Assembly: GCA_963804955.1 (NCBI GenBank)
Contig: CAWDSQ010000007.1
Span: 214,546-278,545 of the forward strand
Direction: 5' to 3'
Source of the DNA: an uncultured delta proteobacterium
GTDB lineage: Bacteria > Desulfobacterota > WTBG01 > CAIYCZ01 > CAIRTM01
Length of the DNA stretch: 64,000 nucleotides
In this document: in pieces, positions 1-64,000 of the stretch
Layout: each line of letters begins with the position of its first letter
Position numbering within the stretch: position 1 is the stretch's first letter
The notes under the pieces: generated by a model
What the model was told of the DNA's origin: nothing
The model's database searches: none
Seen by the model: only the letters and a program-made list of their open reading frames with translations
Made by a program: the position numbers and the translations under genes

Positions 1-2
1 GG

Positions 3-216
3 ACCTGCGGCAAAACAACATCCGATGCAAAGCACCTGTGCAACCCGGGAAAATACGAACCGGTTTACACCTGTGAGTACTGCGGCACGGCAGGCAGCGA
101 TCCCCGCCACATCTGCAAGCCAAAGGTAGTAGACGTGCAGTGGTTCTGCGATGCCTGCGGCAGAGTATCCGTATCGAAAAGCCTGCTGTGCAAGCCCAAA
201 CAGATTAAAGGATAGC
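3..216 (+). CDS. C-terminal fragment of a Cys-rich (multiple CxxC) small protein; start lies outside window
   Basis: Open frame from window edge to TAG at 214-216; translation ...CNPGKYEPVYTCEYCGTAGSDPRHICKPKVVDVQWFCDACGRVS... with paired Cys motifs. Confidence 0.35.
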
Positions 217-320
217 TTGCCTGCGCAACGTCAGGCTCTGCGCGCGCAAAAAAAGCGCAGTTTAACCAGCAGGCATAAGACTATTTGTTCACCTTAGACA
301 TAACCGGGGGATCACGTCGC

Positions 321-578
321 ATGAAATATCTGCCTAAAACAGGGAGGCTTGAGCGCAACCTGTCGGACGCTCGCATAACATCCATACCAAAAAGCGAAAC
401 TGTCCAGACTATCGAACTCACCAGGTTGCCCGACGGCAGCATTTTGGAGGGAGATGATTTCATCCTGGCTGAAAAAGACCGCAAAGTGCTTGCTTTAAAA
501 GAAAAGTACGGCTCCATCGATGAAAAGCAGATCACCTGGGTAAAAATAAAAAAGGACCAGACAACCCCCGCATTATAG
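321..578 (+). CDS. hypothetical protein (probable start at MKYL within ORF 285..578)
   Basis: ORF track 285..578; followed by hairpin+T-run near 645-690. Confidence 0.3.
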   Translation: MKYLPKTGRLERNLSDARITSIPKSETVQTIELTRLPDGSILEGDDFILAEKDRKVLALKEKYGSIDEKQITWVKIKKDQTTPAL

Positions 579-794
579 CCTCAGGTGCATATGGCTCACG
601 CTGCACCGTGCTGTGCAGACCTGCCGCCACGAGCACAACCGGATGATCCAAACGCGAAGCCGCGACAGGCTCCGCGTTTTTTATTTTTGCACCTCTCGTC
701 AATGTAATGAATTGATAGAGCCGTCCGGGGAATAAACAGCTAGAGCATTTTTCAAATACTGTAGCCCACACAAAAAATCATTTTTCGAAAATGA

Positions 795-1150
795 AAATCC
801 TCATCCGTTCGCCCTGAGCCTGTCGAAGGGCTACGTGCCGTTCATGGTTCGACTGGCTGCACCACGTGACGGCTATGCCCTGTCCCGGATACTACAGCTC
901 CCAAAATAGAGGGAGGAAACATGCCCCTTAGCAAAGGGGGCTAGGGGGATTTGTCAGGCTGCAAAAATCCTGCCGGGGTTATCGCGGGGGTGATCCAAAG
1001 CCGGGGACGAAGCAGGCGGGATATCGACGTTGCTATAAAATAATTACGTAGGGGCCCTTGTTTTTTCGTAGGGGCTCAAAATTTTTAGCCCCTACAACGG
1101 CAGAGATTGCTTCACGTCGTTCGCAATGACAGTTGGTTTGACTTTTTACA
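795..1150. repeat. repeat-rich intergenic region: palindromic element 'ccgttcgccctgagcctgtcgaagggc' (inverted copy at 26535-26640), 'ccccctttagcaaaggggg' element (also 2017-2045, 21455-21540) and 'cgtaggggc' repeats
   Basis: Direct string matches within window. Confidence 0.55.
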
Positions 1151-1156
1151 GGAACA

Positions 1157-2005
1157 TCAAGGTTGAGCGATACGCTGTCCGGAACTCCAGCAAAAAAGCG
1201 CTATCGATACCGCAGCGGCAGCATTGAGCGATTCAACCGCGCCGGTCATGGGAATTGCCACGGCCTGATGCCGCAGCACATCGGGCAGGCCCTGCCCTTC
1301 CATGCCGGGAAGCAGCAGAAAGCGTTCGGGAAAAGCACATTCGCGTATCGACGCGCCCTGCATATCAAGGGCGACGATATGCCGGGCCATATCCGGCAGC
1401 TGCACCACCCCGGCAAGCGACGGTCCGCGGAAAAATGACAGCCTGAACACCGCGCCGCCCGATGCGCGGATGCTTTTCGGGTGAAACGGACTGGCTGCTT
1501 CTTTGAGCAGCACCACCTGCCGCACCCCGAACGCCGCTGCCGAGCGCGCCGCAGCACCCACATTGGCCGGGTCCTGAAACGGTAGGGCCAGAACGCAGCC
1601 GGGTTCGGTCAGCCGGCAATCCCATTCCGGGATGGATGGCGCAAGCATCTCAAGCAGGGGTCCGTTCGTCCTGAACATATCAAGCTCGTTGAAGAGCGCC
1701 TTCTTGAGTACAAGCAGCTTTCCCTCCCGGCTGAACTGCTGCACAACATCGCCCATGCCGCTCTCCTCAAAGCCGTCAAAGACAATCAGCGCGCAGCATT
1801 CCTGCGGCCGCTCCAGGGCAAGCTCCCGCACCAGCTTCGTGCCGGACACGAGCGTGCGCTCCTGCTTCTTCAGGCCGCGGCCATCGGTCAATTTGCACAG
1901 GGCCTTGAAGGTCCTGTTGTCGGGCGATGTGATGATAAGGGGGGCGTGGATTTTTTCGATCATGACTGCTACCGGCTGCTTCGTTCTTAGTACAGAGCCC
2001 CACAA
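1157..2005 (-). CDS. TrmH/SpoU family RNA 2'-O-methyltransferase
   Basis: 282 aa ORF; C-terminal SpoU motifs (…MTGAVESLNAAAAVSIALF…). Confidence 0.8.
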   Translation of the reverse strand: MWGSVLRTKQPVAVMIEKIHAPLIITSPDNRTFKALCKLTDGRGLKKQERTLVSGTKLVRELALERPQECCALIVFDGFEESGMGDVVQQFSREGKLLVLKKALFNELDMFRTNGPLLEMLAPSIPEWDCRLTEPGCVLALPFQDPANVGAAARSAAAFGVRQVVLLKEAASPFHPKSIRASGGAVFRLSFFRGPSLAGVVQLPDMARHIVALDMQGASIRECAFPERFLLLPGMEGQGLPDVLRHQAVAIPMTGAVESLNAAAAVSIALFCWSSGQRIAQP

Positions 2006-2206
2006 AAAAGGGGTGAAAAATTCCCCTTTAGCAAAGGGGGATTAACTAGGCTTATTTATCGTATGAAATTATATGCCCTCTTATTTGAGAGGCGCTGTAC
2101 TTATAATTGCACAGCTAACCTATAAAACAACAGGCCAAATTTTACAATGTGAAACACGTCGCCCCGCACATGCTCACTTGACAGTCTGCCGGACTTAGGC
2201 TAAAAG

Positions 2207-2220
2207 TATAACATATGTAC
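2207..2220 (+). promoter_or_regulatory. candidate operator palindrome (tataACATATGTac) about 30 bp upstream of lexA start; also CTGT-N12-ACAG at 2095-2114
   Basis: Perfect 8-bp palindrome ACATATGT resembling a GAAC-N4-GTTC type SOS box core; position relative to lexA. Confidence 0.3.
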
Positions 2221-2250
2221 AATCAAATTACATGACAGAGGTCACTACCC

Positions 2251-2867
2251 ATGGAACAGCTGACCGCAAAGCAGGCGCGGGTGCTTGATTTCATAAAAGG
2301 CCACCTGCAGCATACCGGCTATCCGCCCACGGTTCGTGAAATAGCCGACAGGCTCGGCCTTGCAGGCCCCAACAGCGCAAAAAAATTTCTCGATATCCTC
2401 GAACGCAAGGGATGCATCCGGCGGCAGCCGGGCTGCTCGCGTGCCATTGAAATTATGGGATCCTGCGGGCCGCAGCCATTCGCAGCCTGCCCGTAGTGGG
2501 CGCCATACGGGCAGGCGAACCGGTGCTGGCCTTTGAAAACATCGAGGAGCATGTGGCAGTGGACCCGTCTTTTGCCCGTGGCGAAGGGCTCTTCTTCCTT
2601 CGCGTGAAGGGCGACAGCATGATCGATGCTCATGTCATGGACGGCGACCTTGCCCTCATCCGGCCCCAGCCGGAAGTCGCCTCCGGCGACATTGCCGCCG
2701 TGCTGCTCGGCGATGAGGCGACGCTGAAATATTTTTTTAAAGAAAAAACAGCTATACGCCTGCAGCCTGCCAACCCTGCCTATGAGCCGATTGTGATTAA
2801 GCAGAAAGATGGCGCGCAGGTGCGCATCATCGGCAAGGTTGTTGGCGTCATGAGGAAAATGGAGTAG
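2251..2867 (+). CDS. lexA: LexA repressor, split into two frames (2251..2496 and 2496..2867) by an apparent 1-nt indel near 2456-2470
   Basis: N-terminal wHTH (…YPPTVREIADRLGL…) and C-terminal S24 peptidase domain (…LPVVGAIRAGEP…FLLRVKGDSMIDAHVMDGDLALI…); the two ORFs are contiguous in adjacent frames. Confidence 0.85.
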
Positions 2868-3098
2868 CATGGATTTTAGATTGAGGATATTGGATTTCAG
2901 ACTCTGGGCTTGGTCTGGGCTTGGGGTCGAATCTTTAACGTGACATTTCTTCGAAAAGATAAGGTAACAGGCTTAGTTCTGCTGCCTCACAAATCGAGCT
3001 TACCGGTTGAGGTATAGTTGTTCAAATATTCAGAAAAAACAGAATTAACGGGCAAAAAAAAATGAAGCGAATTCTACAGATCAGACTTTTTAAAAATA

Positions 3099-3128
3099 TT
3101 GACATCTTTGCAAAGGAATACTATATAG
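3099..3128 (+). promoter_or_regulatory. sigma70-like promoter (TTGACA-17bp-TATATA) upstream of Abi_2 gene
   Basis: ttgacatctttgcaaaggaatacTATATAg in AT-rich tract 2870-3200. Confidence 0.45.
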
Positions 3129-3200
3129 AAGTCAGCACACCCGCCGCGCCTCTGCCTAGCATGCGAAATTCGGTGGGTTTTTCTTTTTCTGGGGGGCTTT

Positions 3201-4100
3201 ATGGAATATTGTAAGCCCCCGCTTTCCTTTGAGGCACAGGCAGAGCTTCTCCTCTCACGGGGCCTTCAGGCAGATAAAAACGCTTTAATTGCTCGCTTGC
3301 AAGCGGTTAATTATTACCGGCTTAGCGCCTATCTTTATCCCTTTCGTAAGAACTCAAGCGATACATTCCAAAAAAATACTACTCTTGATCTTGTCTGGAA
3401 ACACTACACCTTCGACCGTCAATTACGAATCCTCGCAATGGATGCCATTGAGCGTATCGAAGTTGCGGTGAGGACTCAGCTTGTCTACCATTTTGCGCAT
3501 CGACATGGCGCGTTTGATTATTTAAAGCCAACCAACTTCCCGAAGCTAAGCCAAGACCGATTTAACCGCTGGCTTGTCGACATGAAAGATGAAATCAAGC
3601 GCAGCCGGGAGACATTTGCAGAGCACTTTAGTCAAAAATATGGCGATCATCATGAACTACCGCCTCTTTGGATGCTTTGTGAAGTCATGAGCTTCGGGAA
3701 AATGCTGACCCTTTTTAACGGCGTTGACGATGCCATGAGACGCTTGATTGCCCGCGAATATGGGCTTGAGGATAAGGTGCTTCAATCCTGGCTTGGTTCG
3801 CTCAACGTCATTAGAAACATCTGCGCTCATCATGGACGTCTCTGGAATCGCGAACTCGGATTTAAGCCTTTCATACCGCGCAGGCAGAAATATCCGCAGT
3901 GGCATGCTCCTGTAGAAATTGCCAATCACCGCATCTTTGCCATAATGACTATCCTTAAGTTTATGCTTAGGAAAGTTGCACCTACAAGCAAATGGGAGTG
4001 CCGGTTTAGCGACCTTCTCAGCCGTTATCCTGAAATACCGCTTGCGTCGATGGGGTTCCCGGGAAACTGGGAAAGTTGCGCAATTTGGAGCAACCAATAA
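3201..4100 (+). CDS. Abi_2 family (AbiD/AbiF-like) abortive infection protein
   Basis: 299 aa; motifs YYRLSAY, LWMLCEVMSFG, RNICAHHGRLWNR typical of Abi_2/AbiD-F; AT-richer than flanks. Confidence 0.75.
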   Translation: MEYCKPPLSFEAQAELLLSRGLQADKNALIARLQAVNYYRLSAYLYPFRKNSSDTFQKNTTLDLVWKHYTFDRQLRILAMDAIERIEVAVRTQLVYHFAHRHGAFDYLKPTNFPKLSQDRFNRWLVDMKDEIKRSRETFAEHFSQKYGDHHELPPLWMLCEVMSFGKMLTLFNGVDDAMRRLIAREYGLEDKVLQSWLGSLNVIRNICAHHGRLWNRELGFKPFIPRRQKYPQWHAPVEIANHRIFAIMTILKFMLRKVAPTSKWECRFSDLLSRYPEIPLASMGFPGNWESCAIWSNQ

Positions 4101-4153
4101 AATCAACAACGCGAAAAAAATACGCAAACAAGTTCCATCAGACAATTTAAACT

Positions 4154-5384
4154 ATGCCGAGCACTATCATCCATCTTGACATGAACGCCTTCTTCGCCTC
4201 GGTGGAGCAGCAGTGCTAACCCCGCCCTGCGGGGCAAGCCTATTGCTGTCGTCGGCCGGGGCAGCCGCACCGTTGTCACCACGGCCTCCTATGAGGCCCG
4301 GGCTTTCGGCGTCAAGACGGGCATGAACAAATTTGAGGCGCAGCGGCAGTGCCCGCACATCATTTTCGTGGAAGGCAATAACCGGCGCTATGCCGAAACA
4401 TGCGCCGGGTTCACGGCCATGTGCCGCAGGTTTACCCCGCTGGTGGAGGTTTTTTCCATTGATGAAGTATTCATGGATGTGACCGGCTCCTTAAAGATTT
4501 TCTCCTCGGCCCGGGATATTATCGCACGTATTAAGCAGCAGATAAAAAGCCGGTACGGCCTTACCTGCTCGGCAGGCATCGCCCCCAATAAGCTGCTTGC
4601 CAAACTTGCCAGCGACCGGGAAAAGCCCGACGGACTGGTGGACATACCGCCTGACACCGTGCTGCCCTTTCTTGAAGGCCTGCCGGTCCAGGACCTGTGC
4701 GGCATCGGGAGCAAAACGCAGGCAAAGCTGGCGCTTCTCGGCATAACAACCTGCGGCCAGCTCGGCAGGGCTGACGCGAATCTGCTCTCCCGCCATTTCG
4801 GTGTGATGGGAGACATGCTGCGCCACATGGGAAGGGGAGAAGACGACAGCCCGGTGGTGCCTTTGGAAGAGACGCCCGACCCCAAGTCAATCGGCCACAG
4901 CCATACTCTTCCGAGCGATATAACCCGGCGCGAGCTGCTTGATTTCCATCTGCTGCGGCTCTCTGAAATGGTTGGCCGCCGGGCGCGCGATGGCGGCTTT
5001 GCCGGCCGCACCGTATGCCTTACTATCCGCTATAAGGATTTCACCACCTTCACCCGCAGAGTTTCTGTTTCGCATCCTATGTGCGAAACCCCGGATATAT
5101 TTGCCGCGGCAAAAGGCATTCTTGACGGCATCAAGCTTCAGCAGGCCGTGCGGCTGGTGGGCGTAGCGCTTTCACAGCTGGGAGAGATGCCGCGCCAGCT
5201 GCCCCTTTTTGCAAAGCAAACCAAAAGCCGCAAGCTTACCCGTGCGATGGATGAAATCAATAACCGCTTTGGTGATTTTACGCTGACCTGGGGCAGCATG
5301 CTTGAGCATGATGATTCTGAAGGCCACGGGGGCGTGATATCGCCTGCCTGGCGGCCTGAAGGCGTGCGAAAAATCACGTTTTGA
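4154..5384 (+). CDS. dinB: Y-family DNA polymerase IV (DinB); N-terminal 21 codons in another frame (frameshift near 4212-4220)
   Basis: MPSTIIHLDMNAFFASVEQQ(C*) then NPALRGKPIAVVG… in the +1 frame; rest of ORF 4323..5384 has Y-family palm/fingers/little-finger signatures. Confidence 0.85.
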
Positions 5385-5534
5385 CCGCACTAAAAAAATT
5401 CACTGAAGAGTCAGGAAGCGTGCAGAGGAAAAATGTATTTTTTTCTCAAGAAACTGTTGCCAAGTGCCGACTATAGGATTAATAAATAATGCACGGAAGT
5501 CGTTAACCATTTTCTCTAGAAAGGAAGGTATGTC

Positions 5535-5639
5535 ATGTCAAAAGGAATGGATGCCAAAAAAACAGACAAAAAGAAGTCGGAAAAAAGCCTGAAAGAAAAA
5601 CGAGCCGAAAAGAAACAGAAAAAGGCCAACAAGGCCTGA
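5535..5639 (+). CDS. 34-aa lysine-rich small basic protein (MSKGMDAKKTDKKKSEKSLKEKRAEKKQKKANKA)
   Basis: RBS aaggaagg 6 nt upstream of ATG; strong intrinsic terminator immediately downstream; below ORF-track size cutoff. Confidence 0.4.
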   Translation: MSKGMDAKKTDKKKSEKSLKEKRAEKKQKKANKA

Positions 5640-5651
5640 AAAAATACGAAA

Positions 5652-5690
5652 CAGGGAGGAGACGCACAGGCGCTCCTCCCTGTTTTTTTT
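5652..5690 (+). terminator. intrinsic terminator (cagggaggag…ctcctccctg + T8)
   Basis: 10-bp GC-rich stem and U-run. Confidence 0.65.
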
Positions 5691-5725
5691 CACCCGCGCG
5701 CCCTGTTGCGGAGGGAGAACCAACA

Positions 5726-6163
5726 ATGGACACCGCACAGCTCAGTCAGGTTGAGTACGTCGGCTTCTGGCCCCGTGTGCTTGCCTCGATCATCGACAGC
5801 GTTCTGCTTATGCTGGTGCTGGCGCCGGTTGCCGGCATGCTGACGGGCGGCGGCACCGGCAGTGTGCTCATCAATGTCATCCTGCCCGCCGTGGCAGTCA
5901 TTGTTTTCTGGATATACAAATCGGCAACACCGGGCAAAATGATCATCAAGGCTGAAATTGTCGACGCAAAGACCTTCGGCAAGCCCACCACCGGCCAGTT
6001 TATCGGCCGGTATCTGGGGTATTATGTTTCAACCATTCCGCTTTTGCTGGGGCTTATCTGGGTGGCCTTCGATGAGCGGAAGCAGGGCTGGCATGACAAG
6101 CTTGCCGGCACCGTCGTGATCAGCACGAAAGACCGGGGGCAGCAGCAGGCTCCACAGGCATAA
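5726..6163 (+). CDS. RDD family membrane protein
   Basis: 145 aa, TM helices and R…D…D signature (…GRYLGYY…FDERKQGWHDKLAGTVV…). Confidence 0.7.
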   Translation: MDTAQLSQVEYVGFWPRVLASIIDSVLLMLVLAPVAGMLTGGGTGSVLINVILPAVAVIVFWIYKSATPGKMIIKAEIVDAKTFGKPTTGQFIGRYLGYYVSTIPLLLGLIWVAFDERKQGWHDKLAGTVVISTKDRGQQQAPQA

Positions 6164-6295
6164 AAAAACGACGGGGCATGACCTTGTCGTTTCATCTCAA
6201 CATGTGTAATGGGTGAACCCCATCATTGATGCAAATGGATATATTGCGGGTTTTACCAACAATATTTGTGAACTAAAATTTCCTTCTCCCCTTGA

Positions 6296-6640
6296 GAGGC
6301 TGTGTTGCAATCACCTTTGCTGTCATCTCGACCCCTTCGGCTTTGCTCAGGGCAGGCTCCGGGAGAGATCTTTGTAGCAGGTAAAATCAAGGGCTTAAGA
6401 TTGATGCGCGGTGGCGCAACCTGCGGACTCACCGCCTGCGGCGGATTCGAAATGACATTAATAAATCAATCTGGTTATCTCCAAAGCTGAACTTACCCTT
6501 ATTCTGGACACCAACTTACGAACACTGTGTCGTAATTGCCCTTGATGTCATTTCGAATCCCGCTGAAAGCGGGATGAGAAATCCTAACGCCCTAATTTCA
6601 CATCAGTCTAAGATTTCTCCCTGCGGTCGAAATGGCAGTT
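6296..6640. repeat. composite/degenerate copies of the MITE-like family (left TIR-like ggctgtgttgcaat; internal 'cctgcggcggattcgaaatgacattaataaatcaat'; inverted partial copy 6530-6640)
   Basis: High similarity to 44635-44798, 49990-50129, 57804-57942. Confidence 0.5.
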
Positions 6641-6893
6641 TTCGCTGACAGAGGGGTTTTCGTTCAGATACTATATAAGATGATATATTCTTTATAGAGC
6701 ATGGAAGTTTTGGCCTTCCGGATAAAATCGTTCATTGCCCTCAGGCAGCAAAGATTTTTCACTTGCAAAGATGCTTTGATAGTTGTTTAATGCAAAAATG
6801 GGATGAGGGGCCTTGCGGATGAATCCTGCTGGGAAGGATACCCCCGCACGCCGCATACTGCAATTTTCAAAAAATCCTCGCATGTGAGGGATA

Positions 6894-7163
6894 GTGAAAA
6901 AAATTGACCTATTGGGAAGACTGGAAAATTTCTTCTTATATAGTTTTTATCCCCTATTGTTTCTTGCCCTTTCCGGTATATTGATAATAGTTGATTCCCT
7001 TTTCTTTCAGGACTTTCCTGTACTGCTGCGAGCTGTATTGTTCTGTGCCGGTGTATTTTCCGGCGCGGCTCTCGGGTATAGTGCAGCAACAGTGATATTT
7101 GACCTTTTTTTCCCCCGGTACTGCAGGGTTATGGAAGAAATCGTCAATGAAAAACAAGAATAG
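6894..7163 (+). CDS. small hydrophobic hypothetical protein
   Basis: 89 aa ORF with 2 predicted TM segments; weak. Confidence 0.3.
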   Translation: MKKIDLLGRLENFFLYSFYPLLFLALSGILIIVDSLFFQDFPVLLRAVLFCAGVFSGAALGYSAATVIFDLFFPRYCRVMEEIVNEKQE

Positions 7164-7445
7164 GCCGACAGGCCGCTTGACCCTCTTGTTCCCGCCCCCT
7201 TTTTTTTCGGCCTTTGATTCCTGAACAGTGCCCTTGAGTGCATTCTTAAAAATAGCATAGCCACAGGCGCACCTGTGCAGAGGGCTGCAAAAAAGTTCTC
7301 TCGTGGGTCGTCACCTTCAATAGTAGCAGTTGCTGGTACCCTCACTCCACCCGCAGGAAGGGCACTGTTGGGCCTAAAAGATAGCCTTTGGGGCTATTGA
7401 TTAAACCGATATTTCTATATATCCTATACGTCTCAGGAAGGTATT

Positions 7446-7856
7446 TTGAAAAAAACAGGTCCGATTAATAGAGCCAATCAATTTCTCAAACGGTTCGTGC
7501 AGATACTATATGCGGATTATCAGGAGAGAAGAAGGCCGAATATGGCGCCACTCGTTGCAGCTAAACAAACTGTAAAAGAAATCGCAATAGCCATTTTGAC
7601 AGCCATTGCCGCTTGTATCAACAGGTGTTGCAGGGGGAAGCAGCAGTCCCTGGACAGAGCAAAGATGGGACAGGTCGTTTTTGACCTGGAGGACCGTTTG
7701 CGCAAGGTGGCAATCGAGCTTATGCGCGTCAATGGTGTATCGCCATCGAGGATTGAAGAACTGAAGGCAGAGAAGAATAAGCTGCTTGCGGAGATTGATG
7801 CCGTGACCCGTGCCGCCGGGCTGAGAAGCCGCATCTTGTCTTCCGGTTTTGAATGA
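7446..7856 (+). CDS. hypothetical protein
   Basis: 136 aa ORF. Confidence 0.35.
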   Translation: MKKTGPINRANQFLKRFVQILYADYQERRRPNMAPLVAAKQTVKEIAIAILTAIAACINRCCRGKQQSLDRAKMGQVVFDLEDRLRKVAIELMRVNGVSPSRIEELKAEKNKLLAEIDAVTRAAGLRSRILSSGFE

Positions 7857-8083
7857 TTGTTGCGCCCTCGTCCGTTCAGCGTTTATGTCCGTCTCAGTGA
7901 TGCCAAGGGCGATGGGAGTTGAAATGCCTTTACACCCCCCCCTGTAATTTTTTAGCTACATTATCTAAGAATTGGTCCGATACGTTACTTATAAGAAAAG
8001 AGAAGCAATCATAAGCGATAGCCGTGGATCACAAACAATGAGGGGTAAGCCATGGACAAGACACTCCAGACTGATAAAAAACC

Positions 8084-8494
8084 GTGCCGGAAGCCGGAGC
8101 TGATGGCATATTGTTTTCAGGGGGATACAGAGTGACTGCTACCACACCGGGCACCAGTGAACGTTTCAATGTCCACCTCAAAGCCACATATGGCATCATG
8201 GGGCTGGACATGCAGCCTCAGGATTGCCGGATCGCCAATCTGAGTGCAAGCGGTGCGAAAGTTCTCTTCCCGCACACTGAAAGCTTTAAGAACGGAGCTG
8301 TTATTGCAGTGGATATACCCATACCGAACACGAGCATGCGCATTGCTGCTGAGGCGGAAATCATATGGACCAGGCAGCGCTTCAATGAGTTAATAAGCGG
8401 CATCAGGTTTTCCGGTGCGCTCAGTGATGCCATGCTCCGGCAGGTCGTTAACAATATTCAGCAGTTGAGCGATTATACCGAGGTGATCTGGTAA
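8084..8494 (+). CDS. PilZ domain protein (paralog of 47962..48324)
   Basis: …DCRIANLSASGAKVLF…IPIPNTSMRIAAEAEIIW… matches PilZ RxxxR/DxSxxG pattern. Confidence 0.6.
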   Translation: MPEAGADGILFSGGYRVTATTPGTSERFNVHLKATYGIMGLDMQPQDCRIANLSASGAKVLFPHTESFKNGAVIAVDIPIPNTSMRIAAEAEIIWTRQRFNELISGIRFSGALSDAMLRQVVNNIQQLSDYTEVIW

Positions 8495-9033
8495 ACAGGC
8501 TGCCCTGGCGTCAACCTCCAAAAACCGAGACATTGCAAAGCACGTGGTTGTGGCACATGAAAAGCGGGGCTGTAAAAGGCCCTGCTTTTTTTATGCATGC
8601 CGGTCAGTTGTCCTCCTTTTTACTCCTTTGTAATCTTAGGGTGAAAAAAAGTGACGGATTTATTGCTTTCAGAAGGGCCGTCGCTTATGGCGATGATTCC
8701 TGAAGATAGCAAGCCAAACGCAGCGTGTTTTGAATTACTCCCTTTCTGGGCGAAATCAAGTCACCCTCTATGCTGGCGTCTGCTGACTTTTTTGCAGCAA
8801 CATGCCGCCGTGGCACACAAGCACCCCACTCCGCGTCTTCACCGAAGGTAAAAAAACTCTAGAACCGCACCATCCCTCCGCCCCCATCATCATTTTTTAC
8901 TATTGATTTTAGCTATTGAATAACCTAAATAATATACTATTAGCCTCTTAAATTTTAGATTTTTCGTTTTTCTATTCCTTGTTCTTCTAAAAATTTCTAT
9001 TCATAAAAATTTTATCTGTGAAGGGAGGATGTC

Positions 9034-10134
9034 ATGAATCGTATTTTTCGCGCTTTTTCGTTAGCCTTGTCACTGGCACTCCTGGGAAGTTTCGCAATAC
9101 TATCTTCAGCGCCTCAACAAGCCGCTGCAGCCGGCACCCTTACTGTTGGCATTTATGGCGCAACTGAAGCAAGCTATTTAACAGATATCCAGAGCAAACT
9201 GAACAGCACCGGGTTTTTTAGCCAGGTGGATATTCACGAGATAGGCGCATACACTCCGACCTTGGCAGAACTACAAGGTTATCAGGCTGTGCTTGTGTTC
9301 TGTGATGACGATTTCCATAACAACACTACAATGGGCGATGTTCTGGCAGATTATGCAGATGCTGGCGGCGGCGTTGTGGTGGCCACCTTTGCTTTCACAT
9401 CCGGTTGGGGTGTTGGCGGGCGGATCTTAAGCGGCGGCTATCTGCCTTTTACGTTTAATGAGCAGAATGAAGGAACACTCCTCACTTTGATCCCGGACCT
9501 GCCGGCCCATCCCATTCTGGCAGGCGTCAATTCCTTCGACGGAGGATCTAACAGCTACCATGATGTCGTAACCCTAACGGCTGGCGCGACCCAGGTGGCT
9601 CATTGGAGCAACGACGTTCCGCTGGTTGCCACGAAACAGAAGGCCACCGGGATAAAAATCGTGGGTTTGAACTTTTTTCCACCCTCCAGCGATGCCAGAT
9701 CGGACTTCTGGAATGCAACAACAGATGGCGCCCTGCTGATGGGCAACTCGCTGGGCTGGGCGGCCTGTATTGATAATGACAATGACACCTATGGACAAGG
9801 CTGTGCTGCAGGGCCTGACTGCGACGATACGGATGTTTTTTACACCGACATCTGCCAGGACTGCCAGGTAAAGGTTATTCCCAAAACCTTTGGCAGGCTG
9901 ATTGGCGGCCAGGAGAAGAGCAGATGGCTGCTCATTATCGGGGAGCGGGGGATGGATTTCGGAGATAACGCCACGATCAGATGGGAGTCAAATGCGATAG
10001 AGGTTGTTAAGACGCATGTGTTTTTCAAACGGTTCATGTTAATGCAGGCGAAGTTCAACGGTGAGCCGCTTGAGATGCAGGACTACCGTGTGCTCGTCAA
10101 CAGCTGCGAAGGCAAGATCACCTGGGCGAGATGA
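9034..10134 (+). CDS. secreted protein with ThuA/GATase1-like N-domain and Myxococcales-type Cys-rich metal-binding motif (C-x-DNDNDTYGQGC…DCDDTD)
   Basis: Signal peptide MNRIFRAFSLALSLALLGSFAILSSA; Cys-rich motif at residues ~245-280. Confidence 0.55.
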   Translation: MNRIFRAFSLALSLALLGSFAILSSAPQQAAAAGTLTVGIYGATEASYLTDIQSKLNSTGFFSQVDIHEIGAYTPTLAELQGYQAVLVFCDDDFHNNTTMGDVLADYADAGGGVVVATFAFTSGWGVGGRILSGGYLPFTFNEQNEGTLLTLIPDLPAHPILAGVNSFDGGSNSYHDVVTLTAGATQVAHWSNDVPLVATKQKATGIKIVGLNFFPPSSDARSDFWNATTDGALLMGNSLGWAACIDNDNDTYGQGCAAGPDCDDTDVFYTDICQDCQVKVIPKTFGRLIGGQEKSRWLLIIGERGMDFGDNATIRWESNAIEVVKTHVFFKRFMLMQAKFNGEPLEMQDYRVLVNSCEGKITWAR

Positions 10135-10182
10135 TTGCCGACAGCGTTTGCTGAGGTTTTAATCTGCTGAAACCGAAACAAT

Positions 10183-10225
10183 AAAAAGCCCCGTTCACTT
10201 TGTATCCTTTTGAACGGGGCTTTTA
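10183..10225 (+). terminator. intrinsic terminator (ccccgttcactttgtatccttttgaacgggg ctttt)
   Basis: hairpin + T-run after 9034..10134. Confidence 0.55.
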
Positions 10226-10649
10226 ATGCATGGTGGAATAAGAAAGCAGAGGCTACCGGTCTATATTATGGTGGTCCAAGTAAATTAAAAGAAGTCCACA
10301 CTCGCATGTAAACGCCCTGGCCGCAATACGAGACTCAGTTTTTTGCATGTTAGATTTGGTAAGCTTGAATTTTTAAGTCTGTCGCCATTTTTCGCATTTT
10401 GAATTCGGCGGGTTAGCACCCGTCCTTCTATGAGGACCGTTGTCAAGCCTCGGGTTAATTTTTTTTGTTTTTTTCTTTCTTTATCTTTTGATACTCATTC
10501 CGTTTTGGCCGGTTGGGCTTGTCGTTTTCCGGGAACCTTGCCCGGAACCACCTTCTATCCGTGCCGGTATTATAACCGTGCATCCACATACTGCGTGCGC
10601 CAATTGGCGTCAGTCCAACCAGTTTAAGAAGCCTTCAATCTACAAAGAC

Positions 10650-11972
10650 GGTGCTTTTAGACCCAGGGCGGGTACGAAGGGCTTCACCAACTGGAATGCC
10701 TATCAAATCCTTTTCCTCCTGTTGTATGTCCTTTATGCCATCTTCAGTATCGCGCCTTCCGGCACGATGTCGTGATCAACATACTTCCACAGCGCTATGA
10801 GCAGTTTTCTGGCCAGCGCCACGATCCCTATTCGCCTCATCCGCTTGTTGCCCCCTCCAAAGCGCTCATGAAACCACGTGCTTAGCTTACTGCCAGGCTG
10901 CCATCTCAGCCATCCCCAGGCTAGCTCTATCAGCAAAGCTCGAATCCGCCGATTGCCCGCTTTGCTTATCCCTTGCTCAATCTGCATATCCCCGCTGCTG
11001 TAGGGCATTGGCGCAAGACCCGCTGCACCTCCCACCTGCTTCACATTCTTGAATTCCCGCCAGCCAAAAAACTCATAGATCAAATCCCATGAACTGATCG
11101 GCCCAATTGCCCGTATCCGGGCAAGCTTGCTTACCTTGCGCATTTGTTCAGGACTTGCCGCAAGCTGCCGCTTCTTTTCCTCTTGTATCTGCCTCAGCTG
11201 CCGGTCCAGCACCCCTATCCGTTCATACTCCCGCTTCATCTCCTGCACGATATGCTCTGGCAGTTTGCTGCCATCCCAGGCTCGCACTTCCTCAAGCAGC
11301 TTCAGGAATTTACTGCCTACCTCTGCATGTATCCCATACAATACAAGTAATGACTTTATCCGGCTTACATGTGCTCCCCGTTCCTTTAACAGCCGATCCC
11401 GCTCTCGGTTGAGTCGCCGTTCATCTTCCTGTTCCTGTGTCGGAACCCGTACCACACTCCAGACTTTCTGCTCTCCTCCCAAGTGCCGTATCAGCATGGT
11501 TAACAACTTTAACCCATCTACCCGGTCCGTCTTGGCCCGCCGATGCCGCCGGTTCACTTCGATACTGGCCGAGTCCACCACGATATTCTTTATCCCTATG
11601 CTCTCCAAATACCGATGTATCCAAAACCCGTCTCGTCCCGATTCATAACAGCTGTATATGGCGCAATCTTCATCCAGTCTAAAATGCTTCCGGGCCTTGA
11701 CCAGCTCTTCCTTAAACTCTTCAAGATCTGCTGATGTTATTGTTCGCTCCCTCCTGCGTTGCCCGTCCCCAAACGTCAGTTTCCATTTCTTGTTGGACAG
11801 TTCAAGGGATATGTACAAAACCTGCTTACCTGTGCTATTCTTTGCCTCGGTTTGGATCATTTGATTGTTCGCCATGTTTGTCTCCTTTATGCTGAAAGTT
11901 ATTGACGTGACTTTTTCAGCATATCCGAGACGTGACGCCTGTCAAATGATCCGTTCCTTCACAGTATCTACA
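10650..11972 (-). mobile_element. IS110-family insertion sequence (ends approximate; 5' end defined by identity with the truncated copy at 38159-38460)
   Basis: Contains intact DEDD transposase; 5' terminus 'gtagatact(g/a)tgaagga(a)cggatcatttgacaggcgtca…' shared with second copy. Confidence 0.8.
10733..11875 (-). CDS. IS110 family transposase
   Basis: 380 aa; N-terminal DEDD RuvC-like domain, C-terminal …GLAPMPYSSGD… motif typical of IS110. Confidence 0.9.
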   Translation of the reverse strand: MANNQMIQTEAKNSTGKQVLYISLELSNKKWKLTFGDGQRRRERTITSADLEEFKEELVKARKHFRLDEDCAIYSCYESGRDGFWIHRYLESIGIKNIVVDSASIEVNRRHRRAKTDRVDGLKLLTMLIRHLGGEQKVWSVVRVPTQEQEDERRLNRERDRLLKERGAHVSRIKSLLVLYGIHAEVGSKFLKLLEEVRAWDGSKLPEHIVQEMKREYERIGVLDRQLRQIQEEKKRQLAASPEQMRKVSKLARIRAIGPISSWDLIYEFFGWREFKNVKQVGGAAGLAPMPYSSGDMQIEQGISKAGNRRIRALLIELAWGWLRWQPGSKLSTWFHERFGGGNKRMRRIGIVALARKLLIALWKYVDHDIVPEGAILKMA

Positions 11973-12207
11973 GGCTTTGAGCGGCCAGTTGCCGCATGTT
12001 GTGCCTCCCAGCCGCCAGCAATATCTGGCCTCGCACAGAGCTTTAAATGTTGCGTACGGGTCGCCTTTCGTCGTGACAAAATGTGATTTAATGTATTTTT
12101 CTTGCACGCCTAACTCTTTGAAATAACTAAAAGCCTTGGCTTATCTGTAGCTTTTCACCTCTAAGGTCGCCCCGATTAAAGCCGGAGTCGTCTCTGCCAT
12201 ATATTCA

Positions 12208-12236
12208 AGGTCTGCTGAAAAGCAGACCTTTTTTAT
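12208..12236 (+). terminator. orphan plus-strand intrinsic terminator (ggtctgctgaaaagcagacc + T6) with no plus-strand gene upstream; possible sRNA 3' end or terminator separated from its gene by the IS110 insertion
   Basis: stem-loop + U-run. Confidence 0.35.
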
Positions 12237-12385
12237 AGGTTAACCGGTGCCGCAACATCTGCCTATGGGCTCGCAACGCACTGTAATAACTTGACCTTGA
12301 GGCTAATTTTTAGTATGCTTACAATTATTTTCCAGGTTTTGAATATCTGCATTTATGTGCCATACAATCTTATTGGAGGTTTGCC

Positions 12386-13654
12386 ATGGAAGAAATGAAA
12401 CCCGGACCACTGAGCGGCGTGACCATTCTTGATTTCACCTGGGTGCTTGCAGGTCCCTTCGCCACCAGAACACTCGCCGACATGGGCGCCTATGTTATCA
12501 AGGTGGAGCGCTACAAAGACGGCACCAATGAGCGGCATCTGCCGCTGATCGTTGAAAATGAAGGTGTCAAGCAAAGCTCCTACAATATCAATTGCAACCG
12601 CGGCAAAAAAAGTATCTGTATCAATCTCAAGGATCCCAAGGGCATGGAGCTGATTCACGAGCTCATCAAAAAATGCGATGTGCTTATGGAAAACTTCGCT
12701 CCCGGCGTCATGGACCGCCTGAAGCTGGATTATGACTCAGTAAAGAAGCTCAATCCCAAAATCATCTACTGCTCGGTTTCCTGCTTCGGCCACTGGGGCC
12801 CGTACTCCCATAAGCCAGGCTATGACATGATCGCCCAGGGCGCAAGCGGCTGGACCGACCAGAGCGAGATTCCCCAGATCGCGCCCGTCTCCATAGGCGA
12901 CATGAATGCAGCAGTGCATGCAGCCGTTGCCATCTGCGGCGCTCTGTACTGCCGCGAAAAGACCGGCATCGGACAGAACATCGATATCTCCATGATGGAC
13001 TGCCTGTTCTCTTTTCATGAAAACACCCTGCCGTGGTATCTGCTGACCAGCGCCATCGGCAAGCCTGTGGAGCCGCCCCGGATCGGCCGCCTGCATCCGG
13101 GCTATGCCCCGTACGGAATATACAAATGCAAAAACGGCTATATCGTCATCGCCTCCCTCACCCAGCCCCGCTGGGAAGGCATCGTGAAGGCCATGGGCGA
13201 AAAGTACAGCTGGCTGCTTGATGATCCCCGCGCAGCCACCGTTTCAACACGCTGCACACAGGAAAACGCCCCCTTTATTCATGAGGTGGTTGAAGAGTGG
13301 ACCATGTCATGCGCTTCAGCGGAAGAGGCCGAGCGCATTCTTGAAAAGCACGAGACACCCTGCCTGCGCACGCGCACCATCAAGGAGCTTGCCGACAATG
13401 ATGAGCATGTGAAGGCACGCGAAATGATGGTTGAGATCGAACAGCCGTTTGTCGGGAAAATGAAAATGTACGGCAGCCCGCTGAAGATGTCCGAAACGCC
13501 CTGCTGCGTACGCGGCCATGGCCCCCTGCTGGGCGAGCATACGCGGGAAGTGCTCGGAGATGTTCTCAAGTACGGCAAGGAGCAGATAGATGCGCTCTAT
13601 TCAGGCGGAGTTTTGTTTCAGGAGCCTGCCGTGGAAATGCTTGAAAAAAAATAA
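12386..13654 (+). CDS. CoA-transferase family III (CaiB/BaiF)
   Basis: 422 aa; conserved N-terminal …GVTILDFTWVLAGPFATRTLADMGA…. Confidence 0.8.
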   Translation: MEEMKPGPLSGVTILDFTWVLAGPFATRTLADMGAYVIKVERYKDGTNERHLPLIVENEGVKQSSYNINCNRGKKSICINLKDPKGMELIHELIKKCDVLMENFAPGVMDRLKLDYDSVKKLNPKIIYCSVSCFGHWGPYSHKPGYDMIAQGASGWTDQSEIPQIAPVSIGDMNAAVHAAVAICGALYCREKTGIGQNIDISMMDCLFSFHENTLPWYLLTSAIGKPVEPPRIGRLHPGYAPYGIYKCKNGYIVIASLTQPRWEGIVKAMGEKYSWLLDDPRAATVSTRCTQENAPFIHEVVEEWTMSCASAEEAERILEKHETPCLRTRTIKELADNDEHVKAREMMVEIEQPFVGKMKMYGSPLKMSETPCCVRGHGPLLGEHTREVLGDVLKYGKEQIDALYSGGVLFQEPAVEMLEKK

Positions 13655-13674
13655 ACTAAACGTGCATGAAAATA

Positions 13675-13710
13675 AAAAAGGGACGGCCTGCAGGCCGTCC
13701 CTTTTTTATT
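13675..13710. terminator. bidirectional intrinsic terminator (aaaaagggacggcctgcaggccgtccctttttt)
   Basis: perfect palindrome flanked by A- and T-runs between convergent genes. Confidence 0.65.
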
Positions 13711-13727
13711 GCTGCCGCAGCTGCAGG

Positions 13728-14117
13728 TCAGGAGGAGGGGGAATGCCCTTCCAGTTTTTCTATCTGCTTTACGACATATTTGCGCAGCAGATAGGCCTGC
13801 CGCGAAATCCTAAAGAGGTCCTGCTCCAGCATGTACAGGTTGTCCATCTGCATATTCTGGGCAATGGTTTTTATTGAACTGACCTCGCTTTCAATGGCTT
13901 CATGTCCCGGCTCGATATAGTGGCCCTTGTAAAAATAGTCCAGCAGCGAGACGAGATCGGGGGCGTTTTTTTCGCCGCAGCTTTTGCAGACCAACTGCTG
14001 GGTGTCGTTGAGAAAAAGGTCAAAAGGGCGCTGCGGCTCGGTTTTTTTTCCACACAGGGCGCACAGGCCTGCGCTCACGGAACTGCCCGGTTTGATGGCA
14101 AGCTTGATATGTTCCAT
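13728..14117 (-). CDS. hypothetical zinc-ribbon protein (CxxC…CxxC)
   Basis: 129 aa ORF. Confidence 0.4.
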   Translation of the reverse strand: MEHIKLAIKPGSSVSAGLCALCGKKTEPQRPFDLFLNDTQQLVCKSCGEKNAPDLVSLLDYFYKGHYIEPGHEAIESEVSSIKTIAQNMQMDNLYMLEQDLFRISRQAYLLRKYVVKQIEKLEGHSPSS

Positions 14118-14290
14118 GCCATATCCTCCTTTGGTATGTGTGACAGTTTTTATTCTATGTATATTTTAGCATATATTTGTTTGCAATTAACGTTTCCTGT
14201 AGAAAATGTTGCGAGTAACTTTTTCGAAACTCCCGTGTTGAAATATTAGAGTATTGCAGAAAACCATATGCTGATATTAAAAAAGACGAT

Positions 14291-14494
14291 GTGCGAAGGG
14301 AGATTGTCATGAATGAAATATATACCTGCATTGCTTCAGGGCTCCGGGATGCGGGCCTGCCTGCAAGCACATTTATTGTTGAGCAGTATCTGGGGCGCAA
14401 TGATTTCAAAGGGCTTATTGATCTGCTGATGAAAGCGCAGGAGACATGCAGTCTTAACAACCTTATAAGCATTTCATATAAAGCAGTGGTCTGA
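14291..14494 (+). CDS. small hypothetical protein
   Basis: 67 aa ORF followed by terminator 14498-14533. Confidence 0.3.
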   Translation: MRREIVMNEIYTCIASGLRDAGLPASTFIVEQYLGRNDFKGLIDLLMKAQETCSLNNLISISYKAVV

Positions 14495-14497
14495 ATA

Positions 14498-14533
14498 AAA
14501 AAAGAGACAAGCCGCGGCCCGTCTCTTTTTTTA
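14498..14533. terminator. bidirectional terminator (aaaaaagagacaagccgcggcccgtctcttttttt)
   Basis: palindrome with flanking A/T runs between 14291..14494 and cysS. Confidence 0.55.
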
Positions 14534-14561
14534 TCTCTGGCGGCAGATCCATTGAACTTCT

Positions 14562-16037
14562 TTAGTTCTCCTTAAAGCTCCACTGTGTTCCCTGGGCTGA
14601 ATCTTTTAAAATAACACCTTTTTCTGCAAGGCCATTGCGGATTTCATCCGATCTGGCCCAGTTCTTCTCTTTGCGGGCCTGCAAACGCTCGGCAATAAGC
14701 TCCTCGATCTCCTGCTTGCTGATGCCGTGCGACGCGCTGCCCAGCTCCTTCAAATTTTCAAAATAGGCAGCAGGCTGTTTCTGAAGAATCCCGAAAACCT
14801 TGCCGGCACGGGCAAAAACTTTCTGAGCCTCACGGGCAAGGGCTTCATCAAGAGCAAAGCCTGAGTCTTTTTTACACCGGTCAACAATGCCGTTGAGCGT
14901 ACGGGTCAGGCTGTGAAGATGCCCGAGCGCGGCTGCCGTGTTGAAATCATCATCCATGGCTTCCTTGAATTTTTCAGGCAGGCCGCGCGCTTCATCAAGC
15001 GCTGCCTTTTCAGCCGCCTCAAGTACGCCTTCATCCTTTGCCGCTGTTTTAATGGTCTGCAGGTCAAGCAGCAGTGTGTAAAACCGCTCAAGGCCTATTT
15101 TTGCCTCGGTAAGGTTCTGGTCGGAAAAATCAACCGGGCTTCGATAGTGATTGGACAGCAAAAAGAGCCGCACAACTTCGGGATGGTAGCTTTGCAGCAC
15201 ATCGCGGATGGTCAGGAAATTTTTGAGCGACTTTGACATTTTTTCGTGGTTGATATTCACAAAACCGTTGTGAACCCAGTACCGGGCAAAAGGCTTGCCT
15301 GTTGTGCACTCGGCCTGGGCGATTTCGTTTTCATGATGCGGGAACACCAGATCCATGCCGCCGCCATGAATGTCGAATGTTTCGCCCAGGTATTTCTGGC
15401 TCATGGCAGAGCATTCTATATGCCAGCCCGGCCGGCCCTTGCCCCAGGGGCAGTCCCACCAAGGCTCTCCGGGTTTGCTTTTTTTCCACAGCGCAAAATC
15501 AACAGGGCTTCGTTTGCGCTCATCGATATCGACCCGTGCGCCCGACAGCAAATCATCGAGGTTCTTGCCCGACAGCTTGCCGTAGTCTGAAAAATTGCGG
15601 ACCGAAAAGTAGACATCGCCGTCAACCTCGTAGGCCTTGCCCTTGTCGATGAGCGCCTGCACCATGGTGATCATCTCGGGGATATGGTGCGTGGCGCGCG
15701 GCGTGTGCGTGGGCATCTCGACACCCAGCGCCTGCATGTCATTATCAAATTCTTTTATGAAGCGCTCGGACAGCTCGTTGAAGGCAATGCCCTGTTCATT
15801 GGCCCGGTTGATGATCTTGTCGTCAATATCGGTGTAGTTGCGCACGAACGTGACATCATAGCCTGCTGACTTGAGATAGCGCTGGATAACGTCAAAAACG
15901 ACCATGGCGCGGGCATGGCCGATATGGGAAAAGTCGTAAACGGTGACACCGCAGGCATACATGCCGACTTTGCCCTCGCAAAGGGGCACAAAAATTTCCT
16001 TTTTACGGGTCATGGTATTGTAGATTTTCAGTGCCAT
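14562..16037 (-). CDS. cysS: cysteinyl-tRNA synthetase
   Basis: HIGH (…FSHIGHARAM…) and KMSKS (…KMSKSLKN…) motifs, 491 aa. Confidence 0.95.
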   Translation of the reverse strand: MALKIYNTMTRKKEIFVPLCEGKVGMYACGVTVYDFSHIGHARAMVVFDVIQRYLKSAGYDVTFVRNYTDIDDKIINRANEQGIAFNELSERFIKEFDNDMQALGVEMPTHTPRATHHIPEMITMVQALIDKGKAYEVDGDVYFSVRNFSDYGKLSGKNLDDLLSGARVDIDERKRSPVDFALWKKSKPGEPWWDCPWGKGRPGWHIECSAMSQKYLGETFDIHGGGMDLVFPHHENEIAQAECTTGKPFARYWVHNGFVNINHEKMSKSLKNFLTIRDVLQSYHPEVVRLFLLSNHYRSPVDFSDQNLTEAKIGLERFYTLLLDLQTIKTAAKDEGVLEAAEKAALDEARGLPEKFKEAMDDDFNTAAALGHLHSLTRTLNGIVDRCKKDSGFALDEALAREAQKVFARAGKVFGILQKQPAAYFENLKELGSASHGISKQEIEELIAERLQARKEKNWARSDEIRNGLAEKGVILKDSAQGTQWSFKEN

Positions 16038-16093
16038 AGCTTGATCATCCTCACAAAAGCATTTTATTTTCAGCCTGCAGGCTTGCAGGTTGT

Positions 16094-16561
16094 TTATTCA
16101 ACCAGTGCCACGGCCTGCGCCGATATGCCTTCACCGCGGCCTTCAAAGCCCATGCCTTCGGTCGTCGTTGCTTTAATATTGACGGCATCAGGGGCTATCT
16201 GCAGGGCAGTGGCGATAGTGCAGCGCATCCGGTCCATGTACGGAGCCAGCTTTGGCTGCTGCGCCACGATCACGGCATCGATATTGCCGCAGCGCAGGTC
16301 TTTTTCAGTAAGCTTGTTCCGGACTTCAACAAGCAGCCTGATGCTTGAGATGCCCCGGTAGCGCTCGTCAGTGTCGGGAAAATGCCTGCCGATATCGCCC
16401 AGGCCGGCGGCGCCAAGCAGGGCATCGCATAGTGCATGCAGCAGCACATCTGCATCGGAATGCCCGAGGAGACCCTTTTCATACGGGATATGTACGCCGC
16501 CGAGAATAAGGGGCCGGCCCTCCACCAGTTTGTGTGCGTCATATCCTATGCCAACTCTCAC
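16094..16561 (-). CDS. ispF: 2-C-methyl-D-erythritol 2,4-cyclodiphosphate synthase
   Basis: 155 aa; …GIGYDAHKL…[10 protein letters not shown]…. Confidence 0.9.
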
Positions 16562-17256
16562 GTATGCAGCCTCCTGTGCAGTATCGCTTCGGCAAACAGC
16601 AGATCTTCCTGCGTGGTGATTTTAATATTATCGTAGGAGCCCATGATGACCGACACGGGCACGCCCAGCCTTTCAACCAGCGAAGCATCGTCAGTCCCGG
16701 CAAAGCCTTCTGCGCAGGCTCTGCGGTGCGCCTCGCAGATGAGCTCCCGCTCAAAGGTCTGGGGCGTCTGGATAAGGTACAGGCGGTCGCGCTCAAGCGT
16801 TTGCTCGATCACAGCCGTATCTTTTGCAACTATGGTAACCGTATCCTTAACCGGCACAGCCATGGTCGTGGCGCGTTTGCGCCTGGTTATCTCAAGCGCG
16901 TCGCAAATCATCCGCACGGTAACAAAGGGGCGCGCGCCGTCGTGGATCATGACCAGATCGACCTCCCCGGATACAGCGGCAAGCCCATTGCGAACCGAGT
17001 CCTGCCGCCGGTCGCCGCCCGCCACCACGGTCACCGGTTTTGCTATGGCACAGCCCTTCACAACCTGCTGCCGGCAAAAATCCTCCTGGCCCGGGCTCAC
17101 CGTAACAATCAGCTCTGCAATATCAGGTGCTTGTGCAAACACCCGCAGGGTGTGGGCAAGCAGCGGCATGCCCTGAAGCATGATGTAGGGCTTTTTGATG
17201 CTGCCGCCCATGCGTTCACCACTCCCGGCTGCGGTGATAATTGCCGCGGCTTTCAT
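16558..17256 (-). CDS. ispD: 2-C-methyl-D-erythritol 4-phosphate cytidylyltransferase
   Basis: 232 aa; …AAGSGERMG…; overlaps ispF by 4 nt. Confidence 0.9.
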
Positions 17257-17340
17257 GTCACCTGCATCTCCATATAAAAAAAGCAGGCCCGAATGATATG
17301 GCCTGCTTTAATATTATCCAAATTTACATAAAAAGAAATG

Positions 17341-17836
17341 CTAATTTTCAAAGATGGCCGCGATATTTTTCTCTACATGATCTTCTGTTGTTTTCTGGGC
17401 TATTGAAAGCTCTTTGACGAGCAGTCCTTTTGCGATATCCATCATACGGCGTTCGCCAAAAGAAAGGTCTTTGCCGATTTTCAGAAGAAACAGGTCACGC
17501 AGCACAGCCGCCACCTCATAGACCGATCCTGTTTTAATGCGATCCATATAATCGCGGTATCTGCGGTTCCAGGTCTGAGCATCCGGAGGCGCTGATTTTT
17601 TATCTTTTAGTATTTTATAAACTTTTGTTGCATCTTTATTGCTGATAACGCTTCTCAATGCCAACCTGCTCGACATTATCAGTCGGCACCATAATGGTCA
17701 TACCATTGCCCAGTATGCGCATTATGTAAAATTTTTGTTTTTTATCGTGTCCAACGGACATATCCTTTTCCTCAACAGCCTCTATAACACCTACGCCGTG
17801 GGTAGGATAGACCGCCATATCGCCTTTTTTAAACAT
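17341..17836 (-). CDS. CarD/CdnL family transcriptional regulator, split in two frames (17636..17914 N-part, 17341..17676 C-part) by an indel near 17640-17676
   Basis: N-terminal MFKKGDMAVYPTHGVGVIEAVEE (RNAP-interacting domain) and C-terminal CdnL-like domain in adjacent frames. Confidence 0.7.
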
Positions 17837-18238
17837 AGAGCAATCCTCCCAATAAAATAAAATATATAATAAAAAAGTTAAGAACTTTGGCTGTTCCGTG
17901 GCCCCCCACGCCAAGTGCAGGATTTGTTATACATAATACAGTACGAAACGGTTTTTTTTCGTGCGGAACAGAAAATAGAATCAACCATGAATCTTATATC
18001 AAAAATTTAAAAAAAAGACAATGAAAAATATCAACTGCTAGGGGAGGGCTTAGGGCTTGATTGAAAAAAAATAAAGCAAATTAAGGACTTTGAATGGGGT
18101 TCTCCGGAGAGGCTTAAAAATGTTTTTATGTGCATGCCGGTAAACGACGGTGCATCTATGGATACTTCGCCGGTATGCTGTGCATGGTAACCCGGAGCCG
18201 GCTTTATGCTGTCTGGCTACAGACAAGGCCCCGAACTT

Positions 18239-18505
18239 TTATCTGTTTATTCCGTTTTGCGTCTGCCGCAGTTCCCGCCGGAGTTTTTTTACCTCACGGC
18301 TGAGCCTGAACCGCTGTACGACATCAAGCAGGTTACCTGCCAGAACACCTATAAAAAACGGCGCAATGACAATTCCCCAGAGGGGGAATGTATCTGCCAT
18401 GTCGCTGTAATAGGTCAGCGTTACGGCCTGGTTGTTGTGCATGGCAAAATAGATAAGAGCAAAAAGAACCGCAACAATGCCGCAGGTGTTAAGAAAAATT
18501 TTCAT
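18239..18505 (-). CDS. LapA (DUF1049) family inner-membrane protein
   Basis: 88 aa, two TM segments, C-terminal basic coiled region. Confidence 0.5.
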   Translation of the reverse strand: MKIFLNTCGIVAVLFALIYFAMHNNQAVTLTYYSDMADTFPLWGIVIAPFFIGVLAGNLLDVVQRFRLSREVKKLRRELRQTQNGINR

Positions 18506-18542
18506 GACGCCTCAATACGCAGCACGCATGCTCTTTAGCACA

Positions 18543-18737
18543 TCAAGCTTTTTGGTCCTGCTGTTTTGATATGATGCCCGCTATCATCTCGCGGCGAAAC
18601 CTCCACGAGTTTCCGACCCTGAATCCCGGCAGGTCGCCTTTTTTGACCAGTTTATAGACCGTTATTTTTGAAAGCTTCAAAAATTCGGCCACTTCTTCAA
18701 CTGTCATGATTTGTGAAGATTCTCTTGATGTTGTCAT
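18543..18737 (-). CDS. excisionase-family (HTH_17/MerR-like) small DNA-binding protein
   Basis: …MTVEEVAEFLKLSKITVYKLVKKGDLPGFRVGNSWRF…. Confidence 0.6.
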   Translation of the reverse strand: MTTSRESSQIMTVEEVAEFLKLSKITVYKLVKKGDLPGFRVGNSWRFRREMIAGIISKQQDQKA

Positions 18738-19371
18738 AGCAAAGCTCTGCTCCCCTGAAATTTTTTTTAAACTGTTTGATGATTAAAAGGATTAGATTTA
18801 ATGCTTCAACATTTTGAGATACCCTATTAATATCTTTTATAACACATAGAAAAAAATAAATCAATAAAAATTTATTATAGCACAATTTAAATAAATAATA
18901 ATAAAATGACCCCATCGAGTTTAAGGCAGTGGCATATAGAGTTTTTCGAAATACACCATATCTGATAGCCGGAAAAGATTTTAGATGAAAAAACGTTTTG
19001 CTTAAAAGTTTCCTGTCAGCATTACCGAATGGGGAGAGTATGCGAAGGAGTCTTCTGCAACTGCTCTATATGACTTTTTTTGCTTTACAAGCAGCACAGT
19101 TGAGTATCGGCTGCAACCGCCGGATGTACTATTCAATATACAGTCAGTTGATTATCTGTTAATAAATTATAAAAAGGCTCGAAACAATGGCTCTGTGACG
19201 TTCATTGCAAATAAGGGTATAAGGGATTATAATAAAATGACGCCTGATGCTTGATTATATTGTCAGGAGCAGGGCAACATGCAGCCATTTTGATTTTTTT
19301 AAGTAGCGCACACGACAGGATAAAACGCCGGTAAGCGAAAATGCAGGTGCAAGCAGAGCACAACAAGAGGA

Positions 19372-19749
19372 ATGCGTATGTATGAGATATCAATTCAGAC
19401 GGTTTTTTCAGCGGCGCATCGGCTGCGGAATTATCAGGGCGATTGTGAAGCCCTGCATGGCCATAACTGGAAGGTTCAAGTGACCGTGCAAACCCCTGCG
19501 CTTAATGACCTTGGCCTTGCCATTGATTTTAAAATGCTGAAAAAAATCACCAATGAAACGCTGGAACGCCTGGATCATGCCTGCCTCAATGATATTGCTC
19601 CGTTTTGCGATATCAACCCTTCATCGGAAAACATCGCCCGCGTGCTTTTTGAAGGCATGCAAGCAGGCATTGCGGCTTGTGGCGTCAGCCTTGTAAAGAT
19701 TTCCGTCTGGGAATCGGATAATGCCTGGGCAACCTATTCTGAAGGGTAA
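19372..19749 (+). CDS. queD: 6-carboxy-5,6,7,8-tetrahydropterin synthase
   Basis: 125 aa; …FSAAHRL…HGHNW… motif. Confidence 0.85.
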   Translation: MRMYEISIQTVFSAAHRLRNYQGDCEALHGHNWKVQVTVQTPALNDLGLAIDFKMLKKITNETLERLDHACLNDIAPFCDINPSSENIARVLFEGMQAGIAACGVSLVKISVWESDNAWATYSEG

Positions 19750-19756
19750 TACGGCC

Positions 19757-20527
19757 ATGTCTCTCAAGGATATACAGAGCCAGAATGACCATCGCCGTAT
19801 AGAAATCGACAAGGTCGGCGTCAAGGGCATACACTATCCCATAGTCGTGCTCGACAAAATGAACAAGGTGCAGAACACCATAGCGACGATCAACATGTAT
19901 GTGAGCCTTCCCCATCACTTTAAGGGCACCCATATGAGCCGCTTCATTGAGGTCCTGAACGCCTATCGCCACGGCATCAGCACGAAGAATATCTCGGAAA
20001 TACTTATAAAAATAAAGGAGAAGCTCCGGTCCGAATCGGCGCACATCGAAATTTTCTTTCCTTTTTTTATCGAGAAACAAGCACCGGTCACCGGTGCTGC
20101 AAGCCTTATGGAATATACCTGTCATCTCGTTGGATCGCACCGCGAGAAGCTCGATCTGATCGTCGGCGTAGAGGTTCCGGTCACAACCCTGTGCCCCTGC
20201 TCACGGGAAATCAGCAATTACGGGGCTCATAATCAGCGCAGCCTTGTGCGGGTTCAGGGGCGCTTCAAGAAATTTTTCTGGATAGAGGATCTGATAGCCC
20301 TCATTGAGCAGTGCGCTGTAAATGAAATTTATCCCCTGCTCAAGCGTCCGGACGAAAAGTTCGTAACTGAAAAGGCCTATGATAACCCCATGTTTGTTGA
20401 GGATATAGTGCGTTCTGTTGCCGCCCGGCTGGAGCTTGACAGCAATGTCATCTGGTATATGATCGAGTCGGAGAATTTCGAAAGCATACATAATCACAGC
20501 GCCTATGCGCTGGTAGAAAAACGATAA
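19757..20527 (+). CDS. folE2: GTP cyclohydrolase I type 2 (FolE2/MptA family)
   Basis: conserved …NMYVSLPHHFKGTHMSRF…; start taken at ATG 19757 just after queD stop. Confidence 0.85.
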   Translation: MSLKDIQSQNDHRRIEIDKVGVKGIHYPIVVLDKMNKVQNTIATINMYVSLPHHFKGTHMSRFIEVLNAYRHGISTKNISEILIKIKEKLRSESAHIEIFFPFFIEKQAPVTGAASLMEYTCHLVGSHREKLDLIVGVEVPVTTLCPCSREISNYGAHNQRSLVRVQGRFKKFFWIEDLIALIEQCAVNEIYPLLKRPDEKFVTEKAYDNPMFVEDIVRSVAARLELDSNVIWYMIESENFESIHNHSAYALVEKR

Positions 20528-20653
20528 CTGCTTGTGCCATAACCGTATGCGACAGCCGTGTTGGCCCGCACCGGATAGCCGGCAGCGATTGTACTGCGGG
20601 CAGGCAGGCATGCCGTCAGCTATGCTAAAACTCATCTTCAAGGAGGATCAGTC

Positions 20654-21388
20654 ATGAGTATATTCACGAAACGATGGGCCTGTGCCTCTGCTGCACTCAT
20701 TTGCATACTGCTTGCGGCGCCAGGATATGCCGAAGCGATGCGTTTTGAATATTCTGCCGGCCAGGATGGTTTCCAGTTCAAATACCGCATACCTTTTTTG
20801 GGCTTTGGCAGGGTGAATCTGGCCGACCCGGCTGACCCGCCGGAGGCTATCAACATCCGGTTTCTTTTTGTAAAACTGGCCACCATACAGTTGTCGATTG
20901 CTTCTGTAAACCCTGATGCAAAACAGCCCAATCTCACGCTGCGCTATGATATTTCAAGCCGGTTTTCGTCTTCACCGAAATCCGGCACTATTCCGGTTTC
21001 TTTTGGAGACGGAGGCCTCAGAATAAAGTTTTTTCGCCCATGGTTTTTATGGACCAGGGGCAATGATGCAGATATACGGCTGCTGCTGACCAGAAAAAAA
21101 ACAAAGGCCGTGTTTGATTTTAGTTTGCCGAAGCTTGAGGGCACATGGGTGGATGAAGCCAACAGCCAGGACAATCAAATCCAGCAGTCAATAACCAACA
21201 ATGATAATGAGACCTTTGCAGATATTACCATGACGTTTACCTATCTGCCGGCTTTTGTCACGAGAGTTAATTACTCTATAACCGTAACGCCCGACCCCGC
21301 GGGCGACCCTGATAATTCATCCAGTTTTGACGGCGATCTGGTGCTGCCCAATGGCAGTTATCATGCCTGGTTTAATGCTGCACAATAA
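20654..21388 (+). CDS. secreted hypothetical protein
   Basis: signal peptide MSIFTKRWACASAALICILLAAPGYAEA; no recognised domain. Confidence 0.45.
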   Translation: MSIFTKRWACASAALICILLAAPGYAEAMRFEYSAGQDGFQFKYRIPFLGFGRVNLADPADPPEAINIRFLFVKLATIQLSIASVNPDAKQPNLTLRYDISSRFSSSPKSGTIPVSFGDGGLRIKFFRPWFLWTRGNDADIRLLLTRKKTKAVFDFSLPKLEGTWVDEANSQDNQIQQSITNNDNETFADITMTFTYLPAFVTRVNYSITVTPDPAGDPDNSSSFDGDLVLPNGSYHAWFNAAQ

Positions 21389-21741
21389 AATGGCTCCAGC
21401 AGGAACTGTGGGCCGCCTGACTGGTGCCTTAAAAAAACCGGCATGAGCTATTATTCCCCCTTTAGCAAAGGGGGTTGGGGGGATTTGTCAGATTGCAAAA
21501 AATCCCCCTGTATCCCCCTTTTCCAAAGGGGGATGAAAACAGGCATATTTTTTTGTATACATACTATTGCCCCTCTTGTTTATGGGACGCTATACTCAGA
21601 TTGATGCGCACTGCGCAGCCTGCAGACTCCTTCATTTGAAATGACAATGCGGCTGCACTATTTTGAGAAATGCTCGAAGGTTATCCGGCATTTTAAAAAT
21701 ATCACCAGCTGTATCTTATAAAGAATTTTATCTGAAATTGC

Positions 21742-22659
21742 ATGAAACAGCTCCGCATCGGCTATCTTTCCACGCTGTATCATACCTCCCATATCCTGAA
21801 GCACCAGGGCCGCATTGATGCCGGGCTTGGCGTTGCGGCGCAGTGGCAGCTGTTTGGAACAGGGCCTGCCATGGTCGAGGCTTTTGCCCGGGGAGAGCTC
21901 GACCTTGGCTATATAGGTCTTCCGCCTGCCATGATCGGCATCAGCCGGGGGCTTCCCCTGAAGTGCATCGCCGGCGGGCATATTGAGGGTACGGTGATGG
22001 TAGGCCCTGCTGACCTGGGCACTGCCCGGGACATGCACGACAGAAACGATATTCTTGCGCGGTTTGCAGGCAAAAAGATCGGCGCGCCTGCCCGCGGCTC
22101 GATTCATGATATTATCATCCGCCACCTTTTGCACACACAGGGCGTTGCCGGCGCTTCTGTGGTCAATTATCCGTGGGCCGATCTTATGCCGCAGGCCATT
22201 GCCGATGGCGAGATTGCAGCGGCAGTGGGCACGCCGCCCCTTGCGGCAGTGGCGCAGGCCTGGTACGGCCACAGCATCATCATCCCGCCCGGGCTTGTAT
22301 GGCCTTTCAATCCCAGCTACGGCATTATCGTGCATGCGGATCTGCTGAATGAGAGAGATTTTCTGGATGGCTTTATCGGGCTGCATGAGCAGGCCTGCGC
22401 CTGCATGCGCGAGCAGCCGGGCGAGGCCGCACGGATTCTATCCCAGGCAGTGAAAGTCGTCGATGCGGCCTTTGTGCAGAGAGTGCTGGCTGTTTCGCCG
22501 CATTACTGCTCGGCACTGCCCGAGCCCTATCGCGCGGCAACCATGGCATTTGTTCCGGTGCTGCGGGAACTGGGGTATATAGACCGGGAGCTTGAGGAGC
22601 GGGAGGTTTTTGATCTTTCCTTCATCGGCCGGGTGCATGCCGGGCCCCACCATTACTGA
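21742..22659 (+). CDS. NMT1/THI5-like (ABC-type nitrate/sulfonate/bicarbonate substrate-binding-like) protein
   Basis: 305 aa; periplasmic binding protein type-2 fold-like N-terminus. Confidence 0.45.
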   Translation: MKQLRIGYLSTLYHTSHILKHQGRIDAGLGVAAQWQLFGTGPAMVEAFARGELDLGYIGLPPAMIGISRGLPLKCIAGGHIEGTVMVGPADLGTARDMHDRNDILARFAGKKIGAPARGSIHDIIIRHLLHTQGVAGASVVNYPWADLMPQAIADGEIAAAVGTPPLAAVAQAWYGHSIIIPPGLVWPFNPSYGIIVHADLLNERDFLDGFIGLHEQACACMREQPGEAARILSQAVKVVDAAFVQRVLAVSPHYCSALPEPYRAATMAFVPVLRELGYIDRELEEREVFDLSFIGRVHAGPHHY

Positions 22660-23354
22660 TCATCATGCTTCTTTTTGGCCGGGCAGCCCTCAACCACGAC
22701 GGTGAATTCGCCTTTTATCACAGCGCTGCCCAGTTTATCTGCAATCACGGAAAGCGATCCGTATATAAATTCTTCATGCAGTTTGGTGAGCTCCCGGGCA
22801 ACAACTGCGCGCCGCTCGCCAAGCACCTCCATCATATCGGCAATGGCTGCCTGAATTCTATAGGGGGATTCATAGAAGATGAGCGTCCGCTCTTCGCCGG
22901 CTATTTTTTTAAGCAGATTCTTGCGCTTGCCCGACTTGGGCGGCAGAAATCCTTCAAAGGCAAAACGGTGCACGGCCAGGCCCGAGGCGCTCAGTGCTGC
23001 AATGGCAGCGCAGACGCCGGGCAGGGGCACGACGGTTATCGATTCGGCAATAGCCGCGGCAACAATGCGAAATCCCGGATCTGAAATGGTGGGCGTGCCT
23101 GCTTCTGAAACAAGGGCAATATTTTTCCCCTCCTTCAGCCGGCTTACAAGCCAGCCGGTTTTTACCTGCTCATTATGCTCAAAGTAGCTGGTAAGGGGCT
23201 TCTTTATGGTATAATGATTCAAAAGGATGGAGGTTTTGCGCGTATCCTCTGCGGCAATGAGATCAACCTCGGCGAGAATGCGCAGCGCCCGCATGGTGAT
23301 ATCTTCGAGATTGCCGATAGGGGTTGAAACGATATAGAGTGTGCCTGTTGACAT
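22653..23354 (-). CDS. rsmI: 16S rRNA (cytidine1402-2'-O)-methyltransferase
   Basis: …LYIVSTPIGNLEDITMRALRIL…AAEDTR…; start at MSTGTLY. Confidence 0.85.
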   Translation of the reverse strand: MSTGTLYIVSTPIGNLEDITMRALRILAEVDLIAAEDTRKTSILLNHYTIKKPLTSYFEHNEQVKTGWLVSRLKEGKNIALVSEAGTPTISDPGFRIVAAAIAESITVVPLPGVCAAIAALSASGLAVHRFAFEGFLPPKSGKRKNLLKKIAGEERTLIFYESPYRIQAAIADMMEVLGERRAVVARELTKLHEEFIYGSLSVIADKLGSAVIKGEFTVVVEGCPAKKKHDDQ

Positions 23355-23681
23355 GCCTGCGCCTTTTTTGAATGAATTGTGATGCTCACGCAAAAAGTTA
23401 AAAAAACAGTCATTGCGGACGAAGTAGGGGCTCAAGATTTTGAGCCCCTGCGAAAAACAGAGATGTGATGCAAGGCTCGAAAAACGGTCAATGACAGCAG
23501 GTGCTTTTTTGTCATCGCGGGGCCACAGGCCGTGGCGATCTCATGTGCCGGTGCAGGACCGGGATTGCCGCGTCAGTCGCTCCGCTCTTTCCTTGCAATG
23601 ACGGTCATCGCGACTTATTTATAAGAGTAGCAGTTGTTGTAGCCGCAGTTTAATGCATCAGGGAGGTGCTGTCCACAGATT

Positions 23682-24698
23682 ATGAAAAAAAAGAGAACGG
23701 CAGTCAGCTTGTCACCGCAGCTCGAGCAGCTGCTCAGCAGCAATGCGGGCCTGGAAGACGGGCTGCGCAAAAACAAAAAATTGCTGCAGGAACTGGCGGG
23801 AGCAGTGAAGGCGCTCTCGGATGCCTATGTTGAGCCGGAGCAGTGTGACTGGAAAGCGCTCTACAAGAACACAGCAGCCGTCCATGCCTACCTGCTTTAT
23901 TATCTGCCGGTAAATCTGGTCAAGCTTTTTCCGCTGCTGGATGAGCTTGCCAAAGGCGGCGCTTTCGATGTCGCGCAGCGGCAGCATATGTCCGTACTTG
24001 ATATCGGGTGCGGCCCCGGCACTTTCATGCTCGGTCTGCTTGAATACTGTTGCCGGGCCGGCAGGCCGGAATCTGCCGGCCCTGTATCAATTTCTCTTAC
24101 CGGCATCGACCGCAGCAAAGACAACCTGGCTGCGGCAGACAGGCTCATCCGGCAGTATTGCAGCCCCGGCTGTTTGCCTCCGGGCATGACGGTCACGGCA
24201 TCGTTCAGGCAGGGCTCCGTGCTCTCACCGGATTTTTTGAACAGCCCCGAACTGTATGATCTCATTATCGCCGGCAATGTGCTTGCAGAGCTGCAGGGAG
24301 AAGCTCTTTCCTCCTGTCTGGCTGCAATCACTGAGCATCTGGCCCCGGGCGGAGCGCTCATTATTGTAGATCCCGGTACGCGCCGCGCGGCACAGCGCCT
24401 GCTTGATGTCAGGAACATGCTTCTTCAGAATACCGGGTTGCGGCTGTATGCCCCCTGCCTCTGCGCCGCGCCCTGCCCCCTGCAGGATGACCCCGGGCAG
24501 TGGTGCCATGAAAAGCTGTTCTGGCAGCCCACGGAGGCTGTTCGCCTGATCGACAGCGTGCTTGGTTTCACCAAAGAAAAAGGGATCAAGTATTCATTTC
24601 TCAGTTTTGTAAAGAAGGATGTTGACACGGCTGAGCCTGTATGCCGGCATGGCGCAGGAAAAGATCTGGCGGGTCGGCAGCTATGTGATAAAAAATAA
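23682..24698 (+). CDS. Rsm22-like SAM-dependent methyltransferase (possibly extended by frameshift into 24619..24891)
   Basis: …VLDIGCGPGTF… SAM motif and Cys cluster CLCAAPCPLQDDPGQWCHE. Confidence 0.5.
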   Translation: MKKKRTAVSLSPQLEQLLSSNAGLEDGLRKNKKLLQELAGAVKALSDAYVEPEQCDWKALYKNTAAVHAYLLYYLPVNLVKLFPLLDELAKGGAFDVAQRQHMSVLDIGCGPGTFMLGLLEYCCRAGRPESAGPVSISLTGIDRSKDNLAAADRLIRQYCSPGCLPPGMTVTASFRQGSVLSPDFLNSPELYDLIIAGNVLAELQGEALSSCLAAITEHLAPGGALIIVDPGTRRAAQRLLDVRNMLLQNTGLRLYAPCLCAAPCPLQDDPGQWCHEKLFWQPTEAVRLIDSVLGFTKEKGIKYSFLSFVKKDVDTAEPVCRHGAGKDLAGRQLCDKK

Positions 24699-24930
24699 AG
24701 GTGAGCATCGGCTGTGGGTCTGCAATGGACGGCAGCGGCTGCTGCTGCGCCGCCTTGAACGCAATTGTTCAGAGACAAACAGTGATTTTGACCAGGCTGA
24801 GCGCGGCGATATTGTTTTTGTCGACGGAACCGTTGCCCGCGCTGCATTTCATGATATGCCGCGGGAGGCTGTTTTTACCATCCTGCAATGATATGCGCTG
24901 AGGGTTCTGCACGCTGTTGCGAGTTGGTAG

Positions 24931-25057
24931 GGTGCGCCGTGCGCACCGATGACGGCAGGTTATTGTGTTGCTATGCCCGCGGTGTAAAAAACCGGATAGG
25001 CGACGTGGTTTTAAATTTGATTTTTGTTTAATTATCGGTGCGCACGGCGCACCCTAC
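24931..25057. promoter_or_regulatory. long inverted repeat (23-bp arms tagggtgcgccgtgcgcaccgat / atcggtgcgcacggcgcacccta, about 80 bp apart), upstream of the M48 protease promoter (-10 TATAAT at 25120)
   Basis: perfect reverse-complement arms seen in sequence. Confidence 0.5.
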
Positions 25058-25176
25058 GCCCTGAACACACAGAACGAATCATATTGCAGCCGACCCCGCT
25101 AAAGCGGGGCGGCTGAGCTTTAGCGGTATAATTCTTGTTTTGAAGCCGGGATGTCCAGGAAAGAAAGCAAAAAGCT

Positions 25177-26493
25177 ATGCATACATCAGTTTTTTCACGC
25201 CGCGATTTTATTAAACTGACCGGCCTTACTGCCGCGGGGCTCGCTCTTGGCTGCGCGGTCAATCCCGTCACCGGGCAGTCGCAACTGATGCTTGTGTCTG
25301 AAGGGGATGAGGTTCAGCTCGACCGCCAGAGCTCGCCGTTTCAGCTTTCGGCAGACTATGGCATGGTGCAGGACAGCGCTCTTGCTGCCTATGTCAGCGG
25401 GGTGGGCATGCGCCTTGCAAAACTTACCCACCGGCCGCAGATGCCCTATGCCTTCCGCACGGTCAATGCCGTGTATGTCAATGCCTATGCTTTTCCCGGC
25501 GGCACAATCGCCGCCACGCGGGGCATTTTGCTGAAACTCAGGAATGAGGCGGAGCTAGCGGCCCTTTTAGGGCATGAGCTGGGGCATGTGAATGCACGGC
25601 ATACGGCGCAGCAGGCCTCAAAAAGCATGATTGCGCAGGCAGTGCTGGGCAGCGTTGCCATGATTGCGGGCACAACAAGCCAGGCTCTGGGAAATATTGC
25701 TTCGCAAATGGGCATGATCGGCGCGGGGGTGCTGCTTGCTTCCTACAGCCGTGAAGCCGAAAGGCAGGCAGACAGCCTCAGCATGGACTATGCCGTGCGC
25801 GCCGGCTACAGCCCCGAGGGCTGTGTCGGGCTCATGGACATGCTGAAAGGACTTTCCAAAAGCCGCTCCGGGGCTGTTGAGCTGCTGTTTTCCACGCATC
25901 CCATGAGCGAAGACCGCTATCAGGCCATGGCAGCGGAAGCATCGCAGAAATACGCCGCAGCCCGTACAAACCCCCTGTACCGCGAGCGGTATATGGATAA
26001 CACGTCCCGCCTGCGCAGCCGGCAGGCTGCCATCGAGTCGATGCAGAAGGCAGAAGAGGAGCTTGCCAAAAAACAGTACGGCCCTGCCGAGGCGCTGCTG
26101 CGCCGGGCTCTTTCGCTTGCCCCTGATGATTATGCCGGGCTTCTCATCATGGCCAAGTGCCGGTTTATGCAGGAGCGCTACGGCGAGGCGCAGCGCTACG
26201 GGCAGCAGGCAAAGCAGGCTTACCCCGGCGAGGCGCAGGGCCACCAGGTGTGCGCGTATGCCTGCATGAAACTGAAAAAATATGACCTGGCGTATCAGGA
26301 TTTTTCAACCGTCGAGCGCCTGCTGCCCGGCAATCCGGATAATGCTTTCAGCAAGGGATACTGCCTTGAGCAGATGGGCCGCAAGCCTGATGCTGCCAGG
26401 GAGTACCAGCGGTATCTCCAGAAGGTGCAGGAGGGTGACAAGGCCCGGTATGCCTACCAGCGCCTGGTGCAGTGGGGGTATGTGAATGGATAG
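25177..26493 (+). CDS. M48 family metalloprotease with C-terminal TPR repeats (BepA-like), Tat/lipoprotein-type signal
   Basis: HEXXH (…LGHELGHVNARH…), N-terminal RRDFIKLTGLTAAGLALGC. Confidence 0.75.
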   Translation: MHTSVFSRRDFIKLTGLTAAGLALGCAVNPVTGQSQLMLVSEGDEVQLDRQSSPFQLSADYGMVQDSALAAYVSGVGMRLAKLTHRPQMPYAFRTVNAVYVNAYAFPGGTIAATRGILLKLRNEAELAALLGHELGHVNARHTAQQASKSMIAQAVLGSVAMIAGTTSQALGNIASQMGMIGAGVLLASYSREAERQADSLSMDYAVRAGYSPEGCVGLMDMLKGLSKSRSGAVELLFSTHPMSEDRYQAMAAEASQKYAAARTNPLYRERYMDNTSRLRSRQAAIESMQKAEEELAKKQYGPAEALLRRALSLAPDDYAGLLIMAKCRFMQERYGEAQRYGQQAKQAYPGEAQGHQVCAYACMKLKKYDLAYQDFSTVERLLPGNPDNAFSKGYCLEQMGRKPDAAREYQRYLQKVQEGDKARYAYQRLVQWGYVNG

Positions 26494-26534
26494 AGTATTT
26501 TTCTTTATTTTGCAGCCGAATTCTCCATAGCTGC

Positions 26535-26640
26535 CATTCCCGTTCGTGGTGAGCCCTGAGCTTGACGAAGGGTCGAACCATGAACGGAAAGGCGGCCCTT
26601 CGATCCTTCGACAGGCTCAGGATGCAGGGCGAACGGATAG
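26535..26640. repeat. palindromic dispersed repeat (inverted copy of 795-870 element)
   Basis: gagccctgagcttgacgaagggtcgaaccatgaacgg … cttcgacaggctcagg…gggcgaacgg. Confidence 0.5.
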
Positions 26641-26771
26641 GAGTTTTTTTTGAAGATATTTTTTTTGCAGGCTACAGTATTTAGAAAAATGCTCTCGTTA
26701 AGCTGCCAGCAAGAAAAAAGCCCCCGCGCCATAAGGCACAGGGGCTTTTGCTTGTAGCGGGTGAGTTTGGA

Positions 26772-28412
<1,641 letters not shown>

Positions 28413-28446
28413 CTAGCCTCCACTATATATTAATTGTTTATTTAAA

Positions 28447-28737
28447 TTACTTCTGGATGATGCCCAGGATATCGTCTTCGCGCAGGATCAGATGCTCTTC
28501 ATTTTCGATTTTGATCTCGGTGCCTGCATATTTGCCGAACAGCACGATGTCGCCTGCCTTCACCTCGGGTGCAACGCGGGTGCCCTTTTCATTCAATTTT
28601 CCGGGGCCTACGGCTATAACCTTGCCCTCCATGGGCTTTTCTTTGGCGCTGTCGGGGATGATGATGCCGCCCTTGGTCTTTTCTTCGCCTTCCAGTCTTT
28701 TAACGATGATTCGGTCCTGCAGTGGTCTGATTTTCAT
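28447..28737 (-). CDS. groS: co-chaperonin GroES
   Basis: 96 aa. Confidence 0.95.
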
Positions 28738-28965
28738 ACGTTTCCTCCTTTGACTACTGTTTAATGGTTGCCTTAAACTTGAATAAATTCAAATAGTTAG
28801 GCTTTTTAGGGTGTTTTAGTGCACCGCGCATTAGCAAATGCTTGATAATATAAGGTATATCGTAACAGAGTCAAGGCAGGGTGGTCATTTTTTTTTAAAA
28901 AATGCGTGAGAAAGCCTGCTTGACTTGAAGACAGGAAGCTCTTATGTTTATCTTAAATAACGCTT

Positions 28966-29829
28966 TTGAAAGGAACGGCAATGGGAAATCAGCTTAAAAC
29001 CGCAGTTTTGCTTGGCGTTTTGACAGCCCTCATCATCATGTTCGGCAGCTCTGTGGGCGGCCAGAACGGCATGATGATAGCATTTGTTTTTGCCCTGGGT
29101 ATGAATTTTTTCAGCTATTGGTTCAGCGACAAAATCGTTCTGCGGATGTACAAAGCACAGGAAGTCTCCGAGGCAGAGTCCCCCGAGCTTTTTGCCATAG
29201 TGCACCGGCTGACGGCAGCAGCCGGTCTTCCGATGCCCAAGCTGTATATTATCCCTGATGAGTCGCCCAATGCATTTGCCACGGGCCGAAACCCTGAGCA
29301 TGCGGCTGTGGCCGTCACACAGGGTATCCTGAGGCTTCTGAGCCGCGATGAGCTCGAGGGCGTGCTTGCCCATGAGCTTGCTCATGTAAAAAATCGAGAC
29401 ATTCTTATCGGCACTGTGGCAGCCGTGCTGGCGGGTGTTATTACCTATATAGCCCATATGGCTCAGTGGGCTGCCATGTTCGGCGGTTTTTCGCGCGATG
29501 ATGATGAGGATGGCGGCGGAAGCCTGATCGGCACCATCATTCTTGCCATTGTCGCTCCCATAGCCGCGCTGATTATTCAGATGGCGATTTCGCGCTCCCG
29601 GGAATATCTTGCGGATGAAACCGGCGCACGTTTTGCCGGCACCCCCTCGGGGCTCGCCGGAGCGCTTGAAAAGCTCGATTATGCTTCGCAGCGCGTACCG
29701 CTCAAGGCCAATCCCGCCACGGAGAATATGTTCATTGTCAAGCCCTTTACCGGCGGCGGCATCATGAACCTGTTCAGCACCCATCCGCCTATTGAGGAGC
29801 GCATTCAGCGGCTGCGGGAGTTGCGGTAA
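28966..29829 (+). CDS. htpX: heat-shock membrane protease HtpX (M48)
   Basis: …[10 protein letters not shown]… HEXXH, 4 TM segments; start may be ATG 28981. Confidence 0.85.
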
Positions 29830-29972
29830 CGAGCTATTGCGGATTTTAAAATGAGAATCTAACGGGTGCGGTCATCGCGCTCCCTACGATCCTGAACACC
29901 GAACTTATAACTTCGAACTTAAGCACGGGAACATCCTTACAGCCCCTAGAATCTTGAACTCTATAACAGGGG

Positions 29973-30329
29973 ATGATCATGGAAAACAGAGAAACCGATC
30001 ACCGCCCCTGGGGCTACTATGAAGTTCTGAAGGATGAGCCGTTCTGCAAGGTAAAGAAGATCGTCGTGTATCCCGGCAAACGCCTCAGCCTGCAGCGCCA
30101 CCGGCGCCGCAGCGAGCACTGGTTTATCGTTCAGGGCCTGGCATCGGTGACGCTTGATGACGCGGTGCTGCATATTGCTGCCGGTCAGGCCGTGGATATT
30201 CCCCGCGGGGCAAAACACCGTGTTGCCAATACCGCAGCCGATGAACTGGCCTTTATTGAAATTCAGACGGGTGATTATTTTGGTGAAGACGATATAGAAC
30301 GGCTGGAAGACGATTTCGGGAGAGCCTGA
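29973..30329 (+). CDS. cupin-domain protein (mannose-6-phosphate isomerase-like)
   Basis: 118 aa cupin_2 fold signature. Confidence 0.55.
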   Translation: MIMENRETDHRPWGYYEVLKDEPFCKVKKIVVYPGKRLSLQRHRRRSEHWFIVQGLASVTLDDAVLHIAAGQAVDIPRGAKHRVANTAADELAFIEIQTGDYFGEDDIERLEDDFGRA

Positions 30330-30763
30330 GAAATTTTGATGGTTTCAAGTTAGAAAAATCTTTACGTGTTCGAATTCCGAAGATGGATGCTTTTATATTT
30401 TCCCCGCGGATTACCTCAAATACTCCATTACGCAATTTCCCGGTTTAAACGTATCCGTTGGGGATCAAAAATGCGAACAGTCCTCAGACCTCCTGATATG
30501 CACGCAGCAATCTGTGCAGGTGGGGTATCCTAGCGGAAACATGCAGATAGTCTGCGCAAACACAGCATAGAAGCCTGGCTGTTTGCCGCTCATCCCCGGT
30601 CTTTCATGCCGTAACGAACATAACAGTGTGGCTTTCAACATGCGTCCTTTCAAATCAATGGTTGTTTGCACGCACATTTTTCAAAAAATATTATTTATAC
30701 CTCTTGCATAATTTCATTTAAAGCAGTATATCTGAAAAAAACCTTTAAGAAGTTTGCCGAATT

Positions 30764-31891
30764 ATGAAAAAGAAAATAATTATTGTTGTTATTGGATTGG
30801 CTGTACTGATCGGCATTATTGCCGGCATCAAAGGCCTTCAGATCGGCAAGATGATGGGCCAGAAGCGGCCCGTACTTGTTGAGACCGTTACCGCAGCCGT
30901 AGTAGAGCACTCAGAATTGGGAATCAACACTTTCATCGGTCGGATCGCTGGTCGCGGTGCAGGGAGTAACAGTATCCGCGGAAATGGCGGGGAAGGTGGC
31001 CAGTATTGCTTTTGAGCCCGGCTCCAGCGGTGCAGGCGGGCGATTTGCTCGTGCAGCAGGATGTAGCAGCCGAGACCGCGCAGCTGCGCTCGGCGGAAGC
31101 AAGCCTTGCCCTTGCCAAAGTAAATTTCGAGCGCGCCACAAAACTGCTGCAGCAGAAAACCTATTCCCGGTCAGAGTATGACAGCGCAGATGCCCAGTTC
31201 AAGCAGGCCGCGGCACAGGCTGATAACTTAAAGGCTGTCATTGCAAAAAAAACCATCCGGGCGCCGTTTGCCGGCGTACTCGGGATACGGCTGATAAATC
31301 TCGGGCAGATGCTCAGTGCCGGAGACGCCATCGTTTCGCTGCAGGCCCTTGATCCGGTATTTGTAAATTTTTCCCTTCCCCAGCAGCAGTTCTCAAAAAT
31401 AAAAACCGGCCTGACCGTGCGCATCAAGACCGATGCGCTGCCGGGGCGGGTTCTCGATGGAACCATTACGGCTCTTAATCCGCAGGTTGAAGCTGCAACG
31501 CGCAATATCATGGTGCAGGGCAACGATAAAAAACTCCGAACTGCTGCTGCGGCCCGGCATGTTCGTAACCGTAACCCTGGTGCTGCCGGAGCAGCAGCCG
31601 GTGCTTGCCATACCCGCAACCGGGGTTTTAAACGCGCCCTACAGCGATTCGGTTTTTATTGTGGAAAAGGCCCCTGATAACAGCACCGCTGCAGGCGGCA
31701 TGGTGGTTCGCCAGCAGTTTGTGCGGCTCGGCGAGCGGCAGGGCGATTTTGTAGCGGTACATGCCGGGCTGAAACAGGGCGACATGATTGTCAGCACCGG
31801 AGTGTTTAAGCTCCGCAACGGCCAGGCTGTTGCTGTTGATAATACGCTGGCACCCAAATTCGAACTTGCGCCCACACCCAAGGACAGATGA
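30764..31891 (+). pseudogene. RND efflux membrane-fusion protein (HlyD/AcrA family), fragmented in three frames (30764..31015, 31006..31677, 31433..31891)
   Basis: N-terminal TM anchor, coiled-coil and beta-barrel segments in successive overlapping frames. Confidence 0.75.
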
Positions 31892-32015
31892 AGTCAGAAT
31901 CCAGAATCCAGGAGTCGGAACCCGGAAGAAAAGACTAAGTATCCGGAAGTTGGAGCAATAAAAATTTTTTATTTATTCTGAATTCTGCCTACGGACTTCC
32001 TTTAATGGTTATAGA

Positions 32016-35000
32016 ATGAAATTTACCGATCTGTTCATACGCCGCCCTGTTCTCGCGCTGGTTATTAATTTAATAATCATCATCGCTGGGTTGCAGGCTA
32101 TCCGCTCTGTCAATGTCCGCCAGTTTCCGCGCAATGAAAACTCCTCCGTCACGGTCAAGACCGTGTATGTCGGGGCAAACGCCGAGCTGGTGCGCGGCTT
32201 TATCACCACGCCCCTTGAGCGCGCCATTGCCTCTGCCGACGGCATCGATTATATGCAGTCCCAAAGCAGCCAGGGTCTTTCAAGTATCACCATCCGGCTG
32301 AAGCTCAACTATGATCCGCTCAAGGCCCTTGCCGAGGTCAGCTCCAAGGTTGACCAGGTTCGGCAGGACCTTCCTCCCGAATCAGAAGTGCCGATCATTG
32401 ATGTCGTATCGGCGGACAGCCAGTTTGCGGCAGCCTATCTCAGCTACGAGTCCGACATTCTGGATCAGAACCAGATAACCGACTATCTCATCCGCATGGT
32501 GCAGCCCCGGCTTTCGGCCATTGAAGGCATGCAGCGGGCCCAGATCCTCGGCGACCGCACATTTGCCATGCGCATCTGGCTGCAGCCCGAGCGCATGGCC
32601 GCCTTCAATATCAGCCCGCTGCAGGTCCGGCAGGTTCTGGCCTCCAACAATTATCTTGCCGCCGTCGGCCAGACAAAAGGCGCGCTCATTCAGGTGAACC
32701 TGACGGCCAATACCGATCTGCATACGGCCGAGGAGTTTAAAAAACTCGTGATCCGCGAACAGGACGGCGCAATCGTGCGGCTTGAGGACATAGCCCAGAT
32801 CGCTCTCGGCGCCCAGGACTATGAATCCGAGGTTACGCTCTCGGGCCAGACCGCGGTTTTTATGGCCCTGTACCCGCTGCCCACTGCCAATACCCTCGAT
32901 GTTATAAATCGCGTCCGCACGGAGATGGAAACAATAGAGAAAAATCTGCCCGAGCGGCATCCGGATGCGCATCGGCTATGACGCGACCGATTACATTAAA
33001 AACGCGATCAGCGAAGTGCTCGGCACGTTGATCGATACCCTGCTCATCGTCATGGTTGTTATCTTTCTGTTTCTCGGGTCGATGCGCGCCGGTGTTTATC
33101 CCGATCGTTGCCATTCCCTTGTCACTTATCGGCGCTGTTTTTGTAATGCAGGCCTTCGGCTTTACCATTAACCTGCTGACGCTGCTTGCTATCGTGCTGT
33201 CGGTGGGGCTGGTGGTTGATGACGCCATCGTGGTGGTTGAAAACGTGGAGCGCCATTTGAGCGGAGGGCAAATCCCCCCTTGATGCGGCGCTGCTCGGGG
33301 CGCGCGAGCTTGTGGGCCCGATTATCGCCATGACGGTCACCTTAGCGGCAGTGTATGCGCCCATCGGGCTGCAGGGCGGCCTTACCGGCGCTTTCTTCAG
33401 GGAATTTGCCTTTACCCTTGCCGGGCGCGGTCATGATTTCGGGCATTGTGGCGCTCACCCTGTCGCCCATGATGGCTTCAAAAATGCTCAAGCCGGGCTT
33501 GAGCGAGCATGGGCTTGCGGGCCGTATCGAGCGCGATTTTGCCCGGTTCAAGGAACTGTACGGCCGCCTGCTGAACGTAACCCTGGATGCGCGGCCGGCA
33601 GTGTATGTGGTGTGGCTGGTGCTGAGCCTTGCGGCCATACCCATGTTTATCATGTCTCCCGCCGAGCTTGCTCCCATGGAGGATGAGGGCGCCATATTCA
33701 GCATTGTCGATGCTCCGGCAAATTCGGCCCTTGAACTGACCGCTCATTTTATCCATGCTGCAGATAAAATTTTTCAGGCCATTCCTGAAACGGACTTTAC
33801 CTTTGAGGTTATATTCCCCAGCTCGGGTTTCGGCGGTGTGATTACAAAACCCTGGAAGCGAGCGCAAGCGCACGGTGCAGCAGATACTGGCCGAGATGCA
33901 GCAGAAGCTGCGCTGCTATACCCGGCGTACGGCTTATGTCGATCACCCCGCCGCCACTGCCCGGCGGAGGTGATTTTCCGGTCGAGTTTGTCATAACCTC
34001 GACAGCCAGGCCTGAAGAGATTCTCGCCATTGCCCAGCAGATGCAGCTGAAGGCTATTGAGAGCCGCATGTTCGCTTTTCCGCCGCTTATTGATCTGAAA
34101 ATGGATCAGCCGCCAGTCCGAGCTTGTCATTGATCGCGACAAGGTGGCGGACCTTGGCCTCAATCTCCAGCAGGTCGGCGCTGATGTGGCCTCGATGCTC
34201 GGGGGCAACTATGTCAACCGCTTTAATATTGCCGGTCGCAGCTATAAGGTCATCCCGCAGATCCAGCGCAGCGACCGTCTCAACCCGGACCAGCTGCAGG
34301 AGATGTATATCAACGGGCCCAAGGGCCAGCTCGTGCCGCTCCGTACGGTCGCGGAAATAAAAAACTCCACGGTTGCCCGGTCGCTCAACCGCTTTCAGCA
34401 GCTCAACAGCGTGAAAATCAGCGGCGTGGCAATACGCCCTCTTGATGAGGCGCTGGGTTTTCTTGAAGCCGAAGCCGCAAAAATTCTGCCCGACGGCTAC
34501 ACGATCGATTATACGGGCGAGTCGCGCCAGCTCAGGACCGAAGGGCAGAAATTTCTGCCGGCCTTTCGTCCTTGCCATGGTGCTTATTTTTCTGGTGCTT
34601 GCAGCACAGTTTAACAGCTTTCAGCGATCCGCTTGTCATTCTTGCCGGCTCAGTGCCCCTGGCCATGTTCGGCGCGCTTATCTTCATGTTTCTGAAAATG
34701 CCCAGCCCCAATGTACCATTTTTCACAAACGGCTGGACCACGACGCTCAATATTTACTCTCAGGTGGGGCTGGTGACGCTGATCGGGCTTGTTTCAAAAA
34801 ACGGCATTCTTATCGTCGAGTTTGCCAACAAACTGCAGGAGCAGGGCCTTGCCAAGCGCGCAGGCCGTAATCGAGGCTGCCAGACCCGCATCCGCCCGAT
34901 TCTCATGATCAGTGTTGCAACCATTGCCGGCCACTTCCCTCTGACGCTGGTCACCGGCGCCGGCGCCGCAGCCAGAAACTCCATCGGCCTCGTGCTTGTG

Positions 35001-35087
35001 GGCGGCATGGCCATCGGCACCCTGTTTACCCTTTTTGTTATCCCCTCGATCTACATGCTTATCGCCCGCGACCATTCAAAAAACTGA
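32016..35087 (+). pseudogene. RND (HAE1/AcrB-like) efflux permease, fragmented into at least 7 ORFs by multiple indels
   Basis: ORFs 32016..32981, 33056..33283, 33355..33996, 34144..34614, 34572..35087 etc. all carry AcrB-like TM/periplasmic segments. Confidence 0.8.
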
Positions 35088-35261
35088 ATTCCTTTTTTCC
35101 GGCATGCGGCCGAGCACCTCGCCTGCCCCTGAGGCTGTGACGCCAGGCCCGTCAATGAAAACGGCTCTCGTCCGCACCACGTGAAGCGCAATAAAAAATA
35201 TTTCATAATATGAATAAAAAAGCTATACTTAAAACAACTGGAATATATTCCGTACGGAGGC

Positions 35262-36007
35262 ATGATGAGAAGTCCTACGCGCAGCACTTTTTTCTTTTTT
35301 ATACTCGCGCTGGCGCTGCTGCAGGGCAGCCGTGCTTACGCCGATACTGATCGGGCCCGCGACTGCTTATCTTCTGTTGATGCGGCAGCCCTGCCCCGCT
35401 ACGCCGCCGGCAAGCTTGACGAAATAAAGCGCATGATTGCTTCTTTTCCCCGGAACGAAATCAGCGCAAAAAATGAAGAGCAATCGTTGTATGAACTTAT
35501 CCGTATTGTTAAGACAACGCAATCAAGCTATCATGCGGTCAACTACGATGTTTTTGGATGGAATGATGTGCTTGAGTTTTTGTACCGGACAAATGTGGCA
35601 GCGGTAAAAAGGGGGATTGCGGTCACCAGAACTTTTATTGTTTCAGATGATACTTTGCAGAATGCCGTCATGCTTGAAAATCTGCTGGACATTATGGCAA
35701 CACACAGCAGGGACGGCATCAAGGTGTATTATGGCCTGCACCGGGAGATCATCAAAGACGCGGGGTATAATCAAATACGCTATGTATCGATGCCGGATTA
35801 AGCGATGGTGTGGTTCTGGCCCAGGTGAAGGCTGTCAGCATATACGGGCCGCAGCCTTCGTATCTTGATATAACGTGGGACAAGGAAATTTTAAAAAAGA
35901 AAAACCCCTTCCCGTTTTTGAAAAACAGCGCCCATATTTATCCCTATAATGAAGCTGCTGAAAAAAAGCTGCGCGGCCTTGCTGCAACTCCCGCGCCGGT
36001 GCAGTAG
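35262..36007 (+). CDS. secreted hypothetical protein, apparently frameshifted near 35800 (35262..35801 + 35810..36007)
   Basis: signal peptide; downstream ORF continues same protein in another frame (…IRYVSMP|GLSDGVVLAQVKAV…). Confidence 0.4.
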
Positions 36008-36054
36008 GACGGGGCAGTGGTCCGCATGTTTAAAGACGGCCCCCAACTCTGCGT

Positions 36055-36726
36055 TTATATAATCAGGTAGGCAAGCAGGGTTATTTCTATTGATAGATGG
36101 GCAAGAAGGGGCAGGAGCACGTTTTTACGCTTATAGCTCCAGTAGGTGAGAACGATGGATAAGAGCAGCATGCCCAATGCCTCCGGAATTGATTTTTGCA
36201 GATGAAACAGAAATTCAAAGGCCGGAATGAAACAGGGGCCGATTTTGCCCAGCACTGCCTGCAGGTACTTCATGAGAAAAACGCGATGGAGAAATTCCCA
36301 TCCGATCAGCCACGAGGACAGCCAGATAAGATAGCCCGTCGCATAGGACCACTTCATTGCGCCGCTGAGATGTGATTGGGGCTGATAGTACTGGTTGAGC
36401 ACCGGTATGAATTTGATGAGATAGACGCCGCAGGCGCCCAGCAGCATTAAAGCGATCAGCAGCCAGGCATCGGTTTTTTTCCATCGAGCGAACGTAAAGA
36501 CCCGGATGTCAAGATCCCGCCACATAAGCAGCACGGGAATGCCCAGCCACAAAATCGCCGTCGACATTTCAAATCCGTTTTTTAATCGCCAGTAGAATAT
36601 CGACCAGTCAATGATCCACTGGGTGTGATTCGTCGATAGCGAGTCAACCGTGAGGGCAAAAACGGCATACAGAACCATTATGATGGCGTATGCTGTTTTT
36701 GCAGGCCGCTGTTGAGCGTCTTTCAT
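36055..36726 (-). CDS. CPBP (CAAX protease/Abi, PF02517-like) family intramembrane protein
   Basis: multi-TM; …IGWEFLHRVFL… resembles EExxxR motif; weak. Confidence 0.4.
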   Translation of the reverse strand: MKDAQQRPAKTAYAIIMVLYAVFALTVDSLSTNHTQWIIDWSIFYWRLKNGFEMSTAILWLGIPVLLMWRDLDIRVFTFARWKKTDAWLLIALMLLGACGVYLIKFIPVLNQYYQPQSHLSGAMKWSYATGYLIWLSSWLIGWEFLHRVFLMKYLQAVLGKIGPCFIPAFEFLFHLQKSIPEALGMLLLSIVLTYWSYKRKNVLLPLLAHLSIEITLLAYLII

Positions 36727-36789
36727 ATGCAGGGGAATTAAGCTTATGTACGGTTTTTTCGATGTCCGGTATCCTTGCCAGTGCTGCCA

Positions 36790-37302
36790 TTATTTGAGAT
36801 AGGTTTGGAGAACTGTTTTGAAGGTTTCTTCAGCGATGCCCGGTGCAGCCTGCCACCAGATAACAGTCATGCCCTTTTGAAAGAAGAAATGCTTCAGTCC
36901 TGAGCCGGTTGTCTCATATATATCCTGCTCCGGGCCGGGCCTTTTAGCAGGAGGGCTGAAGCCTGCGGGACCGTCGGCCATTTTGGAGAGCATCCGCTCA
37001 AAGGCCCTGCGTGCCTGCTCATCATTCATGAAGGCGCTTATATAGAGAACATTGTTTGAATCTGCGCCCCCATAGTAGCCCACTGCCGAGGTGGAGCCGC
37101 TGTTAGCCTTGCCATGCATATTGTAGATAAGCTTATTGGCTTCAACGCCCTCAACCGTGCGGGCAAGGGCAAGGCTGCCTATTGCGGCAGGCAGTTTGGG
37201 CGCCGGCGCTTTTTCAGGGCCGGCGCATGATGAAAAGAACGCTATGCAGAGCAGGCTTTGTGCCGCAATGCGGGCAACTGCTTGTATGGATTGTCTGTGC
37301 AT
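36790..37302 (-). CDS. hypothetical lipoprotein
   Basis: lipobox …FFSSC…. Confidence 0.4.
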   Translation of the reverse strand: MHRQSIQAVARIAAQSLLCIAFFSSCAGPEKAPAPKLPAAIGSLALARTVEGVEANKLIYNMHGKANSGSTSAVGYYGGADSNNVLYISAFMNDEQARRAFERMLSKMADGPAGFSPPAKRPGPEQDIYETTGSGLKHFFFQKGMTVIWWQAAPGIAEETFKTVLQTYLK

Positions 37303-37345
37303 GTCATTATTTCCTTTTAATTTTTTTTGATAAGGTGCTCAATTT

Positions 37346-38070
37346 TCATCTAACATTGGAAGCCGGTGCTGTGTCGGGAGAAATATAGAATTCCCGAAAC
37401 GCTAAAATGCCCATGGTCACATAGCATATCGTTTTGGGAATCATCAGCATGCCCACGGCAGGGAAACGGTCGAACAGGAAAACAACCGGGGCATAGCAGG
37501 CGAAAGAAACCAGTATGAGTATGGCAATTCGCCGCAGCAGCGTGTCGTTGGCCGCAAGTGAGTCACGGAGTATCAGGGCAGCCAGCCCGAGCTGCATGAG
37601 CATGAGCGGAATATTGCGGTATATGTACAGGGGGCCACCGCCGAAAGATTTGTTCCAGCCGTTGTCGGGATGCATCATGATGAAACAGCGAATGACGGCA
37701 AGGGCAAAAAGAGCCCAGCCCCATATGCCGATATCTTTTTTGTAGCGCGCAGCCCAGGCCAGTATCATCGCCCCGTAAAACAGCGTGAAGGTTACGGCAG
37801 TGGCCAGGCCGCCCAGCGGCACGAGAAATAAATTCGAGCCGAAGATGGTGACCGGCTCAGCAGTTTTGTTCAGGGCAAACGCCAGCACCTGGAAACCCAC
37901 ATGGGCCGCATCGCCGATGGCGAGAAAGAGAAAGGCCAAAAGGATGAATGCGGCGGTGCGCCTGTCGGAATCGGAAACCTGCCGCCTGCGCCGCCACATA
38001 GCCCCGACAAGACAGCAAATGGTGATCAGGTACAGCACATTGAAAGGCATTTCAAATAAAGCGCGCATGA
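37346..38070 (-). CDS. hypothetical multi-pass membrane protein
   Basis: start at MRALFEM; 6-7 predicted TM helices. Confidence 0.45.
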
Positions 38071-38158
38071 TGGCAGTCTCCTCCTCTATGGGTTGTGTCA
38101 GTTCGTGGCGGTTGTAATCCGTCGTTTTTATTATGTTGTTATCAAAAATTATCTCAGA

Positions 38159-38460
38159 TGTAGATACTATGAAGGAAAGGATCATTTGACAGGCGTCAGT
38201 CTCGGGTATGCTTATAAAGTCAGATCAATAACTTTTAGCATAAGGAGACAAACATGGCGAACTATCAAATGATCCAAACCGAGGCAAAGGATAGCACAGG
38301 TAAGCAGGTTTTGTACATATCCCTTGAACTGTCCAACAAGAAATGGAAACTGACGTTTGGGGACGGGCAACGCAGGAGGGAGCGAACAATAACATCCGCA
38401 GATCTTGCAATGGTTCAGGAAGAGCTGGTCAAGGCGAGGAAGCATTTTAGACTGTATGCC
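38159..38460 (+). mobile_element. truncated IS110-family remnant (5' end + first ~70 codons of transposase)
   Basis: MANYQMIQTEAKDSTGKQVLYISLELSNKKWKLTFGDGQRRRERTITSADL… nearly identical to N-terminus of 10733..11875 product, then diverges. Confidence 0.8.
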
Positions 38461-38696
38461 AATCTGCCATTTTTTGCTTGTATGATTCCGGCGGGTTGGC
38501 GCCCGCCCTACGTTCTACCTTCTGTGTTTTGCATTATGTGGTGGATTCGCTGCGCTTAATCCACCCTACGGCTTCTGTACCCTGATTCCTGATCCCCGAC
38601 CCCGGACCCTGCTTTTATTAATCCTTCACCTTTACGGTTGACATATGATAGTATAGATTATATTTCAGTTACAATCATTGTATCGGGAGAATTTTT

Positions 38697-39182
38697 ATGA
38701 ACGAAATAGCTGAACTGCTGCAGAAAGACGCACGGCTCACAGCCGAAGACATCGCCTCCATGCTCAACAAGAGCGTCGAGGATGTGCGCGATAAGATTCG
38801 CCAGATGGAGGATGACGGCACCATTATTAAGTACAGCGCCGTCATCAATGAAGAGAAGCTGCCGAAGCAGAAGGACAAGGTCGTTGCTTTTATTGAAATA
38901 CAGGTGCAGCCCGAGCGCGAAAAGGGCTTTGACGCCATTGCCGAGCGCATTTACCAGTTTCCGCAGGTTACGTCGCTGTATCTTATGTCGGGCCGCTATG
39001 ACCTGCTGGTCGTGGTGGAGGGAGACAACCTGAAGGATGTGGCTTTTTTCGTGTCCGACAAGCTTTCAACCCTGGATAATGTCAAGAGCACGGCCACCCA
39101 TTTTCTACTGAAGAAGTACAAGGAAAACGGCACCATGCTGTTCAAACAAAACAAGCTGGAGCGGCTCAATGTTGCGCTTTAA
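38697..39182 (+). CDS. Lrp/AsnC family transcriptional regulator
   Basis: 161 aa HTH + RAM domain. Confidence 0.85.
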   Translation: MNEIAELLQKDARLTAEDIASMLNKSVEDVRDKIRQMEDDGTIIKYSAVINEEKLPKQKDKVVAFIEIQVQPEREKGFDAIAERIYQFPQVTSLYLMSGRYDLLVVVEGDNLKDVAFFVSDKLSTLDNVKSTATHFLLKKYKENGTMLFKQNKLERLNVAL

Positions 39183-40311
39183 CAACCGCATCGAGCAGAT
39201 GCCGCCATCGGGCATCCGCAAATTTTTTGATCTCGTGATCGACGCCAAGGATATTATCTCCCTTGGCGTGGGCGAGCCGGATTTTGTCACGCCCTGGCAT
39301 GTGCGCGAGCGGGTGTTCTATTCCCTGGAGCAGGGCCGCACGAGCTATACCTCGAACTGGGGCCTCATGGAGCTGCGCAAGGAAACGGCAAAATATCTCA
39401 AAGACCGCTTTGCCGTGACATATGACGCCAACGAAATTATGATTACCGTGGGCGTGAGCGAAGCTGTGGATATCGCCCTGCGCACGATATTAAACGAGGG
39501 CGATGAGGTAATTCTGCCCGAGCCCACCTATGTGTGCTACCGGCCCCTTGCCGAGCTTGCGGGCGCAAAGGCCGTGGCGGTGAGCAACCCGAGCTTCAAG
39601 ATCACGGCAGATGATATTGAAAAAGCCGTAACGCCAAAAAGCAAGGTGATAATACTGTCCTATCCCTCAAATCCAACGGGCTACACCATCGACCGGGCCG
39701 AAATCGAAAAGATAGCCGAGATTGCCCGGAAGCATGACCTGTGGATTATTTCAGACGAAATTTATGGCGAGCTCACCTATGAAAAAGAGCACTTCTCCAT
39801 AGCGGCGGTACCGGGCATGAAGGACCGCGTTATCCTCATGAACGGATTCTCCAAGGCCTTTGCCATGACAGGCTGGCGCCTTGGCTATATTGCAGCGTCA
39901 AACGATTTTCTTGAGCAGGCCGTAAAAATCCATCAGTATGCCGCTCTGTGCGCTCCCATCATGGCCCAGTACGCAGCCATTGAATCTCTGCAGCGGGGCA
40001 TGCCTGAAATGGAAGAGATGAAAAAAAGCTACTGGCGGCGGCGCAATTATATGTTCGAAGCGCTCAATAAAATAGGCATGACGGTGAACCGGCCCGAAGG
40101 CGCGTTCTATATCTTTCCTTCCATCGAGTGCTCAAAGCTCTCCTCGGAGGATTTCGCCCTGGGGCTGCTGGAAAAGCAGCGCGTGGCTGTTATTCCCGGT
40201 GATGTATTCGGCCTTGGCGGCGAGGGCCGCGTTCGCATCTGCTATGCCATCGACTTTGAGCTTTTGAAGGAGTCTGTGGCGAGGATGGAAAAATTTATTA
40301 AATCTTTATAG
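39169..40311 (+). CDS. class I/II PLP-dependent aminotransferase
   Basis: 380 aa; …SKAFAMTGWRLGY… Lys-containing motif. Confidence 0.85.
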   Translation: MLRFNNRIEQMPPSGIRKFFDLVIDAKDIISLGVGEPDFVTPWHVRERVFYSLEQGRTSYTSNWGLMELRKETAKYLKDRFAVTYDANEIMITVGVSEAVDIALRTILNEGDEVILPEPTYVCYRPLAELAGAKAVAVSNPSFKITADDIEKAVTPKSKVIILSYPSNPTGYTIDRAEIEKIAEIARKHDLWIISDEIYGELTYEKEHFSIAAVPGMKDRVILMNGFSKAFAMTGWRLGYIAASNDFLEQAVKIHQYAALCAPIMAQYAAIESLQRGMPEMEEMKKSYWRRRNYMFEALNKIGMTVNRPEGAFYIFPSIECSKLSSEDFALGLLEKQRVAVIPGDVFGLGGEGRVRICYAIDFELLKESVARMEKFIKSL

Positions 40312-40313
40312 AA

Positions 40314-40350
40314 AAATGAAGCGCCCCTGCAGGGGCGTTTTTTTATTGAG
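40314..40350 (+). terminator. intrinsic terminator (gcgcccctgcaggggcgc + T8)
   Basis: seen in sequence. Confidence 0.6.
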
Positions 40351-40362
40351 ACGGGAGTATGT

Positions 40363-40920
40363 ATGAAGTGCCTGTACTGCGCCGAGGAGATCAAAGACGA
40401 GGCGAAGCTGTGCCGGTTCTGCGGAGCGCGCCTGTCTGACGGCCAGTGGCAGCCTCCTTCCGCACCGGCGGGAGCCGCAGGCCGGCGCAGCTTCACCATG
40501 CTCACCACGGGCTGGCTGCTGGCGCTGTCCGGTGCGTGGATGCTGGTCATGTGCAACTCCCCGGTGCCGCTGTTCGGCTCGGTGCGCGGCGGTATCGTCG
40601 CTGTGCTGTACAACGGTGTTTTCGGCGTGCTTATGCTGGCCATGGGATATGCTCTGGCCGGCCGCAAGCCATGGGCTCTTACGGCAACGGCTGCCGCCAC
40701 TGCCGCCTATACGCTGGACAAGGTGCTTTTTATTTTCGATACTCCCGCGCGGCTCGCATCACTGAAAGATGGTTCGCAGCTGCTTAATTCCCTGGGCCCG
40801 GGAATGGACTCAATGGTTGATCAGGTGGCGGTGGTGATGGCGGCTTCGTTCCTGGCGGGCTGGTGGGGGCTTGTTATCTATATTTATCTCAAGCGCGGCT
40901 ATTTCCGGCAGGATGCATAG
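40363..40920 (+). CDS. zinc-ribbon (CxxC…CxxC) membrane protein
   Basis: MKCLYCAEEIKDEAKLCRFCGA… + 4 TM. Confidence 0.5.
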   Translation: MKCLYCAEEIKDEAKLCRFCGARLSDGQWQPPSAPAGAAGRRSFTMLTTGWLLALSGAWMLVMCNSPVPLFGSVRGGIVAVLYNGVFGVLMLAMGYALAGRKPWALTATAAATAAYTLDKVLFIFDTPARLASLKDGSQLLNSLGPGMDSMVDQVAVVMAASFLAGWWGLVIYIYLKRGYFRQDA

Positions 40921-40983
40921 CTCACATCGGGTGGGTGAAACTCAATATTTAGGAATTAAGTAAAAAAAGTTCCTCGCCCCCGG

Positions 40984-41160
40984 AGCCTGTGTCGCAATTG
41001 ATTTATTTGGTTATCTCCAATGCTGAACCTGTATGTGGTCGTTAATTTCATCGCAAAATTTTGTCATTTCGAAGGAGCGGAGCGACTGAGAAATCTTAAG
41101 CACATGCAAAGATCTCTCCCGCAGTCTGCCCTGAGCGAAGTCGAAGGGGTCGAGACATGA
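40984..41160. repeat. rearranged/inverted member of the MITE-like repeat family
   Basis: contains left-TIR-like gcctgtgtcgcaatt and reverse-complement blocks (ttgtcatttcgaa, gagaaatcttaag, aaagatctctccc, gtcgaaggggtcgagacatga). Confidence 0.45.
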
Positions 41161-41296
41161 ATATAAAAACAGAGCTTTCGTTCAGCCACTATATAGCTCC
41201 GGGCTGCTGGAGAAGGGCCTCCGTACAGGCAAAAACAGCATCACGATTCGCTTCACGAAGAGAGATATTCTGGGGTATGGATACACTGCCATAAAA

Positions 41297-42828
41297 CTAT
41301 TTCAAGCTGCCCGTGCAAACGCTGCCGGCACAGGCCGCCCTGCCCTGCGGCTGCTCGAATACAACCTGGCCGGATACCTGCGGCGCATCGATAAAACCGT
41401 AATGCCGCCCCATCCAGTAGGGCAAAATAAAATCAAGTCCGGTGGCCTCATTCAGGCCCCCGGTGTTCACCTCCCCGTCACCCGTGCCAAACGGGTCCTT
41501 CTGCCAGATGAAATACTCCGTCGGCTTGCGCAGATGCACCGGTACGACAAAGTCGCTCACATCGCCGTAGAGCAGCACCGGCCGCGGCGGATAATAGTCT
41601 TTGCCGTGCAGCGGCGAGCTCCAGTCGCGCAGCGGCTTCAGCGACAGTTCCCGCAGGCTGCGGGTTGCCTCATCCAGCCTGGACGCATCACCTGATGCAG
41701 CGGCATACAAAAAGTTAAAATGGGTGTTCCTGTGGTTCTGCACATAGCGCCAGATATGCTTTTCCATATAGTCCGCAACGGTAGCCCTGCGCCGGCGGTC
41801 ATTGTCCAAAAGGTGTACGGTAAAGCTCCGGGCGAACCTGAGGTTATAGGAAAAATAGCCGTCAAGCAGGCTCCTGCGGTTAAACAGCGCTTCGGCATTG
41901 CCGTCGTTCAGGCAGAAGGCCCCGGCAAAAGCTCTTTTGTACAGCCGGTCAATGCGCTTGTACTCAGCCCCGCCAACCCCTTCGCGCTGCTCCAGCGCGG
42001 CCCGGTACACCGCCAGCAGCTGCACCCGCAGCAGCCCTGACACCAGAATGGCTGTGGTTCCTGTTGTGCCCTCATGGTCTTTGATCACGAACCCGGTCGC
42101 CTGGAGCCGCCCCCACACGGCGCGGATCACGGCCTGCAGAATGTCTCTGACCTGCTGCACAGCGGCTGCGGTCTGCGCGCTGTAGCCGGCAGGCTCAAGC
42201 TCTGCCAGAGCAACGCCTATACCATACAGAATGCCGGTCAGCTGGTCTCGGGTAGCCCGGGTATAATAGATCATCGCTGGATAGCAGGCCGACGGGTTGC
42301 CGATGTCCGGAATATCAGTTGGGCTCTCATATACATAGCCGCGGTCGATCCGGTCCTGCCAGGCCTCGGGATAGCGCCACTGCGCGGCCTGCGCAGCGGG
42401 AAACGCACACCGGGCAATCACGCCCGGCGTACCGCTCACATGGGTCAGGATATGCAGGCCGCGCGCAGCTTCAAACACCGCGTCAAGATCGCGAGCCTCG
42501 CCTGTCGTGATGAAGCGGTAGACCGCACCGGCGAGATAAAATCCGGTAAAGATGGCGCTGTCGCCGCCTGTTCCGTACAGGGATGGCTCTCCATCCGCCT
42601 CCTCAGCATACCGGCCCTGCCAGATAATGCCGTTCACACTGTGATGCGCCTGATAGTTTTCCTCAAGCATGGCTGCCCGCGCATACAGATCCCCGTTGCT
42701 GACCGCATCGGGATCAAGATCAAGAAGATAGCTTAAATCCTGCGCATGGGCGGCAGGGCACAGTATGCCCGCAGTCTGGCTGCCGGCCAGCACCATGAGC
42801 GCGAGCAGTTTCAGGCAAAGCTTTTGCA
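41297..42828 (-). CDS. large secreted hypothetical protein (511 aa)
   Basis: start at MQKLCLKLLALMVLAGS… signal peptide; no recognised catalytic motif. Confidence 0.5.
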
Positions 42829-43029
42829 TGGCATCTCCTGACAGATACAGGCACCGGCGATTCAAGAAGTACGAAATCCGGCAGCAACTCACTGTGGAAT
42901 ATTCTACATAAGGATATAGTGCGAGGCCGGCTGTGAGTCAAGGGTACTGCCTGAAGCAAGTGCCCGCAGAGGGCGGTACGTAAAAACTGAAAAAGCAGCA
43001 CGCTGCGAAGGTACGGCGTGGTTTCCGGC

Positions 43030-43235
43030 TTTAAGCGGTATGTACCGCACTGTCTTTCGGTGCAGCCGAAACACGGTTCAGTTTGCATCATAGGGGATTG
43101 ATACTTGATGGAACATGCTGCAGCCGGATAGGTCACTGTGCTTTAGAACACACCGGGGCGAGATACCGGCGGTGAAAACGTGAGTCGGTCAGGTATCGCA
43201 GGCCGGATATTGATTTTATCATGGACGCCACCCGG
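43030..43235 (+). repeat. degenerate UmuC-like 3'-end remnant, copy 1 (…RTVFRCSRNTVQFAS*GIDT*WNMLQPDRSLCFRTHRGEIPAVKT*) ending in 'gcaggccggatattgattttatcatgg'
   Basis: similarity to copies at 46585-46770 and 50655-50900; matches conserved UmuC C-terminal pattern …G(R)xTxxFAxxGIxxxWxMxxxxxSPxYTTxWxEIPxV. Confidence 0.5.
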
Positions 43236-43319
43236 GGATTCTGATACATACTACCTGCTCAAGCACCCGCCTGCCGGGGGAGGGCTTTTGCCTGCTGTAC
43301 GAAGGGAGATTATACCGCT

Positions 43320-43796
43320 ATGCACCGTAAGATATTTAAAGCAATACTGAAAGCAATGCCGAAATCCGGCGGCACGGATACCGGCCGCAGCAGCAGTGCA
43401 GACAGAGAGCTGCAGATTGCAACCTGCGCGCTTCTTCTTGACATTGCTCATGCTGACAATGAGTTTTCACCGGAAGAGGAGCTGAAAATAGAGCAGCTTA
43501 TGCGCGGTCATTTCGCGCTGTCGGAAGAGGCTTTTCTTGAAATAAAAAAGCTCTCCGAGCAGAAGCTCAAAGGCAGCATCGACCTGTGGCAGTTTGCCAA
43601 AACAATAAAAGAGCAGTATTCCTACCGGCAAAAAGAGAAAATTATCGAGATGCTGTGGGCTGTTATTTACACTGACGACTCGCTGCATGCCCACGAAGAC
43701 TATCTTGTGCACAAGCTTGCAACAGTGCTCAACCTTGATCATGGAAAGCTGATTGACGCAAAGATGAAAATCCTCGGGCAAAGAAAGGCGGACTGA
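43320..43796 (+). CDS. TerB-like (tellurite-resistance TerB/DUF533-like) domain protein
   Basis: 158 aa helical protein; …EEELKIEQLMRGHFALSEEAF…IYTDDSLHAHEDYLVHKLATVLNL…. Confidence 0.55.
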   Translation: MHRKIFKAILKAMPKSGGTDTGRSSSADRELQIATCALLLDIAHADNEFSPEEELKIEQLMRGHFALSEEAFLEIKKLSEQKLKGSIDLWQFAKTIKEQYSYRQKEKIIEMLWAVIYTDDSLHAHEDYLVHKLATVLNLDHGKLIDAKMKILGQRKAD

Positions 43797-43930
43797 AACA
43801 GCAGGTATTGAAAGAGTTGCCCGCGAAAAAGCGGGACGTCACCCTGAATAGTTCCTGCAATACAGTTAATTCAGCAACGTTCCCTGGCTGCCCCTTGAAG
43901 TTATTGATATAGTTATGGGACGCACCCTGG

Positions 43931-44536
43931 TCATTCCCTGCCGTCATTCACCCTGTCTATATTCTGCCGCTGGCGTATTAAAAAATTGCTGCTCGGAGCC
44001 CCGGTGGATGGCGCTGGTGATGCATCCCCTGCAGCCCCCGCTTTATTGGGTGTTACTACAGCTTTTGTAACAGTGCTGCTATTTTGACCCGGCGGTTTCA
44101 GCTGTGGATCTGACCAAACCCCCAGTGAACGTTTTTGGGCCAGGCTTACAGACAAATCGTAGGGATGTTTTTTATTTTTCTCCAGTAACGGCCAGGCTAA
44201 CCCTTTCCGGACAAGCTCCCGGTTAATGGAATCCTGCTTTTTGGAAGAAAAAACTTCTGCGGTTATGATATTTTCTTGAGAACTGATCATAGTAATTCTG
44301 AGCATCTGGTTTAAAGCAAGACTTTCAAGATAGCGCTTTGCCTCAGCCCCGAATTTTTGTTGAGGCTCCGGAGCAATAATATATGCCAGCTGCACGGTAT
44401 ACTGTTTTCCATTTGCACGTATCAAGAGCGTGTCAGCATCTACCACCGTCTCGCAGACCGCATTAAAGTTCTCGGCAAAGGCCGGACAGGCCAGGAGCAT
44501 AATCCCTGCAATAAAGAAAAAATATTTTTTAAGCAT
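43931..44536 (-). CDS. secreted thermonuclease (SNase-like) family nuclease
   Basis: signal peptide MLKKYFFFIAGIMLLACPAFA; …VVDADTLLIRANGKQYTVQLAYIIAPE… SNase core. Confidence 0.6.
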   Translation of the reverse strand: MLKKYFFFIAGIMLLACPAFAENFNAVCETVVDADTLLIRANGKQYTVQLAYIIAPEPQQKFGAEAKRYLESLALNQMLRITMISSQENIITAEVFSSKKQDSINRELVRKGLAWPLLEKNKKHPYDLSVSLAQKRSLGVWSDPQLKPPGQNSSTVTKAVVTPNKAGAAGDASPAPSTGAPSSNFLIRQRQNIDRVNDGRE

Positions 44537-44634
44537 ACTAATCTCTCCCCTGGTAGTGTTCTTAATGTCGTCAGCACACCAGCGCCACAGGCTATGTTCC
44601 CTGAAAAAGGCAGCCAATCAAGCCACCCTCTATG

Positions 44635-44798
44635 AGATTGTGTCGCAATTAAAAAAAGATGTCATCTCGACCAAAGGGAGAGATCTTTGCCTGAAGCAAA
44701 AGCAAAGCCTTAAGATTGCTGCGCGGTGGCGCAACCTGCGGTCTCACCGCCTGCGGCGGATTCGAAATGACAGTACAAAACTAATTATGACACAGCCT
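44635..44798. mobile_element. MITE-like element copy C (164 bp; TIR agattgtgtcgcaat / attatgacacagcct; TSD CTATG)
   Basis: flanking CTATG direct repeats at 44630-44634 and 44799-44803. Confidence 0.7.
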
Positions 44799-45425
44799 CT
44801 ATGCTGGCGGTTGCTGCCTGCCTCCCCGCCACCGGCTCGAACCATCGCATGTCTCTTCTTGTTTAATAGGGTCAAAGTCAGGCTGCCGTCAAGGGCTTCA
44901 TTGATATTTTCGGCATTATTGCAATAAATCTGAATGAGTTTCCGGCCATTGCTGCTGTGGTTTTGAGTAAAGAAAGGCGGCCTGAAACAGGCATTCATTG
45001 ACAAAAAAAAACCGGCTGCAACAACCGCCGGCCAAAACACCTGAAAAACAGTGCTGTGGGGGTGTTGAAAAACCCCATTAAGTCATTCTGAGCGCAGCGA
45101 AGAATCTCTATCTTTTTGAATTTTCTAAGCCCGAATGGGACCTTCACTTTGCAGATGCGCTCCTGAAAACCATGGCTATCCCCTGTTTTCCTGTCCGCAA
45201 AAGCCGTCACCACCAAAAAAAATCATGAATAAAATTTTTTGCGTGCTATATAGAAATCTTAAGCAGCAATGCACGGGCACAAGATAGTGCGCTAAAGACA
45301 CTTCAGGGTCAGGAGTCTCGTCTGACCTCCGCCCCGCTGTGGAGCACAGAGTTTGTTGTAAATTTTTTATCATATCTACAAATAGAGTTAAATGAAGTTA
45401 AACGTATAAAGCAGAAGAGGGTTCT

Positions 45426-46457
45426 ATGCAGCTAATAAAATCAATATCCCTGCTGTCTGTGATCGGCTCTCTGTTTCTGTGCTCATCTGCCTTTGCCTAT
45501 CAATCGGGGAACTTTACGTACACGGTAACAAACCAAACGGTCACAATCACTGGCTATTCCGGTCCCGGCGGAGCAGTTGCAATTCCAGATACCATTACCA
45601 GCATGCCGGTAAGCGGCATCGGGGATAGTGCGTTTTATTGTCAAACCCGTATGACCGGTGTCACCATCCCGAACAGCGTTACGAGGATTGGAGCACAGGC
45701 GTTTCGAAACTGCACCGGTTTGACCAGCGTTAGCATACCGGGAAGCGTTACGAGCATTGGGACATATGCGTTTCAATTTTGCAGCGGCCTGACCAGCCTT
45801 ACCATACAAAATGGCGTTACGAGCATTGGCTACAGTGCGTTTGGAAATTGCACGGCCTTAATAAGCGTAACCATACCGGGCAGTGTGAGAAGCATTGCTG
45901 GTTCTGCGTTTTCATACTGCGACAGTTTGAGCGGTGCATATTTTTACGGAAATGCGCCGGCGATGGGGCCGAATGTTTTCCTTAACTGCGCAGGCGGTTT
46001 TACCGTTTACTATACTGCCGGAGCCACGGGGTTTACCAATCCGTGGTATGGCTATCCAACGGAGGAGTCTAACCCGCCTCCGTCAACCAGCACCACTGTG
46101 CCGGTAGCGACGACAGTGCCAGCAAGCACAACGACGAAGCCGTCCACGTCAACGACGTCCGCATCAACGAGTATAAGCACAACATCATCATCGGCTGCTT
46201 CATCAACAACTACTACTCCGCCGAAGTCCACCACAACCTCTGCACCGCCGAAGCCAACCACCTCCACTACCAGTGCCTGCAACGTATCAGGTGATACCGA
46301 TGGCGACGGTATGCCCGATACGCTCGATAACTGCCCGAATGGTTTCAATCCCAATCAGCTGGATGCGAATGGTAACGACATAGGAGATTGCTGCGACCCG
46401 GCACCCGGCTGCGGCGGCGACGGACAGGCAACATGTGATACGGTGTGCGGGCAGTAG
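45426..46457 (+). CDS. secreted surface protein: BspA-type leucine-rich repeats + Thr/Ser/Pro linker + thrombospondin type-3-like Ca-binding repeats
   Basis: repeats IPNSVTRIGAQAFRNCTGLTSVSIPGSVTSIG…; DTDGDGMPDTLDNCPNGFNPNQLDANGNDIGDCCD. Confidence 0.65.
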   Translation: MQLIKSISLLSVIGSLFLCSSAFAYQSGNFTYTVTNQTVTITGYSGPGGAVAIPDTITSMPVSGIGDSAFYCQTRMTGVTIPNSVTRIGAQAFRNCTGLTSVSIPGSVTSIGTYAFQFCSGLTSLTIQNGVTSIGYSAFGNCTALISVTIPGSVRSIAGSAFSYCDSLSGAYFYGNAPAMGPNVFLNCAGGFTVYYTAGATGFTNPWYGYPTEESNPPPSTSTTVPVATTVPASTTTKPSTSTTSASTSISTTSSSAASSTTTTPPKSTTTSAPPKPTTSTTSACNVSGDTDGDGMPDTLDNCPNGFNPNQLDANGNDIGDCCDPAPGCGGDGQATCDTVCGQ

Positions 46458-46584
46458 TCGGAGTATGGGGTAACGGATTAATCCTCTGAAGAATCATCAA
46501 GGCCCAACTACCAGAGATGGTGGTTGGGCCTTTTTTGTAAAAGTCCACAGGAGATGTCACTACAGTGATGCTCTGAGTCAATGC

Positions 46585-46770
46585 TATGACCGCAGCAAGG
46601 TTCAGTTTGCATCATCTGGGATTGCTAAGCGCAGGAAAATGCTGCAGTCGTATAAATCCCCGTGCCACACCGCAAGCTGGAGCGGGATACCGGAGGGAAG
46701 GCGATAGTTAAGGCAGATGGCGCAGGCCGGATAGTGATTTAATCATGGTCTTTATATGCTCTTGAGACCA
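46585..46770 (+). repeat. UmuC-like 3'-end remnant, copy 2 (KVQFASSGIAKRRKMLQSYKSPCHTASWSGIPEGRR*)
   Basis: see copy 1. Confidence 0.5.
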
Positions 46771-46870
46771 AGCCGTGCAAGAAGCTATTGTGTTAAACAG
46801 CCTCCCTTTTTCTCCCATCCCCTGCAGCCCTGAGGATGAGCCATGAGCAGAGCTGTGTGCGCCACCTCTG

Positions 46871-47278
46871 CTACAGCACCGCCTGCTGTTTATACAGCGC
46901 ATTGGGCAGGCACTGCATGGTCGCTTTGATCAGATCTTCCTGCTGGAAAGGTTTGCTCAGATATCCGTCAAACATGCCGCTTATCCGTTCCGTCACGTCA
47001 CCGGAGGCATGGCCGGTCATGACCAGCAGCGGAATGTTTTTAACAGCTTTATCAGTTTTCAAAATGACGACCGCCTCGTAGCCGTTCATCACCGGCATCT
47101 GTATGTCCAGCAGAATCAGGTCGGGCGCGCACGCGCGGGCCATATCAACAGCATCCCGGCCATTAGCTCCCTCGATCAGATCAAAGTCGTACTCATCGTA
47201 AAACAATTTGATCAGCTCACGGATATGCGCAGTGTCATCGACAATCAGTATGCGCGGCTTTCCAGACATTGCAGTCAT
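46871..47278 (-). CDS. single-domain response regulator (CheY-like receiver)
   Basis: …ILIVDD…D…LILLDIQMP…; 135 aa. Confidence 0.8.
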   Translation of the reverse strand: MTAMSGKPRILIVDDTAHIRELIKLFYDEYDFDLIEGANGRDAVDMARACAPDLILLDIQMPVMNGYEAVVILKTDKAVKNIPLLVMTGHASGDVTERISGMFDGYLSKPFQQEDLIKATMQCLPNALYKQQAVL

Positions 47279-47961
47279 AGCAGTCCCCTTCTTTCATTGG
47301 ATTAACTCTACAGAAGTACAACCCTGTCCTTCGTGCAAAAAAACCCCTTCCTGAAGCTGAAAAAAGGCCGGCTGTGACATACATTTTCACTACCGGCAGT
47401 CTCTGATTATTCAGCACCTGTGCTGTCTGCCGTTATGCCCTCATGCGCTCTTTTCGGTTGTCTGCGACGCTGCGTTTCTCTGCATGTTTTCAATACAGAG
47501 AGCACCTCCGGCCATAGAGAACAAAACATGTTTTATTCAATTTTTATTACATATACTGTGCCAACAACAATGCCGTCTTTGCTTGCAACTCCATTGACAA
47601 TAAAAAATTTAAAAATCATTCTAAATTAAATGATTTTTTTTGAAAAATATCTGGAAGGATTCTTTTTCAGTCCTGAGAAATGATGGCTAAAGCCGGCATC
47701 TATTCAAAATGAGTAATAATTGGCAAATAAAATTACTCATAATGAATACGACATGCTGCTGTAAAAAACCGTATCTCTCTCCATCAAAAAACAACAGTAC
47801 AAAACAGCCCCCCGAGATGTGAACTGAAAAGCCGGCCACGACAGGTCAGGCCGGAGGGCAGCCAGAGGCCCGATGGTTTACATACTGTTCCGGCAGGTGC
47901 AGGCGGCAACAAGGCAAGACCGGGGAGGGGCAAGGCTGCGAAAATTCCAAACTGCTAAGCT

Positions 47962-48324
47962 TTACTGGAACGCAAGGGATACTTCCGGATTTCTTTTAAC
48001 AAGCTGGCGGATCATGATGTCGCTTAATATACTCGTGAACTTTATGCCGCCTGTTACCTTATATGGGCTTTCCTTTACCCACATGACTTCGGCCTCAACA
48101 GGAATATGCAGGATCGTGTTTGGTATGGAAATTTCCATTACAAGAACAACTCCGCGCTTAATGCTTTCAGTCTGCGGAAAGTTTACAGTCGCACCGCTTG
48201 AGCTCAGATTTATAATCCGGCATTCATACTGCCGCGTGTCCTGTTCCCTGATGGAGCAGCGCGTTTTGAGGTTAACATCAAAACGAGCCTTGGCGCGCAT
48301 ATGTGCATATGAAGATTTTCCCAT
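47962..48324 (-). CDS. PilZ domain protein
   Basis: …ECRIINLSSSGATVNF…; paralog of 8084..8494. Confidence 0.6.
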   Translation of the reverse strand: MGKSSYAHMRAKARFDVNLKTRCSIREQDTRQYECRIINLSSSGATVNFPQTESIKRGVVLVMEISIPNTILHIPVEAEVMWVKESPYKVTGGIKFTSILSDIMIRQLVKRNPEVSLAFQ

Positions 48325-48913
48325 ATTTTAATTGTTCCTGTGCCGATTTTAAATTGTATGTAATAAAAAGTAAAAATGCAGACTAAAAGAGGTCTGCCCG
48401 GACAACATAGCCTGCTCTGTTTTTTATCCGACATCTGCCTGTGGGACGAAGAATAGAAAAAAACACCCCATAAAGCAATAGCACCAGAGGCTATTATTTA
48501 GGCACTAAGGGGCCTGAGGAGCGGGGGCAGAAAAAATATTGCCAATCATGTCTGTTGCGGGCCTGAACCGGTGCCTGCATTTCGGGCGAGACATTCCCGA
48601 ACCGGCATTACGAGATTTACAGCCCTTCGAATATTTTGAACAAAACGATAAAAAAGAGCGGCTGTGCGTGTCGTGCACATCCGCCCTGTATCATCTGACT
48701 CTTTTGATGCCGATTTAAAATACCTGCACCCGGTTTTCCACCTGCAAATGCGGCACCCGTTTGAACTCCTTTGCATTGCTGGCAACAGGCAACTACCGAC
48801 TTCTGAAATTTTATGTTTAGCCAGAAAGTCAAGAAACAATCAGCGGCTGTTGTCCCCCTATTGTTGTTCGCAGGCCTGATAGTAATTTATGTATGAACGT
48901 CCCCTGGTCAGCC

Positions 48914-49207
48914 CTATGCGCCAACTGCGGCACGCAGTTCTCCAACTTTTATTTTCTTCTGCCCGGCATGCCAGAGGTCGAGTTTTGACTGCATATACAA
49001 CCAGCTTTCCGGCGTGGTGCCTGTTGCAAGGGCGATTTTTACGGCCATGTCCGGTGTCACAGGACCCCTGCCGTTTAAAATTGCAGACAGTGTTTTACGC
49101 GACGTGCGCAAACGTTTTGCGGCTTCCGTTATCGTAAGTCCCAGGGGGACCAAAACATCCTCCCGTAAAACTTCTCCGGGATGTGTGGGTTTGCGTTTGT
49201 TAATCAT
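48914..49207 (-). CDS. higA: HigA antitoxin (HTH-XRE)
   Basis: …HPGEVLREDVL…LGLTITEAAKRLRTSRKTLSAILNGR…. Confidence 0.8.
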   Translation of the reverse strand: MINKRKPTHPGEVLREDVLVPLGLTITEAAKRLRTSRKTLSAILNGRGPVTPDMAVKIALATGTTPESWLYMQSKLDLWHAGQKKIKVGELRAAVGA

Positions 49208-49229
49208 GATGTGTGCTCCTTGAAAATAG

Positions 49230-49508
49230 TCAGTGATAATCCCTGTAATCGACGATCACAGCATCTGCCCCTTCAAATTGAAAAGTAACCCGCCAGTTGC
49301 CGTTTACCCGGACCGACCAGGAGTCCTTCTCTTTGCCCGGCAGCCGGTGCAGTTTAAAGCCGGGCAGATTCATGTCCTCGGGGCATGCTGATGCGTCCAG
49401 GCGGTCAAGTATGCGGGCCAGCCTGGGGGCATGGTCCGGCATTATTTTACTGCAGTCATCATGGTGGAAAAACTTTTCCAGCCCTTTATGCCTGAATGAT
49501 TTAATCAT
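49230..49508 (-). CDS. higB: HigB toxin (RelE/ParE superfamily, 'plasmid maintenance system killer')
   Basis: MIKSFRHKGLEKFF…; toxin-first order with higA. Confidence 0.8.
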   Translation of the reverse strand: MIKSFRHKGLEKFFHHDDCSKIMPDHAPRLARILDRLDASACPEDMNLPGFKLHRLPGKEKDSWSVRVNGNWRVTFQFEGADAVIVDYRDYH

Positions 49509-49751
49509 GTCTCCATATATAACATGTAACCTAATGCGTTACAAGCAGTTTTAGCAATTGCCAGTGTATGCTGCTGTTGGCATGCGGATCAGCATGAAAA
49601 CTGTGCATAGCGCGGATAGTAAAAACAAAGCGTGCTGACACCTGTTCTTGTTTTTTCGTTCTATGGTTTTCCCGATGGATGTTCCCGGTTGTTTTTTAGA
49701 CCCACTAAAATACAGGTTGCATAATATATAAAAACTTATATAATTGAAAAT

Positions 49752-50327
49752 ATGAATACTGTCGTGAAAGCACTTAAGTTCATTGGGTCGAGTCTGGACG
49801 ATCTACGGAATTTCCCGGATGAAGCCCGGCGGGCTGCCGGATTTGAGTTTCATGCGGTTCAAAGCGGTTTTGATCCAAACGACTGGAAGCCCATGCAGGC
49901 CATCGGCCCCGGCGTAAAAGAGATTCGTATTCATGTGCTGGGCGAGTGGCGCGTTATCTATGTAGCTTAGCCAACAACCACCCGCATAGAGCCTGTGTCG
50001 CAATTTACTTTGCTGTCATCTCGACCGAAGGGAGAGATCTTTGTAGTAAGTAAAATCAAGGGGCTTAAGATTTCTCACCGCCTGCGGCGGATTCGAAATG
50101 ACATTAATAAATCAATTGTGACACAGCCTCATAGCGGGGGGGGGATTTCGCTAAAGCGAAATCAAAAAACACATAGTGTTTATGTTGCCTTTTTCAGAAA
50201 CGCATGTTTCTGAAATCAGTTCAGCGACGCAGTTTATGTGCTGCACGCATTCAAGAAAAAAAGTCAAAAAACGAGCCGCCAGGATATCGAACTGGCGCGT
50301 CAAAGGTACAACCGCATTGGAGGTTAA
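49752..50327 (+). pseudogene. Gp49-like (PF05973, HigB-family) toxin gene interrupted by a 140-bp MITE; N-part 49752..49970, C-terminal end (…AVYVLHAFKKKSQKTSRQDIELARQRYNRIGG*) resumes at ~50220
   Basis: N-terminal ORF ends in-frame inside MITE; C-terminal conserved block found in-frame downstream of MITE, stop overlaps antitoxin start region. Confidence 0.7.
49990..50129. mobile_element. MITE-like element copy A (140 bp; TIR agcctgtgtcgcaat / attgtgacacagcct; TSD CATAG)
   Basis: CATAG at 49985-49989 and 50130-50134; 96% identical to copy B. Confidence 0.75.
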
Positions 50328-50331
50328 AGTA

Positions 50332-50616
50332 ATGAACGATGACATTATTAAATCTTCCGGCAGCGTTTTTGCTGATCTCGGTTTTCCACCGGATGAAGCC
50401 GCTATTCTTCAGATGCGTGCCGACCTTATGGCTGATCTGCGCAAACTCATCAAAGCGAAAAAATTAACGCAGGCCAAAGCGGCAACAATTTTCGGGGTGA
50501 CGCAGTCCAGGGTATCAGATCTCATGCGCGGCAAATGGGAGAGATTCAGTCTTGAAATGCTCATTACGCTTGCAACAAAGGCGGGCATGCATGTCAGCTT
50601 GAAAACAGCGGCATAA
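50332..50616 (+). CDS. HTH-XRE antitoxin partner of the Gp49-like toxin
   Basis: …LTQAKAATIFGVTQSRVSDLMRGK…. Confidence 0.7.
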   Translation: MNDDIIKSSGSVFADLGFPPDEAAILQMRADLMADLRKLIKAKKLTQAKAATIFGVTQSRVSDLMRGKWERFSLEMLITLATKAGMHVSLKTAA

Positions 50617-50654
50617 CGCTGGCTTCAAAACAAAGGGCGCTGACCCCTGTTCTT

Positions 50655-50900
50655 GTTTTTGCTGAGCGGAGAGGGAATTTATTAGATCAAAAAGCCATGA
50701 TGCAGGCAATAGATTCCCTGAATCAACGCTATGGCCGCAACACGGTTCAGTTTGCATCATCGGGCATAGATAAGCGCTGGAAAATGCTGCAGTCGCAAAA
50801 ATCGCCGTGCTTTACCACATGACGGGGCGAGATACCGGCTGTGAAGGCATGAGACAGACAGGCGGTGCAGGCCAGATAGTGATTTATGTATGAACGCCCC
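50655..50900 (+). repeat. UmuC-like 3'-end remnant, copy 3 (…AMMQAIDSLNQRYGRNTVQFASSGIDKRWKMLQSQKSPCFTT*RGEIPAVKA*)
   Basis: best-preserved copy; W codon replaced by TGA. Confidence 0.55.
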
Positions 50901-50995
50901 GCAGTCCTACTCAAACAATTCAACTAATTCAACAACGTTAAGTTCCTAAAAAATTTTCTTGAAAAGCATTAAATACAACCGTCCCCTTTTAGATG
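50880..50995 (+). repeat. 110-bp direct repeat, copy 1 (contains 21-bp core aattcaactaattcaacaacg)
   Basis: approx 90% identical to 55878..55990; core also at 54697-54717. Confidence 0.65.
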
Positions 50996-51057
50996 TTTAC
51001 AGCCAATTTCTGCAACCTGGGGGGGGGAGGGCGTTTGTGTACTTTGTAGGATGGCCC

Positions 51058-52229
51058 CTAAGTGCCGTCATTCTCAACAAGTGAATAGCTTGTGCTTCTG
51101 CCTCCTGCGGGATCCTTCTTCAGCAGGTTCTGTTTCACAAGGTCATCAATATCGCGACCGGCAGTATCCTGAGAACATTTTGTGATTTTTGCCCATTTTG
51201 ACGACGTGAGTTTTCCTTCGAATCCATCAATCAATAGATTGAGCATATGTCGTTGGCGATCGTTCAACGGCTGCTGCGCAAGTTTTTTCCAAAGAGTTGC
51301 TTTGCGGATGACATTTGCCAATATGGTCTCGGCGCCATCGAACGCTCGATTGAGGCAGCTCAGGAACCAATCGAGATATTCCGTGATATCAAGATCGCCT
51401 TTCTGCATTTCTTCCAGACGAGTCGTAGTATTTTCCCTGTTCTGCCTTTATCTGGGCAGAGATGCTGTAAAAGCGCTGAGCGCTGCGCTCTGAGCGAGCC
51501 AGCATCATGTCAGCGAGCGCGCGACCGATGCGACCGTTTCCATCGTCGAAGGGATGAATGGTCTCAAACCAAAGATGCGCTGTGGCGGCTTTAAGAATGG
51601 GATCGACATTGGGTTGCTCTGTATTAAACCACTTTATGAACGCACCCATTTCTTTATCGATACGCGTTGCGGCAGGCGCTTCGTAGTGAACATGTTCGCG
51701 TCCATAGGGGCCGGAAACAACCTGCATGGGCCCGGATTCAGCCGTTCGCCATTTGCCGACAGTAATCTTCAAAAGGCCGCTGTATCCTGTCGGGAACAAT
51801 GCTGCGTGCCAACCGAAGAGCCTCTCTTTTGTAATCGGTTTATCGTAGTTCTGTGTTGCATCGATGATCATTTGAACAACACCATCGACATTTCTGTCTG
51901 ACGGTGTCAGTGCGCCGATATCGACGCCAAGCCGCCGCGCGAGAGAAGAACGAACCTGATCCCGATTGAGCTGCTGCCCTTCAATTTCGCTGGATTTTAC
52001 GACTTCCTCCGTCAGGGTGTCGCAAAACGGCTTCGTCGCGCAGCTTGATGCCGAAAGCCTCTATGCGCCCAAAGAGCTGCCCTTGCCGATAACGTACAGC
52101 AGCGAGTTTTTGTGCAAGATGGTCGTTATCCCAACGAAAATGGGGCCAATCGGCTCTTTGATATATGTAGGTAGTCATAATCTCCGCACCTTTCGCGTAG
52201 ATTATAGCACTTTTTCTCCGCATAAGCAA
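51058..52229 (-). pseudogene. Fic/DOC family protein (DUF4172 N-domain + Fic HPFxxGNGR + C-terminal wHTH) split into three ORFs (51981..52229, 51389..51871, 51058..51408)
   Basis: …YIYQRADWPHFRWDNDHLA… (DUF4172), …HPFDDGNGRIGRA… Fic motif; overlapping frames. Confidence 0.75.
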
Positions 52230-52517
52230 TCATATTCGCCGCATATATTGCGGAGAATAAAGCGGCTAATCTCCGCAATTGATTGATCCTTGCTTTGGGC
52301 TGGGCAGACTAGAGATGAGGGTTGTTCAATACAAAGTTTGCCGCAGGAAGCACTTCCTGGGTGGGGGGATTTAGTAAGTGGTTGCCTGCTCTAACTCCCG
52401 CACGTTGTGCAAAATATGTATTCAGGAGCTGCGGAAAAGCTAAGTCAACAACGTCCCCCTAGTTAGACCTTTCTGCTCTATGTTAGTAGATGATAAAACC
52501 CTTTTTCAAATACCCCT

Positions 52518-53516
52518 TTACAGCCGGTTGCGACGTCTGGCTGAATGCCGATCCATGCGCGAATGTTCGTCATCCTGCTTCCTGCCTGCGGGCTTTGCAA
52601 AAGCTGCAAGGTGCAGTATGTGCCCCTGGTGCTCAAAGGCAAACCCGATCACCGAGTCCGATTCAAGCCGTATGTCTTCACCCTCAGATACGGATTTGCG
52701 ATGCTCTGCTGTTGCATCTGCCATGCCGGCGATAAACTGCCTTGCTGCGTCACCATGAGATCCTTCAAGCTTCAGATCAGGATCATACCAGTCCGTGGCA
52801 TCAAGGGCGTAGCTCTTCACAAGCTTTGCAAACACCTTCCCGAACGTGTCGGGTCCGGCAAAGCTGTCAAGGCCTGCAACTTTCCCGTTTATCAGAAATA
52901 CAGCACCGGCCTGATTTTCGGCCCTGGTAAAGTTTTGCAGGTAGTCTTCAAGGGAAATTCTGTCCTTTTCGTAAATTTCTGACATGGCCATGCTACCGGA
53001 TACGGCCTTCCTGCGCCGCGCCTTCTTGTCTATGGAATTCCATATCTCTCCCTGGTCAGAACAATAGGAGGCATTAATTTTGAGCGAGTGGTTTACGTGA
53101 ACGGCCTTCTCCGCCCTGATATTCGGACAGAGCAGGCGCTCATGGCTGAAAAACTTGCCGGAGGCGTAGGACCACCGGCCCTGTTCCACGCAGCTCACCG
53201 GGATTATCACCTTTGACATGGCAGCGATGAGAATGGTGGCGTTGACGATACGGTTCTGCTTGGCCCCTACCAGCTCTTCGCCGTCCAGGATGAGCACCTG
53301 CTTGCTTGCCTTATTGATCACCTGCAGCTCAGGCACTGAGCCTCCCGTGCTCACCTCTCCAACTTCGATGAGCCCGCCCTGCAGCGCCTCGTCAAGAAGC
53401 AGGTAGTCGGCCTGTTCCGTACCACTGGTCAAAAGCGGCACCATGCTCAAATTTTTATAGGCTTGAGCCGGCCCCGTGGTGATGGTTGTGATATAGGTTT
53501 TAAGACTTTCGTTCAT
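52518..53516 (-). CDS. hypothetical protein (332 aa), first gene of an operon divergent from the WYL regulator
   Basis: no recognisable motif by eye; intact long ORF. Confidence 0.5.
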   Translation of the reverse strand: MNESLKTYITTITTGPAQAYKNLSMVPLLTSGTEQADYLLLDEALQGGLIEVGEVSTGGSVPELQVINKASKQVLILDGEELVGAKQNRIVNATILIAAMSKVIIPVSCVEQGRWSYASGKFFSHERLLCPNIRAEKAVHVNHSLKINASYCSDQGEIWNSIDKKARRRKAVSGSMAMSEIYEKDRISLEDYLQNFTRAENQAGAVFLINGKVAGLDSFAGPDTFGKVFAKLVKSYALDATDWYDPDLKLEGSHGDAARQFIAGMADATAEHRKSVSEGEDIRLESDSVIGFAFEHQGHILHLAAFAKPAGRKQDDEHSRMDRHSARRRNRL

Positions 53517-53674
53517 GGCCTCTCCTTTGACTTTTCCGGTTAATCTTACCTTTAAGAATAGCAGGGCACTGTGTCAGGGAAGGTCAAAACGAATTAAAAA
53601 ATATTGTTATTTATTGTAAAAAATTGATATATTTTAATTTCATTGTGGTCTTTTTTTACGTCAGGGAGGATTTT

Positions 53675-54652
53675 ATGCCACGAGGAGATCAGCTGGCGCG
53701 TCAGTGGAAAATTATTCAGACCATAGTCTCGTCAAAAAAAGGCAAAACGGCAACCGAGCTGGCAACCGAACTCGAAGCAAACCCGCGAACCGTCTACCGC
53801 GACCTTCAGGCATTGCAGACAGCGGGGTTTCCGATATACACGGAAAGAGTGGGCGATAAAAATTGCTGGACACTGCTTGATGCCATTAAAAACCAGATCC
53901 CGGTCCCGTTCGCATTTACCGAGCTCATGGCTCTGTATTTTTCAACCGATATGCTCAAAGCCCTTCACAATACAATTTTTTATGAAAACCTGGACTCACT
54001 GGCTAAAAAAATAAAAACCATCCTGCCTCCCGAGTCGCACAGATTCCTTGAAAACGCGCGCAAGACTTTTTCTGTTCAGAAGAAGCACTATAAGGACTAC
54101 GGCGGCTTCAAAGAGATAATCAACAAGGCTTCAGATGCCGCGCTGAAGCAGAAATGCGTCACACTTGTCTACTGCTCCATGCCGGAGAAAAAAGAGACCC
54201 GGCGCACCGTAGATCCCTACCGCATCTGGTTTTTCAATGAGACCTTTTACCTGATCGGCTACTGCCACCTGCGCAAGGAGCTCCGCTCTTTTGTGCTCGA
54301 CCGGGTCAAATCCCTCACCGTTACTGATGAGGAGTTTGTCATCCCTGAAGATTTTGATTTTGATGCCCTGATGAAGGGCAGCTTCGGCGTTATCACCGGC
54401 CCGACTGAATCCGTGCGGATACAATTTGAGAAAGAAGTGGCCGGCTATATTGAAGAAAAGGTGTGGCACAGCAGCCAGCGCATTAACCGGGCCTCTGACG
54501 GGGCAATTATCTTTGAGGCCGACGTTGCAATAAATGAAGAATTTAAAAACTGGATTTTAAACTGGGGATCAAACGCGATGGTTCTGGCGCCCGCATCGCT
54601 TGTTGCGGAGATTCAGGCAGAGATCGCCAAAATGGCTAACAGGTATAGCTGA
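53675..54652 (+). CDS. WYL-domain transcriptional regulator (wHTH-WYL-WCX; BrxR/CapW/PafBC-like)
   Basis: N-terminal wHTH (…ATELATELEANPRTVYRDLQALQTAGFPI…), WYL core (…RTVDPYRIWFFNETFYLIGYCHLRKELRSFVLDRV…), C-terminal WCX. Confidence 0.8.
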   Translation: MPRGDQLARQWKIIQTIVSSKKGKTATELATELEANPRTVYRDLQALQTAGFPIYTERVGDKNCWTLLDAIKNQIPVPFAFTELMALYFSTDMLKALHNTIFYENLDSLAKKIKTILPPESHRFLENARKTFSVQKKHYKDYGGFKEIINKASDAALKQKCVTLVYCSMPEKKETRRTVDPYRIWFFNETFYLIGYCHLRKELRSFVLDRVKSLTVTDEEFVIPEDFDFDALMKGSFGVITGPTESVRIQFEKEVAGYIEEKVWHSSQRINRASDGAIIFEADVAINEEFKNWILNWGSNAMVLAPASLVAEIQAEIAKMANRYS

Positions 54653-54819
54653 TTTATGGATGGATGCCCCCAGGATATTTCCTGCAGCACAGATAATTCA
54701 ACTAATTCAACAACGCCCTTTATGCTCCCAATATGAAGCTAATAAAGAGGGGGATGCAGGTAACCCCTATTCCAAGTGGCCACGACTAGGGGGTTTTGGG
54801 TGGCCGCCGGGGTTTATTT

Positions 54820-55230
54820 TTAAATAATACTTAAAATCGGCTCAAGACGCGGGTCAATGGCTTTCAAAAGTTTGGAAAATTTATCCAGGGATGGCTTTAC
54901 TTTACCCTGTTCATATCTGCTGTAGGCAGCCGGTGAATTTGAACCAAGATTTTTCGCAACATCACGTACGCTCAAGTGAAGGCTGCTGCGTTGCTGTTTG
55001 AGCGCCAGGGCCATAAGCAGGGTGTCATTGCTGGAGCCCACCATGAAAGTATCTGCCGCCCCCTCTGTAACGGAAACAGTAAAGCCTTTTTCATCAATGA
55101 TTGATTCAATGGCATCCTTTGCCATAAAATAAGCATCTTTTCGGCTCTTTCCCTGAGTATAAATCTTCAGCAAGGGTATTTCTACTGCCCACCATTTACC
55201 TGACCGGACAAGTTTGCCTTCTATTTTCAT
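54820..55230 (-). CDS. hicB: HicB antitoxin (RNase-H-like N-domain + HTH-XRE)
   Basis: 136 aa; overlaps hicA by 4 nt. Confidence 0.85.
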   Translation of the reverse strand: MKIEGKLVRSGKWWAVEIPLLKIYTQGKSRKDAYFMAKDAIESIIDEKGFTVSVTEGAADTFMVGSSNDTLLMALALKQQRSSLHLSVRDVAKNLGSNSPAAYSRYEQGKVKPSLDKFSKLLKAIDPRLEPILSII

Positions 55231-55427
55231 GTGCTCTCCTTTCTCTTGTTACCCGGATTGGCCAGCGCTGTTTTTACGATGGCCTCAGCGGTATATTCAT
55301 TAATCTCTGTGTGCCGGGGCACCGGAATTTTCTGCTCTCCGTTTGTCCATTTCTCATGGCTGCCGCCCTCGCCGTATTTCCACCAGCCAAGTTCTTGCAA
55401 CCGCTTGATGAGAACTTTCTTTTTCAT
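55227..55427 (-). CDS. hicA: HicA mRNA-interferase toxin
   Basis: MKKKVLIKRLQELGWW…GGSHEKWTNG…. Confidence 0.85.
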   Translation of the reverse strand: MKKKVLIKRLQELGWWKYGEGGSHEKWTNGEQKIPVPRHTEINEYTAEAIVKTALANPGNKRKEST

Positions 55428-55597
55428 ATTTTATATTGTATACATATTTATATACATTGCAAGTGTAAATAAACCGCTTCATTTTATTAGTGGCTGTTGT
55501 CCCGGATAAATTCCGTGAAGTGTCTGTCAAACAGGGGTAAGTTCAGCTGTCCACGATTATTGCCTGAAAAACAAAACACCCTTTAATCCAGGATACA

Positions 55598-55826
55598 GTT
55601 TAAGAAAGAAGTGGCCGGCTATATTGAAGAAAAGGTGTGGCACAGCAGCCAGCGCATAACCCGGGCACCTGACGGGTCAATTATCTTTGAGGCCGACGTT
55701 GCAATAAATGAAGAATTTAAAAACTGGATTTTAAACTGGGGATCAAACGCGATGGTTCTTGCGCCCGCATCGCTTGTCTCGGAGATTCAGGCTGAGATCG
55801 CCAGAATGGCTGGAAGGTACAGCTGA
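55598..55826 (+). pseudogene. duplicated 3' fragment (last ~72 codons) of the WYL regulator gene, about 93% identical to 54433-54652
   Basis: MAGYIEEKVWHSSQRITRAPDGSIIFEADVAINEEFKNWILNWGSNAMVLAPASLVSEIQAEIARMAGRYS vs WYL C-terminus. Confidence 0.75.
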
Positions 55827-55877
55827 GGAGATTTGCTAGAAAACGAAACGGACTGAGCGATTTCAATTTGCTACAAT

Positions 55878-55990
55878 ATGAACGCCTCGCAGACCTACTC
55901 AAGCAATTCAACTAATTCAACAACGTTATGCTCCCTAAAAAATTTTCTTGAAAAGGATTAAATAGAACCGTCCCCTTTTACTTAAAGGAA
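55878..55990 (+). repeat. 110-bp direct repeat, copy 2
   Basis: tatgaacgcctcgcagacctactcaagcaattcaactaattcaacaacgtta…ccgtccccttttac. Confidence 0.65.
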
Positions 55991-56060
55991 CTATTGGCGA
56001 CAAATCCTTCGGCTTCCTGAGCGGCATCAAGCATGTGTTGAAGTCTTATTCTGTCATCAG
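55980..56060 (-). pseudogene. truncated HEPN (DUF86/HepT-like) toxin remnant (27 codons: [29 protein letters not shown])
   Basis: ATGA overlap with MNT stop; HepT-like N-terminus then premature stop at the repeat boundary. Confidence 0.45.
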
Positions 56061-56362
56061 GCCTCATACTGCACCTCGGCCGTACTCAGAATCTCTTTGC
56101 GAAAGTACCGGCTTAATTCCTGCGGGGTGCGAAGGTCGGCCTTGTTGCCGAGCAAATCGCTGAGTTCATTTTCCATATGGCAAAGAGAAAAAAAACCCGG
56201 CAGCATTTCATCGTAAAATTCAACCAGCAGATCAATATCGCTGTCCGGCCTCATCGCCCCTTTCAGGGCAGAGCCGAAAAGAGATAACCTTTTAATGCCA
56301 TTGCGCCGGCAGAATTCAATGAGCCGGTCACGCGAAATTCGCTGATCGATTATGTTCGACAT
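56057..56362 (-). CDS. MNT-type nucleotidyltransferase (MntA-like antitoxin of HEPN/MNT module)
   Basis: …[22 protein letters not shown]…. Confidence 0.8.
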
Positions 56363-56515
56363 ACATGCCTCGCCATTAATTTAGAGGGGTCCGGGTATCC
56401 ACCCCTGGCTAATCAGGGACTCCCTGTTTGCTGTTTATAGACCTCTGCTTTTATTTCACCGCAAAAATTCCGTTGTTGACACAGTGCACAAACTCCCCCT
56501 TTTTGCATGTGTATT

Positions 56516-57469
56516 TTACCCCAACTCCTTATATTCTGTCAGCCTTTTAAATCGCCACTCCAGCCCGTCCATGCGGGGATAATATTTTTTATCCCTCGGC
56601 AGGATGATGGGCTTTTTATCCAGATCGAGCAATTCCTGGTAATCGCGGTTGCGTTTGTCGAGAAGCTTTGAAACATGCCACTTCAAATCCGGGCCGGGGG
56701 AAAGGATGTTTTTGTCCAGCGCCCAGTGAAAGCTGGGGGCAAGGGCAATGCCGTTGCAGGGATCATTGTCGCGTGATTCGGAGAAGGGGATAATATGCGC
56801 GGCTTCAACCATGACCGACCCATCGGGCAGGATCACCCGCCAGCCCGAGGCGGCGCAGCGGTAGTCATATGCTTCGCGCACCACGCGTGAAAACGCCGCA
56901 TCGCGGACTTTGTCGTTGTAGGTGCTGCAACATTCAGCCACTTTTTCAGGTTCCTTCAGGCAGTTTTCATATACTGCTATCTGCTGCTCTTCGGCTACAA
57001 CGGTGCGGATCTGTTCGCGGCTTGCCGGGAACCACCGGTCTATGAGAGTTTGTCGCAAAATATCGCGATCCGGGGCAGAGGAGATCAGGCTGAACAGATC
57101 ATCATCAAGGAATGCATATTCAAAATTTTCCGTTATCTGCGATGGGCCGCGCACGGTTGACAGCGCTGCGACTACAGCCTCGCGGCCGGGAATCGGCTTG
57201 AGATGCCAGAAGGATTCCCCTTTGTATAGATGAAAAAATGGAAAATACGGATTGCAGGCATCGCCTGGCTGCTGCACTGTCTGGAAAAATGATTTAAAAA
57301 TATCAAGAAGGTTTTGGTTATAGAGGATTTTATTTTCTTTGAGAAACCCTGCCTCGGCCAGGGCCAGTACGGCCAGCAGCATGACCGGCTTGTGGGGGCT
57401 GACATGCTCCCCTGAACGGTTTACATGCAGCTTCGAGAAGGCGTGTATGTAGTATTCAAGATCAGGCAT
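56516..57469 (-). CDS. HNH endonuclease (HNH_2-like) with N-terminal helical domain; possible restriction-type nuclease
   Basis: …YRCAASGWRV…VEAAHIIPFSESRDNDPCNGIALAPSFHWALD… HNH motif. Confidence 0.6.
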   Translation of the reverse strand: MPDLEYYIHAFSKLHVNRSGEHVSPHKPVMLLAVLALAEAGFLKENKILYNQNLLDIFKSFFQTVQQPGDACNPYFPFFHLYKGESFWHLKPIPGREAVVAALSTVRGPSQITENFEYAFLDDDLFSLISSAPDRDILRQTLIDRWFPASREQIRTVVAEEQQIAVYENCLKEPEKVAECCSTYNDKVRDAAFSRVVREAYDYRCAASGWRVILPDGSVMVEAAHIIPFSESRDNDPCNGIALAPSFHWALDKNILSPGPDLKWHVSKLLDKRNRDYQELLDLDKKPIILPRDKKYYPRMDGLEWRFKRLTEYKELG

Positions 57470-57589
57470 GGCAGCTCATGTAATAATGAATATTATTGAA
57501 CTGTTCTTGTGAAGCAGGAAGAGTATAAAATAGAATAAAAGGCTAAAGCAACTACTCTTTTGTTATTTTTAAATAAATCAGTAAAATCT

Positions 57590-57765
57590 TTGCGAGCTGT
57601 GAGTTGGGAGTCGTGAGTTGGGAGTTGTGAGTTCGGAGTTCGGAGCGCAGGGGCACGGTGCACGTGCCGTAAAGTTCGGAGTTGGGAGTTGGGAGCGTAG
57701 GGGCACGGTGCGCGTGCCGTAAAGTTGGGAGTCGTGAGTTCGGAGTTCGGAGTAAAAATTCAGCA
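57590..57765 (+). ncRNA. candidate sRNA / tandem repeat: about 20 heptad units GAGTTSG(GAGT) carrying 10 GGA motifs, interrupted by two copies of a 30-nt palindromic unit (cgcaggggcacggtgcacgtgccgtaaagtt)
   Basis: tandem periodicity seen directly; GGA density resembles CsrA-sequestering sRNAs; strand and ends uncertain. Confidence 0.3.
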
Positions 57766-57803
57766 GCCGGGAGTCAGAAAAAACAGCCACCTCTCCCCCA
57801 TCA

Positions 57804-57942
57804 GAGACTGTGTCGCAATTAACTTTGCTGTCATCTCGACCGAAGGGAGAGATCTTTGTAGTAAGTAAAATCAAGGGCTTAAGATTTCTCACCGCCTGCG
57901 GCGGATTCGAAATGACATTAATAAATCAATTGTGACACAGCC
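57804..57942. mobile_element. MITE-like element copy B (139 bp; TIR agactgtgtcgcaat / attgtgacacagcct; TSD (A/C)TCAG)
   Basis: flanks atcag | ctcag. Confidence 0.75.
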
Positions 57943-58011
57943 TCTCAGTGGCGTAGGGGGAGAAAACCGGCAAGTTGGAAATTGCTGCACTACGGAGGCA
58001 GAAGATTGCTC

Positions 58012-58060
58012 ATTATGGCGGGGACGAATCCCGACTGCAATCGGGACGACCTTCGGCCTC
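58012..58060 (-). repeat. degenerate partial copy of tRNA-Asp 3' end (tggcggggacga…gaccttcggc)
   Basis: 12/12 then patchy identity with 58126-58165; plausible integration scar (att remnant). Confidence 0.4.
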
Positions 58061-58083
58061 AGGTTCTGCTCTTACCCTTAACT

Positions 58084-58118
58084 AAAAAAAGCACTTAACC
58101 GATGAGGCTAAGTGCTTG
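58084..58118 (-). terminator. intrinsic terminator of the tRNA-Val/tRNA-Asp transcription unit (aagcacttagcctcatcggttaagtgctt + T7 on minus strand)
   Basis: hairpin + U-run downstream of tRNA-Asp. Confidence 0.6.
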
Positions 58119-58125
58119 AAAAATG

Positions 58126-58202
58126 TGGCGGGGACGACGGGACTCGAACCCGCGACCTTCGGCGTGACAGGCCGACGTACTAACCAACTGTACTACGCCC
58201 CC
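58126..58202 (-). tRNA. tRNA-Asp (anticodon GTC), CCA encoded
   Basis: cloverleaf folded by hand: acceptor GGGGGCG/CGTCCCC(G-T wobble), anticodon loop CTGTCAC, T-loop GGTTCGAGTCC. Confidence 0.9.
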
Positions 58203-58229
58203 GCGTATCATATGCTGTTGTCAAATTTA

Positions 58230-58302
58230 TGGGCGATACTGGGTTCGAACCAGTGACCCTCGGCTTGTAAGGCCGATGCTCTCCCAGTTGAGCTAATCGC
58301 CC
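58230..58302 (-). tRNA. tRNA-Val (anticodon TAC)
   Basis: GGGCGATTAGCTCAACTGGGAGAGCATCGGCCTTACAAGCCGAGGGTCACTGGTTCGAACCCAGTATCGCCCA. Confidence 0.9.
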
Positions 58303-58380
58303 TAAAAGAGATAACTTATCTCAAATAATTTCAAAAGTCAAACAAGAAAACAAAAAAAGCACAGCGCCCTGCCCCGTCTT

Positions 58381-60784
58381 TTACTGCTGCACCGGCGGGA
58401 GGATAACTTTCTGCGGCGCCTTTTCCGCAAAAAACTGCTTTTCATCGACCGCCTGCCCGGCAAAGGCCTCGGCTGAGGCCGGCACCAGGGCAAGGCGGAT
58501 GACCTCATCCATATGATCGACCATGACGATTTTCAGGTCTTTGAGAATCTTCTCCGGGATATCCTTCAGGTCTTTTTCATTTTCCCGGGGAATAAGCACC
58601 GTGGAGATAAGGCCGCGGTTGGCGGCAAAAATTTTCTCTTTCAAGCCGCCGATCGGGAGCACCCGGCCGCGCAGCGTAATCTCGCCGGTCATGGCAATGT
58701 CCTTTTTGACCTCCACGCGGGTCAGGGCCGATATGATGGCGGTTGTGATGGCAATGCCGGCCGACGGCCCGTCCTTGGGTATGGCCCCCTCGGGCACATG
58801 TATATGCAGGTCGATGAGCTGATAAAAATCCTTTTCAAGGCCGAGCAGCTGCGCCCGCGAGCGCACATAGCTCATGGCCGCCTGTGCCGACTCCTTCATC
58901 ACATCTCCCAGCTTGCCCGTGATGATCAGATCGCCCTTGCCGGGCATGACCGCCACCTCTATGAACAGCAGCTCGCCGCCGACTTCGGTCCAGGCAAGGC
59001 CCGTCGAGATGCCCACCTTGTTCTTTTCTTCAGCAGTGCCGTAGCGGAACCGGGGAACGCCCAGATACTTCTCCACCGAGGTCTTATCAACTTTCACCTT
59101 CCGCTCTCCGGCCTCCTGCGCGCCCTGGCGGACAAGATCGGTTGCCACCTTGCGGCATATGGATGCCAGTTCCCGCTCAAGGTTGCGCACGCCCGCCTCC
59201 CGGGTATAGCGCCGGATGATATGCAGAACCGAATTATCGGAAAAGTCAAGCTGCTCGGCCTTCAGGCCGTTGGCCTCAAGCTGCTTGGGAACAAGGTACT
59301 GCTTGGCAATCGCGAGCTTCTCGCTTTCCATATAGCCGGCAATGCGGATGATCTCCATGCGGTCCTGCAGCGCCGGGGGTATGCCCTGCAGCGTATTGGC
59401 CGTTGTTATGAACATGACCCCGGAAAGATCATAGTCCATATCGATATAGTGATCATTGAAGGTGTCGTTCTGCTCGGGGTCCAGCACCTCCAGCAGCGCC
59501 GACGACGGGTCGCCGCGGAAGTCGGTGCTCATCTTATCGACCTCATCCAGCAGAAACACCGGGTTATCAGTGCCTGCTTTCTTGAGCGACTGCAGAATCT
59601 TGCCCGGCAGCGCCCCGATATAGGTGCGGCGATGCCCCCTGATTTCGGCCTCGTCGCGCACGCCCCCGAGGGACAGGCGCACAAACCGCCGGCCGGTCGC
59701 CCGGGCTATGGATTTCCCAAGCGATGTTTTCCCCACGCCCGGCGGCCCCACAAAGCAGAGTATGGGCCCTTTGAGCTTCTGCACCAGGCTTTCTACGGCC
59801 AGGTATTCCAGTATCCGCTCTTTGGGCTCTTTCAGGCCGTAGTGATCGTCGTTTAATATCTTTTCGGCAGGGCCTATGTCCATCTTCACCTCGGACTTTT
59901 CGCCCCAGGGCAGCGACAGAATCCACTCGATATAGTTGCGCACCACATTCAATCTCAGCAGACATGGGCGGCATCATCTTCAGCTTTTTGATCTCCTTTT
60001 CGACCCGGGTGCGGGCCTCCTCGGAAAGCTGCTTTTTGCTCTGCAGCTTCTCTTCCAGCTCATCAATTTCCGCCTGCCGGTCATCGGTATCGCCTATTTC
60101 CTTCTGAATGGCGCGCATCTGCTCGTTCAGGTAATAGTCCTTCTGGGTTTTCTCCATCTGCCGCTTGACGCGGGTCTTGATGCGCTGCTCGGTGCGAATG
60201 AGCTCCATGGCGCTTTCCATGATGGCATATACCCGCTCAAGCCGCTCGCACACATCGGTCAGCTCAAGAATCTGCTGTTTATCGGAAAGGCTTATGTTGA
60301 GCTGCGGCGCGATAAGATCGGCAAGCCGGGAGGGGTCATCAACGGTTGCAGCTGTTGCCACCAGATCAGAGGGTATGCGCTTGGTGAATTTGGCGAAATT
60401 ATCAAGAGACTCGAGAATCATGGCATTGAGCGCCTTGACCTCGTTTGCGTCCCGGCAGGTGTCATCAATTTCTTCGACAAGGGCTGAAAACGATTCATCC
60501 TCCACCAGAAATCTGGTGATGCGGCCGCGTTTTTTGCCCTCAACAAGCACCTTTATGCTGCCGTCGGGCAGCTTGAGCATCTGAAGAATCGTGGCCAGCA
60601 CGCCGACCGTATAGACGGTGTCCTGGCTGGGGCTGTCGATGGAGGCATCTTTCTGCGTCACCAGAAAAATGGTCTTGCCCTGCTCAAGGGCTTTTTCAAC
60701 AGCGGTGATGGAGCGCTCCCGCCCGACAAACAGCGGCGACACCATATGGGGAAAAACAACGATGTCCCGCAGGGGCATCATCAT
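58381..60784 (-). CDS. lon: ATP-dependent protease Lon, split by an indel near 59940-59960 (N-domain ORF 59567..60784, AAA+/protease ORF 58381..59952)
   Basis: …[12 protein letters not shown]| / [14 protein letters not shown]… junction; Walker [14 protein letters not shown]; protease Ser motif PKDGPSAG. Confidence 0.9.
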
Positions 60785-60912
60785 GTAGACAACCGCATGT
60801 TCCTTGTTGTGATTTAAAAATCATGGCCGGACCTTTCAAAAAAAAACTGAGGGCAGGGAGCCCGTCTGCCGGCAGTCCACAGCCCTCAGCATCCATGCTC
60901 CATCGAAAAAAG

Positions 60913-62173
60913 CTACGCTGATTCCTTCTGCTTGCTGTACACCAGCAGAGGCTTTGTCCCCTTGGTCACCACATCCTCACTGATGAGGCATTCCTCGACA
61001 TCGGTGCGAGGAGGGCAGATCATACATCACGTCGAGCATGATTTCCTCCAGAATGGCGCGCAGCCCGCGCGCTCCCGACTTGCGCCGCATGGCAAGGTCG
61101 GCAATGGCCCCGAGCACCTCGCCGGTAAAACGCAGGGTGACGTTTTCAAGCTCGAAGAGCTTTTCATACTGCTTGGTAATGGCATTGCGCGGGCGGGTGA
61201 GAATTTCAATAAGCGCTGCCCGGTCCAGATCGTCAAGCGTTGCCAGCACCGGGAGCCTGCCCACAAATTCCGGTATGAGGCCGTATTTAATGAGATCTTC
61301 GGGCTGCACTTCAGAAAGGACCTCGCCGATAGTGCGCTTTATATTCTTTTTCATCTCGGCGCCGAAGCCGATGGTCTTTTTGCCCGTGCGCTGCTGAATC
61401 ACCGACTCAAGGCCGTTGAAAGCGCCGCCGCAGATAAATAAAATATTGGAGGTGTCAACCTGCAGAAAATCCTGCTGCGGGTGCTTGCGGCCGCCCTTGG
61501 GAGGCACATTGGCAACGGTGCCCTCGATGATTTTCAGCAGCGCCTGCTGCACGCCTTCGCCCGACACATCGCGCGTGATGGACGGCGTGTCGGACTTGCG
61601 GGATATCTTGTCGATTTCATCGATATAGACGATGCCGCGCGAGGCCTTTTCGATATTATAGTCGGCAGCCTGCAGAAGGCTCAGTATGATATTCTCCACG
61701 TCCTCGCCCACATAGCCCGCCTCGGTCAGCGACGTGGCATCGGCTATGGTAAAGGGCACATGCAGCATGCGCGCAAGGGTCTGGGCAAGCAGCGTCTTGC
61801 CCGTGCCCGTGGAGCCGATCAGCAGAATATTGCTCTTCTGCAGCTCGACGTCATCCTTGCCCTTGCGATAGTCGATCCGGCGGTAGTGATTGTACACGGC
61901 AACGGAGAGGATCTTTTTGGCCTTGTCCTGCCCGATGACATACTGGTCCAGAAACTTCTTGATCTCATAGGGCTTGGGCACCGCTGTCTGGCGCGCCGAA
62001 AGCGACTCGCGCTCCTGCTCTTCGGCTATGATGTCATTGCACAGCTCGATGCACTCGTCGCAGATATACACCGACGGCCCTGCGACCAGCTTTTTGACCT
62101 CTTCCTGGCTCTTGCCGCAAAATGAACAGAACAGATGGCTGCCTTTGCCTCCCAGCGTTTTCTTCGTGGCCAT
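60913..62173 (-). CDS. clpX: ClpX ATPase; C-terminal ~35 codons in another frame (indel near 61000)
   Basis: N-terminal zinc finger CSFCGKSQ…CDEC, Walker A GSTGTGKT; true C-terminus …[35 protein letters not shown] recovered in -1 frame. Confidence 0.9.
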
Positions 62174-62188
62174 GATCTACCTCAACCC

Positions 62189-62809
62189 TCAGGTGGTGGT
62201 TATTTCCCGTTTTTCTATGACCTTATCAACTATACCATATTCGCGCGCCTGCTCGCCGCTCAGAAAATAGTCGCGGTCGGTATCCTGATGGATTTTCTCC
62301 ATGGTCTGGCCCGTATGGCGCACAAGAATCTCCTCAAGCTCCTGGCGCGTGCGGATGATTTCGCGGGCATGAATGTCGATGTCCGTTGCCTGCCCCTGAT
62401 AGCCGCCCATGGGCTGGTGCAGCATGATCCGCGAGTGCGGCAGGGCGAAGCGCTTGCCCTGAGCCCCGGCAGTGAGCAGCACGGCGCCCATGCTTGCCGC
62501 CTGGCCGAAGCACAGCGTTGATATGGGCGACCGGAGGTACTGCATGGTGTCATAGATTGCCATGCCCGAGGTCACCAAACCGCCCGGCGAATTGATATAG
62601 AGATGAATGTCCTTCTCCGGGTCCTCGGACTCCAGAAACAGCATCTGGGCAATGATGATATTGGCCACATGATCATCAATGGCGCTGCCGAGGAAAATGA
62701 TGCGGTCTTTCAGAAGCCGCGAGTAGATGTCATAGGACCGCTCGCCCCGGTTGGTCTGCTCGACCACGAACGGAATGAGCTGATTGGTCGTTTGCGGTAC
62801 ACCATTCAT
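62189..62809 (-). CDS. clpP: ClpP protease subunit
   Basis: 206 aa; catalytic Ser/His/Asp context …INSPGG…. Confidence 0.95.
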
Positions 62810-62877
62810 ATCATGTTCCCTGCTGTGCTGTAGTGTGCAAGATGGCCCCCCGTTACTTTTCGGTTATTTGTGCTTTT

Positions 62878-64000
62878 GCTGTAATAAAATCTATCGCTTT
62901 TTTTTCAAGAATCTGCGGCCGCAGCACCTCGGGGTCCAGGGCGGCCTTTACCGCTGCCACATCCTGGCCGTACTGAGCCGCAAGCTCATCGTATTTTTTC
63001 TCAATATCGGCATCATCAACCTGTCAGGCCTTCTTTTGCGGCAATGGCTTCAAGAATAAGCGCCGCCTTCACCTGCCGCTCCGCCGCGCCCCGGTAGCGC
63101 TCAAGCAGCGTGCCCGCATTCTGCCCCAGGCTCTCAAGCTTGATGCCCTGCTGCGCCAGCATCTGCTGGGTCTCCATTACCATATTGCGCGCCTGCATGT
63201 CGATAAGGGCTTTGGGCACATCAAATGCGTTCTTCTCGATGAGCGCATCAAAAATCTTTTCTTTAAAGCCATGCTCCGCCTGATTGCGCTTGCGGGTAAG
63301 AATCTCCTCGGACATGGCTTTTTTGAGATCATCAAGACAGGAATACTTCTGGCTCAGGTCCCGGGCGAATTCATCATCAAGCACGGGCAGCACCCGCTCT
63401 TTAATGCCCTTCAGCAGGACCTTCACATCCACCTGTTTCCCGGCATACTCCTTATTGGCAAAGTCTTCGGGCAGCTGCAGCGAAAAGCTCCGCTCCGTCG
63501 CCCGCCTGCATGCCCGCAACCTGTGCGGCAAAGCCGGGCAGATAGGCTGTGTCGGTGGTTTCCAGAAAAAAGTCCTTCTGGGGGCCGCCGCCATAGGGTT
63601 TTCCCTCGCAGCTGGCATCGAGATCGAAAATGCCGAAATCGCCCTGCGCAAGGCTGCGGCCCTCAACATCTTTCAGTGTAGCATATGTGCTGCGCAATCC
63701 TTCAAGTGCGGACGCAAGCTCCTCATCTCCACCTTCGGCGATCTTCTCGCGCTCAAGCTCAAGGCCTTCATAGCCCTGCGGCACTATGGCGGGCTTCACC
63801 TCGAAAACAGCCGTATAGGAAAACTCCTTGTCGCGCTCGATGCCGGCGTTTTCAATCTTTGGCTGCGACACAGGGGCTGTTTTTGCTTCATCAATGGCCC
63901 GGGGATAGGACTCCTGCAGAATCTTGGATATAACATCCTCTTCAACCTGGGCCTTGAAATACTTCTCCAAGCAGAGACATGGGCGCCTTGCCGGGCCGGA
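62878..64000 (-). CDS. tig: trigger factor (C-terminal two-thirds in window; fragmented into 63016..63669 and 63452..63970 plus a tail to ~62878 by indels); N-terminus beyond window
   Basis: PPIase and C-terminal arm motifs; synteny tig-clpP-clpX-lon. Confidence 0.8.

Follow-up and report, generated by a model that had tools for sequence, protein, structure and literature searches.

The gene lying between lexA and dinB in the window, the 64,000-nucleotide stretch of DNA analysed here, is by its sequence an ordinary AbiF-type phage-defence module, consisting of a small structured RNA and a predicted RNA-cutting toxin. We put at about 80% the probability that positions 3099-4100 hold a complete, self-contained module of this type (type III-like toxin-antitoxin / abortive infection). 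As judged from comparison with related loci, the module has been swapped into the variable, interchangeable-cargo spacer of a conserved lexA…polY(dinB) SOS operon. The kind of module is known, and the main result is chiefly a correction of annotation, from an 'Abi gene with its own promoter' to a two-part AbiF-type RNA-protein module. The locus is made up of the following features.

2178-2221, + strand: lexA promoter region, with a TTGACA -35 element at 2178-2183 and the invariant 14-mer ATAACATATGTACA at 2208-2221, a candidate LexA operator
2251-2867, + strand: lexA, split into ORFs 2251-2496 and 2496-2867 by the loss of one nucleotide between 2463 and 2464
2890-3098: spacer specific to the window; the replaced segment has its left junction at 2889/2890
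3099-3127, + strand: sigma-70-type promoter TTGACA-17 nt-TATATA, read from the sequence (-35 at 3099-3104, -10 at 3122-3127)
3134-3189, + strand: abiF-motif small RNA of ~55 nt, the predicted antitoxin AbiFr, its 5' end placed at A3134 from promoter geometry
3139-3146/3171-3178, 3147-3149/3163-3165 and 3154-3155/3159-3160, + strand: RNA stems P1, P2 and P3
3201-4100, + strand: abiF/abiD-type gene (Abi_2) for a putative HEPN RNase toxin of 299 aa, with the ribosome-binding site GGGGGG at 3191-3196
4101-4153, + strand: 53-nt spacer from the abiF stop to the dinB start; the right junction is at ~4152-4160
4154-5384, + strand: dinB / Y-family polymerase in a GeoPolY-like position, with IMS, IMS_HHH and IMS_C domains (4323-5384)

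The initial annotation had described the gap as AT-rich, which agrees with a GC content of 0.40-0.49 across 2850-4200 versus 0.55-0.64 in lexA and dinB. DNA similarity to other AbiF loci begins at 3107-3134 and stops at ~4060-4070, marking the limits of the module. The anatomy, the joint conservation of promoter, RNA and ORF, the covariation in the RNA, and the homology to a solved AbiF-RNA complex were computed directly; RNA binding, toxicity and phage defence are inferred for the window's module by homology. Two further ORFs, one of 50 aa at 3062-3214 and one antisense at 3657-4145, were dismissed as having no family match or overlapping real features.

The protein is readily assigned. The product of 3201-4100 matches Pfam Abi_2 (PF07751) with an E-value of 3.9e-58 and 197.2 bits (cut-off 25.6) over profile positions 3-184 of 184, and its best PADLOC model is AbiD (E 2.4e-72, 242 bits), bearing out the earlier identification of an AbiD/AbiF-like gene. 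It is a full-length homologue of PbAbiF, the 'Abi family protein' of PDB 8VZ6_A (E 3.8e-52, residues 4-296 against 8-299). A HEPN-type R-x4-H motif is present as R205-N-I-C-A-H210-H211 and aligns with RNSCCHH of 8VZ6; R205, N206, C208, A209, H210 and H211 (RNxCAHH) are invariant across 31 homologues. The phage and plasmid homologues compared are 30-41% identical to the window protein, and the AbiF of C. difficile phage phiC2/CD2301 is 30% identical over 97% of the length. The ORF is unbroken and matches P0001 exactly; the assembly contains several split genes, and unseen errors inside the module may exist.

The initial annotation had overlooked the RNA as well as the frame breaks affecting lexA and dinB. 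Scanned as a 136-nt segment, the region upstream of abiF matches the Rfam abiF motif (RF03085) at 3140-3178 with 19.6 bits, under the gathering score of 37 and with the full model covered; a scan of the 3.9 kb from 1900 to 5800 at E<=1 returned no match. The Rfam model alone would thus miss the RNA of this lineage. The same RNA element is found upstream of the gene in 74 of 76 homologous loci, 11-52 nt before the start, or as much as 78 nt where another copy lies in between. Eight of these elements (L057, L058, L061, L062, L067, L068, L069 and L074) exceed the gathering score at the aligned position, and the window RNA aligns with them column for column. Among 67 distinct sequences, P1 and P2 are paired in 98.9% and 98.5%, respectively, and 10 pairs show double changes. 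The covariation score is 0.358 against 0.160 in shuffled alignments, none of 500 shuffles being as good, and the structure is 93% paired compared with 33-39% when the partners are slid. A custom model, R1, scores the window copy at 63.2 bits, with the window sequence itself in its seed, and has this single match in the window. In thermodynamic folding, hairpin stability is at the level of shuffled sequence (z = 0.65) and gives no support, so the case for the structure rests on covariation and position. The unpaired GCCUCU and A-rich joints are conserved as well. UUUUUCUUUUU, located 3' of the stems, forms a predicted intrinsic terminator.

The TTGACA-17-TATATA promoter claimed for the gap gene is present, and it proved to be a conserved part of the AbiF module, with constant spacing to the RNA. 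Of 70 distinct upstream regions of homologues, 44 hold a promoter scoring at least 9/12, and in 41 of these 44 the -10 element ends 11 nt ahead of the first stem of the RNA; the figure for shuffled controls is 1.2%. The site at 3099-3127 is absent from the list of a consensus scanner because its -10 ends in A. A promoter-like site at 3919-3946 (10/12 matches) was considered as a dinB promoter and given no weight, since the number of promoter-like sites in the region equals the shuffled expectation.

From this arrangement a mode of action can be proposed. The sigma-70-type promoter would initiate transcription at ~3134, and the first ~55 nt would fold as the abiF RNA motif. Its outer stem and U-run would double as an intrinsic terminator, so most transcripts would end as the small RNA. 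Transcripts reading through would carry the abiF mRNA and yield the HEPN-domain RNase. By homology, the small RNA would bind and silence the toxin; an infecting phage that blocks host transcription or destroys this RNA would release the RNase, which would stop the infected cell. It is also conceivable, but unlikely, that the upstream RNA is a mere cis-acting leader or attenuator of abiF transcription rather than a protein-binding antitoxin, with AbiF controlled otherwise. The terminator does lie 11-52 nt ahead of the ORF in nearly all homologues, and the corresponding C. difficile RNA, RCd22, is reported to repress abiF transcriptionally as well (PMC12373285). However, the same report describes RCd22 as working in trans by directly binding AbiFCd, the solved PbAbiF complex is reported to include RNA (8VZ6; PMC12737573), and a terminator would not need the unpaired GCCUCU and A-rich joints that are conserved in the RNA.

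Reading the RNA as an antitoxin places the module next to AbiF-AbiFr, a type III toxin-antitoxin system reported with a PbAbiF-ncRNA complex (PDB 8VZ6) and proposed as an ancestor of Cas13 (PMC12737573). The two share a full-length homologous protein, a HEPN RNxxxH motif and a single structured RNA encoded immediately ahead of the gene in the same orientation. In contrast, the window protein is divergent, its RNA falls below the Rfam threshold, and the copy, known from sequence, belongs to an uncultured MAG of Thermodesulfobacteriota type. It adds an uncultured lineage of sulfate-reducer type to the range of the AbiF family and its RNA. RCd22-abiFCd of C. difficile phi027 comprises a promoter, an abiF-motif RNA, a Rho-independent terminator and read-through into abiF (PMC12373285), an order shared by the window together with a protein 30% identical over 97% of its length. 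RCd22 has two abiF motifs in ~100-130 nt, lies 168 nt from the ATG and belongs to a prophage lysis module (PMC12373285), whereas the window has one motif in ~55 nt, 11 nt before the ribosome-binding site, in the spacer of a chromosomal SOS operon. ToxIN and AbiQ-antiQ likewise have an RNA antitoxin gene ahead of the toxin gene, a terminator between them and a role in abortive infection, but the antitoxins ToxI and antiQ consist of tandem repeats that a non-HEPN endoribonuclease processes. The window instead has a single hairpin motif and a HEPN protein, with no tandem repeat in 2868-3200, and thus differs from the classical type III systems defined by a tandem-repeat antitoxin. Lactococcal AbiD/AbiD1/AbiF fall in the same Pfam family and share the best PADLOC model, but are plasmid-borne, from Firmicutes and distant in sequence.

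Comparison with the five closest relatives indicates that the Abi gene is foreign to this locus. All five retain spoU|lexA…dinB-RDD synteny at 82-95% nucleotide identity; the gene is in none of their orthologous lexA-dinB loci, and no remnants of it were found in L007-L011. The lexA promoter block is identical in the window, L007, L094, L095 and L096. Homology to L094 stops at 2889, precisely where a REP-like hairpin begins in L094, and homology to the relatives resumes at 4152 (L095, L009) or 4161 (L094, L007). No fetched locus has a counterpart of the spacer 2890-3098. The relatives carry the following cargo between lexA and dinB.

L094: DUF559 and orf84, both frameshifted
L095: orf81, then dinB
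L096: DUF559, orf84 and Phd/PIN
JGI contig: DUF559 and an 83-aa ORF
L007: DUF559, an orphan abiF RNA, orf143, a Y1_Tnp-like ORF and PRiA4_ORF3

The idea of an insertion therefore holds as far as foreign origin is concerned, but the module replaces other cargo (DUF559 and a candidate imuB-C) and did not enter a contiguous gene pair. In the relatives the spacer is rich in REP-like hairpins, which flank the cargo cassettes; none was found in window positions 2868-4160. The conserved SOS mutagenesis operon thus has a hypervariable spacer, rich in such hairpins, that exchanges toxin and defence cargo among close relatives. The abiF RNA copy in L007 is treated as an orphan or relic: orf143 was rejected as its regular partner, since six other orf143 loci lack such an RNA.

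A 'tcaacaacg' motif, placed at 4108-4118 in the initial annotation and taken as a hint of cassette-like acquisition, does not bear that weight. It lies at 4103-4111 and recurs at 50929, 52445, 54707 and 55917, with a reverse complement at 56471; the chance expectation is ~0.47 occurrences in the window. The single copy at 4103 is thus at chance level, and the sequence on either side of it does not follow the island repeat, with E 0.84 for the best local alignment between 4099-4126 and the island. A repeat-bounded or integron-type cassette was rejected, as the 9-mer is all the locus has in common with the 50-57 kb repeats, and neither a recombination-site repeat at the boundaries nor a REP-like hairpin in 2868-4160 was found.

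The surrounding operon resembles lexA-imuB-C-polY of Geobacter sulfurreducens (Jara et al. 2003, cited in PMC6511836), in that a deltaproteobacterial lineage has a Y-family polymerase gene downstream of lexA in the same orientation. In L094, L095, L096 and the JGI contig a small ORF (orf81-84; candidate imuB-C) precedes the polymerase, with a weak DUF6504 match of 21.3-21.7 bits, below the cut-off of 24.2. The clade differs from Geobacter in a spacer with REP-like hairpins and swappable cargo, and in the window the small ORF is replaced by AbiF. The swap in this genome removed the candidate imuB-C polymerase partner and left dinB separated from the lexA promoter by a terminator.

The pairing of lexA (2251-2867) with dinB (4154-5384) as SOS genes stands as far as the domains of both are concerned, LexA_DNA_bind being encoded in 2251-2496 and Peptidase_S24 in 2496-2867, but each gene is frame-broken by a 1-nt indel as assembled. 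The missing base of lexA was placed by comparison with L095 and L096, and relatives encode an intact LexA of 205-211 aa. In dinB, an extra T at 4217, absent in L007, L008 and L009, creates TAA at 4217-4219 after 21 codons; the orthologue in L007 is unbroken (410 aa). As assembled, with the small ORF absent and lexA and polY broken, the window has no unit of lexA, standalone imuB-C and intact Y-family polymerase. Since carD and fic are also split within the same 64 kb, assembly error is likely for both breaks; carD is normally indispensable, comparable splits occur in the related long-read-style contigs L094 and L009, and the remainder of lexA and dinB is 86-95% identical in nucleotide sequence to the relatives with no further damage. 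It is doubtful, although conceivable, that the SOS operon is truly decaying, with real breaks, the candidate imuB-C lost to AbiF and the locus now mainly a landing pad for modules. That reading would fit the absence of both breaks in five relatives, the position of both indels outside long homopolymers, and the loss of orf81-84 from directly upstream of dinB. Real breaks would make this a case of a defence module taking over an SOS operon in decay, whereas breaks due to assembly error would make the finding routine.

The initial annotation further suggested that read-through from the LexA-controlled promoter could couple abortive infection to DNA-damage signalling. In such a coupling, DNA damage or prophage induction would raise abortive-infection capacity. 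We consider this quite unlikely. Its support is positional: lexA, abiF and dinB share one orientation, and on the + strand neither the stretch from the lexA stop to the abiF promoter nor the abiF-dinB spacer (4101-4153) shows a terminator-like site. The Geobacter operon is reported as a single damage-induced transcript (PMC6511836), and the relatives have one operator-like element per locus, the 14-mer ATAACATATGTACA, solely upstream of lexA; the contents of the spacer may therefore be co-transcribed with the operon. The spacer also recurrently carries cargo of toxin or nuclease type (Phd/PIN, DUF559, AbiF). However, a LexA or DinB homologue lies within ~4 kb at none of 86 other AbiF loci, the closest AbiF relative is located between tsaD and rsmA, and the nearest relatives of this genome lack abiF at the lexA-dinB site. 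Searches of 2868-4160 for ATAACATATGTACA, the clade's candidate operator predicted from sequence, for a degenerate pattern of its half-sites and for LexA boxes of seven published classes gave no match, and degenerate patterns occur at chance frequency. Read-through would moreover have to cross the terminator of the abiF RNA, and since antitoxin RNA and toxin mRNA would then rise in parallel, net activation is not expected. SOS coupling is possible only via read-through; if anything, the terminator of the module now separates dinB from the lexA promoter.

On the genomic comparison, the position of the module beside lexA and dinB is that of a landing site and not a conserved functional link. A broader role for the spacer, which we regard as very unlikely, would be that of a slot into which DUF559, Phd/PIN, AbiF and PRiA4_ORF3 are swapped and transcribed from the LexA-controlled promoter as a DNA-damage-inducible defence or addiction function; in that case the orphan abiF RNA of L007 could give stand-alone immunity against incoming AbiF modules.

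The spacer between lexA and dinB holds a compact module in which a promoter and an abiF RNA precede an abiF gene.

Features of the lexA-dinB region (window positions; ORF map with domains for lexA, sequence for the promoter, ORF map and sequence for abiF)
2251-2496, lexA part 1, LexA_DNA_bind
2496-2867, lexA part 2, Peptidase_S24
3099-3127, + strand, module promoter: TTGACA at 3099-3104, 17-nt spacer, TATATA at 3122-3127
3134-3189, abiF RNA
3201-4100, + strand, abiF/Abi ORF, 299 aa

The predicted protein is recognised by Pfam Abi_2 (E 3.9e-58) and by PADLOC's AbiD model (E 2.4e-72), bearing out the AbiD/AbiF-like gene of the initial annotation. It carries the invariant RNxCAHH motif, is homologous over its full length to the 'Abi family protein' of PDB 8VZ6 (E 3.8e-52), and shares 30% identity, across 97% of its length, with AbiF of the C. 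difficile phages phiC2 and CD2301. Homologues are carried by 446 plasmids, and the nearest relative (78% identity) is located between tsaD and rsmA. The promoter that had been quoted is likewise present, being left out by a consensus scanner only because its rule requires T at the last -10 position, and the gap is AT-rich as described (GC 0.40-0.49 over 2850-4200, compared with 0.55-0.64 for the genes on either side).

An RNA element upstream of the ATG had escaped the initial annotation. Among the nearest Abi loci, DNA similarity begins not at the ATG but 67-90 nt upstream of it, and in the window this stretch reads ACCCGCCG-CGC-CUCU-GCCUAGC-AU-GCG-AAAUU-CGGUGGGU, then UUUUUCUUUUU. A wide Rfam scan did not find abiF RNA; a scan of 3080-3215 placed RF03085 (abiF RNA) at 3140-3178, over the full model, with 19.6 bits against a gathering score of 37. 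We fetched 80 loci encoding homologues at 41-74% identity and scored the element only where the sequence extended 120 nt or more upstream (76 loci). It was present in 74, both exceptions being loci whose protein match starts inside the gene. Its end lies 11-52 nt ahead of the start codon, or 78 nt in one locus (L024) where a second copy lies between. When 67 distinct copies were aligned, the 8-bp outer stem paired at 98.9% and the 3-bp inner stem at 98.5%, ten pairs showed changes on both sides, and the covariation score was 0.358 against 0.160 in shuffles (0/500 as good); sliding the stem partners lowered pairing to 33-39%. Eight copies aligned with the window RNA pass Rfam's own threshold, and the window copy is therefore a divergent member of the RF03085 family. 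Thermodynamic folding of the window RNA gave no support for the structure (z = 0.65). Sigma-70-type promoters scoring at least 9 of 12 were found in 63% of the homologous upstream regions, compared with 1.2% of shuffled control sequences, and in 41 of the 44 promoter-bearing regions exactly 11 nt separate the end of the -10 from the first RNA stem; promoter, RNA and ORF thus move as a unit.

The pairing of AbiF with abiF RNA is already known as a kind of system; new here are its host and its site. PMC12373285 describes the C. difficile RCd22 RNA as carrying abiF motifs and stopping at a Rho-independent terminator; in the window this layout recurs more compactly, with a single motif in an RNA of about 55 nt. 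In L024, two abiF-like hairpins stand in tandem ahead of the Abi start, about 110 nt and 30 nt from it, an arrangement reminiscent of RCd22 with its two motifs. A review (PMC12737573) presents AbiF in the PbAbiF-AbiFr structure 8VZ6 as a HEPN RNase whose active site is blocked by one RNA per monomer, and the AbiF family as the proposed ancestor of Cas13. By homology, an RNA-silenced AbiF toxin acting in phage defence is proposed for the window organism.

With DinB and LexA as probes, five close relatives were found. The order spoU(-)|lexA…dinB-RDD is kept in relatives at 82-95% nucleotide identity, and the DNA between lexA and dinB is different in every relative compared.

Spacer content in fetched loci of relatives
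L094 (closest relative; dinB 95%): DUF559 and orf84, both frameshifted
JGI contig: DUF559 and an 83-aa ORF
L095: only orf81, 31 nt before dinB
L096: DUF559, orf84 and a Phd/PIN toxin-antitoxin; contig ends before dinB
L007: DUF559, orphan abiF RNA with promoter, orf143, Y1_Tnp-like ORF and PRiA4_ORF3
L009: DUF2971 and DUF3800 upstream of dinB; contig starts there, so lexA is outside view

This comparison of orthologous loci, which the initial annotation had proposed, revealed neither an Abi gene nor a remnant at the site in any relative compared, so that the gene is indeed foreign there. The accompanying idea of a simple insertion did not hold. Each cassette in the relatives is flanked by nested REP-like hairpins, AAATCCCCC..CCCCCTTT-N4-AAAGGGGG..GGGGGATTT. 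The window-unique segment starts at 2890, precisely the point at which L094 has the start of its first hairpin of this kind; it runs to the dinB start codon, at 4152-4160, and contains no REP-like hairpin. From the relatives' cargo and these junctions, we conclude that the AbiF module replaced DUF559 and orf84 rather than entering a bare lexA-dinB junction; the site is a hypervariable operon spacer and the arrival of AbiF a cargo swap.

REP-like hairpins (AAATCCCCC..CCCCCTTTnnnnAAAGGGGG..GGGGGATTT)
window: 924, 2023, 21456, 21514
L007: 1910, 2025, 2420
L094: 6651, 6783
L095: 6642
L096: 6642-7320

The orphan abiF RNA with promoter in L007 (2584-2683; RNA 2631-2677) lies upstream of orf143 (2724-3155), with the Abi gene absent. 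It is 81% identical to the window copy over 100 nt, with one broken outer-stem pair, and abiF RNA was not found at six other orf143 loci. Most likely it is what remains of an AbiF module since lost, or possibly a stand-alone antitoxin conferring immunity. The Y1_Tnp ORF of the same spacer is a weak, IS200-like match.

Immediately upstream of dinB, relatives carry a conserved ORF of 81-84 aa (L095 6812-7057, L096 7377-7631, L094 ~7405-7650) that has no counterpart in the window. It matches DUF6504 weakly and is, by position, a candidate for the standalone ImuB-C in a lexA-imuB-C-polY operon, which section 17 of PMC6511836 describes in Geobacter as damage-induced and transcribed as a single unit.

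That single transcript is a precedent for SOS coupling of the AbiF module by read-through from the LexA-controlled promoter, as the initial annotation had suggested; lexA, abiF and dinB share one orientation, and no terminator-like site separates lexA from the module or abiF from dinB. We nevertheless consider such coupling unlikely, and found no support for it. Across 86 further AbiF loci, together 444 kb, no LexA or DinB homologue was encoded, and the tsaD/rsmA position of the closest AbiF relative likewise speaks against coupling. None of seven published LexA-box classes matched within 2868-4160, and ATAACATATGTACA, just after the -10 of the lexA promoter, has a single occurrence at each locus and is absent both from the spacer and from the stretch preceding dinB. 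Read-through would also have to pass the abiF RNA terminator, with antitoxin RNA and toxin mRNA made together. The swap is more likely to have partly insulated dinB from the lexA promoter.

Across five relatives, the promoter region of lexA hardly varies. Upstream of its -35, the block CTATAAAACAACAGGCCAAATTTTACAATGTGAAACAC (2100-2160) is almost invariant too, and within it TTACAATGTGA is one mismatch from the Bdellovibrio-type LexA box; the block may be a second regulatory site or part of the divergent spoU promoter.

The flanking lexA and dinB genes are present as annotated, though both are frame-broken as assembled. In lexA, the window lacks a base between 2463 and 2464 that L095 and L096 have; in dinB, an extra T at 4217, not in L007, L008 or L009, creates TAA after 21 codons, and the long ORF restarts at 4323. 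With carD and fic, at least four genes are broken in 64 kb.

Further split genes (overlapping ORFs in different frames)
17636-17926 and 17341-17697, - strand, carD: CarD_TRCF_RID and CarD_C, respectively
51981-52229 and 51389-52060, - strand, fic: DUF4172 domain shared between the two

The split carD and fic suggest assembly indel errors, the likelier cause of the window's frame breaks, and genes are damaged in the same way in L094 and L009, related records with 'contig_' names. A block of ~34.7 kb (6259-40984) is inverted relative to L094, L007, L009 and L010: RDD directly precedes an aminotransferase/AsnC pair in relatives, and in the window that pair lies at 38562-40984 on the other strand. 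The inversion could be real or a mis-assembly.

The motif tcaacaacg, which had been placed at 4108-4118 and taken as a hint of cassette-like acquisition, lies at 4103-4111, three bases after the abiF stop codon. The other five copies lie in repeats at 50.9-56.5 kb with a longer common core, aattcaactaatTCAACAACG. The 4103 copy has nothing beyond the 9-mer in common with them, about 0.47 occurrences are expected by chance in the window, and comparing 4099-4126 with the island gave E 0.84 for the best local alignment; the motif was rejected as a sign of acquisition. The island itself (48914-57000) holds HigB/HigA at 48914-49538, an HTH_37 protein and an 88-aa DUF4113 fragment resembling the 3' end of a umuC-like gene at 50155-50822, the split fic gene, and direct repeats of 69-236 nt with TCAACAACG.

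What the first reader, a model, noticed from the sequence alone, without database searches (positions are those of the whole stretch)
43030..50900. Three tandem, progressively decayed copies of a UmuC-like 3' end spaced 3.5-4 kb apart, suggesting serial site-specific integration footprints
Copies at about 43030-43235, 46585-46770 and 50655-50900 share the start 'ggttcagtttgcatcat…' and the end 'gcaggccRgatagtgatttatgtatg…'. They still translate to a UmuC-like C-terminus (NTVQFASSGIDKRWKMLQ…SPCFTT*RGEIPAVKA), with stops accumulating from copy 3 to copy 1. A further fragment lies at 48868-48900. Each inter-copy segment carries different cargo: first TerB, SNase and the LRR protein; then the response regulator, PilZ, higBA and the Gp49/XRE pair; then fic, the unknown gene, the WYL regulator and hicAB. 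This is the pattern left when integrative elements that carry a surrogate gene 3' end accumulate at one att site. However, no intact umuC and no integrase lie in the window.
Basis: partly seen in the sequence, partly recalled or inferred. Interest (0 to 1): 0.7.

Follow-up and report, generated by a model that had tools for sequence, protein, structure and literature searches.

The report
Decayed cassette array carrying umuC relics
Three leftover umuC gene ends are real, but they belong to a 14-kb row of small toxin-antitoxin and defence gene modules beside a tRNA-Asp gene. The modules are joined by one recurring junction sequence, which looks like repeated site-specific insertion followed by decay, not like insertions into a resident umuC gene.

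Summary
Three umuC 3'-end relics (DUF4113; about 43030-43180, 46546-46695, 50655-50852) are each followed by the same spacer and junction, which I call L-O (GCAGGCC-N-GATAGTGATTTATGTATGRACG-YCCCC).

The repeated unit is the junction, not umuC. L-O-like sites occur at least 7 times, all on the + strand, and only within 43.2-55.9 kb. Three are followed by a ~100-nt segment, which I call R. Other gene-end relics also sit at junctions: WYL', 236 nt at 93%, bracketing hicAB; an HTH_37 end; a PIN end.

The region is low in GC and lies beside tRNA-Asp. A related MAG has the same tRNA-Asp/HNH_2 locus with R and L-O junctions but different toxin-antitoxin modules and no umuC relic. A more distant relative has nothing there. 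Intact umuDC operons in relatives lie elsewhere and lack the junction.

No recombinase is present in the window or the related loci. The junctions form no hairpin, so they are not integron attC sites.

Best reading (about 0.5): tandem accretion and decay of integrase-less modules at an att-like site, moved in trans. The umuC piece is arm baggage, not a target-gene footprint.

Three of the four relics (two here, one in a relative) start at the same umuC codon. Two relics differ mainly at synonymous sites.

The parts
43030..43180 (+). umuC' copy 1 (c1): last ~40-48 codons of umuC, with two stops and a 20-nt insertion
   Evidence: blastn/nhmmer; tblastn to intact UmuC, residues 379-418; DUF4113 E 1e-3; alignment
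43181..43246 (+). Spacer plus L-O junction 1 (core TGGACGCCAC at 43222)
   Evidence: site HMM hit 43191-43246, E 4e-8; alignment
43320..43796 (+). TerB-domain gene (module 1 cargo)
   Evidence: Pfam TerB E 1.7e-25
43833..43938 (+). O-like core, short R box (AATTCAGCAACG), then L-O: a unit with no cargo
   Evidence: sequence; site HMM hit 43896-43938, E 8e-3; motif positions
43931..44617 (-). SNase-domain gene
   Evidence: Pfam SNase E 2.4e-9
45426..46457 (+). BspA-type LRR protein followed by an intrinsic terminator
   Evidence: Pfam LRR_5 E 3.5e-34; sequence
46546..46695 (+). umuC' copy 2 (c2): starts at the CTTTTTG run (codon ~355), has a 9-codon deletion, and is the most decayed copy
   Evidence: DUF4113 E 2.5e-7
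46696..46755 (+). Spacer plus L-O junction (core degenerate)
   Evidence: alignment; weak site HMM hit 46715-46748
46871..47278 (-). Single-domain response regulator
   Evidence: Pfam Response_reg E 2.6e-22
47873..48331 (+). PilZ-like paralogue: no Pfam hit, but 75% nt identity to the PilZ gene at 8084-8494
48694..48790 (-). Relic of a PIN/VapC gene 3' end, 92% to the vapC end in L018
   Evidence: blastn; sequences
48869..48917 (+). L-O junction without any umuC piece
   Evidence: 91% to the c3 junction; site HMM E 2.5e-8
48914..49508 (-). higA-higB module, 88% nt to a higBA beside ruvX in relatives
   Evidence: Pfam
49579..49695 (+). Relic of an HTH_37 gene end plus hairpin (80% to 50584-50660), followed by an O-like core at 49674
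49752..50616 (+). Gp49-like toxin and HTH_37 antitoxin pair, split by a MITE at 49969-50145
   Evidence: Pfam; repeats
50655..50852 (+). umuC' copy 3 (c3): codons 355-419, one internal stop, the least decayed copy
   Evidence: DUF4113 E 3e-19; tblastn 74-77% to intact UmuC; dN/dS 0.15-0.26 against intact genes
50860..50991 (+). Complete L-O-R junction: L-O at 50860-50914, R at 50889-50991 with tandem AATTCAAC boxes
   Evidence: site HMM E 7e-9; R is 92% to 55877-55980
51058..52229 (-). One long Fic-family gene read in three frames (two frameshifts)
   Evidence: Pfam Fic; frame translations
52445..52470 (+). O-like core TCAACAACGTCCCCCTAGTT between fic and the ARPP-1 gene
   Evidence: identified by eye only
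52518..53516 (-). ARPP-1 domain protein
   Evidence: Pfam E 2e-92
53675..54652 (+). WYL/WCX transcriptional regulator; its stop codon lies inside the L-like arm
   Evidence: Pfam; exact match P0182 with this start
54629..54729 (+). L'-O junction plus a short R box
   Evidence: site HMM E 2e-5
54820..55427 (-). hicB-hicA module, 84-95% nt identical to copies in four other genomic contexts
55572..55826 (+). WYL': duplicated last ~78 codons of a WYL gene, 93% over 236 nt
55847..55980 (+). O-R junction: right half only, with a different left arm
   Evidence: site HMM E 2e-4; R at 92%
55978..56362 (-). MNT antitoxin, plus a HEPN toxin cut to ~30 codons at the end of R
   Evidence: Pfam NTP_transf_2; translation
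56516..57469 (-). HNH_2 restriction endonuclease that binds phosphorothioated DNA; the conserved anchor gene of the array (85% nt to L018)
58016..58202 (-). tRNA-Asp (58126-58202) plus a nearby partial copy of its 3' end (58016-58057); marks the chromosomal edge of the island

Best explanation
Window 43.0-57.5 kb is a horizontally acquired, low-GC array beside tRNA-Asp. It holds at least eight small modules of 0.1-3.8 kb: toxin-antitoxin pairs, defence genes and signalling genes. I use three labels for its recurring pieces: 'L-O' is the ~45-55-nt junction, written as a left arm L plus a core O; 'R' is a ~100-nt segment that sometimes follows O.

Shown:
- Neighbouring modules are joined by L-O (GCAGGCC-N-GATAGTGATTTATGTATGRACG-YCCCC), always on the + strand.
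- R, which carries two tandem AATTCAAC boxes, follows O at three junctions.
- Both arrangements, L-O-R and O-R-L-O, occur.
- Module content differs between two related genomes at the same locus.

Inferred: each module entered as a circle of the form [R - cargo - L] through site-specific recombination at O. The recombinase is encoded elsewhere or has been lost. The process resembles tandem accretion of cis-mobilizable elements (CIMEs). Deletions then trimmed the modules. Addictive toxin-antitoxin pairs survived, and so did whatever lay closest to the junction.

The three umuC pieces are such baggage. They are the last 40-65 codons plus ~25 nt of downstream spacer of diverged umuC genes that once sat directly left of L. 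They are carried on the module arm. They are not footprints of a resident umuC being split.
For: 1. Junction copies occur only inside the array and in one orientation. The site HMM hits 43191-43246, 43896-43938, 46715-46748 (weak), 48869-48917, 50860-50914, 54629-54682 and 55847-55902, with nothing in the other 50 kb.
2. L-only, complete L-O-R and R-only junctions overlap only at the ~10-nt core ATGRACGYCCC.
3. Circular permutation. The window has L-O-R at 50860-50991 and 54629-54729. L018 has R (4032-3948) directly followed by L-O (3940-3885), and the window has O-R-L-O at 43833-43938.
4. Synteny with turnover. L018 has tRNA-Asp, then HNH_2 (85% nt), then R/L-O junctions, but carries mazE/PIN, phd/yafQ and hicAB modules and no umuC relic.
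5. An empty site in a more distant relative, L025.
6. GC content is 0.46-0.50 in the array against 0.55-0.575 on both sides.
7. The hicAB module, at 84-95% identity, sits in four other contexts. Here it is bracketed by a 236-nt, 93% duplicate of the WYL gene end plus R boxes. That is what insertion of a circle carrying WYL'-O would give.
8. The copies are not in-situ duplicates: c3-c1 dN/dS is 0.27, and c3 against intact genes is 0.15-0.26.
9. A second genome (L001/L005) has a module of two unknown genes that ends in umuC'-L-O-R', with another L-O 2.3 kb upstream.
10. Accretion of integrase-less elements at att sites is documented (PMC5704250; PMC3146451).
Against: - No recombinase of any family was found in the window array, in L018 or in L001/L005. 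No autonomous element with this junction was found in the phage, plasmid or viral collections, nor among the fetched genome and metagenome loci, which were retrieved by UmuC peptide and not by the junction.
- The junction is only about 60-90% conserved and shows no clear dyad symmetry. Some module boundaries are illegitimate joins rather than clean site breaks: the HEPN gene is cut at the end of R, and toxin-antitoxin modules end exactly at stop codons.
- Only three genomes carry the junction, so co-ancestry rather than repeated recombination explains part of the pattern.
- Three of the four known relics (c2, c3 and L001) share one start in umuC, and c3 against L001 gives dN/dS 0.11. 'Random trimming' does not explain these well.
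Confidence: 0.5

Rival explanations
1. Integrative elements target the 3' part of a chromosomal umuC at about codon 355. Each brings a surrogate umuC end. The relics are surrogate or displaced ends left by serial insertions, and the umuC body and the integrases were deleted later.
For: - c2, c3 and the L001 relic all begin at the same CTTTTTG run, just after the QLNLF clamp-binding motif.
- c3 against L001 gives dN/dS 0.11 over 35 codons, as if the pieces had to keep coding.
- The relics keep ~25 nt of downstream spacer, part of which (the GCAGGCC/GGCGGCC stretch) also aligns loosely with native umuC loci.
- A precedent from my own knowledge: phage 21 and e14 insert in icd and carry a replacement icd 3' end.
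Against: - No umuC body or umuD beside any relic in two genomes.
- The sequences upstream of the relics are unrelated cargo terminators, not a conserved element arm.
- The conserved junction lies downstream of the stop codon and also occurs without umuC. The same locus in L018 has the junctions but no relic.
- Five intact umuDC loci of relatives show no insertion.
- The shared start abuts T-runs, so slippage at microhomology is an alternative cause.
Confidence: 0.22
2. No dedicated recombination site. L-O and R are remnants of one ancestral umuC-downstream segment or of a dispersed repeat. They were multiplied by unequal or homology-facilitated recombination with incoming DNA, and cargo was joined illegitimately.
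For: - Fuzzy boundaries and illegitimate joins: HEPN is cut at the end of R, toxin-antitoxin modules end at stop codons, and there are T-run junctions.
- No recombinase found.
- Contiguous umuC'-L-O-R in two genomes suggests one ancestral segment.
Against: - L-only and R-only junctions share only a ~10-nt core, too short for RecA-driven exchange.
- All copies are in one orientation and confined to the array.
- The same junction joins unrelated modules in a second genome.
- The copies diverged as coding genes, which does not fit local duplication.
Confidence: 0.18
3. The DUF4113 pieces are kept because they still work. They would be a free-standing mini-ORF starting at the conserved Met370 that modulates Pol V or the SOS response, carried as cargo next to the junction.
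For: - dN/dS 0.11 between c3 and the L001 relic.
- Both keep an ATG at codon 370, and P0001 is a called 47-aa ORF.
- Lone 'DUF4113 domain-containing protein' genes are annotated on Aeromonas plasmids.
Against: - c1 and c2 are clearly dead.
- c3 and L001 each carry a stop or a frameshift in the last 15 codons.
- No convincing ribosome-binding site.
- Only 35 codons were compared.
Confidence: 0.07
4. Assembly artefact or chimeric MAG contig.
For: The contig has many frameshifted genes.
Against: - The repeats are 63-93% identical, not collapsed or duplicated reads.
- The same modules and junctions appear in independent assemblies: L018, L001, L002, L003 and L005.
Confidence: 0.03

Closest known systems
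Tandem accretion of ICE/IME remnants as cis-mobilizable elements (CIMEs), e.g. ICESt1-related elements at fda in Streptococcus thermophilus (reviewed in PMC5704250)
   Same: Integrase-less modules flanked by direct att-type repeats. Serial insertion into an existing att site, followed by decay. Toxin-antitoxin and defence cargo.
   Different: - The modules here are far smaller (0.1-3.8 kb) and more numerous.
- The repeat is not the end of an adjacent target gene.
- No related autonomous element or integrase is known.
- The junction comes with a two-part L/R structure.
Dehalococcoides ssrA genomic islands (PMC3146451)
   Same: Many tandem islands downstream of one small RNA gene. Each is bounded by a direct repeat with extra conserved flanking sequence. 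About half lack an integration module. Content varies between strains.
   Different: - There, the repeat is the 20-nt ssrA 3' end and a serine integrase (DsiB) is present in 16 of 31 islands.
- Here, the repeat shows no more than chance similarity to the neighbouring tRNA-Asp and no integrase is seen.
Phage 21 / e14 insertion in icd with a replacement 3' end (my own knowledge, not checked in the library)
   Same: A gene 3' end of ~50-65 codons is duplicated as a diverged copy at an element boundary.
   Different: - The icd body stays intact and adjacent, the crossover is inside the gene, and the integrase is next to it.
- Here there is no gene body, the common breakpoint is after the stop codon, and there is no integrase.
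Chromosomal integron cassette arrays and integrase-less attC clusters (CALINs)
   Same: A one-orientation array of small cassettes rich in toxin-antitoxin genes, separated by a recurring site. The recombinase is not within the array.
   Different: - The junctions do not fold: DNA folding gives z +0.3 to +1.4 for six of the seven junction stretches and -0.5 for the seventh.
- There is no RYYYAAC...GTTRRRY pairing.
- Genes lie on both strands and have their own promoters.
- No intI was found.
pdif (XerC/D) modules of Acinetobacter plasmids (my own knowledge)
   Same: Small modules, often toxin-antitoxin pairs, bounded by short sites and moved by a recombinase encoded elsewhere.
   Different: - pdif sites are 28-bp XerC-spacer-XerD sites in alternating orientation.
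- The junction here has no dif-like arms (compared by eye) and all copies are direct.

Membership tests
Integron cassette array / CALIN | attC sites: imperfect inverted repeats (R''/L''...L'/R') that fold as single-stranded hairpins | tested here: not met
   DNA folding of seven junction stretches, one of them on both strands, gave energies no better than shuffles: z +0.3 to +1.4 for six stretches and -0.5 for the seventh
Integron cassette array / CALIN | intI tyrosine integrase with attI at the head of the array (absent in CALINs) | tested here: not met
   No Phage_integrase hit in any ORF scanned; the neighbours are a secreted protein and an HNH_2 gene beside tRNA-Asp
Integron cassette array / CALIN | Mostly promoterless single-ORF cassettes in one orientation | tested here: not met
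   Operons lie on both strands, and the toxin-antitoxin modules carry their own upstream regions
CIME-type accretion at an att site | Modules bounded by direct repeats of one att core | tested here: met
   Seven site-HMM hits (six at E<=0.01, one weak at E 0.15) plus three cores identified by eye, all on the + strand
CIME-type accretion at an att site | Loss of integration and transfer genes | tested here: met
   No recombinase, relaxase or T4SS genes in the array
CIME-type accretion at an att site | A related autonomous element whose integrase uses the same att site | tested here: inconclusive
   None found in L018, L001/L005, the viral contigs, or the phage and plasmid collections. The rest of the source genome could not be read
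CIME-type accretion at an att site | The att repeat equals the end of the adjacent target gene (tRNA or protein gene) | tested here: not met
   No significant similarity to tRNA-Asp; no umuC gene body adjacent
Insertion in a gene 3' end with a surrogate end (icd/phage 21 type) | Intact target gene fused to an element-borne 3' end | tested here: not met
   tblastn finds only C-terminal pieces in the window and in L005
Insertion in a gene 3' end with a surrogate end (icd/phage 21 type) | Common crossover inside the coding sequence | tested here: inconclusive
   c2, c3 and L001 share a left end at codon ~355, but this abuts T-runs and unrelated upstream DNA. The conserved breakpoint is after the stop codon
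UmuC (Pol V catalytic subunit) gene | IMS, IMS_C and DUF4113 domains in one ~420-aa ORF downstream of umuD | tested here: not met
   Only the DUF4113 part is present. Relatives have full umuD-umuC
MITE / REP-type dispersed repeat | Terminal inverted repeats and genome-wide intergenic spread | tested here: not met
   There are no inverted ends, and copies are confined to 13 kb of the 64 kb. A true MITE in the same window behaves differently
Xer/dif modules | 28-bp XerC-spacer-XerD site | tested here: inconclusive
   Compared by eye with the dif consensus from memory; no match to either arm; no formal model run

The most novel reading that the evidence does not exclude
The array is the visible part of an undescribed, integron-like gene-capture system of uncultured Desulfobacterota. 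Small circular cassettes with conserved R and L ends would be inserted and shuffled at a ~45-bp double-stranded (non-hairpin) site. The recombinase would be host-encoded or distant and is not yet identified. Arrays would build up beside tRNA-Asp and act as reservoirs of toxin-antitoxin and defence genes.
Probability: 0.2. Interest if true: 0.75.

Novelty: new variant of a known kind. Interest (0 to 1): 0.45.

Why it matters
If the junction is a working recombination site, this is a compact, integrase-less cassette platform in a poorly studied, uncultured lineage. It would be distinct from integrons (no attC hairpins) and from classical tRNA-targeting islands (the repeat is not the tRNA end). 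It would show how toxin-antitoxin and defence genes are traded among Desulfobacterota.

The junction also gives a concrete sequence handle (L-O-R) for finding the recombinase.

The umuC relics are a useful molecular fossil. Their shared start and their synonymous-biased divergence point to either a fixed arm length of the mobile unit or a surviving function of the UmuC C-terminal domain.

If the junction is not a working site, the region is an ordinary decayed island beside a tRNA gene.

Tried and rejected
- **Integron attC.** The junctions do not fold.
- **Junction core derived from the tRNA-Asp 3' end.** The shared CGTCCCC heptamer scores no better than shuffles.
- **Known RNA families.** Only the two tRNAs were found.
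- **Similarity of umuC'-L-O-R to plasmids, phages or E. coli genomes.** None.
- **Pattern scans of viral contigs for the R box and the O core.** Four hits, all chance matches with no extended similarity.
- **An intact umuC carrying the junction.** Genome and metagenome scans and a full-length UmuC search found intact umuDC in L004, L015, L016, L032 and L038. None has L-O, and none is on the window's contig.
- **A C-terminally short UmuC (P0076).** This looked like an insertion site but is a frameshift in an error-rich contig.
- **WYL homologues as a route to an integrase-bearing element.** The nearest usable context is an unrelated restriction-modification locus.
- **Widening the junction to a short 'GTCCCC-N2-ATT' core present at every gene boundary.** Enrichment is only modest (6 on the + strand against 1 on the - strand in the array; 7 in the other 50 kb on both strands), so I treat the extra by-eye cores as tentative.
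- **The DinB-like gene at 4180-5384, or the TCAACAACG near it, as a related site.** Unrelated.
- **Literature search for umuC as an integration target.** This turned up only umuC as a backbone gene of ICEs or prophages. A search for the motif sequences found nothing relevant.

Full report
**Checking the observation.** A repeat search of 40-54 kb returned a three-copy family at 43065-43248, 46589-46772 and 50734-50917, and a four-copy 34-nt family that adds 48870-48903. I call the three copies c1, c2 and c3 from left to right.
- With c3 as query, blastn and nhmmer gave 78% over 176 nt to c2 (E 1e-35) and 76% over 165 nt to c1 (E 4e-30).
They hit Pfam DUF4113, the C-terminal domain of UmuC-type polymerases, at E 3e-19, 2.5e-7 and 1e-3.
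- Against intact 419-aa UmuC proteins recovered from relatives, they cover residues 355-419 (c3), 374-415 or 358-415 with a 9-codon gap (c2), and 379-418 (c1). Alignment extends c1 to about 43030 across a 20-nt insertion.
- No other umuC or umuD piece is in the window. The only Y-family polymerase is a frameshifted DinB-like gene at about 4180-5384, behind a LexA-like gene and an Abi_2 gene.
- The cargo list is right. No recombinase turned up among the larger ORFs of the window scanned with Pfam or NCBIfam, apart from an IS110-family transposase at 10733-11875.
- 'Progressive decay from 3 to 1' is only roughly true. By replacement changes c2 is the most decayed. Because lon, an acrB-like gene, the dinB-like gene and fic are all broken in this contig, some lesions may be assembly errors.

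The same searches showed that the repeated thing extends beyond umuC. I use three labels: 'L-O' is the junction after each umuC piece, written as a left arm L plus a core O; 'R' is the ~100 nt that follows c3.
- R (50889-50991) recurs at 55877-55980 (92%) and, shortened, at 54690-54729.
- The last 236 nt of the WYL regulator gene (54417-54652) recur at 55591-55826 (93%). The two copies bracket the hicAB pair.
- A 77-nt piece, the end of the HTH_37 gene plus a hairpin (50584-50660), recurs at 49579-49655.
- A PIN/VapC gene end survives at 48694-48790.
- An HMM built from ten junction copies (six from this window) hit only inside 43191-55902, always on the + strand. The hits are 43191-43246, 43896-43938, 46715-46748 (weak), 48869-48917, 50860-50914, 54629-54682 and 55847-55902.
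- By eye there are further cores at 43833, 49674 and 52449. I treat these as tentative, because a generalised short core is only modestly enriched.
- L-only junctions (c1, c2, 48870), complete L-O-R junctions (c3, 54645) and the R-only junction (55879) overlap only at ATGRACGYCCC.

**Setting.**
- The array has GC 0.46-0.50, against 0.55-0.575 on both sides.
- It ends beside tRNA-Asp and tRNA-Val (58126-58302, minus strand), which are followed by lon, clpX, clpP and tig. This is a chromosome of an uncultured Desulfobacterota-type organism.
- Ten window proteins are on record on one 560,182-nt NCBI/ENA contig.

**Relatives.**
- L018 comes from the MAG assembly GCA_016932595.1. It carries the same tRNA-Asp and an 85% identical HNH_2 gene, a restriction enzyme that binds phosphorothioated DNA. 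Next comes an R segment (90-93%) directly followed by L-O. After that come mazE/PIN, phd/yafQ and a 92% identical hicAB, with two more L-O copies between them, and then sodB.
- L018 has no umuC relic. The same MAG has an intact umuD-umuC on another contig (L004).
- L025, a more distant relative with at least 90% identical ClpX, runs from tRNA-Asp straight into a GAF/MshEN ATPase gene, with no array.
- The hicAB module (84-95% nt) also sits beside alaS with brnTA, beside a PilZ gene, and alone between a cytochrome gene and pfk. The higBA module (88%) sits beside ruvX.
- So the cargo is mobile, the locus is a hot spot, and R and L-O are the recurring joints at this hot spot in two genomes.

**Where the umuC pieces come from.**
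- Intact umuDC operons with 74-86% nt identity to c3 were found in five loci: L004, L015, L016, L032 and L038. L032 and L038 show the same neighbourhood (histidine kinase, umuD, umuC, DUF3108 gene).
- None has L-O or R. Similarity to the relics fades within about 35 nt after the stop codon, at GCAGGCCGG, just before L.
- None of the 16 UmuC clusters with at least 70% identity to the query is recorded on the 560-kb contig.
- A second genome (L001/L005) has a lone relic, called as the 47-aa ORF P0001. It has the same spacer, L-O and an R-like tail, at the right end of a two-gene module, and another L-O lies at the module's left end. There is no umuC body within 10 kb.

**Age and origin of the copies.**
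- Codon-position counts and Nei-Gojobori estimates show that c3 differs from intact genes as functional genes differ from each other: dN/dS 0.15-0.26, against 0.13-0.25 among intact genes.
- c3 against c1 gives 0.27. c2 is near neutral: 0.74 against c3 and 1.09 against c1.
- The copies therefore come from separately evolving, once-functional umuC genes, not from local duplication.
- Two facts remain awkward. c3 and the L001 relic, both without a gene body and in different genomes, give dN/dS 0.11 over 35 codons. And c2, c3 and the L001 relic all start at the same CTTTTTG run at codons ~354-356, right after the QLNLF clamp-binding motif, each abutting a T-run of upstream cargo.

**Mechanism.** The pattern that fits most of this is tandem accretion at an att-like site.
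- A circle [R - cargo - L] recombining at O with an O already in the chromosome gives O-R-cargo-L-O. Adjacent units then meet as L-O-R, and a unit that has lost its cargo reads O-R-L-O.
- All three forms are present.
- The hicAB insertion is the cleanest case. To its left is the full WYL gene, then L'-O and a short R box. To its right is WYL', then a different left arm, then O and full R.
- The tandem AATTCAAC boxes about 30 nt from the core resemble arm-type binding sites of lambda-like integrases. That is an inference from general knowledge, not a test.
- The recombinase is not in any of the loci, so it must act in trans or be lost. Integrase-less units that keep att sites and pile up in tandem are documented for streptococcal ICE/IME remnants (PMC5704250) and for Dehalococcoides ssrA islands (PMC3146451).
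- Later deletions explain the gene-end relics. Anything may go except the junction and the DNA closest to it. Toxin-antitoxin pairs resist loss.

An element that targets umuC and brings a surrogate end needs a umuC body at the left of the array, a crossover inside the gene, and usually an integrase. None is seen.
- The common breakpoint is after the stop codon.
- The junction works as a joint without umuC, and in a genome whose array has no relic.
- Intact umuDC loci are undisturbed.
- I keep this model at about 0.2 because of the shared start and the low dN/dS.

**Other rivals.** These are plain homologous or illegitimate recombination around an ancestral umuC-downstream segment (about 0.18), a functional DUF4113 mini-ORF (about 0.07), and an assembly artefact (about 0.03; independent assemblies carry the same pieces).

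**Exclusions.**
- Not an integron: the junctions do not fold, and genes lie on both strands with their own promoters.
- The junction shows no more than chance similarity to tRNA-Asp.
- Not a known RNA.
- Not a dispersed repeat of this window.
- No match in the plasmid, phage or E. coli collections.

**Verdict.** The structure is best filed as a new variant of site-specific accretion arrays, with a real but unproven chance (about 0.2) that it marks a new cassette-capture system. The missing recombinase is the key gap.

Noticed in passing
44612-44800, 49969-50145, 57795-57961, 6288-6470, 6542-6638 (-), 40972-41155 (partial): A ~165-190-nt MITE-like element with inverted ends GGCTGTGTCGCAATT...AATTGTGACACAGCC. 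One copy splits the Gp49/HTH_37 pair.
   Followed up: partly
10733-11875 (-): IS110-family transposase gene (NCBIfam E 3e-50). Its ends and target were not examined.
   Followed up: no
2496-5384 (+): A LexA/UmuD-like S24 peptidase, then an Abi_2 abortive-infection gene, then a DinB-like Pol IV gene with a frameshift. The Abi_2 gene looks inserted into a lexA-dinB pair.
   Followed up: partly
58381-60784, 32016-35087, 51058-52229, 17341-17676: lon, an acrB-like gene and fic are each split into several frames, and carD is present only as its C-terminal part. The contig seems rich in indels (long-read assembly?) or in pseudogenes.
   Followed up: partly
58016-58057 and 58126-58202; L018 1-175 and 1721-1802: A partial direct copy of the tRNA-Asp 3' end (12 nt exact) lies 100 nt from the tRNA. 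In L018 such a copy brackets a 1.5-kb module with an HTH_3 gene and a PIN-like gene. This is a separate, classical tRNA-Asp insertion footprint.
   Followed up: partly
57590-57760; L016 2715-2800: Tandem GGAGTTCGGAGTT / GGAGCGCAGGGGCACGG repeats between the HNH_2 gene and the MITE. The same repeat family lies just downstream of the intact umuC in L016.
   Followed up: no
47873-48331 vs 8084-8494: The array's PilZ-like gene is a 75% nt-identical, inverted paralogue of a PilZ gene 40 kb away.
   Followed up: no
55978-56060 (-): The HEPN toxin partner of the MNT antitoxin is cut to about 30 codons exactly where the R segment ends, leaving an orphan antitoxin.
   Followed up: partly
L001 1838-1990: In the related contig a ~150-nt element with inverted ends (CTAGTGGGCCTTCACATTTG...) sits immediately after an L-O core, as if inserted at the CTAG.
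   Followed up: no
45645-45851: Three 69-nt in-frame repeats inside the LRR_5 protein gene.
   Followed up: no

Follow-up and report, generated by a model that had tools for sequence, protein, structure and literature searches.

A MITE in a delta proteobacterial contig lies in hairpin loops and shares its ends with IS1182-family insertion sequences

The IS1031 group of IS5 typically generates a 3-bp target duplication and has ends starting with GAG, and IS1182 is related to IS5. Elements of this group, together with the MITEs that belong to them, are among the closest known systems; their DDE transposase is related to that of IS1182.

In the IS1182 family itself, IS1272 targets stem-loops and some other members target palindromes (PMC5678879). 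IS1272 is reported to replace its target stem-loop and to leave no duplication. An insertion that duplicates only the loop has been put forward in the same paper as a hypothetical pathway. NTS, dRS3 and SRM hairpin repeats are a further system of interest, as they are targets of the Ssn GIY-YIG single-strand DNA nucleases; the paper describing this mentions neither MITEs nor IS1182 (PMC11893778).

In this study we characterize a MITE in a 64-kb stretch of DNA from an uncultured delta proteobacterium (the window). It has the same 17-bp ends and the same 3-bp duplication as insertion sequences of other organisms that encode IS1182-family transposases and, like IS1272 and some other IS1182 members, it inserts into stem-loops. 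In contrast to IS1272, however, it leaves the stem in place and doubles the loop of 3 nt, which is the pattern of the hypothetical loop-only pathway. We conclude that the repeats are a MITE, likely mobilised in trans by an IS1182-family DDE transposase and inserted into hairpin loops with a 3-nt duplication; we put the probability of this reading at about 0.85.

Copies, ends and interior of the element

Three clean copies (A, B and C) are found within one base of where the first-pass annotation had placed them (Table 1). They are 141-166 bp in size and show no transposase similarity. Reading frames confined to the MITE are short (up to 34 aa, unscreened), while longer overlapping frames extend into the flanks; short spurious reading frames cross the window copies. 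A family profile of 141 positions, made from 17 family members, recovered all three copies at E = 2e-42 to 7e-40, and with them the degenerate relatives that had been claimed at 6296-6640 and 40984-41160. In the truncated copy at 6296 the left inverted repeat is retained along with a 24-nt block and the two hairpin modules, while the right inverted repeat is missing; the first module has an enlarged inner hairpin. The relative at 40984 consists of one good inverted repeat (GAGCCTGTGTCGCAATT), unrelated sequence and a module pair without second repeat. The extra block described for the long form is real: it is the 24-nt block, which copy A shares with the copy at 6296.

Table 1. Positions of the MITE copies, their relatives, target-like hairpins and the toxin locus in the window
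Feature	Position	Strand	Remarks
Truncated long-form copy	6296..6470	+	profile E = 7e-28, profile positions 1-127 of 141
Divergent module-pair unit, one degenerate end (CTGTGTCGTAATT)	6524..6642	-	profile E = 5e-20
Uninterrupted paralogue of copy A target, single TAT (AATCAAGTCACCCTC TAT GCTGGCGTCTGCTG)	8754..8786	+	repeat family D18
Degenerate relative	40984..41167	+	profile E = 3e-5
MITE copy A, long form	44634..44799	+	166 bp; duplication TAT at 44631-44633 and 44800-44802
Solitary GTCAT-type hairpin (GTCATTCTGAGCGCAGCGAAGAATCTCT)	45082..45109	+	similar hairpins elsewhere in the window
Gp49/HigB-like toxin, N-terminal 72 codons	49752..49970	+	PF05973, profile positions 1-58 of 90
Toxin-gene insert, 251 nt	49967..50217	+	19 nt + ATA + MITE B + ATA + 84 nt
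MITE copy B, short form	49989..50130	+	142 bp; duplication ATA at 49986-49988 and 50131-50133
Toxin C-terminal block (..FSDAVYVLHAFKKKSQKTSRQDIELARQRYNRIGG*)	50218..50327	+	in frame with N-terminal block
HTH_37/XRE-type antitoxin gene, intact, 94 aa	50332..50616	+	90% nt identity to L150
MITE copy C, short form	57804..57944	+	141 bp; duplication TCA at 57801-57803 and 57945-57947

The flanks of the three copies differ. Copy A lies between genes, upstream of a staphylococcal-nuclease-like gene (43931-44536, minus strand) by about 98 nt, and copy C has the gene of an HNH protein on one side and a tRNA-Asp on the other. Copies B and C are identical at 139 of 141 positions, compared with at most ~87% identity to copy C for copies in other contigs, and the sequences thereby point to recent copying. 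The repeats and the decayed toxin gene are set in a low-GC island beside tRNA genes.

Both ends of copies A, B and C carry terminal inverted repeats of 17 bp, GAGNCTGTGTCRCAATT. Inverted repeats of 15 bp had been proposed; the repeats stand, and their length increases by one further base on each side ([G/C]AGNCTGTGTCRCAATT). In all three copies the duplicated target measures 3 bp (TAT, ATA and TCA, respectively) rather than the 5 bp first assumed: a perfect 3-bp duplication borders 21 of 39 complete elements, compared with 3 of 39 under the 5-bp reading. Copy C itself is perfect under the 3-bp reading only (TCA/TCA versus ATCAG/CTCAG at 5 bp). Other sets gave perfect 3-bp duplications in 11/17 and 25/47 complete elements, the latter drawn from the window and related contigs. 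A perfect duplication is missing from roughly half of the complete elements, which fits decay without proving it. We rejected a Tn3-derived miniature element (5-bp duplication, ends of ~38 bp starting GGGG), given the rarity of perfect 5-bp duplications and the 17-bp ends of the MITE, which start with GAG or CAG.

Two ‘GTCAT’ hairpin modules in inverted orientation make up the interior of the MITE, which lets either strand by itself fold into a single long hairpin. Folding, proposed earlier as a check, gave exactly this structure, with z = -3.6 and -3.3, and the palindrome folds equally on either strand. The module pattern GTCATYTCGA-N(2-32)-GAGARATCTT occurs 7 times versus 0 in 100 shuffles.

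Hairpin-loop targets and the interrupted toxin gene

The insertion points are hairpin loops, and the flanks are complementary to each other, one C-rich and the other G-rich. Complementarity from flank to flank reaches 5.26 of 10 positions versus 3.60 +/- 0.23 for shuffled partners (maximum 4.30 in 1000 shuffles). Five reconstructed target sites are GTCAT hairpins that span the junction. Uninterrupted sites were found as well: a paralogue of the copy A target within the window (Table 1), the copy B target hairpin at L122:929-953 (CAACAACCACCCGC ATA GCGGG), and the toxin gene of a relative, L150. These sites are paralogous or homologous, not allelic. The repeats are short and non-coding, with terminal inverted repeats, target duplications, unrelated flanks and uninterrupted target sites, as had been expected of a MITE family. 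Presumably it is the structure of the target that is recognised rather than its sequence. In the mechanism we propose, an IS1182-family DDE transposase encoded elsewhere in the genome would act in trans on the MITE ends, the MITE would enter a DNA hairpin or cruciform at its loop, and this loop would be duplicated by a cut with a 3-nt stagger. In this host, mobilisation in trans and current activity of the MITE are likewise presumed. The copies would then be natural examples of a loop-duplicating, structure-directed insertion, until now only a proposed pathway for IS1182-family elements.

The toxin gene of a toxin/XRE pair is indeed interrupted, with its N- and C-terminal blocks in frame and the antitoxin intact, as the first-pass annotation had noted. 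The copy lying there is copy B and not, as had been stated, the intergenic copy A. Since MITE B is nested in a further insert of 106 nt, the toxin gene contains 251 nt at a place where only 2 nt are found in the intact relative L150, a net insertion of 249 nt. Empty sites in related strains had been called for; L150 offers a homologous uninterrupted locus, and at none of the three window sites did a clean difference in presence or absence between strains emerge. The 106-nt sequence has three small hairpins and copy B sits in the loop of the first.

Has the MITE itself inactivated the toxin, as had been concluded before? Copy B does lie between the two in-frame toxin blocks. However, only 145 of the 251 inserted nucleotides belong to the MITE (element plus one duplication), the other 106 nt being a separate hairpin-rich sequence. 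It is this sequence, outside the MITE, that creates the TAG (49968-49970) at which the N-terminal block ends, and the hairpin bearing the MITE is found uninterrupted elsewhere (L122). As the toxin gene is broken by a composite, in which the MITE occupies the loop of the first hairpin, its inactivation cannot be credited to the MITE, and we consider a direct inactivation by the element improbable. Copy B would instead have landed in a hairpin of the 106-nt sequence when this was already interrupting, or was simultaneously interrupting, the toxin gene, leaving the antitoxin intact.

IS1182-family insertion sequences and other possible origins

The first-pass annotation had seen no cognate transposase in the window; in fact no transposase of any kind lies there or in the 31 closest metagenome contigs. 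In other phyla, however, MITE-type ends and a 3-bp duplication bound IS1182-family insertion sequences of 1.65-1.7 kb. One such element of 1.7 kb (L084:4008-5710, duplication ATT) encodes a protein of 488 aa that scores 396 bits on the IS1182 model NF033551 (cut-off 270). Insertion sequences of 1709 bp (L151-154, duplication AAT) and 1651 bp (L155-156, duplication ATT) have MITE-type ends as well and transposases above the same cut-off, and in L034 and L030 the end sequence is followed by an IS1182-type reading frame. The scores for L084, L151-157, L034 and L030, all from other organisms, range from 295 to 396 bits. The likeness of the MITE to these insertion sequences covers only ~17-19 terminal bases: the full-length elements examined lack the GTCAT hairpin pair of the MITE interior, and the MITE lacks the transposase. 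Insertion sequences with complete ends start with CAG and their sites are GTCATT-like; the copies in the window, by contrast, begin with GAG and lie in hairpin loops. The sole GAG-type example (L030) ends at the contig end and is incomplete, hence the exact partner of the window subfamily was not seen. The search for an autonomous partner, suggested earlier, has in this way named the likely class but not the individual element.

An alternative is mobilisation by another family with a 3-bp duplication, for example IS5 (IS1031 group), the IS1182-like ends being convergent or limited to other lineages. The duplication and the GAG ends would match this group, the IS1182-type proteins match IS5 models weakly (93 bits, cut-off 140), and the host lineage yielded no partner. 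Against this, the transposases beside the end sequence (L084, L151-157, L034) all pass the IS1182 cut-off and fail those of IS5 and IS4, and the duplications follow no TNA rule. We therefore regard an IS5-type mobiliser as very unlikely.

Even less probable is that the elements are palindromes of the REP/BIME or NTS type, spread by a Y1 transposase or a GIY-YIG Ssn-like nuclease, with the ‘inverted repeats’ as mere outer arms. REP/BIME (RAYT, Y1) and IS200/IS605 palindromes are, like the MITE, short, abundant, extragenic and hairpin-forming, and they cluster and nest. REP and IS200/IS605-type elements, though, are not known to make a target duplication or to have terminal inverted repeats, whereas the MITE has both: its 3-bp duplications are clear, and insertion sequences that encode a DDE transposase carry the identical 17-bp end. 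A crude motif scan found no GIY-YIG-motif reading frame in the window or the loci. What speaks for palindromes of this kind is the interior of GTCAT hairpins with NTS architecture (PMC11893778), and the occurrence of module pairs without canonical ends (window 6524-6642 and 41040-41170; L159:21249-21376).

That the repeats are structured small RNA genes, conserved in place and not mobile, can be dismissed as scarcely credible: the predicted fold is strong and all three window copies are on one strand, but either strand folds equally well, which is what inverted repeats in DNA should do, the copies have unrelated flanks, duplications and uninterrupted sites, one lies inside a broken gene, and no Rfam family matches the repeats at threshold (two tRNAs alone pass in the window; the top hit around copy B, 351 nt at 49900-50250, has E = 1.1 and 16 bits versus a cut-off of 75 bits).

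Distribution and likeness to NTS and SRM repeats

With mobilisation by an IS1182-family transposase as the preferred reading, the MITE is of the ordinary, insertion-sequence-derived kind, within a very widespread family for which we found no published description. The end sequence is present in small elements of at least 10 phyla, and we found no paper that contains it. The family had been called new; this holds insofar as the end sequence was found in no paper, and fails insofar as the family is part of a superfamily that many phyla contain. The finding is a routine one as far as this genome is concerned, accounting for a number of repeats, for the decay of one toxin gene and for part of the intergenic variation. 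More broadly, it connects small repeats of wide occurrence with one defined family of transposases. In environmental genome assemblies the repeats are also a probable cause of contig breaks, because the matching insertion sequence copies are mostly on contigs of ~2 kb.

The internal modules of the family resemble NTS and SRM repeats in layout: GTC, an arm starting with AT, a loop, the complementary arm and a short tail. In the fetched loci we found 94 GTCAT-type hairpins with 34 different arms, always complementary, and with the tail CCAG (= CYRG) in 48 of them. In three loci the 28-nt Neisseria NTS consensus directly follows the end sequence, with 0 (L085), 1 (L011) and 2 (L116) mismatches. 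The window modules (GTCATYTCGA..GAGARATCTT) differ: they have GTC and complementary arms but end in CTTW, whereas the layout GTC-arm-loop-arm'-CYRG is found in relatives. The published degenerate SRM pattern has 0 matches in the window, and only 21 in L001-L118 versus 7 after shuffling.

For the MITE modules a link to NTS repeats is a tentative lead. If it were followed further, the MITE would be a branch of a pan-bacterial superfamily that combines IS1182-type ends with NTS/SRM cargo and inserts preferentially into the loops, or the GTCATT foot, of like hairpins. Transposition by IS1182 would in that case be a route, so far unrecognised, for the multiplication and nesting of such repeats in genomes of many phyla, and the transposon and the Ssn nuclease system would be functionally linked. 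We offer this wider proposal tentatively and think it rather less likely than its negation. It nevertheless offers a testable explanation of how the hairpin repeats that Ssn nucleases recognise came to expand. Besides the solitary GTCAT-type hairpin near copy A (Table 1), further ones start at about 1130 and 23602 of the window, on the minus strand.

Anatomy of the element family

Reading the three sites gave three alignable elements, and a family profile that we built from 17 members (141 positions) recovers all of them at E = 2e-42 to 7e-40 where the first-pass annotation had placed them. The profile also picks up the degenerate relatives reported there at 6296-6640 and 40984-41160, and the long form with an extra block was confirmed as well, the block being 24 nt long and shared by copy A and the 6296 copy. 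The end sequence bounding the element is GAGACTGTGTCGCAATT. From one inverted repeat the element runs through ~9 nt to module M (GTCATCTCGA, a small hairpin and GAGAGATCTT), a ~25-nt spacer, the reversed module M (AAGATTTCTCA, hairpin, ATTCGAAATGAC) and ~11 nt to the second inverted repeat. The module sequences of the window include GTCATCTCGACCGAAGGGAGAGATCTT and GTCATTTCGAATCCGCCGCAGGCGGTGAGAAATCTT, and the pattern GTCATYTCGA-N(2-32)-GAGARATCTT occurs seven times in the window versus none in 100 shuffles. Folding, which had been proposed as a check, turns a single strand of the element into one long predicted hairpin (-23.7 kcal/mol, z = -3.6 for copy B; z = -3.3 for copy A); a scan of the surroundings of copy B for promoters and terminators found none inside the element. 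The repeats are a real MITE family. Their anatomy had largely been described correctly, whereas the length of the target duplication, the copy assigned to the toxin gene and the cause of the toxin break had not.

Copies B and C are identical at 139 of 141 positions (98.6%), whereas neither exceeds ~87% identity to any copy elsewhere. This speaks for recent copying of the element in this lineage.

Intact copies, degenerate relatives and uninterrupted target sites (window coordinates unless a contig is named)
Feature	Position	Remarks
Copy A	44634-44799	profile E = 7e-40; long form, extra 24-nt block
Copy B	49989-50130	profile E = 3e-40
Copy C	57804-57944	profile E = 2e-42
Degenerate relative	6296-6470	profile E = 7e-28; profile positions 1-127 of 141, right end missing
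Degenerate relative	6524-6642	profile E = 5e-20
Degenerate relative	40984-41167	profile E = 3e-5
Uninterrupted target of copy A	8754-8786	AATCAAGTCACCCTC TAT GCTGGCG; joined flanks of A with a single TAT
Uninterrupted target of copy B	L122:929-953 (metagenome contig)	CAACAACCACCCGC ATA GCGGG; exact 22-nt match to joined flanks of B

Three-base duplications, hairpin-loop targets and the toxin locus

One genome per species was scanned for AGNCTGTGTCRCAATT, which returned at least 118 loci; 39 complete small elements with paired ends are among the matches listed. With AG as the start of the element, just 3 of these 39 carry a perfect 5-bp direct repeat, whereas counting in one more base per side ([G/C]AG...CT[C/G]) yields a perfect 3-bp repeat in 21. 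The 3-bp repeat is likewise perfect in 11 of the 17 elements formed by the window and its closest metagenome relatives, and in 25 of 47 in the pooled set. In copies A, B and C the duplicated triplets are TAT, ATA and TCA. Copies A and B are ambiguous for the length, since C...G closes the target loop of each; the repeat of copy C is perfect under the 3-bp reading alone. The 5-bp duplication claimed at first, and with it a Tn3-like reading, is therefore rejected by the counts among the matches listed and by copy C. The 25 perfect duplications comprise 19 different triplets, so that the target follows no sequence rule; a TA or TNA rule is rejected on the same grounds.

The flanks are C-rich on the left and G-rich on the right, a typical arrangement being cattccggc GCA, element, GCA ggccggaat. 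Over the 10 nt on each side of the duplication, complementarity averages 5.26 positions, compared with 3.60 +/- 0.23 for shuffled flank partners (maximum 4.30 in 1000 shuffles). These flanks show that the target is a hairpin loop. For copies A and B we found uninterrupted forms of the target (see table), which are paralogous or homologous sites and not alleles. Exact-protein look-ups with the antitoxin, GroEL, the toxin fragment and HigB, including a 100%-identical GroEL match, gave no sister-strain match at the three sites. Contig L123 is orthologous to window 4153-5384; a copy lies right after this region in L123 but not in the window, and the intergenic sequence has diverged too far for an empty-site call. 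Contig L159, from a related species (82-95% nucleotide identity), is syntenic to window 19.1-35.8 kb; its segment 21226-21469, orthologous to window 19021-19108, has a GTCAT module pair that lacks canonical ends, as against 88 unrelated nt in the window, so that the comparison is not a clean one.

The toxin gene said to be disrupted by copy A in fact holds copy B (49989-50130, inside 49967-50217). An open reading frame at 49752-49970 matches the Gp49 profile over positions 1-58 of 90, the toxin frame from 50218 reads ..FSDAVYVLHAFKKKSQKTSRQDIELARQRYNRIGG*, and an intact HTH_37 antitoxin gene (50332-50616) lies downstream. Intact toxin homologues (104-109 aa, at most 94% identical) read ...EWRVIYVAKFSDAVYVLHAF... 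across the break, and in contig L150 toxin and antitoxin are both intact, at 87-93% nucleotide identity to the window. At the break the window has 251 nt versus 2 nt in L150, a net gain of 249 nt that leaves the N- and C-terminal toxin blocks in frame, as had been proposed. Just 145 nt of this insert are MITE plus duplication. The other 106 nt (19 + ATA + 84, at 49967-49988 and 50131-50217) contain three small hairpins, with MITE B in the loop of the first, and also the stop codon (49968-49970) at which the toxin ends prematurely. Apart from the first hairpin, which is also present in L122, we found no further copies of the 106-nt sequence in the window or the fetched loci. The description of an interrupted toxin beside an intact antitoxin holds, the antitoxin reading frame being complete, at 90% nucleotide identity to L150. 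The break itself cannot be credited to the MITE because the truncating stop and the 106 nt are separate from it.

An IS1182-family transposase as likely mobiliser

No transposase was found in the window, in agreement with the first-pass annotation, or in the 31 closest metagenome contigs. The same ends do bound complete insertion sequences. In L084, from an Aminicenantes bin, a 1.7-kb element (4008-5710) with ends CAGACTGTGTCGCAATT...GAATGCGACACAGTCTG and the duplication ATT encodes a single 488-aa protein; with 396 bits it clears the cut-off of 270 of the IS1182 model, and it stays below the cut-off for IS5 and IS4 models. The left flank of this 1.7-kb element (3990-4010) doubles as another copy's right end (GCCGACACAGTCTG ATT CAGACTG...), so that the two elements appear to have used the same ATT. 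Homologues of this transposase that pass the IS1182 cut-off are found in a 1709-bp element with the duplication AAT (contigs L151-154) and a 1651-bp element with ATT (L155-156), and in a Nanoarchaeota (L034) and a Melioribacter (L030) locus an IS1182-type reading frame comes after the end. IS1272, a member of the IS1182 family, is reported to target stem-loops, and some IS1182 members palindromes; a possible pathway that duplicates the loop alone has been drawn (PMC5678879). Duplication of the loop alone is what we observe in the window family.

We infer that an IS1182-family DDE transposase encoded elsewhere would act in trans in this host, binding the 17-bp ends and excising or copying the element, possibly up to the present day. 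The element would be integrated with a 3-nt stagger into the loop of an extruded hairpin, recognized by its structure, and repair of the stagger would leave the 3-bp duplication. The complete insertion sequences start with CAG and sit in GTCATT-like sites, whereas the window subfamily is GAG-type and sits in hairpin loops; the exact partner of this subfamily has for that reason not been seen.

As the partner in the host is unseen, a transposase of a different DDE family (IS5/IS1031-like) could possibly be the mobiliser, but every transposase found on these ends is IS1182 by the curated cut-off. Spread of the REP/RAYT type, or driven by Ssn nucleases, does not fit the duplications and inverted repeats. 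A structured RNA gene is at odds with the duplications, with flanks that are unrelated, with uninterrupted sites and with the lack of an Rfam match to the element (within 49900-50250, the 351 nt surrounding copy B, the best match has E = 1.1, and tRNA-Asp and tRNA-Val alone match above threshold in the window).

Distribution, module hairpins and genomic setting

A scan with the right-module 25-mer found 31 metagenome contigs with long (~165 bp) and short (~140 bp) forms; their identity to the window copies is roughly 70-92%, and 80-90% for most of the full-length matches. Several of these contigs bear Ga0194125-7 sample identifiers, the series of the deltaproteobacterial bin L033. The host GroEL shares 91-94% identity with proteins from bins that go by the name of Deltaproteobacteria or Desulfobacterota, and the host is an uncultured member of the Thermodesulfobacteriota. 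The 17-bp end is much more widespread than the window-type family: among the matches listed, small elements with paired ends occur in bins of Smithella, Syntrophales, Desulfobacterales, Binatia, Nitrospirota, Scalinduaceae, Pirellulales, Saprospiraceae, Atribacter, Aminicenantes, Elusimicrobiota and SAR324. By our own estimate ~2,200 chance matches of the 16-mer pattern are expected in the 596-Gb collection. Some of the loci are chance matches; that a large part of them is not follows from their enrichment in GTCAT modules: GTCAT lies within 60 nt inside the end in 54 of the 117 matches listed (46% versus a background of 5.5%) and within 30 nt outside it in 23 of 117 (background 2.8%). We found no relevant publication on the end sequence or on IS1182 and MITEs together. 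Mini-elements of 65-87 bp, little more than two inverted repeats, were seen at L054:3232-3296, L112:3968-4054 and L094 ~3020-3108, the last within an NTS-like hairpin loop (gtcattcccgcgcagg|...|cgaaagcgggaatccag).

In different phyla, lineage-specific versions of a single hairpin type come after the same end (for example GTCATTCCGG..CCGGAATCCAG, GTCATCCCGG.., GTCATGCCGG.. and GTCATTGCGAGG..). The fetched DNA contains 94 hairpins of GTC plus a 7-nt arm and its complementary arm, with 34 different arms and a CCAG end in 48. Their layout is that of the Neisseria NTS repeat, CGTCATTCCCGCGMAVGCGGGAATCYRG. Ssn GIY-YIG nucleases bind this repeat and its wider class SRM as single-stranded DNA and cut them (PMC11893778, where MITEs and IS1182 are not mentioned). 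Right behind the end sequence, elements match the 28-nt NTS consensus with 0 (L085), 1 (L011) and 2 (L116) mismatches, and several elements are inserted in the loop of an NTS-type hairpin. The link has clear limits. The window modules end in CTTW and give 0 matches to the published SRM pattern, and in the loci this pattern is only weakly enriched (21 versus 7 after shuffling). A crude motif scan of the window and loci found no GIY-YIG gene. Module pairs without ends occur at window 6524-6642 and 41040-41170 and at L159:21249-21376. What could be of importance outside this genome is the possible link to NTS/SRM, which is for now a lead. The motifs GGTTATCTCCAAWGCTGAAC and TTTCGTTCAGNNACTATATA bracket module pairs without normal ends at both degenerate loci (6473-6492/6658-6677 and 41009-41028/41176-41195), are found nowhere else in the fetched DNA, and are candidate ends for a second family of small elements.

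The three intact copies are all located in a low-GC stretch (~0.46-0.50 versus ~0.55 elsewhere) that is rich in toxin-antitoxin and defence-type genes and adjoins two tRNA genes. This stretch (43000-58300) runs up to tRNA-Asp and tRNA-Val. Its genes include HigB/HigA, the broken Gp49/XRE pair, Fic/DOC, a WYL regulator, an MqsA-like antitoxin, an ARPP-1 protein and an HNH protein, and it has the look of a genomic island or of several integrated elements stacked together. Shared repeats (families D1, D9, D12, D13 and D17) come after each of three decayed copies of a short reading frame (MMQAIDSLNQRYGRNTVQFASSGIDKRWKMLQSQKSPCFTT; 43058-43150, 46567-46674 and 50697-50819). The peptide presumably resembles the C-terminal end of a UmuC-type polymerase, and the pattern could stem from integration that recurred at the 3' end of a single gene. 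Directly adjoining copy C are tandem repeats of 14 nt + 50 nt (57588-57772; AGTTGGGAGTCGTGAGTTCGGAG...GGGGCACGGTGCACGTGCCGTAA). Elsewhere in the window, a 44-nt repeat (CCCCTTAGCAAAGGGGGCTAGGGGGATTTGTCAGGCTGCAAAAA, 89% identical) at 924-967 and 21458-21501 is unrelated to the MITE. The lon gene (58381-60784, minus strand) comes in two pieces, as overlapping reading frames that cover profile positions 2-293 and 293-795, which suggests either a frameshift or an indel error of a long-read assembly; transporter genes are likewise fragmented in L159.

What the first reader, a model, noticed from the sequence alone, without database searches (positions are those of the whole stretch)
50880..55990. 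110-bp direct repeats with a 21-bp core (aattcaactaattcaacaacg), and a hicAB cassette inserted at the 3' end of the WYL regulator gene with duplication of that gene end
The 110-bp repeat occurs at 50880-50995 and 55878-55990, and its core is also present at 54697-54717. The last ~220 bp of the WYL regulator gene (54433-54652) reappears at 55598-55826 at about 93% identity, and hicA-hicB lies between the two copies. That is the signature of an integrating module that brings its own replacement gene end and crosses over near the core sequence. Related 'tcaacaacg' motifs occur after the Abi_2 gene (4108), between fic and the unknown gene (52430), and in reverse complement upstream of the HNH gene (56474). 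This looks like a cassette-exchange system, but the attC-like symmetry expected of integron cassettes is not evident and no recombinase is present.
Basis: seen in the sequence. Interest (0 to 1): 0.7.

Follow-up and report, generated by a model that had tools for sequence, protein, structure and literature searches.

The report
Transposon-end repeats punctuating a toxin-antitoxin island
The repeats are real. They are end sequences of a small transposon-like family seen in several sulfate-reducer-type (Desulfobacterota) genomes, and here they mark the joints of a patchwork island of toxin-antitoxin and defence genes in which a hicAB cassette sits between two copies of a regulator gene's end.

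Summary
The hicAB pair lies between two copies of a roughly 320-350 nt unit, 54417-54735 and 55591-937. Each unit holds the last 236 nt of the WYL gene (93% identical between copies) plus a repeat element carrying the 21-mer core.

The core is not an integron attC: it does not fold, and no IntI is present. It belongs to a ~40-nt site that matches exactly in about six Desulfobacterota MAGs and 23 metagenome contigs. In one MAG, inverted copies of the site flank a RAYT-like Y1 (HUH) transposase gene. Elsewhere it occurs in MITE-like derivatives and hairpin doublets.

The window has five same-strand copies, all inside a 15-kb island next to tRNA-Asp. The island is full of 3' gene-end relics: umuC' (four), WYL', PIN' and HTH_37'. 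The hicAB pair is a sharp-edged ~685-bp cassette, and the identical HicB protein occurs in four different contexts. A sister genome keeps the same island backbone with other TA cassettes.

A second gene-end duplication (vapC, L006) has the same layout. Cassette turnover at these joints is therefore supported. The join mechanism is inferred: most likely homology-anchored recombination, possibly helped by the Y1 enzyme.

The parts
43065..43248 (+). umuC' relic a: a decayed UmuC C-terminal (DUF4113) coding remnant followed by a DR1-like arm
   Evidence: Repeat family D1/D8; alignments A1 and A3
43859..43891 (+). Degenerate copy of the core site (c1), lying after the TerB gene
   Evidence: 4 mismatches to the 21-mer; nhmmer E = 0.026
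46589..46772 (+). umuC' relic b plus a DR1-like arm
48694..48790 (-). Relic of the last ~67 nt of a PIN (vapC) gene plus 30 nt downstream
   Evidence: 92% identical to L055 4659-4755, which is the end of the MazE-PIN cassette of the sister island
48870..48903 (+). umuC' stub c plus a DR1 arm (TAATTTATGTATGAACGTCCC), cut off next to higA
   Evidence: Family D7/D8/D16
49575..49657 (+). Relic of the 3' end and downstream hairpin of an HTH_37 antitoxin gene. It lies upstream of the intact Gp49/HTH_37 pair.
   Evidence: Alignment A2 against 50545-50660; Pfam
50680..50879 (+). umuC' relic d. It reads ...NQRYGRNTVQFASSGIDKRWKMLQSQKSPCFTT*RGEIPAVKA*.
   Evidence: Sequence. 79% identical to a solitary unit in L036-L038 that encodes the 47-aa DUF4113 ORF P0121
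50880..50995 (+). M1, the '110-bp repeat'. It is a mosaic of three same-strand arms: DR1 (50880-50900), core plus tip (50917-50949) and a DR3 arm (50967-50991).
51058..52180 (-). fic gene (DUF4172 + Fic), frameshifted, lying between site copies c2 and c3
   Evidence: Pfam
52440..52465 (+). Partial core plus tip (CTAAGTCAACAACGTCCCCCTAGTTA), site copy c3
   Evidence: nhmmer E = 0.002
52518..53516 (-). ARPP-1 family gene, divergent partner of the WYL regulator
   Evidence: Pfam PF20208, E = 2e-92
53675..54652 (+). WYL-domain transcriptional regulator (HTH_11 + WYL + WCX)
   Evidence: Pfam; 1431 homologues with E <= 1e-20
54417..54735 (+). U1, the first copy of the duplicated unit. It holds the WYL 3' end (to 54652), a variant DR1 arm that starts at the stop codon, the core (54695-54715) and the tip CCCTTTATGCTCCC.
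54812..55496 (-). hicAB cassette (hicB 54820-55230, hicA 55227-55427, plus promoter). Its edges are sharp and shared in all contexts.
   Evidence: Pfam. BLAST breakpoints fall at 54812-54818 and 55473-55496 in L039 and L055-L060, and the HicB protein is identical in those loci
55497..55590 (.). Spacer of unknown origin between the hicA upstream flank and U2. The last 73 nt (55518-55590) are absent from L039/L055.
55591..55937 (+). U2, the second copy of the unit. It holds the WYL' fragment (55591-55826, WCX domain only), 45 nt, a DR1 arm, the core (55905-55925) and the tip TTATGCTCCCTA.
55938..55990 (+). Distal DR3 arm (AAAAATTTTCTTGAAAAGGATTAAATAGAACCGTCCCCTTTTA). Its tip abuts a truncated gene.
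   Evidence: The same arm forms a 22-bp-stem inverted doublet in L029
55983..56067 (-). Apparent truncated toxin gene at the HEPN/DUF86 position downstream of MNT. Only about 28 codons remain ([29 protein letters not shown]).
   Evidence: Translation. HEPN/DUF86 identity judged from the N-terminal sequence and the position next to MNT, not tested against Pfam. Partner MNT gene 56057-56362
56057..56362 (-). MNT-type nucleotidyltransferase antitoxin
   Evidence: Pfam Polbeta / NTP_transf_2
56516..57469 (-). HNH_2 endonuclease, resembling a phosphorothioate-DNA restriction enzyme. It is shared with the sister island L055 at 85% nt identity.
58126..58202 (-). tRNA-Asp. Its 3' end faces the island and marks the island's right border.
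   Evidence: ARAGORN and Rfam. L055 starts in the same tRNA flank

Best explanation
The region from about 42.9 to 58.1 kb is a genomic island next to tRNA-Asp. It is assembled from small toxin-antitoxin, defence and regulator modules.

The joints of the island carry a repeat element, M. M is a mosaic of short arms, here called DR1, core and DR3. The best-conserved arm is a ~40-nt site, AGT-AATTCAACTAATTCAACAACG-TCCCCTAATTTCC.

That site is the terminal inverted repeat of a small element that encodes a RAYT-like Y1 (HUH) transposase. The family also includes MITE-like and REPIN-like derivatives and is spread among Desulfobacterota. The copies in this window are orphan ends, because no transposase of this family is encoded here.

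hicAB is a ~685-bp cassette that circulates among such islands.

Inferred step: the cassette arrived on DNA that also carried a related copy of the 'WYL end + M' segment. That DNA was either a circle or a fragment from a related strain. It recombined through the shared homology, in a Campbell-type or homology-facilitated event. The other junction, at 55590|55591, was an illegitimate or transposase-made join. The result is one copy of the segment on each side of hicAB, with an intact WYL gene.

The same kind of turnover, repeated many times, would explain the 3' gene-end relics that lie next to repeat arms all over the island.
For: Shown:
- The site matches exactly in 33 further loci. Both flanks are unrelated from locus to locus, and conservation extends from about position -3 to +15 around the 21-mer.
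- Inverted copies of the site flank a 339-aa Y1_Tnp gene in L008 (Pfam 5.7e-11). A 60%-identical gene in L032 ends in the identical core. L006 (two copies), L010 and L016 carry 3' fragments of this gene followed by the core.
- Doublets form hairpins. The L029 doublet scores z = -6.7.
- The tips of the site abut truncated genes: an IS3-type orfB in L017 and L029, and the apparent HEPN remnant in the window.
- The five window copies all lie on the + strand and all lie inside the island.
- The identical HicB protein occurs in four contexts, with constant homology breakpoints.
- The sister island L055 shares tRNA-Asp, HNH_2, M and hicAB, but it has MazE-PIN and Phd-YafQ where the window has the WYL' fragment. 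A relic of that PIN gene lies at window 48694-48790.
- L039/L055 lack window 55518-55937. The right edge of this indel is the tip of the core.
- L006 shows a parallel layout: vapC end (163 nt, 95% identical between copies), then a core, a hicAB-like pair, a Y1' MITE, and the second vapC end. The first copy stops exactly at the core's inner edge. The second copy starts at the MITE's outer tip.

For a homology-driven join:
- X and X' are closer to each other (93% nt, 91% aa) than to any database WYL protein. The best database match is 81%.
- The repeat part of U1 and U2 differs by large indels. This fits two alleles brought together rather than a fresh copy made in place.
Against: - Only one complete Y1 gene with both inverted sites was recovered (L008). 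Its NCBIfam RAYT score of 69.9 is below the cut-off of 80.
- No such gene is in the window, and the rest of the genome could not be read.
- In the window, the junction to the left of X' has no recognisable element tip. Nothing there shows transposase action.
- Polarising the X versus X' differences with outgroup proteins (by eye, sequences) is inconclusive, and the 7:7 ratio of synonymous to non-synonymous codons does not discriminate.
- No empty-site allele (WYL without hicAB) and no circle junction was found.
- The two gene-end duplications differ in detail. In the window the duplicated unit includes the core. In L006 it ends at the core's inner edge.
Confidence: 0.45

Rival explanations
1. 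Site-specific cassette recombination at the core. The interval between two same-strand cores (54716-55925: hicAB, the WYL' fragment, DR1 and one core) is excised as a circle. It is then re-inserted at another core by a dedicated enzyme, with the Y1 HUH protein as the candidate. This would work like an integron, but with a different site and a different enzyme.
For: - M2 and M3 share the core plus TTATGCTCCC and then diverge. This is the pattern expected for an attL/attR pair.
- All five window sites lie on the same strand, with one module or gene pair between most consecutive sites.
- In L014, an MNT-HEPN pair is bracketed by two direct cores 856 bp apart.
- L003 and L027 differ by a 3.7-kb indel next to a core.
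- The right edge of the indel between L039/L055 and the window is the core's tip.
Against: - In L006 the second gene-end copy is not followed by a core, so a core-by-core event cannot produce that layout.
- The model makes the similarity between X and X' a coincidence.
- hicAB homologues, including identical HicB proteins, sit in contexts without any core. Their homology ends at the gene pair, not at cores.
- No enzyme is encoded in the window, and no circle junction was observed.
Confidence: 0.15
2. The second gene end is what remains of a second, paralogous ARPP-1/WYL module (vapC in L006) that once stood downstream of hicAB. A deletion removed most of it. The repeats are bystanders, or simply deletion end-points.
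For: - The island is littered with unpaired 3' gene-end relics: umuC' (four), PIN' and HTH_37'.
- In L006 the second copy starts exactly at a MITE tip, as expected for a transposon-mediated adjacent deletion.
- Tandem accretion at tRNA sites is common (established knowledge).
Against: - It needs two near-identical modules (93-95% nt) in tandem in two unrelated loci, each with a hicAB-type pair between them.
- In both loci the end of the first copy coincides with an edge of the repeat element. A deletion confined to the second copy does not predict this.
Confidence: 0.2
3. The insertion itself made a long target duplication. One nick was made by the Y1 enzyme at an edge of the site. A second nick fell 160-350 nt away on the other strand. 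Fill-in synthesis after insertion of the cargo then duplicated the segment between the nicks.
For: - In both cases one end of the duplicated segment lies at an edge of the site and the other lies inside the upstream gene.
- In L006 the inserted block (3335-4456) begins with a core and ends with a core plus tip in the same orientation. This resembles the LE/RE arrangement of Y1 elements.
Against: - The copies are 5-7% diverged, and in the window the repeat part differs by a 45-nt indel and a different spacer.
- Known Y1 transposases make no target duplication (established knowledge of IS200/IS605).
- Other elements of the family in the fetched loci show no such flanking repeats.
Confidence: 0.12
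4. Assembly artefact. Two strain haplotypes were joined out of register in an error-prone long-read metagenome assembly, creating an apparent partial duplication.
For: - lon, acrB, fic and the Y-family polymerase are all frameshifted. This suggests an indel-prone assembly.
- 93% identity between the copies is in the range of strain or species divergence.
Against: - The same architecture occurs in an independent assembly, L006.
- Both copies are embedded in unique sequence.
- The sister island L055 and the fragment L039 confirm the hicAB to distal-arm adjacency.
Confidence: 0.05

Closest known systems
REP/REPIN-RAYT systems (REP-associated tyrosine transposases) and BIME mosaics
   Same: - A Y1 HUH transposase gene is flanked by inverted copies of a short repeat.
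- The same repeat occurs as singlets, as inverted hairpin doublets and as mosaics of several arms.
- Copy number is low, as reported for RAYT groups 1 and 4 (PMC5581495).
- An IS3-family element sits against the repeat. This recalls IS1397, which targets BIMEs (from memory).
   Different: - The 21-mer arm is a tandem direct repeat (AATTCAAC twice), not a palindrome.
- No GTAG head is present.
- The protein carries a C-terminal HTH extension and scores below NCBIfam's RAYT cut-off.
- In this window the copies cluster in one island rather than being dispersed.
- The site is identical across several species. This suggests horizontal spread rather than the vertical inheritance typical of RAYTs.
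IS200/IS605 family and their MITEs (PATEs)
   Same: - The transposase belongs to the Y1_Tnp family.
- Deletion derivatives keep only the ends.
- In L006 a block is bounded by two same-strand copies of the site, like an LE/RE pair.
   Different: - The autonomous copy has ~35-bp terminal inverted repeats, which IS200/IS605 elements lack.
- The ends have no obvious subterminal hairpins.
- No target tetranucleotide was identified.
ISCR1 in complex class 1 integrons (partial duplication of the 3'-conserved segment)
   Same: - The topology matches: a complete copy of a segment, then an HUH-element end, cargo genes, and a 5'-truncated second copy of the same segment.
- That structure is explained in the literature by rescue of a circular intermediate through homologous recombination (from memory).
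- This is the closest analogue for how the hicAB insertion may work.
   Different: - ISCR elements use IS91-type rolling-circle transposases, which are not Y1 proteins.
- Here no transposase lies at the joint.
- The duplicated segment is a chromosomal gene end plus the repeat.
Integron gene cassettes and attC (including CALIN arrays)
   Same: - The array consists of small modules, many of them toxin-antitoxin pairs, separated by a conserved site.
- Cassette content differs between related genomes.
   Different: - The site has no attC hairpin and no R''/R' boxes at the boundaries.
- No IntI, attI or Pc is present.
- Modules point in both directions, several as full TA pairs.
Integrative islands that target the 3' end of a gene or tRNA and carry a replacement end; displaced 3' ends in rhs/cdi loci
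   Same: - Direct repeats containing a gene's 3' end flank the inserted DNA.
- The gene stays intact while the old end is displaced downstream.
- The island sits at a tRNA.
   Different: - No integrase is present.
- The repeat is 320-350 nt long and 5-7% diverged.
- The targets differ between loci (WYL, vapC).
- The umuC' relics have no umuC body.

Membership tests
Integron cassette array (attC sites) | The site folds as an imperfect hairpin (R''-L''/L'-R') in single-stranded form | tested here: not met
   DNA folds of all three copies on both strands are no better than shuffled sequence (z = +1.9 to -0.4)
Integron cassette array (attC sites) | IntI tyrosine recombinase with attI and Pc next to the array | tested here: not met
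   No integrase was found among the ORFs scanned against Pfam, which covered most of the larger ORFs. The rest of the genome was not readable.
Integron cassette array (attC sites) | Mostly co-oriented cassettes, each ending in the site | tested here: not met
   Genes lie on both strands, and several modules are complete TA pairs that would need their own promoters
REP/REPIN-RAYT | A Y1 HUH transposase gene flanked by inverted copies of the repeat | tested here: met
   In L008 the sites lie at 128-159 (- strand) and 1168-1207 (+ strand) around a Y1_Tnp gene at 200-1219. In L032 the same core lies at the gene's 3' end. This is seen only in related genomes, not in the window.
REP/REPIN-RAYT | The protein reaches the curated RAYT model threshold | tested here: not met
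   NCBIfam NF047646 scores 69.9 bits against a cut-off of 80
REP/REPIN-RAYT | The repeat unit is itself a short palindrome with a conserved GTAG head | tested here: not met
   The core is a direct repeat and shows no fold. Only doublets form hairpins: L001, L005 and L029.
REP/REPIN-RAYT | Many copies dispersed through the extragenic space of one genome | tested here: inconclusive
   The window has 5 copies in 64 kb, all in one island. There are 1-3 exact copies per MAG among the species-representative genomes. The source genome could not be read.
IS200/IS605 | Y1 transposase of Pfam family PF01797 | tested here: met
   E = 5.7e-11 for the L008 protein
IS200/IS605 | No terminal inverted repeats; distinct LE and RE with subterminal hairpins | tested here: not met
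   The ends of the L008 copy are ~35-bp inverted repeats, and the right end shows no hairpin
Type II toxin-antitoxin hicAB | A HicA toxin gene followed by an overlapping HicB antitoxin gene with a DNA-binding domain | tested here: met
   HicA_toxin E = 3.7e-9. The 136-aa partner has an HTH_3 domain. The two genes overlap by 4 nt.
Integrative element targeting a gene's 3' end | An integrase gene inside the element, next to one att site | tested here: not met
   The segment between the two copies contains only hicA, hicB and spacers
Integrative element targeting a gene's 3' end | Identical core sequence at both junctions, with the gene end restored | tested here: met
   Both units contain the 21-mer plus TTATGCTCCC, and WYL keeps a full reading frame

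The most novel reading that the evidence does not exclude
The ~40-nt site and its companion arms are the recombination sites of an integron-like cassette system that runs on a Y1 HUH enzyme. On this reading, toxin-antitoxin and defence cassettes in Desulfobacterota are cut out and pasted in at these sites as single-stranded circles. The 160-350-nt gene-end duplications would be a by-product of that chemistry.
Probability: 0.15. Interest if true: 0.8.

Novelty: new variant of a known kind. Interest (0 to 1): 0.5.

Why it matters
How toxin-antitoxin and small defence modules move as tight cassettes, without any recombinase of their own, is poorly understood.

This locus offers three concrete handles:
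- A ~685-bp hicAB cassette with sharp edges. The identical HicB protein occurs in four contexts.
- A sister island with the same backbone and a different cassette content.
- A conserved 40-nt site at the joints, tied to a specific candidate enzyme: a RAYT-like Y1 transposase with a C-terminal HTH.

If the enzyme acts on these sites, cassette turnover in such islands becomes testable in vitro. The enzyme would also be a RAYT-like protein linked to gene mobility rather than only to the spread of its own repeats. If it does not act on them, the locus is still a clean example of homology-anchored mosaic evolution in a tRNA island.

Tried and rejected
- attC / integron reading: rejected by folding and by the lack of IntI.
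- Diversity-generating retroelement (template and variable repeat): rejected, judged by eye. The mismatches between the two WYL ends are not adenine-specific (positions, sequence), and no reverse transcriptase turned up among the ORFs scanned.
- Xer/dif-type site: rejected, judged by eye from the sequence. The core is a direct repeat, not an inverted one.
- Structured RNA: the window has no Rfam hit other than two tRNAs.
- Looking up the source contig through the exact WYL protein failed. The 81% WYL homologue has no stored DNA. The 69% homologue has Vsr, Mrr and Dcm genes downstream, with no site and no hicAB. That makes it uninformative as an empty site.
- A search for full-length UmuC proteins with the relic's C-terminus found only another orphan 47-aa relic.
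- Orientation bias of the site relative to neighbouring ORFs: not demonstrable (18 versus 14).
- No match to the core or to Y1 relatives in viral contigs. No plasmid match to the umuC' + M unit. Plasmid Y1 homologues are only 28-37% identical.
- No paper holds the site sequence.
- A degenerate element tip just to the left of the WYL' fragment (55560-55590) was suspected by eye, but the profile search does not support it.

Full report
**1. The observation**

The exact 21-mer AATTCAACTAATTCAACAACG occurs three times, at 50917, 54695 and 55905. All three are on the + strand, and none is expected by chance.

The ~110-bp repeat (50880-50995 and 55868-55990) and the 236-nt repeat of the WYL gene end are real. 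The gene-end copies are 54417-54652 and 55591-55826. They are 93% identical with no indels, and both keep the stop codon.

Pfam confirms the WYL regulator at 53675-54652 (HTH_11 + WYL + WCX). It also confirms a WCX-only fragment at 55611-55826, and hicB (54820-55230) and hicA (55227-55427) on the minus strand.

Read more closely, the duplicated unit is longer than the gene end. Each copy runs on through a short arm (DR1), the core and about 12 nt of 'tip'. U1 is 54417-54735 and U2 is 55591-55937. U2 has 45 extra nt after the stop codon and a different spacer.

**2. What the finding missed inside the window**

A profile built from all copies of the site detects five copies in the window: 43859, 50917, 52440, 54695 and 55905. 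All are on the + strand. The 9-mers at 4103 and 56471 are not significant.

All five copies lie in one island. It runs from about 42.9 kb, after a 531-aa gene, to tRNA-Asp at 58126-58202. Beyond the tRNA come tRNA-Val, lon, clpX, clpP and tig.

The island encodes, in order:
- TerB, an SNase, a BspA-type LRR protein, a response regulator and a PilZ protein
- HigBA, and a Gp49/HTH_37 pair
- Fic
- ARPP-1 with its WYL regulator
- HicAB
- MNT with what looks like a truncated HEPN partner
- an HNH_2 endonuclease

It also holds many 3' gene-end relics:
- A UmuC-type C-terminus at 43065-43248, 46589-46772 and 50734-50917, plus a stub at 48870-48903. Each is followed by a DR1-type arm.
- The end of an HTH_37 antitoxin gene at 49575-49657.
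- The end of a PIN gene at 48694-48790.

Pfam scans of most of the larger ORFs found no integrase. The only transposase found is an IS110 gene at 10.7-11.9 kb.

**3. The site is not an attC**

None of the three copies folds better than shuffled sequence on either strand.

**4. What the site is**

An exact search found the 21-mer in 10 stretches of species-representative genomes. These come from about six Desulfobacterota MAGs, plus one probable chance hit in Calothrix. A further 23 metagenome contigs carry it, many from a single metagenome sample (Ga0209777).

The flanks are unrelated on both sides from locus to locus. Conservation runs from about position -3 to +15, giving the consensus AGT-core-TCCCCTAATTTCC.

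In L008, inverted copies of the site flank a 339-aa gene with their tips pointing outward. The protein matches Y1_Tnp (5.7e-11) and, below threshold, NCBIfam's REP-associated tyrosine transposase model (69.9 bits against a cut-off of 80). L032 holds a 60%-identical gene that ends in the identical core. L006 (two copies), L010 and L016 hold 3' fragments of this gene of different lengths, each followed by the core. In L006 the fragment copy at 4107-4465 forms a ~350-bp MITE with both ends. A second copy at 212-533 shares its interior and right end.

Six loci carry hairpin-forming doublets of the core. The third arm of the window's 110-bp repeat (GATTAAATAGAACCGTCCCC) forms a perfect 22-bp-stem doublet in L029 (z = -6.7). 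That doublet sits inside a truncated IS3 orfB.

Tips of the site abut truncated genes: IS3 orfB in L017/L031 and L029, and the apparent HEPN remnant in the window.

The site is therefore the end sequence of a RAYT-like or IS200-like Y1 element family. The window's '110-bp repeat' is a BIME-like mosaic of three such arms. No paper in the library contains the sequence. RAYT groups with low-copy flanking repeats have been described (PMC5581495).

**5. hicAB is a cassette**

The window's exact HicB protein is encoded on ten contigs in at least four contexts. Homology to the window always stops at 54812-54818 on one side and at 55473-55496 on the other. More distant homologues (79-95% aa identity) sit beside purE, pfk or a DEAD-box helicase gene, with no core nearby.

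L055 (GCA_016932595.1) is the homologous island of a sister genome. Its order is tRNA-Asp flank, HNH_2 (85% nt), M with the core (92.6%), MazE-PIN, Phd-YafQ, a distal arm, hicAB (92.7%) and then sodB.

Where L055 has the two TA pairs, the window has 73 nt plus the WYL' fragment. Relative to L039/L055, the window carries an extra block at 55518-55937, and the right edge of that block is the tip of the core.

In L055 the distal arm is itself duplicated on both sides of the two TA pairs.

L003 and L027 have flanks that are 98% identical. They differ by a 3.7-kb indel on the inner side of a core.

Cassette content at these joints therefore does turn over between close relatives.

**6. A second gene-end duplication**

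In L006 a PIN (vapC) gene has its last 134 nt plus 29 downstream nt (3172-3334) repeated at 4457-4619, at 95% identity.

Between the copies lie a core, a hicB/hicA-like pair of a different family on the opposite strand, and the Y1' MITE. The first copy ends exactly at the core's inner edge. The second copy begins at the MITE's outer tip.

The spacing between copies is 1285 nt, against 1174 nt in the window. This independent case argues against chance and against an assembly artefact.

**7. How it most likely works**

Shown:
- The identity of the repeat family.
- The cassette nature of hicAB.
- Turnover between relatives.
- The coincidence of breakpoints with edges of the repeat.

Inferred: the join mechanism. 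I favour homology-anchored recombination. On this view, DNA carrying hicAB next to a related 'WYL end + M' segment recombined with the resident segment. The DNA could be a circle (Campbell type) or a fragment (homology-facilitated illegitimate recombination). The result is one copy on each side.

Reasons for this preference:
- The two WYL ends are closer to each other (93% nt, 91% aa) than to any database homologue. The best database match is 81%.
- The repeat part of the two units differs by large indels, as expected for two alleles.
- A core-by-core event cannot produce the L006 layout.

The closest known analogue is the partial duplication of the 3'-conserved segment around ISCR1 in complex class 1 integrons (from memory).

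The rivals are not excluded, and the data do not settle between them:
- Site-specific recombination at the core.
- Deletion within a tandem pair of modules.
- Insertion with a long target duplication.
- Mis-assembly.

The ratio of 7 synonymous to 7 non-synonymous codon differences is ambiguous. So is the polarisation of the differences against outgroup proteins, which I did by eye from the sequences.

**8. Limits**

- The source contig (560 kb) could not be fetched.
- Only one complete Y1 element with both ends was recovered.
- The genome and metagenome scans were exact-match searches for the 21-mer, so diverged copies are under-sampled.
- Frameshifts in lon, acrB, fic and the polymerase gene point to an indel-prone assembly.

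Noticed in passing
window 2496-5384: An Abi_2 abortive-infection gene (3201-4100) sits between an S24 peptidase (UmuD/LexA-like) gene at 2496-2867 and a Y-family polymerase gene. The polymerase gene starts at 4155 and is frameshifted near 4215. This looks like a defence gene inserted into a umuDC-type operon.
   Followed up: partly
window 6288-6558, 44623-44815, 49978-50144, 57793-57958: A separate MITE-like repeat family (...GTGTCGCAAT...TGTCATCTCGACCGAAGGGAGAGATC...CGGCGGATTCGAAATGACA...). The copy at 49978-50144 splits the Gp49-type toxin gene, whose Pfam match stops at position 58 of 90.
   Followed up: partly
window 48694-48790 and 49575-49657: Two further 3' gene-end relics. One is the end of a PIN toxin gene, 92% identical to the MazE-PIN cassette of sister island L055. 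The other is the end of an HTH_37 antitoxin gene, lying upstream of the intact pair.
   Followed up: partly
L036 3939-4260 (also L037, L038): A solitary umuC' relic plus M-like element, encoding the 47-aa DUF4113 ORF P0121. It lies between unrelated genes in another metagenome genome. Its left edge matches that of window copy d, so the relic plus repeat seems to travel as one unit.
   Followed up: partly
window 32016-33996, 51058-52180, 58381-60784: acrB, fic and lon are each split by frameshifts. These are either pseudogenes or, more likely, indel errors of a long-read assembly.
   Followed up: no
window 57588-57772: Tandem repeats with 14-nt and 50-nt units (AGTTGGGAGTCGTG...; ...GGGGCACGGTGCACGTGCCGTAA), lying between the HNH_2 gene and tRNA-Asp.
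   Followed up: no
window 52518-54652: A divergent ARPP-1 (PF20208) and WYL regulator pair, a predicted conflict-system module. The WYL protein has more than 1400 close homologues in metagenomes. A 69% homologue sits next to a Vsr-Mrr-Dcm restriction cluster (L034).
   Followed up: partly
L011 3400-3537 and 3709-3840: Two ~135-nt copies (90% identical) of a GC-rich element downstream of a core doublet. It looked possibly structured by eye. It was not folded, and this locus was not scanned against Rfam.
   Followed up: no
L003 1837-5605 versus L027: Two assemblies with 96-98% identical flanks differ by a 3.7-kb segment on the inner side of a core. The segment holds an internal core-like site and several further ORFs that were not identified.
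   Followed up: partly
window 10733-11875: An IS110-family transposase gene, about 31 kb from the island. No link to the repeats was found.
   Followed up: no
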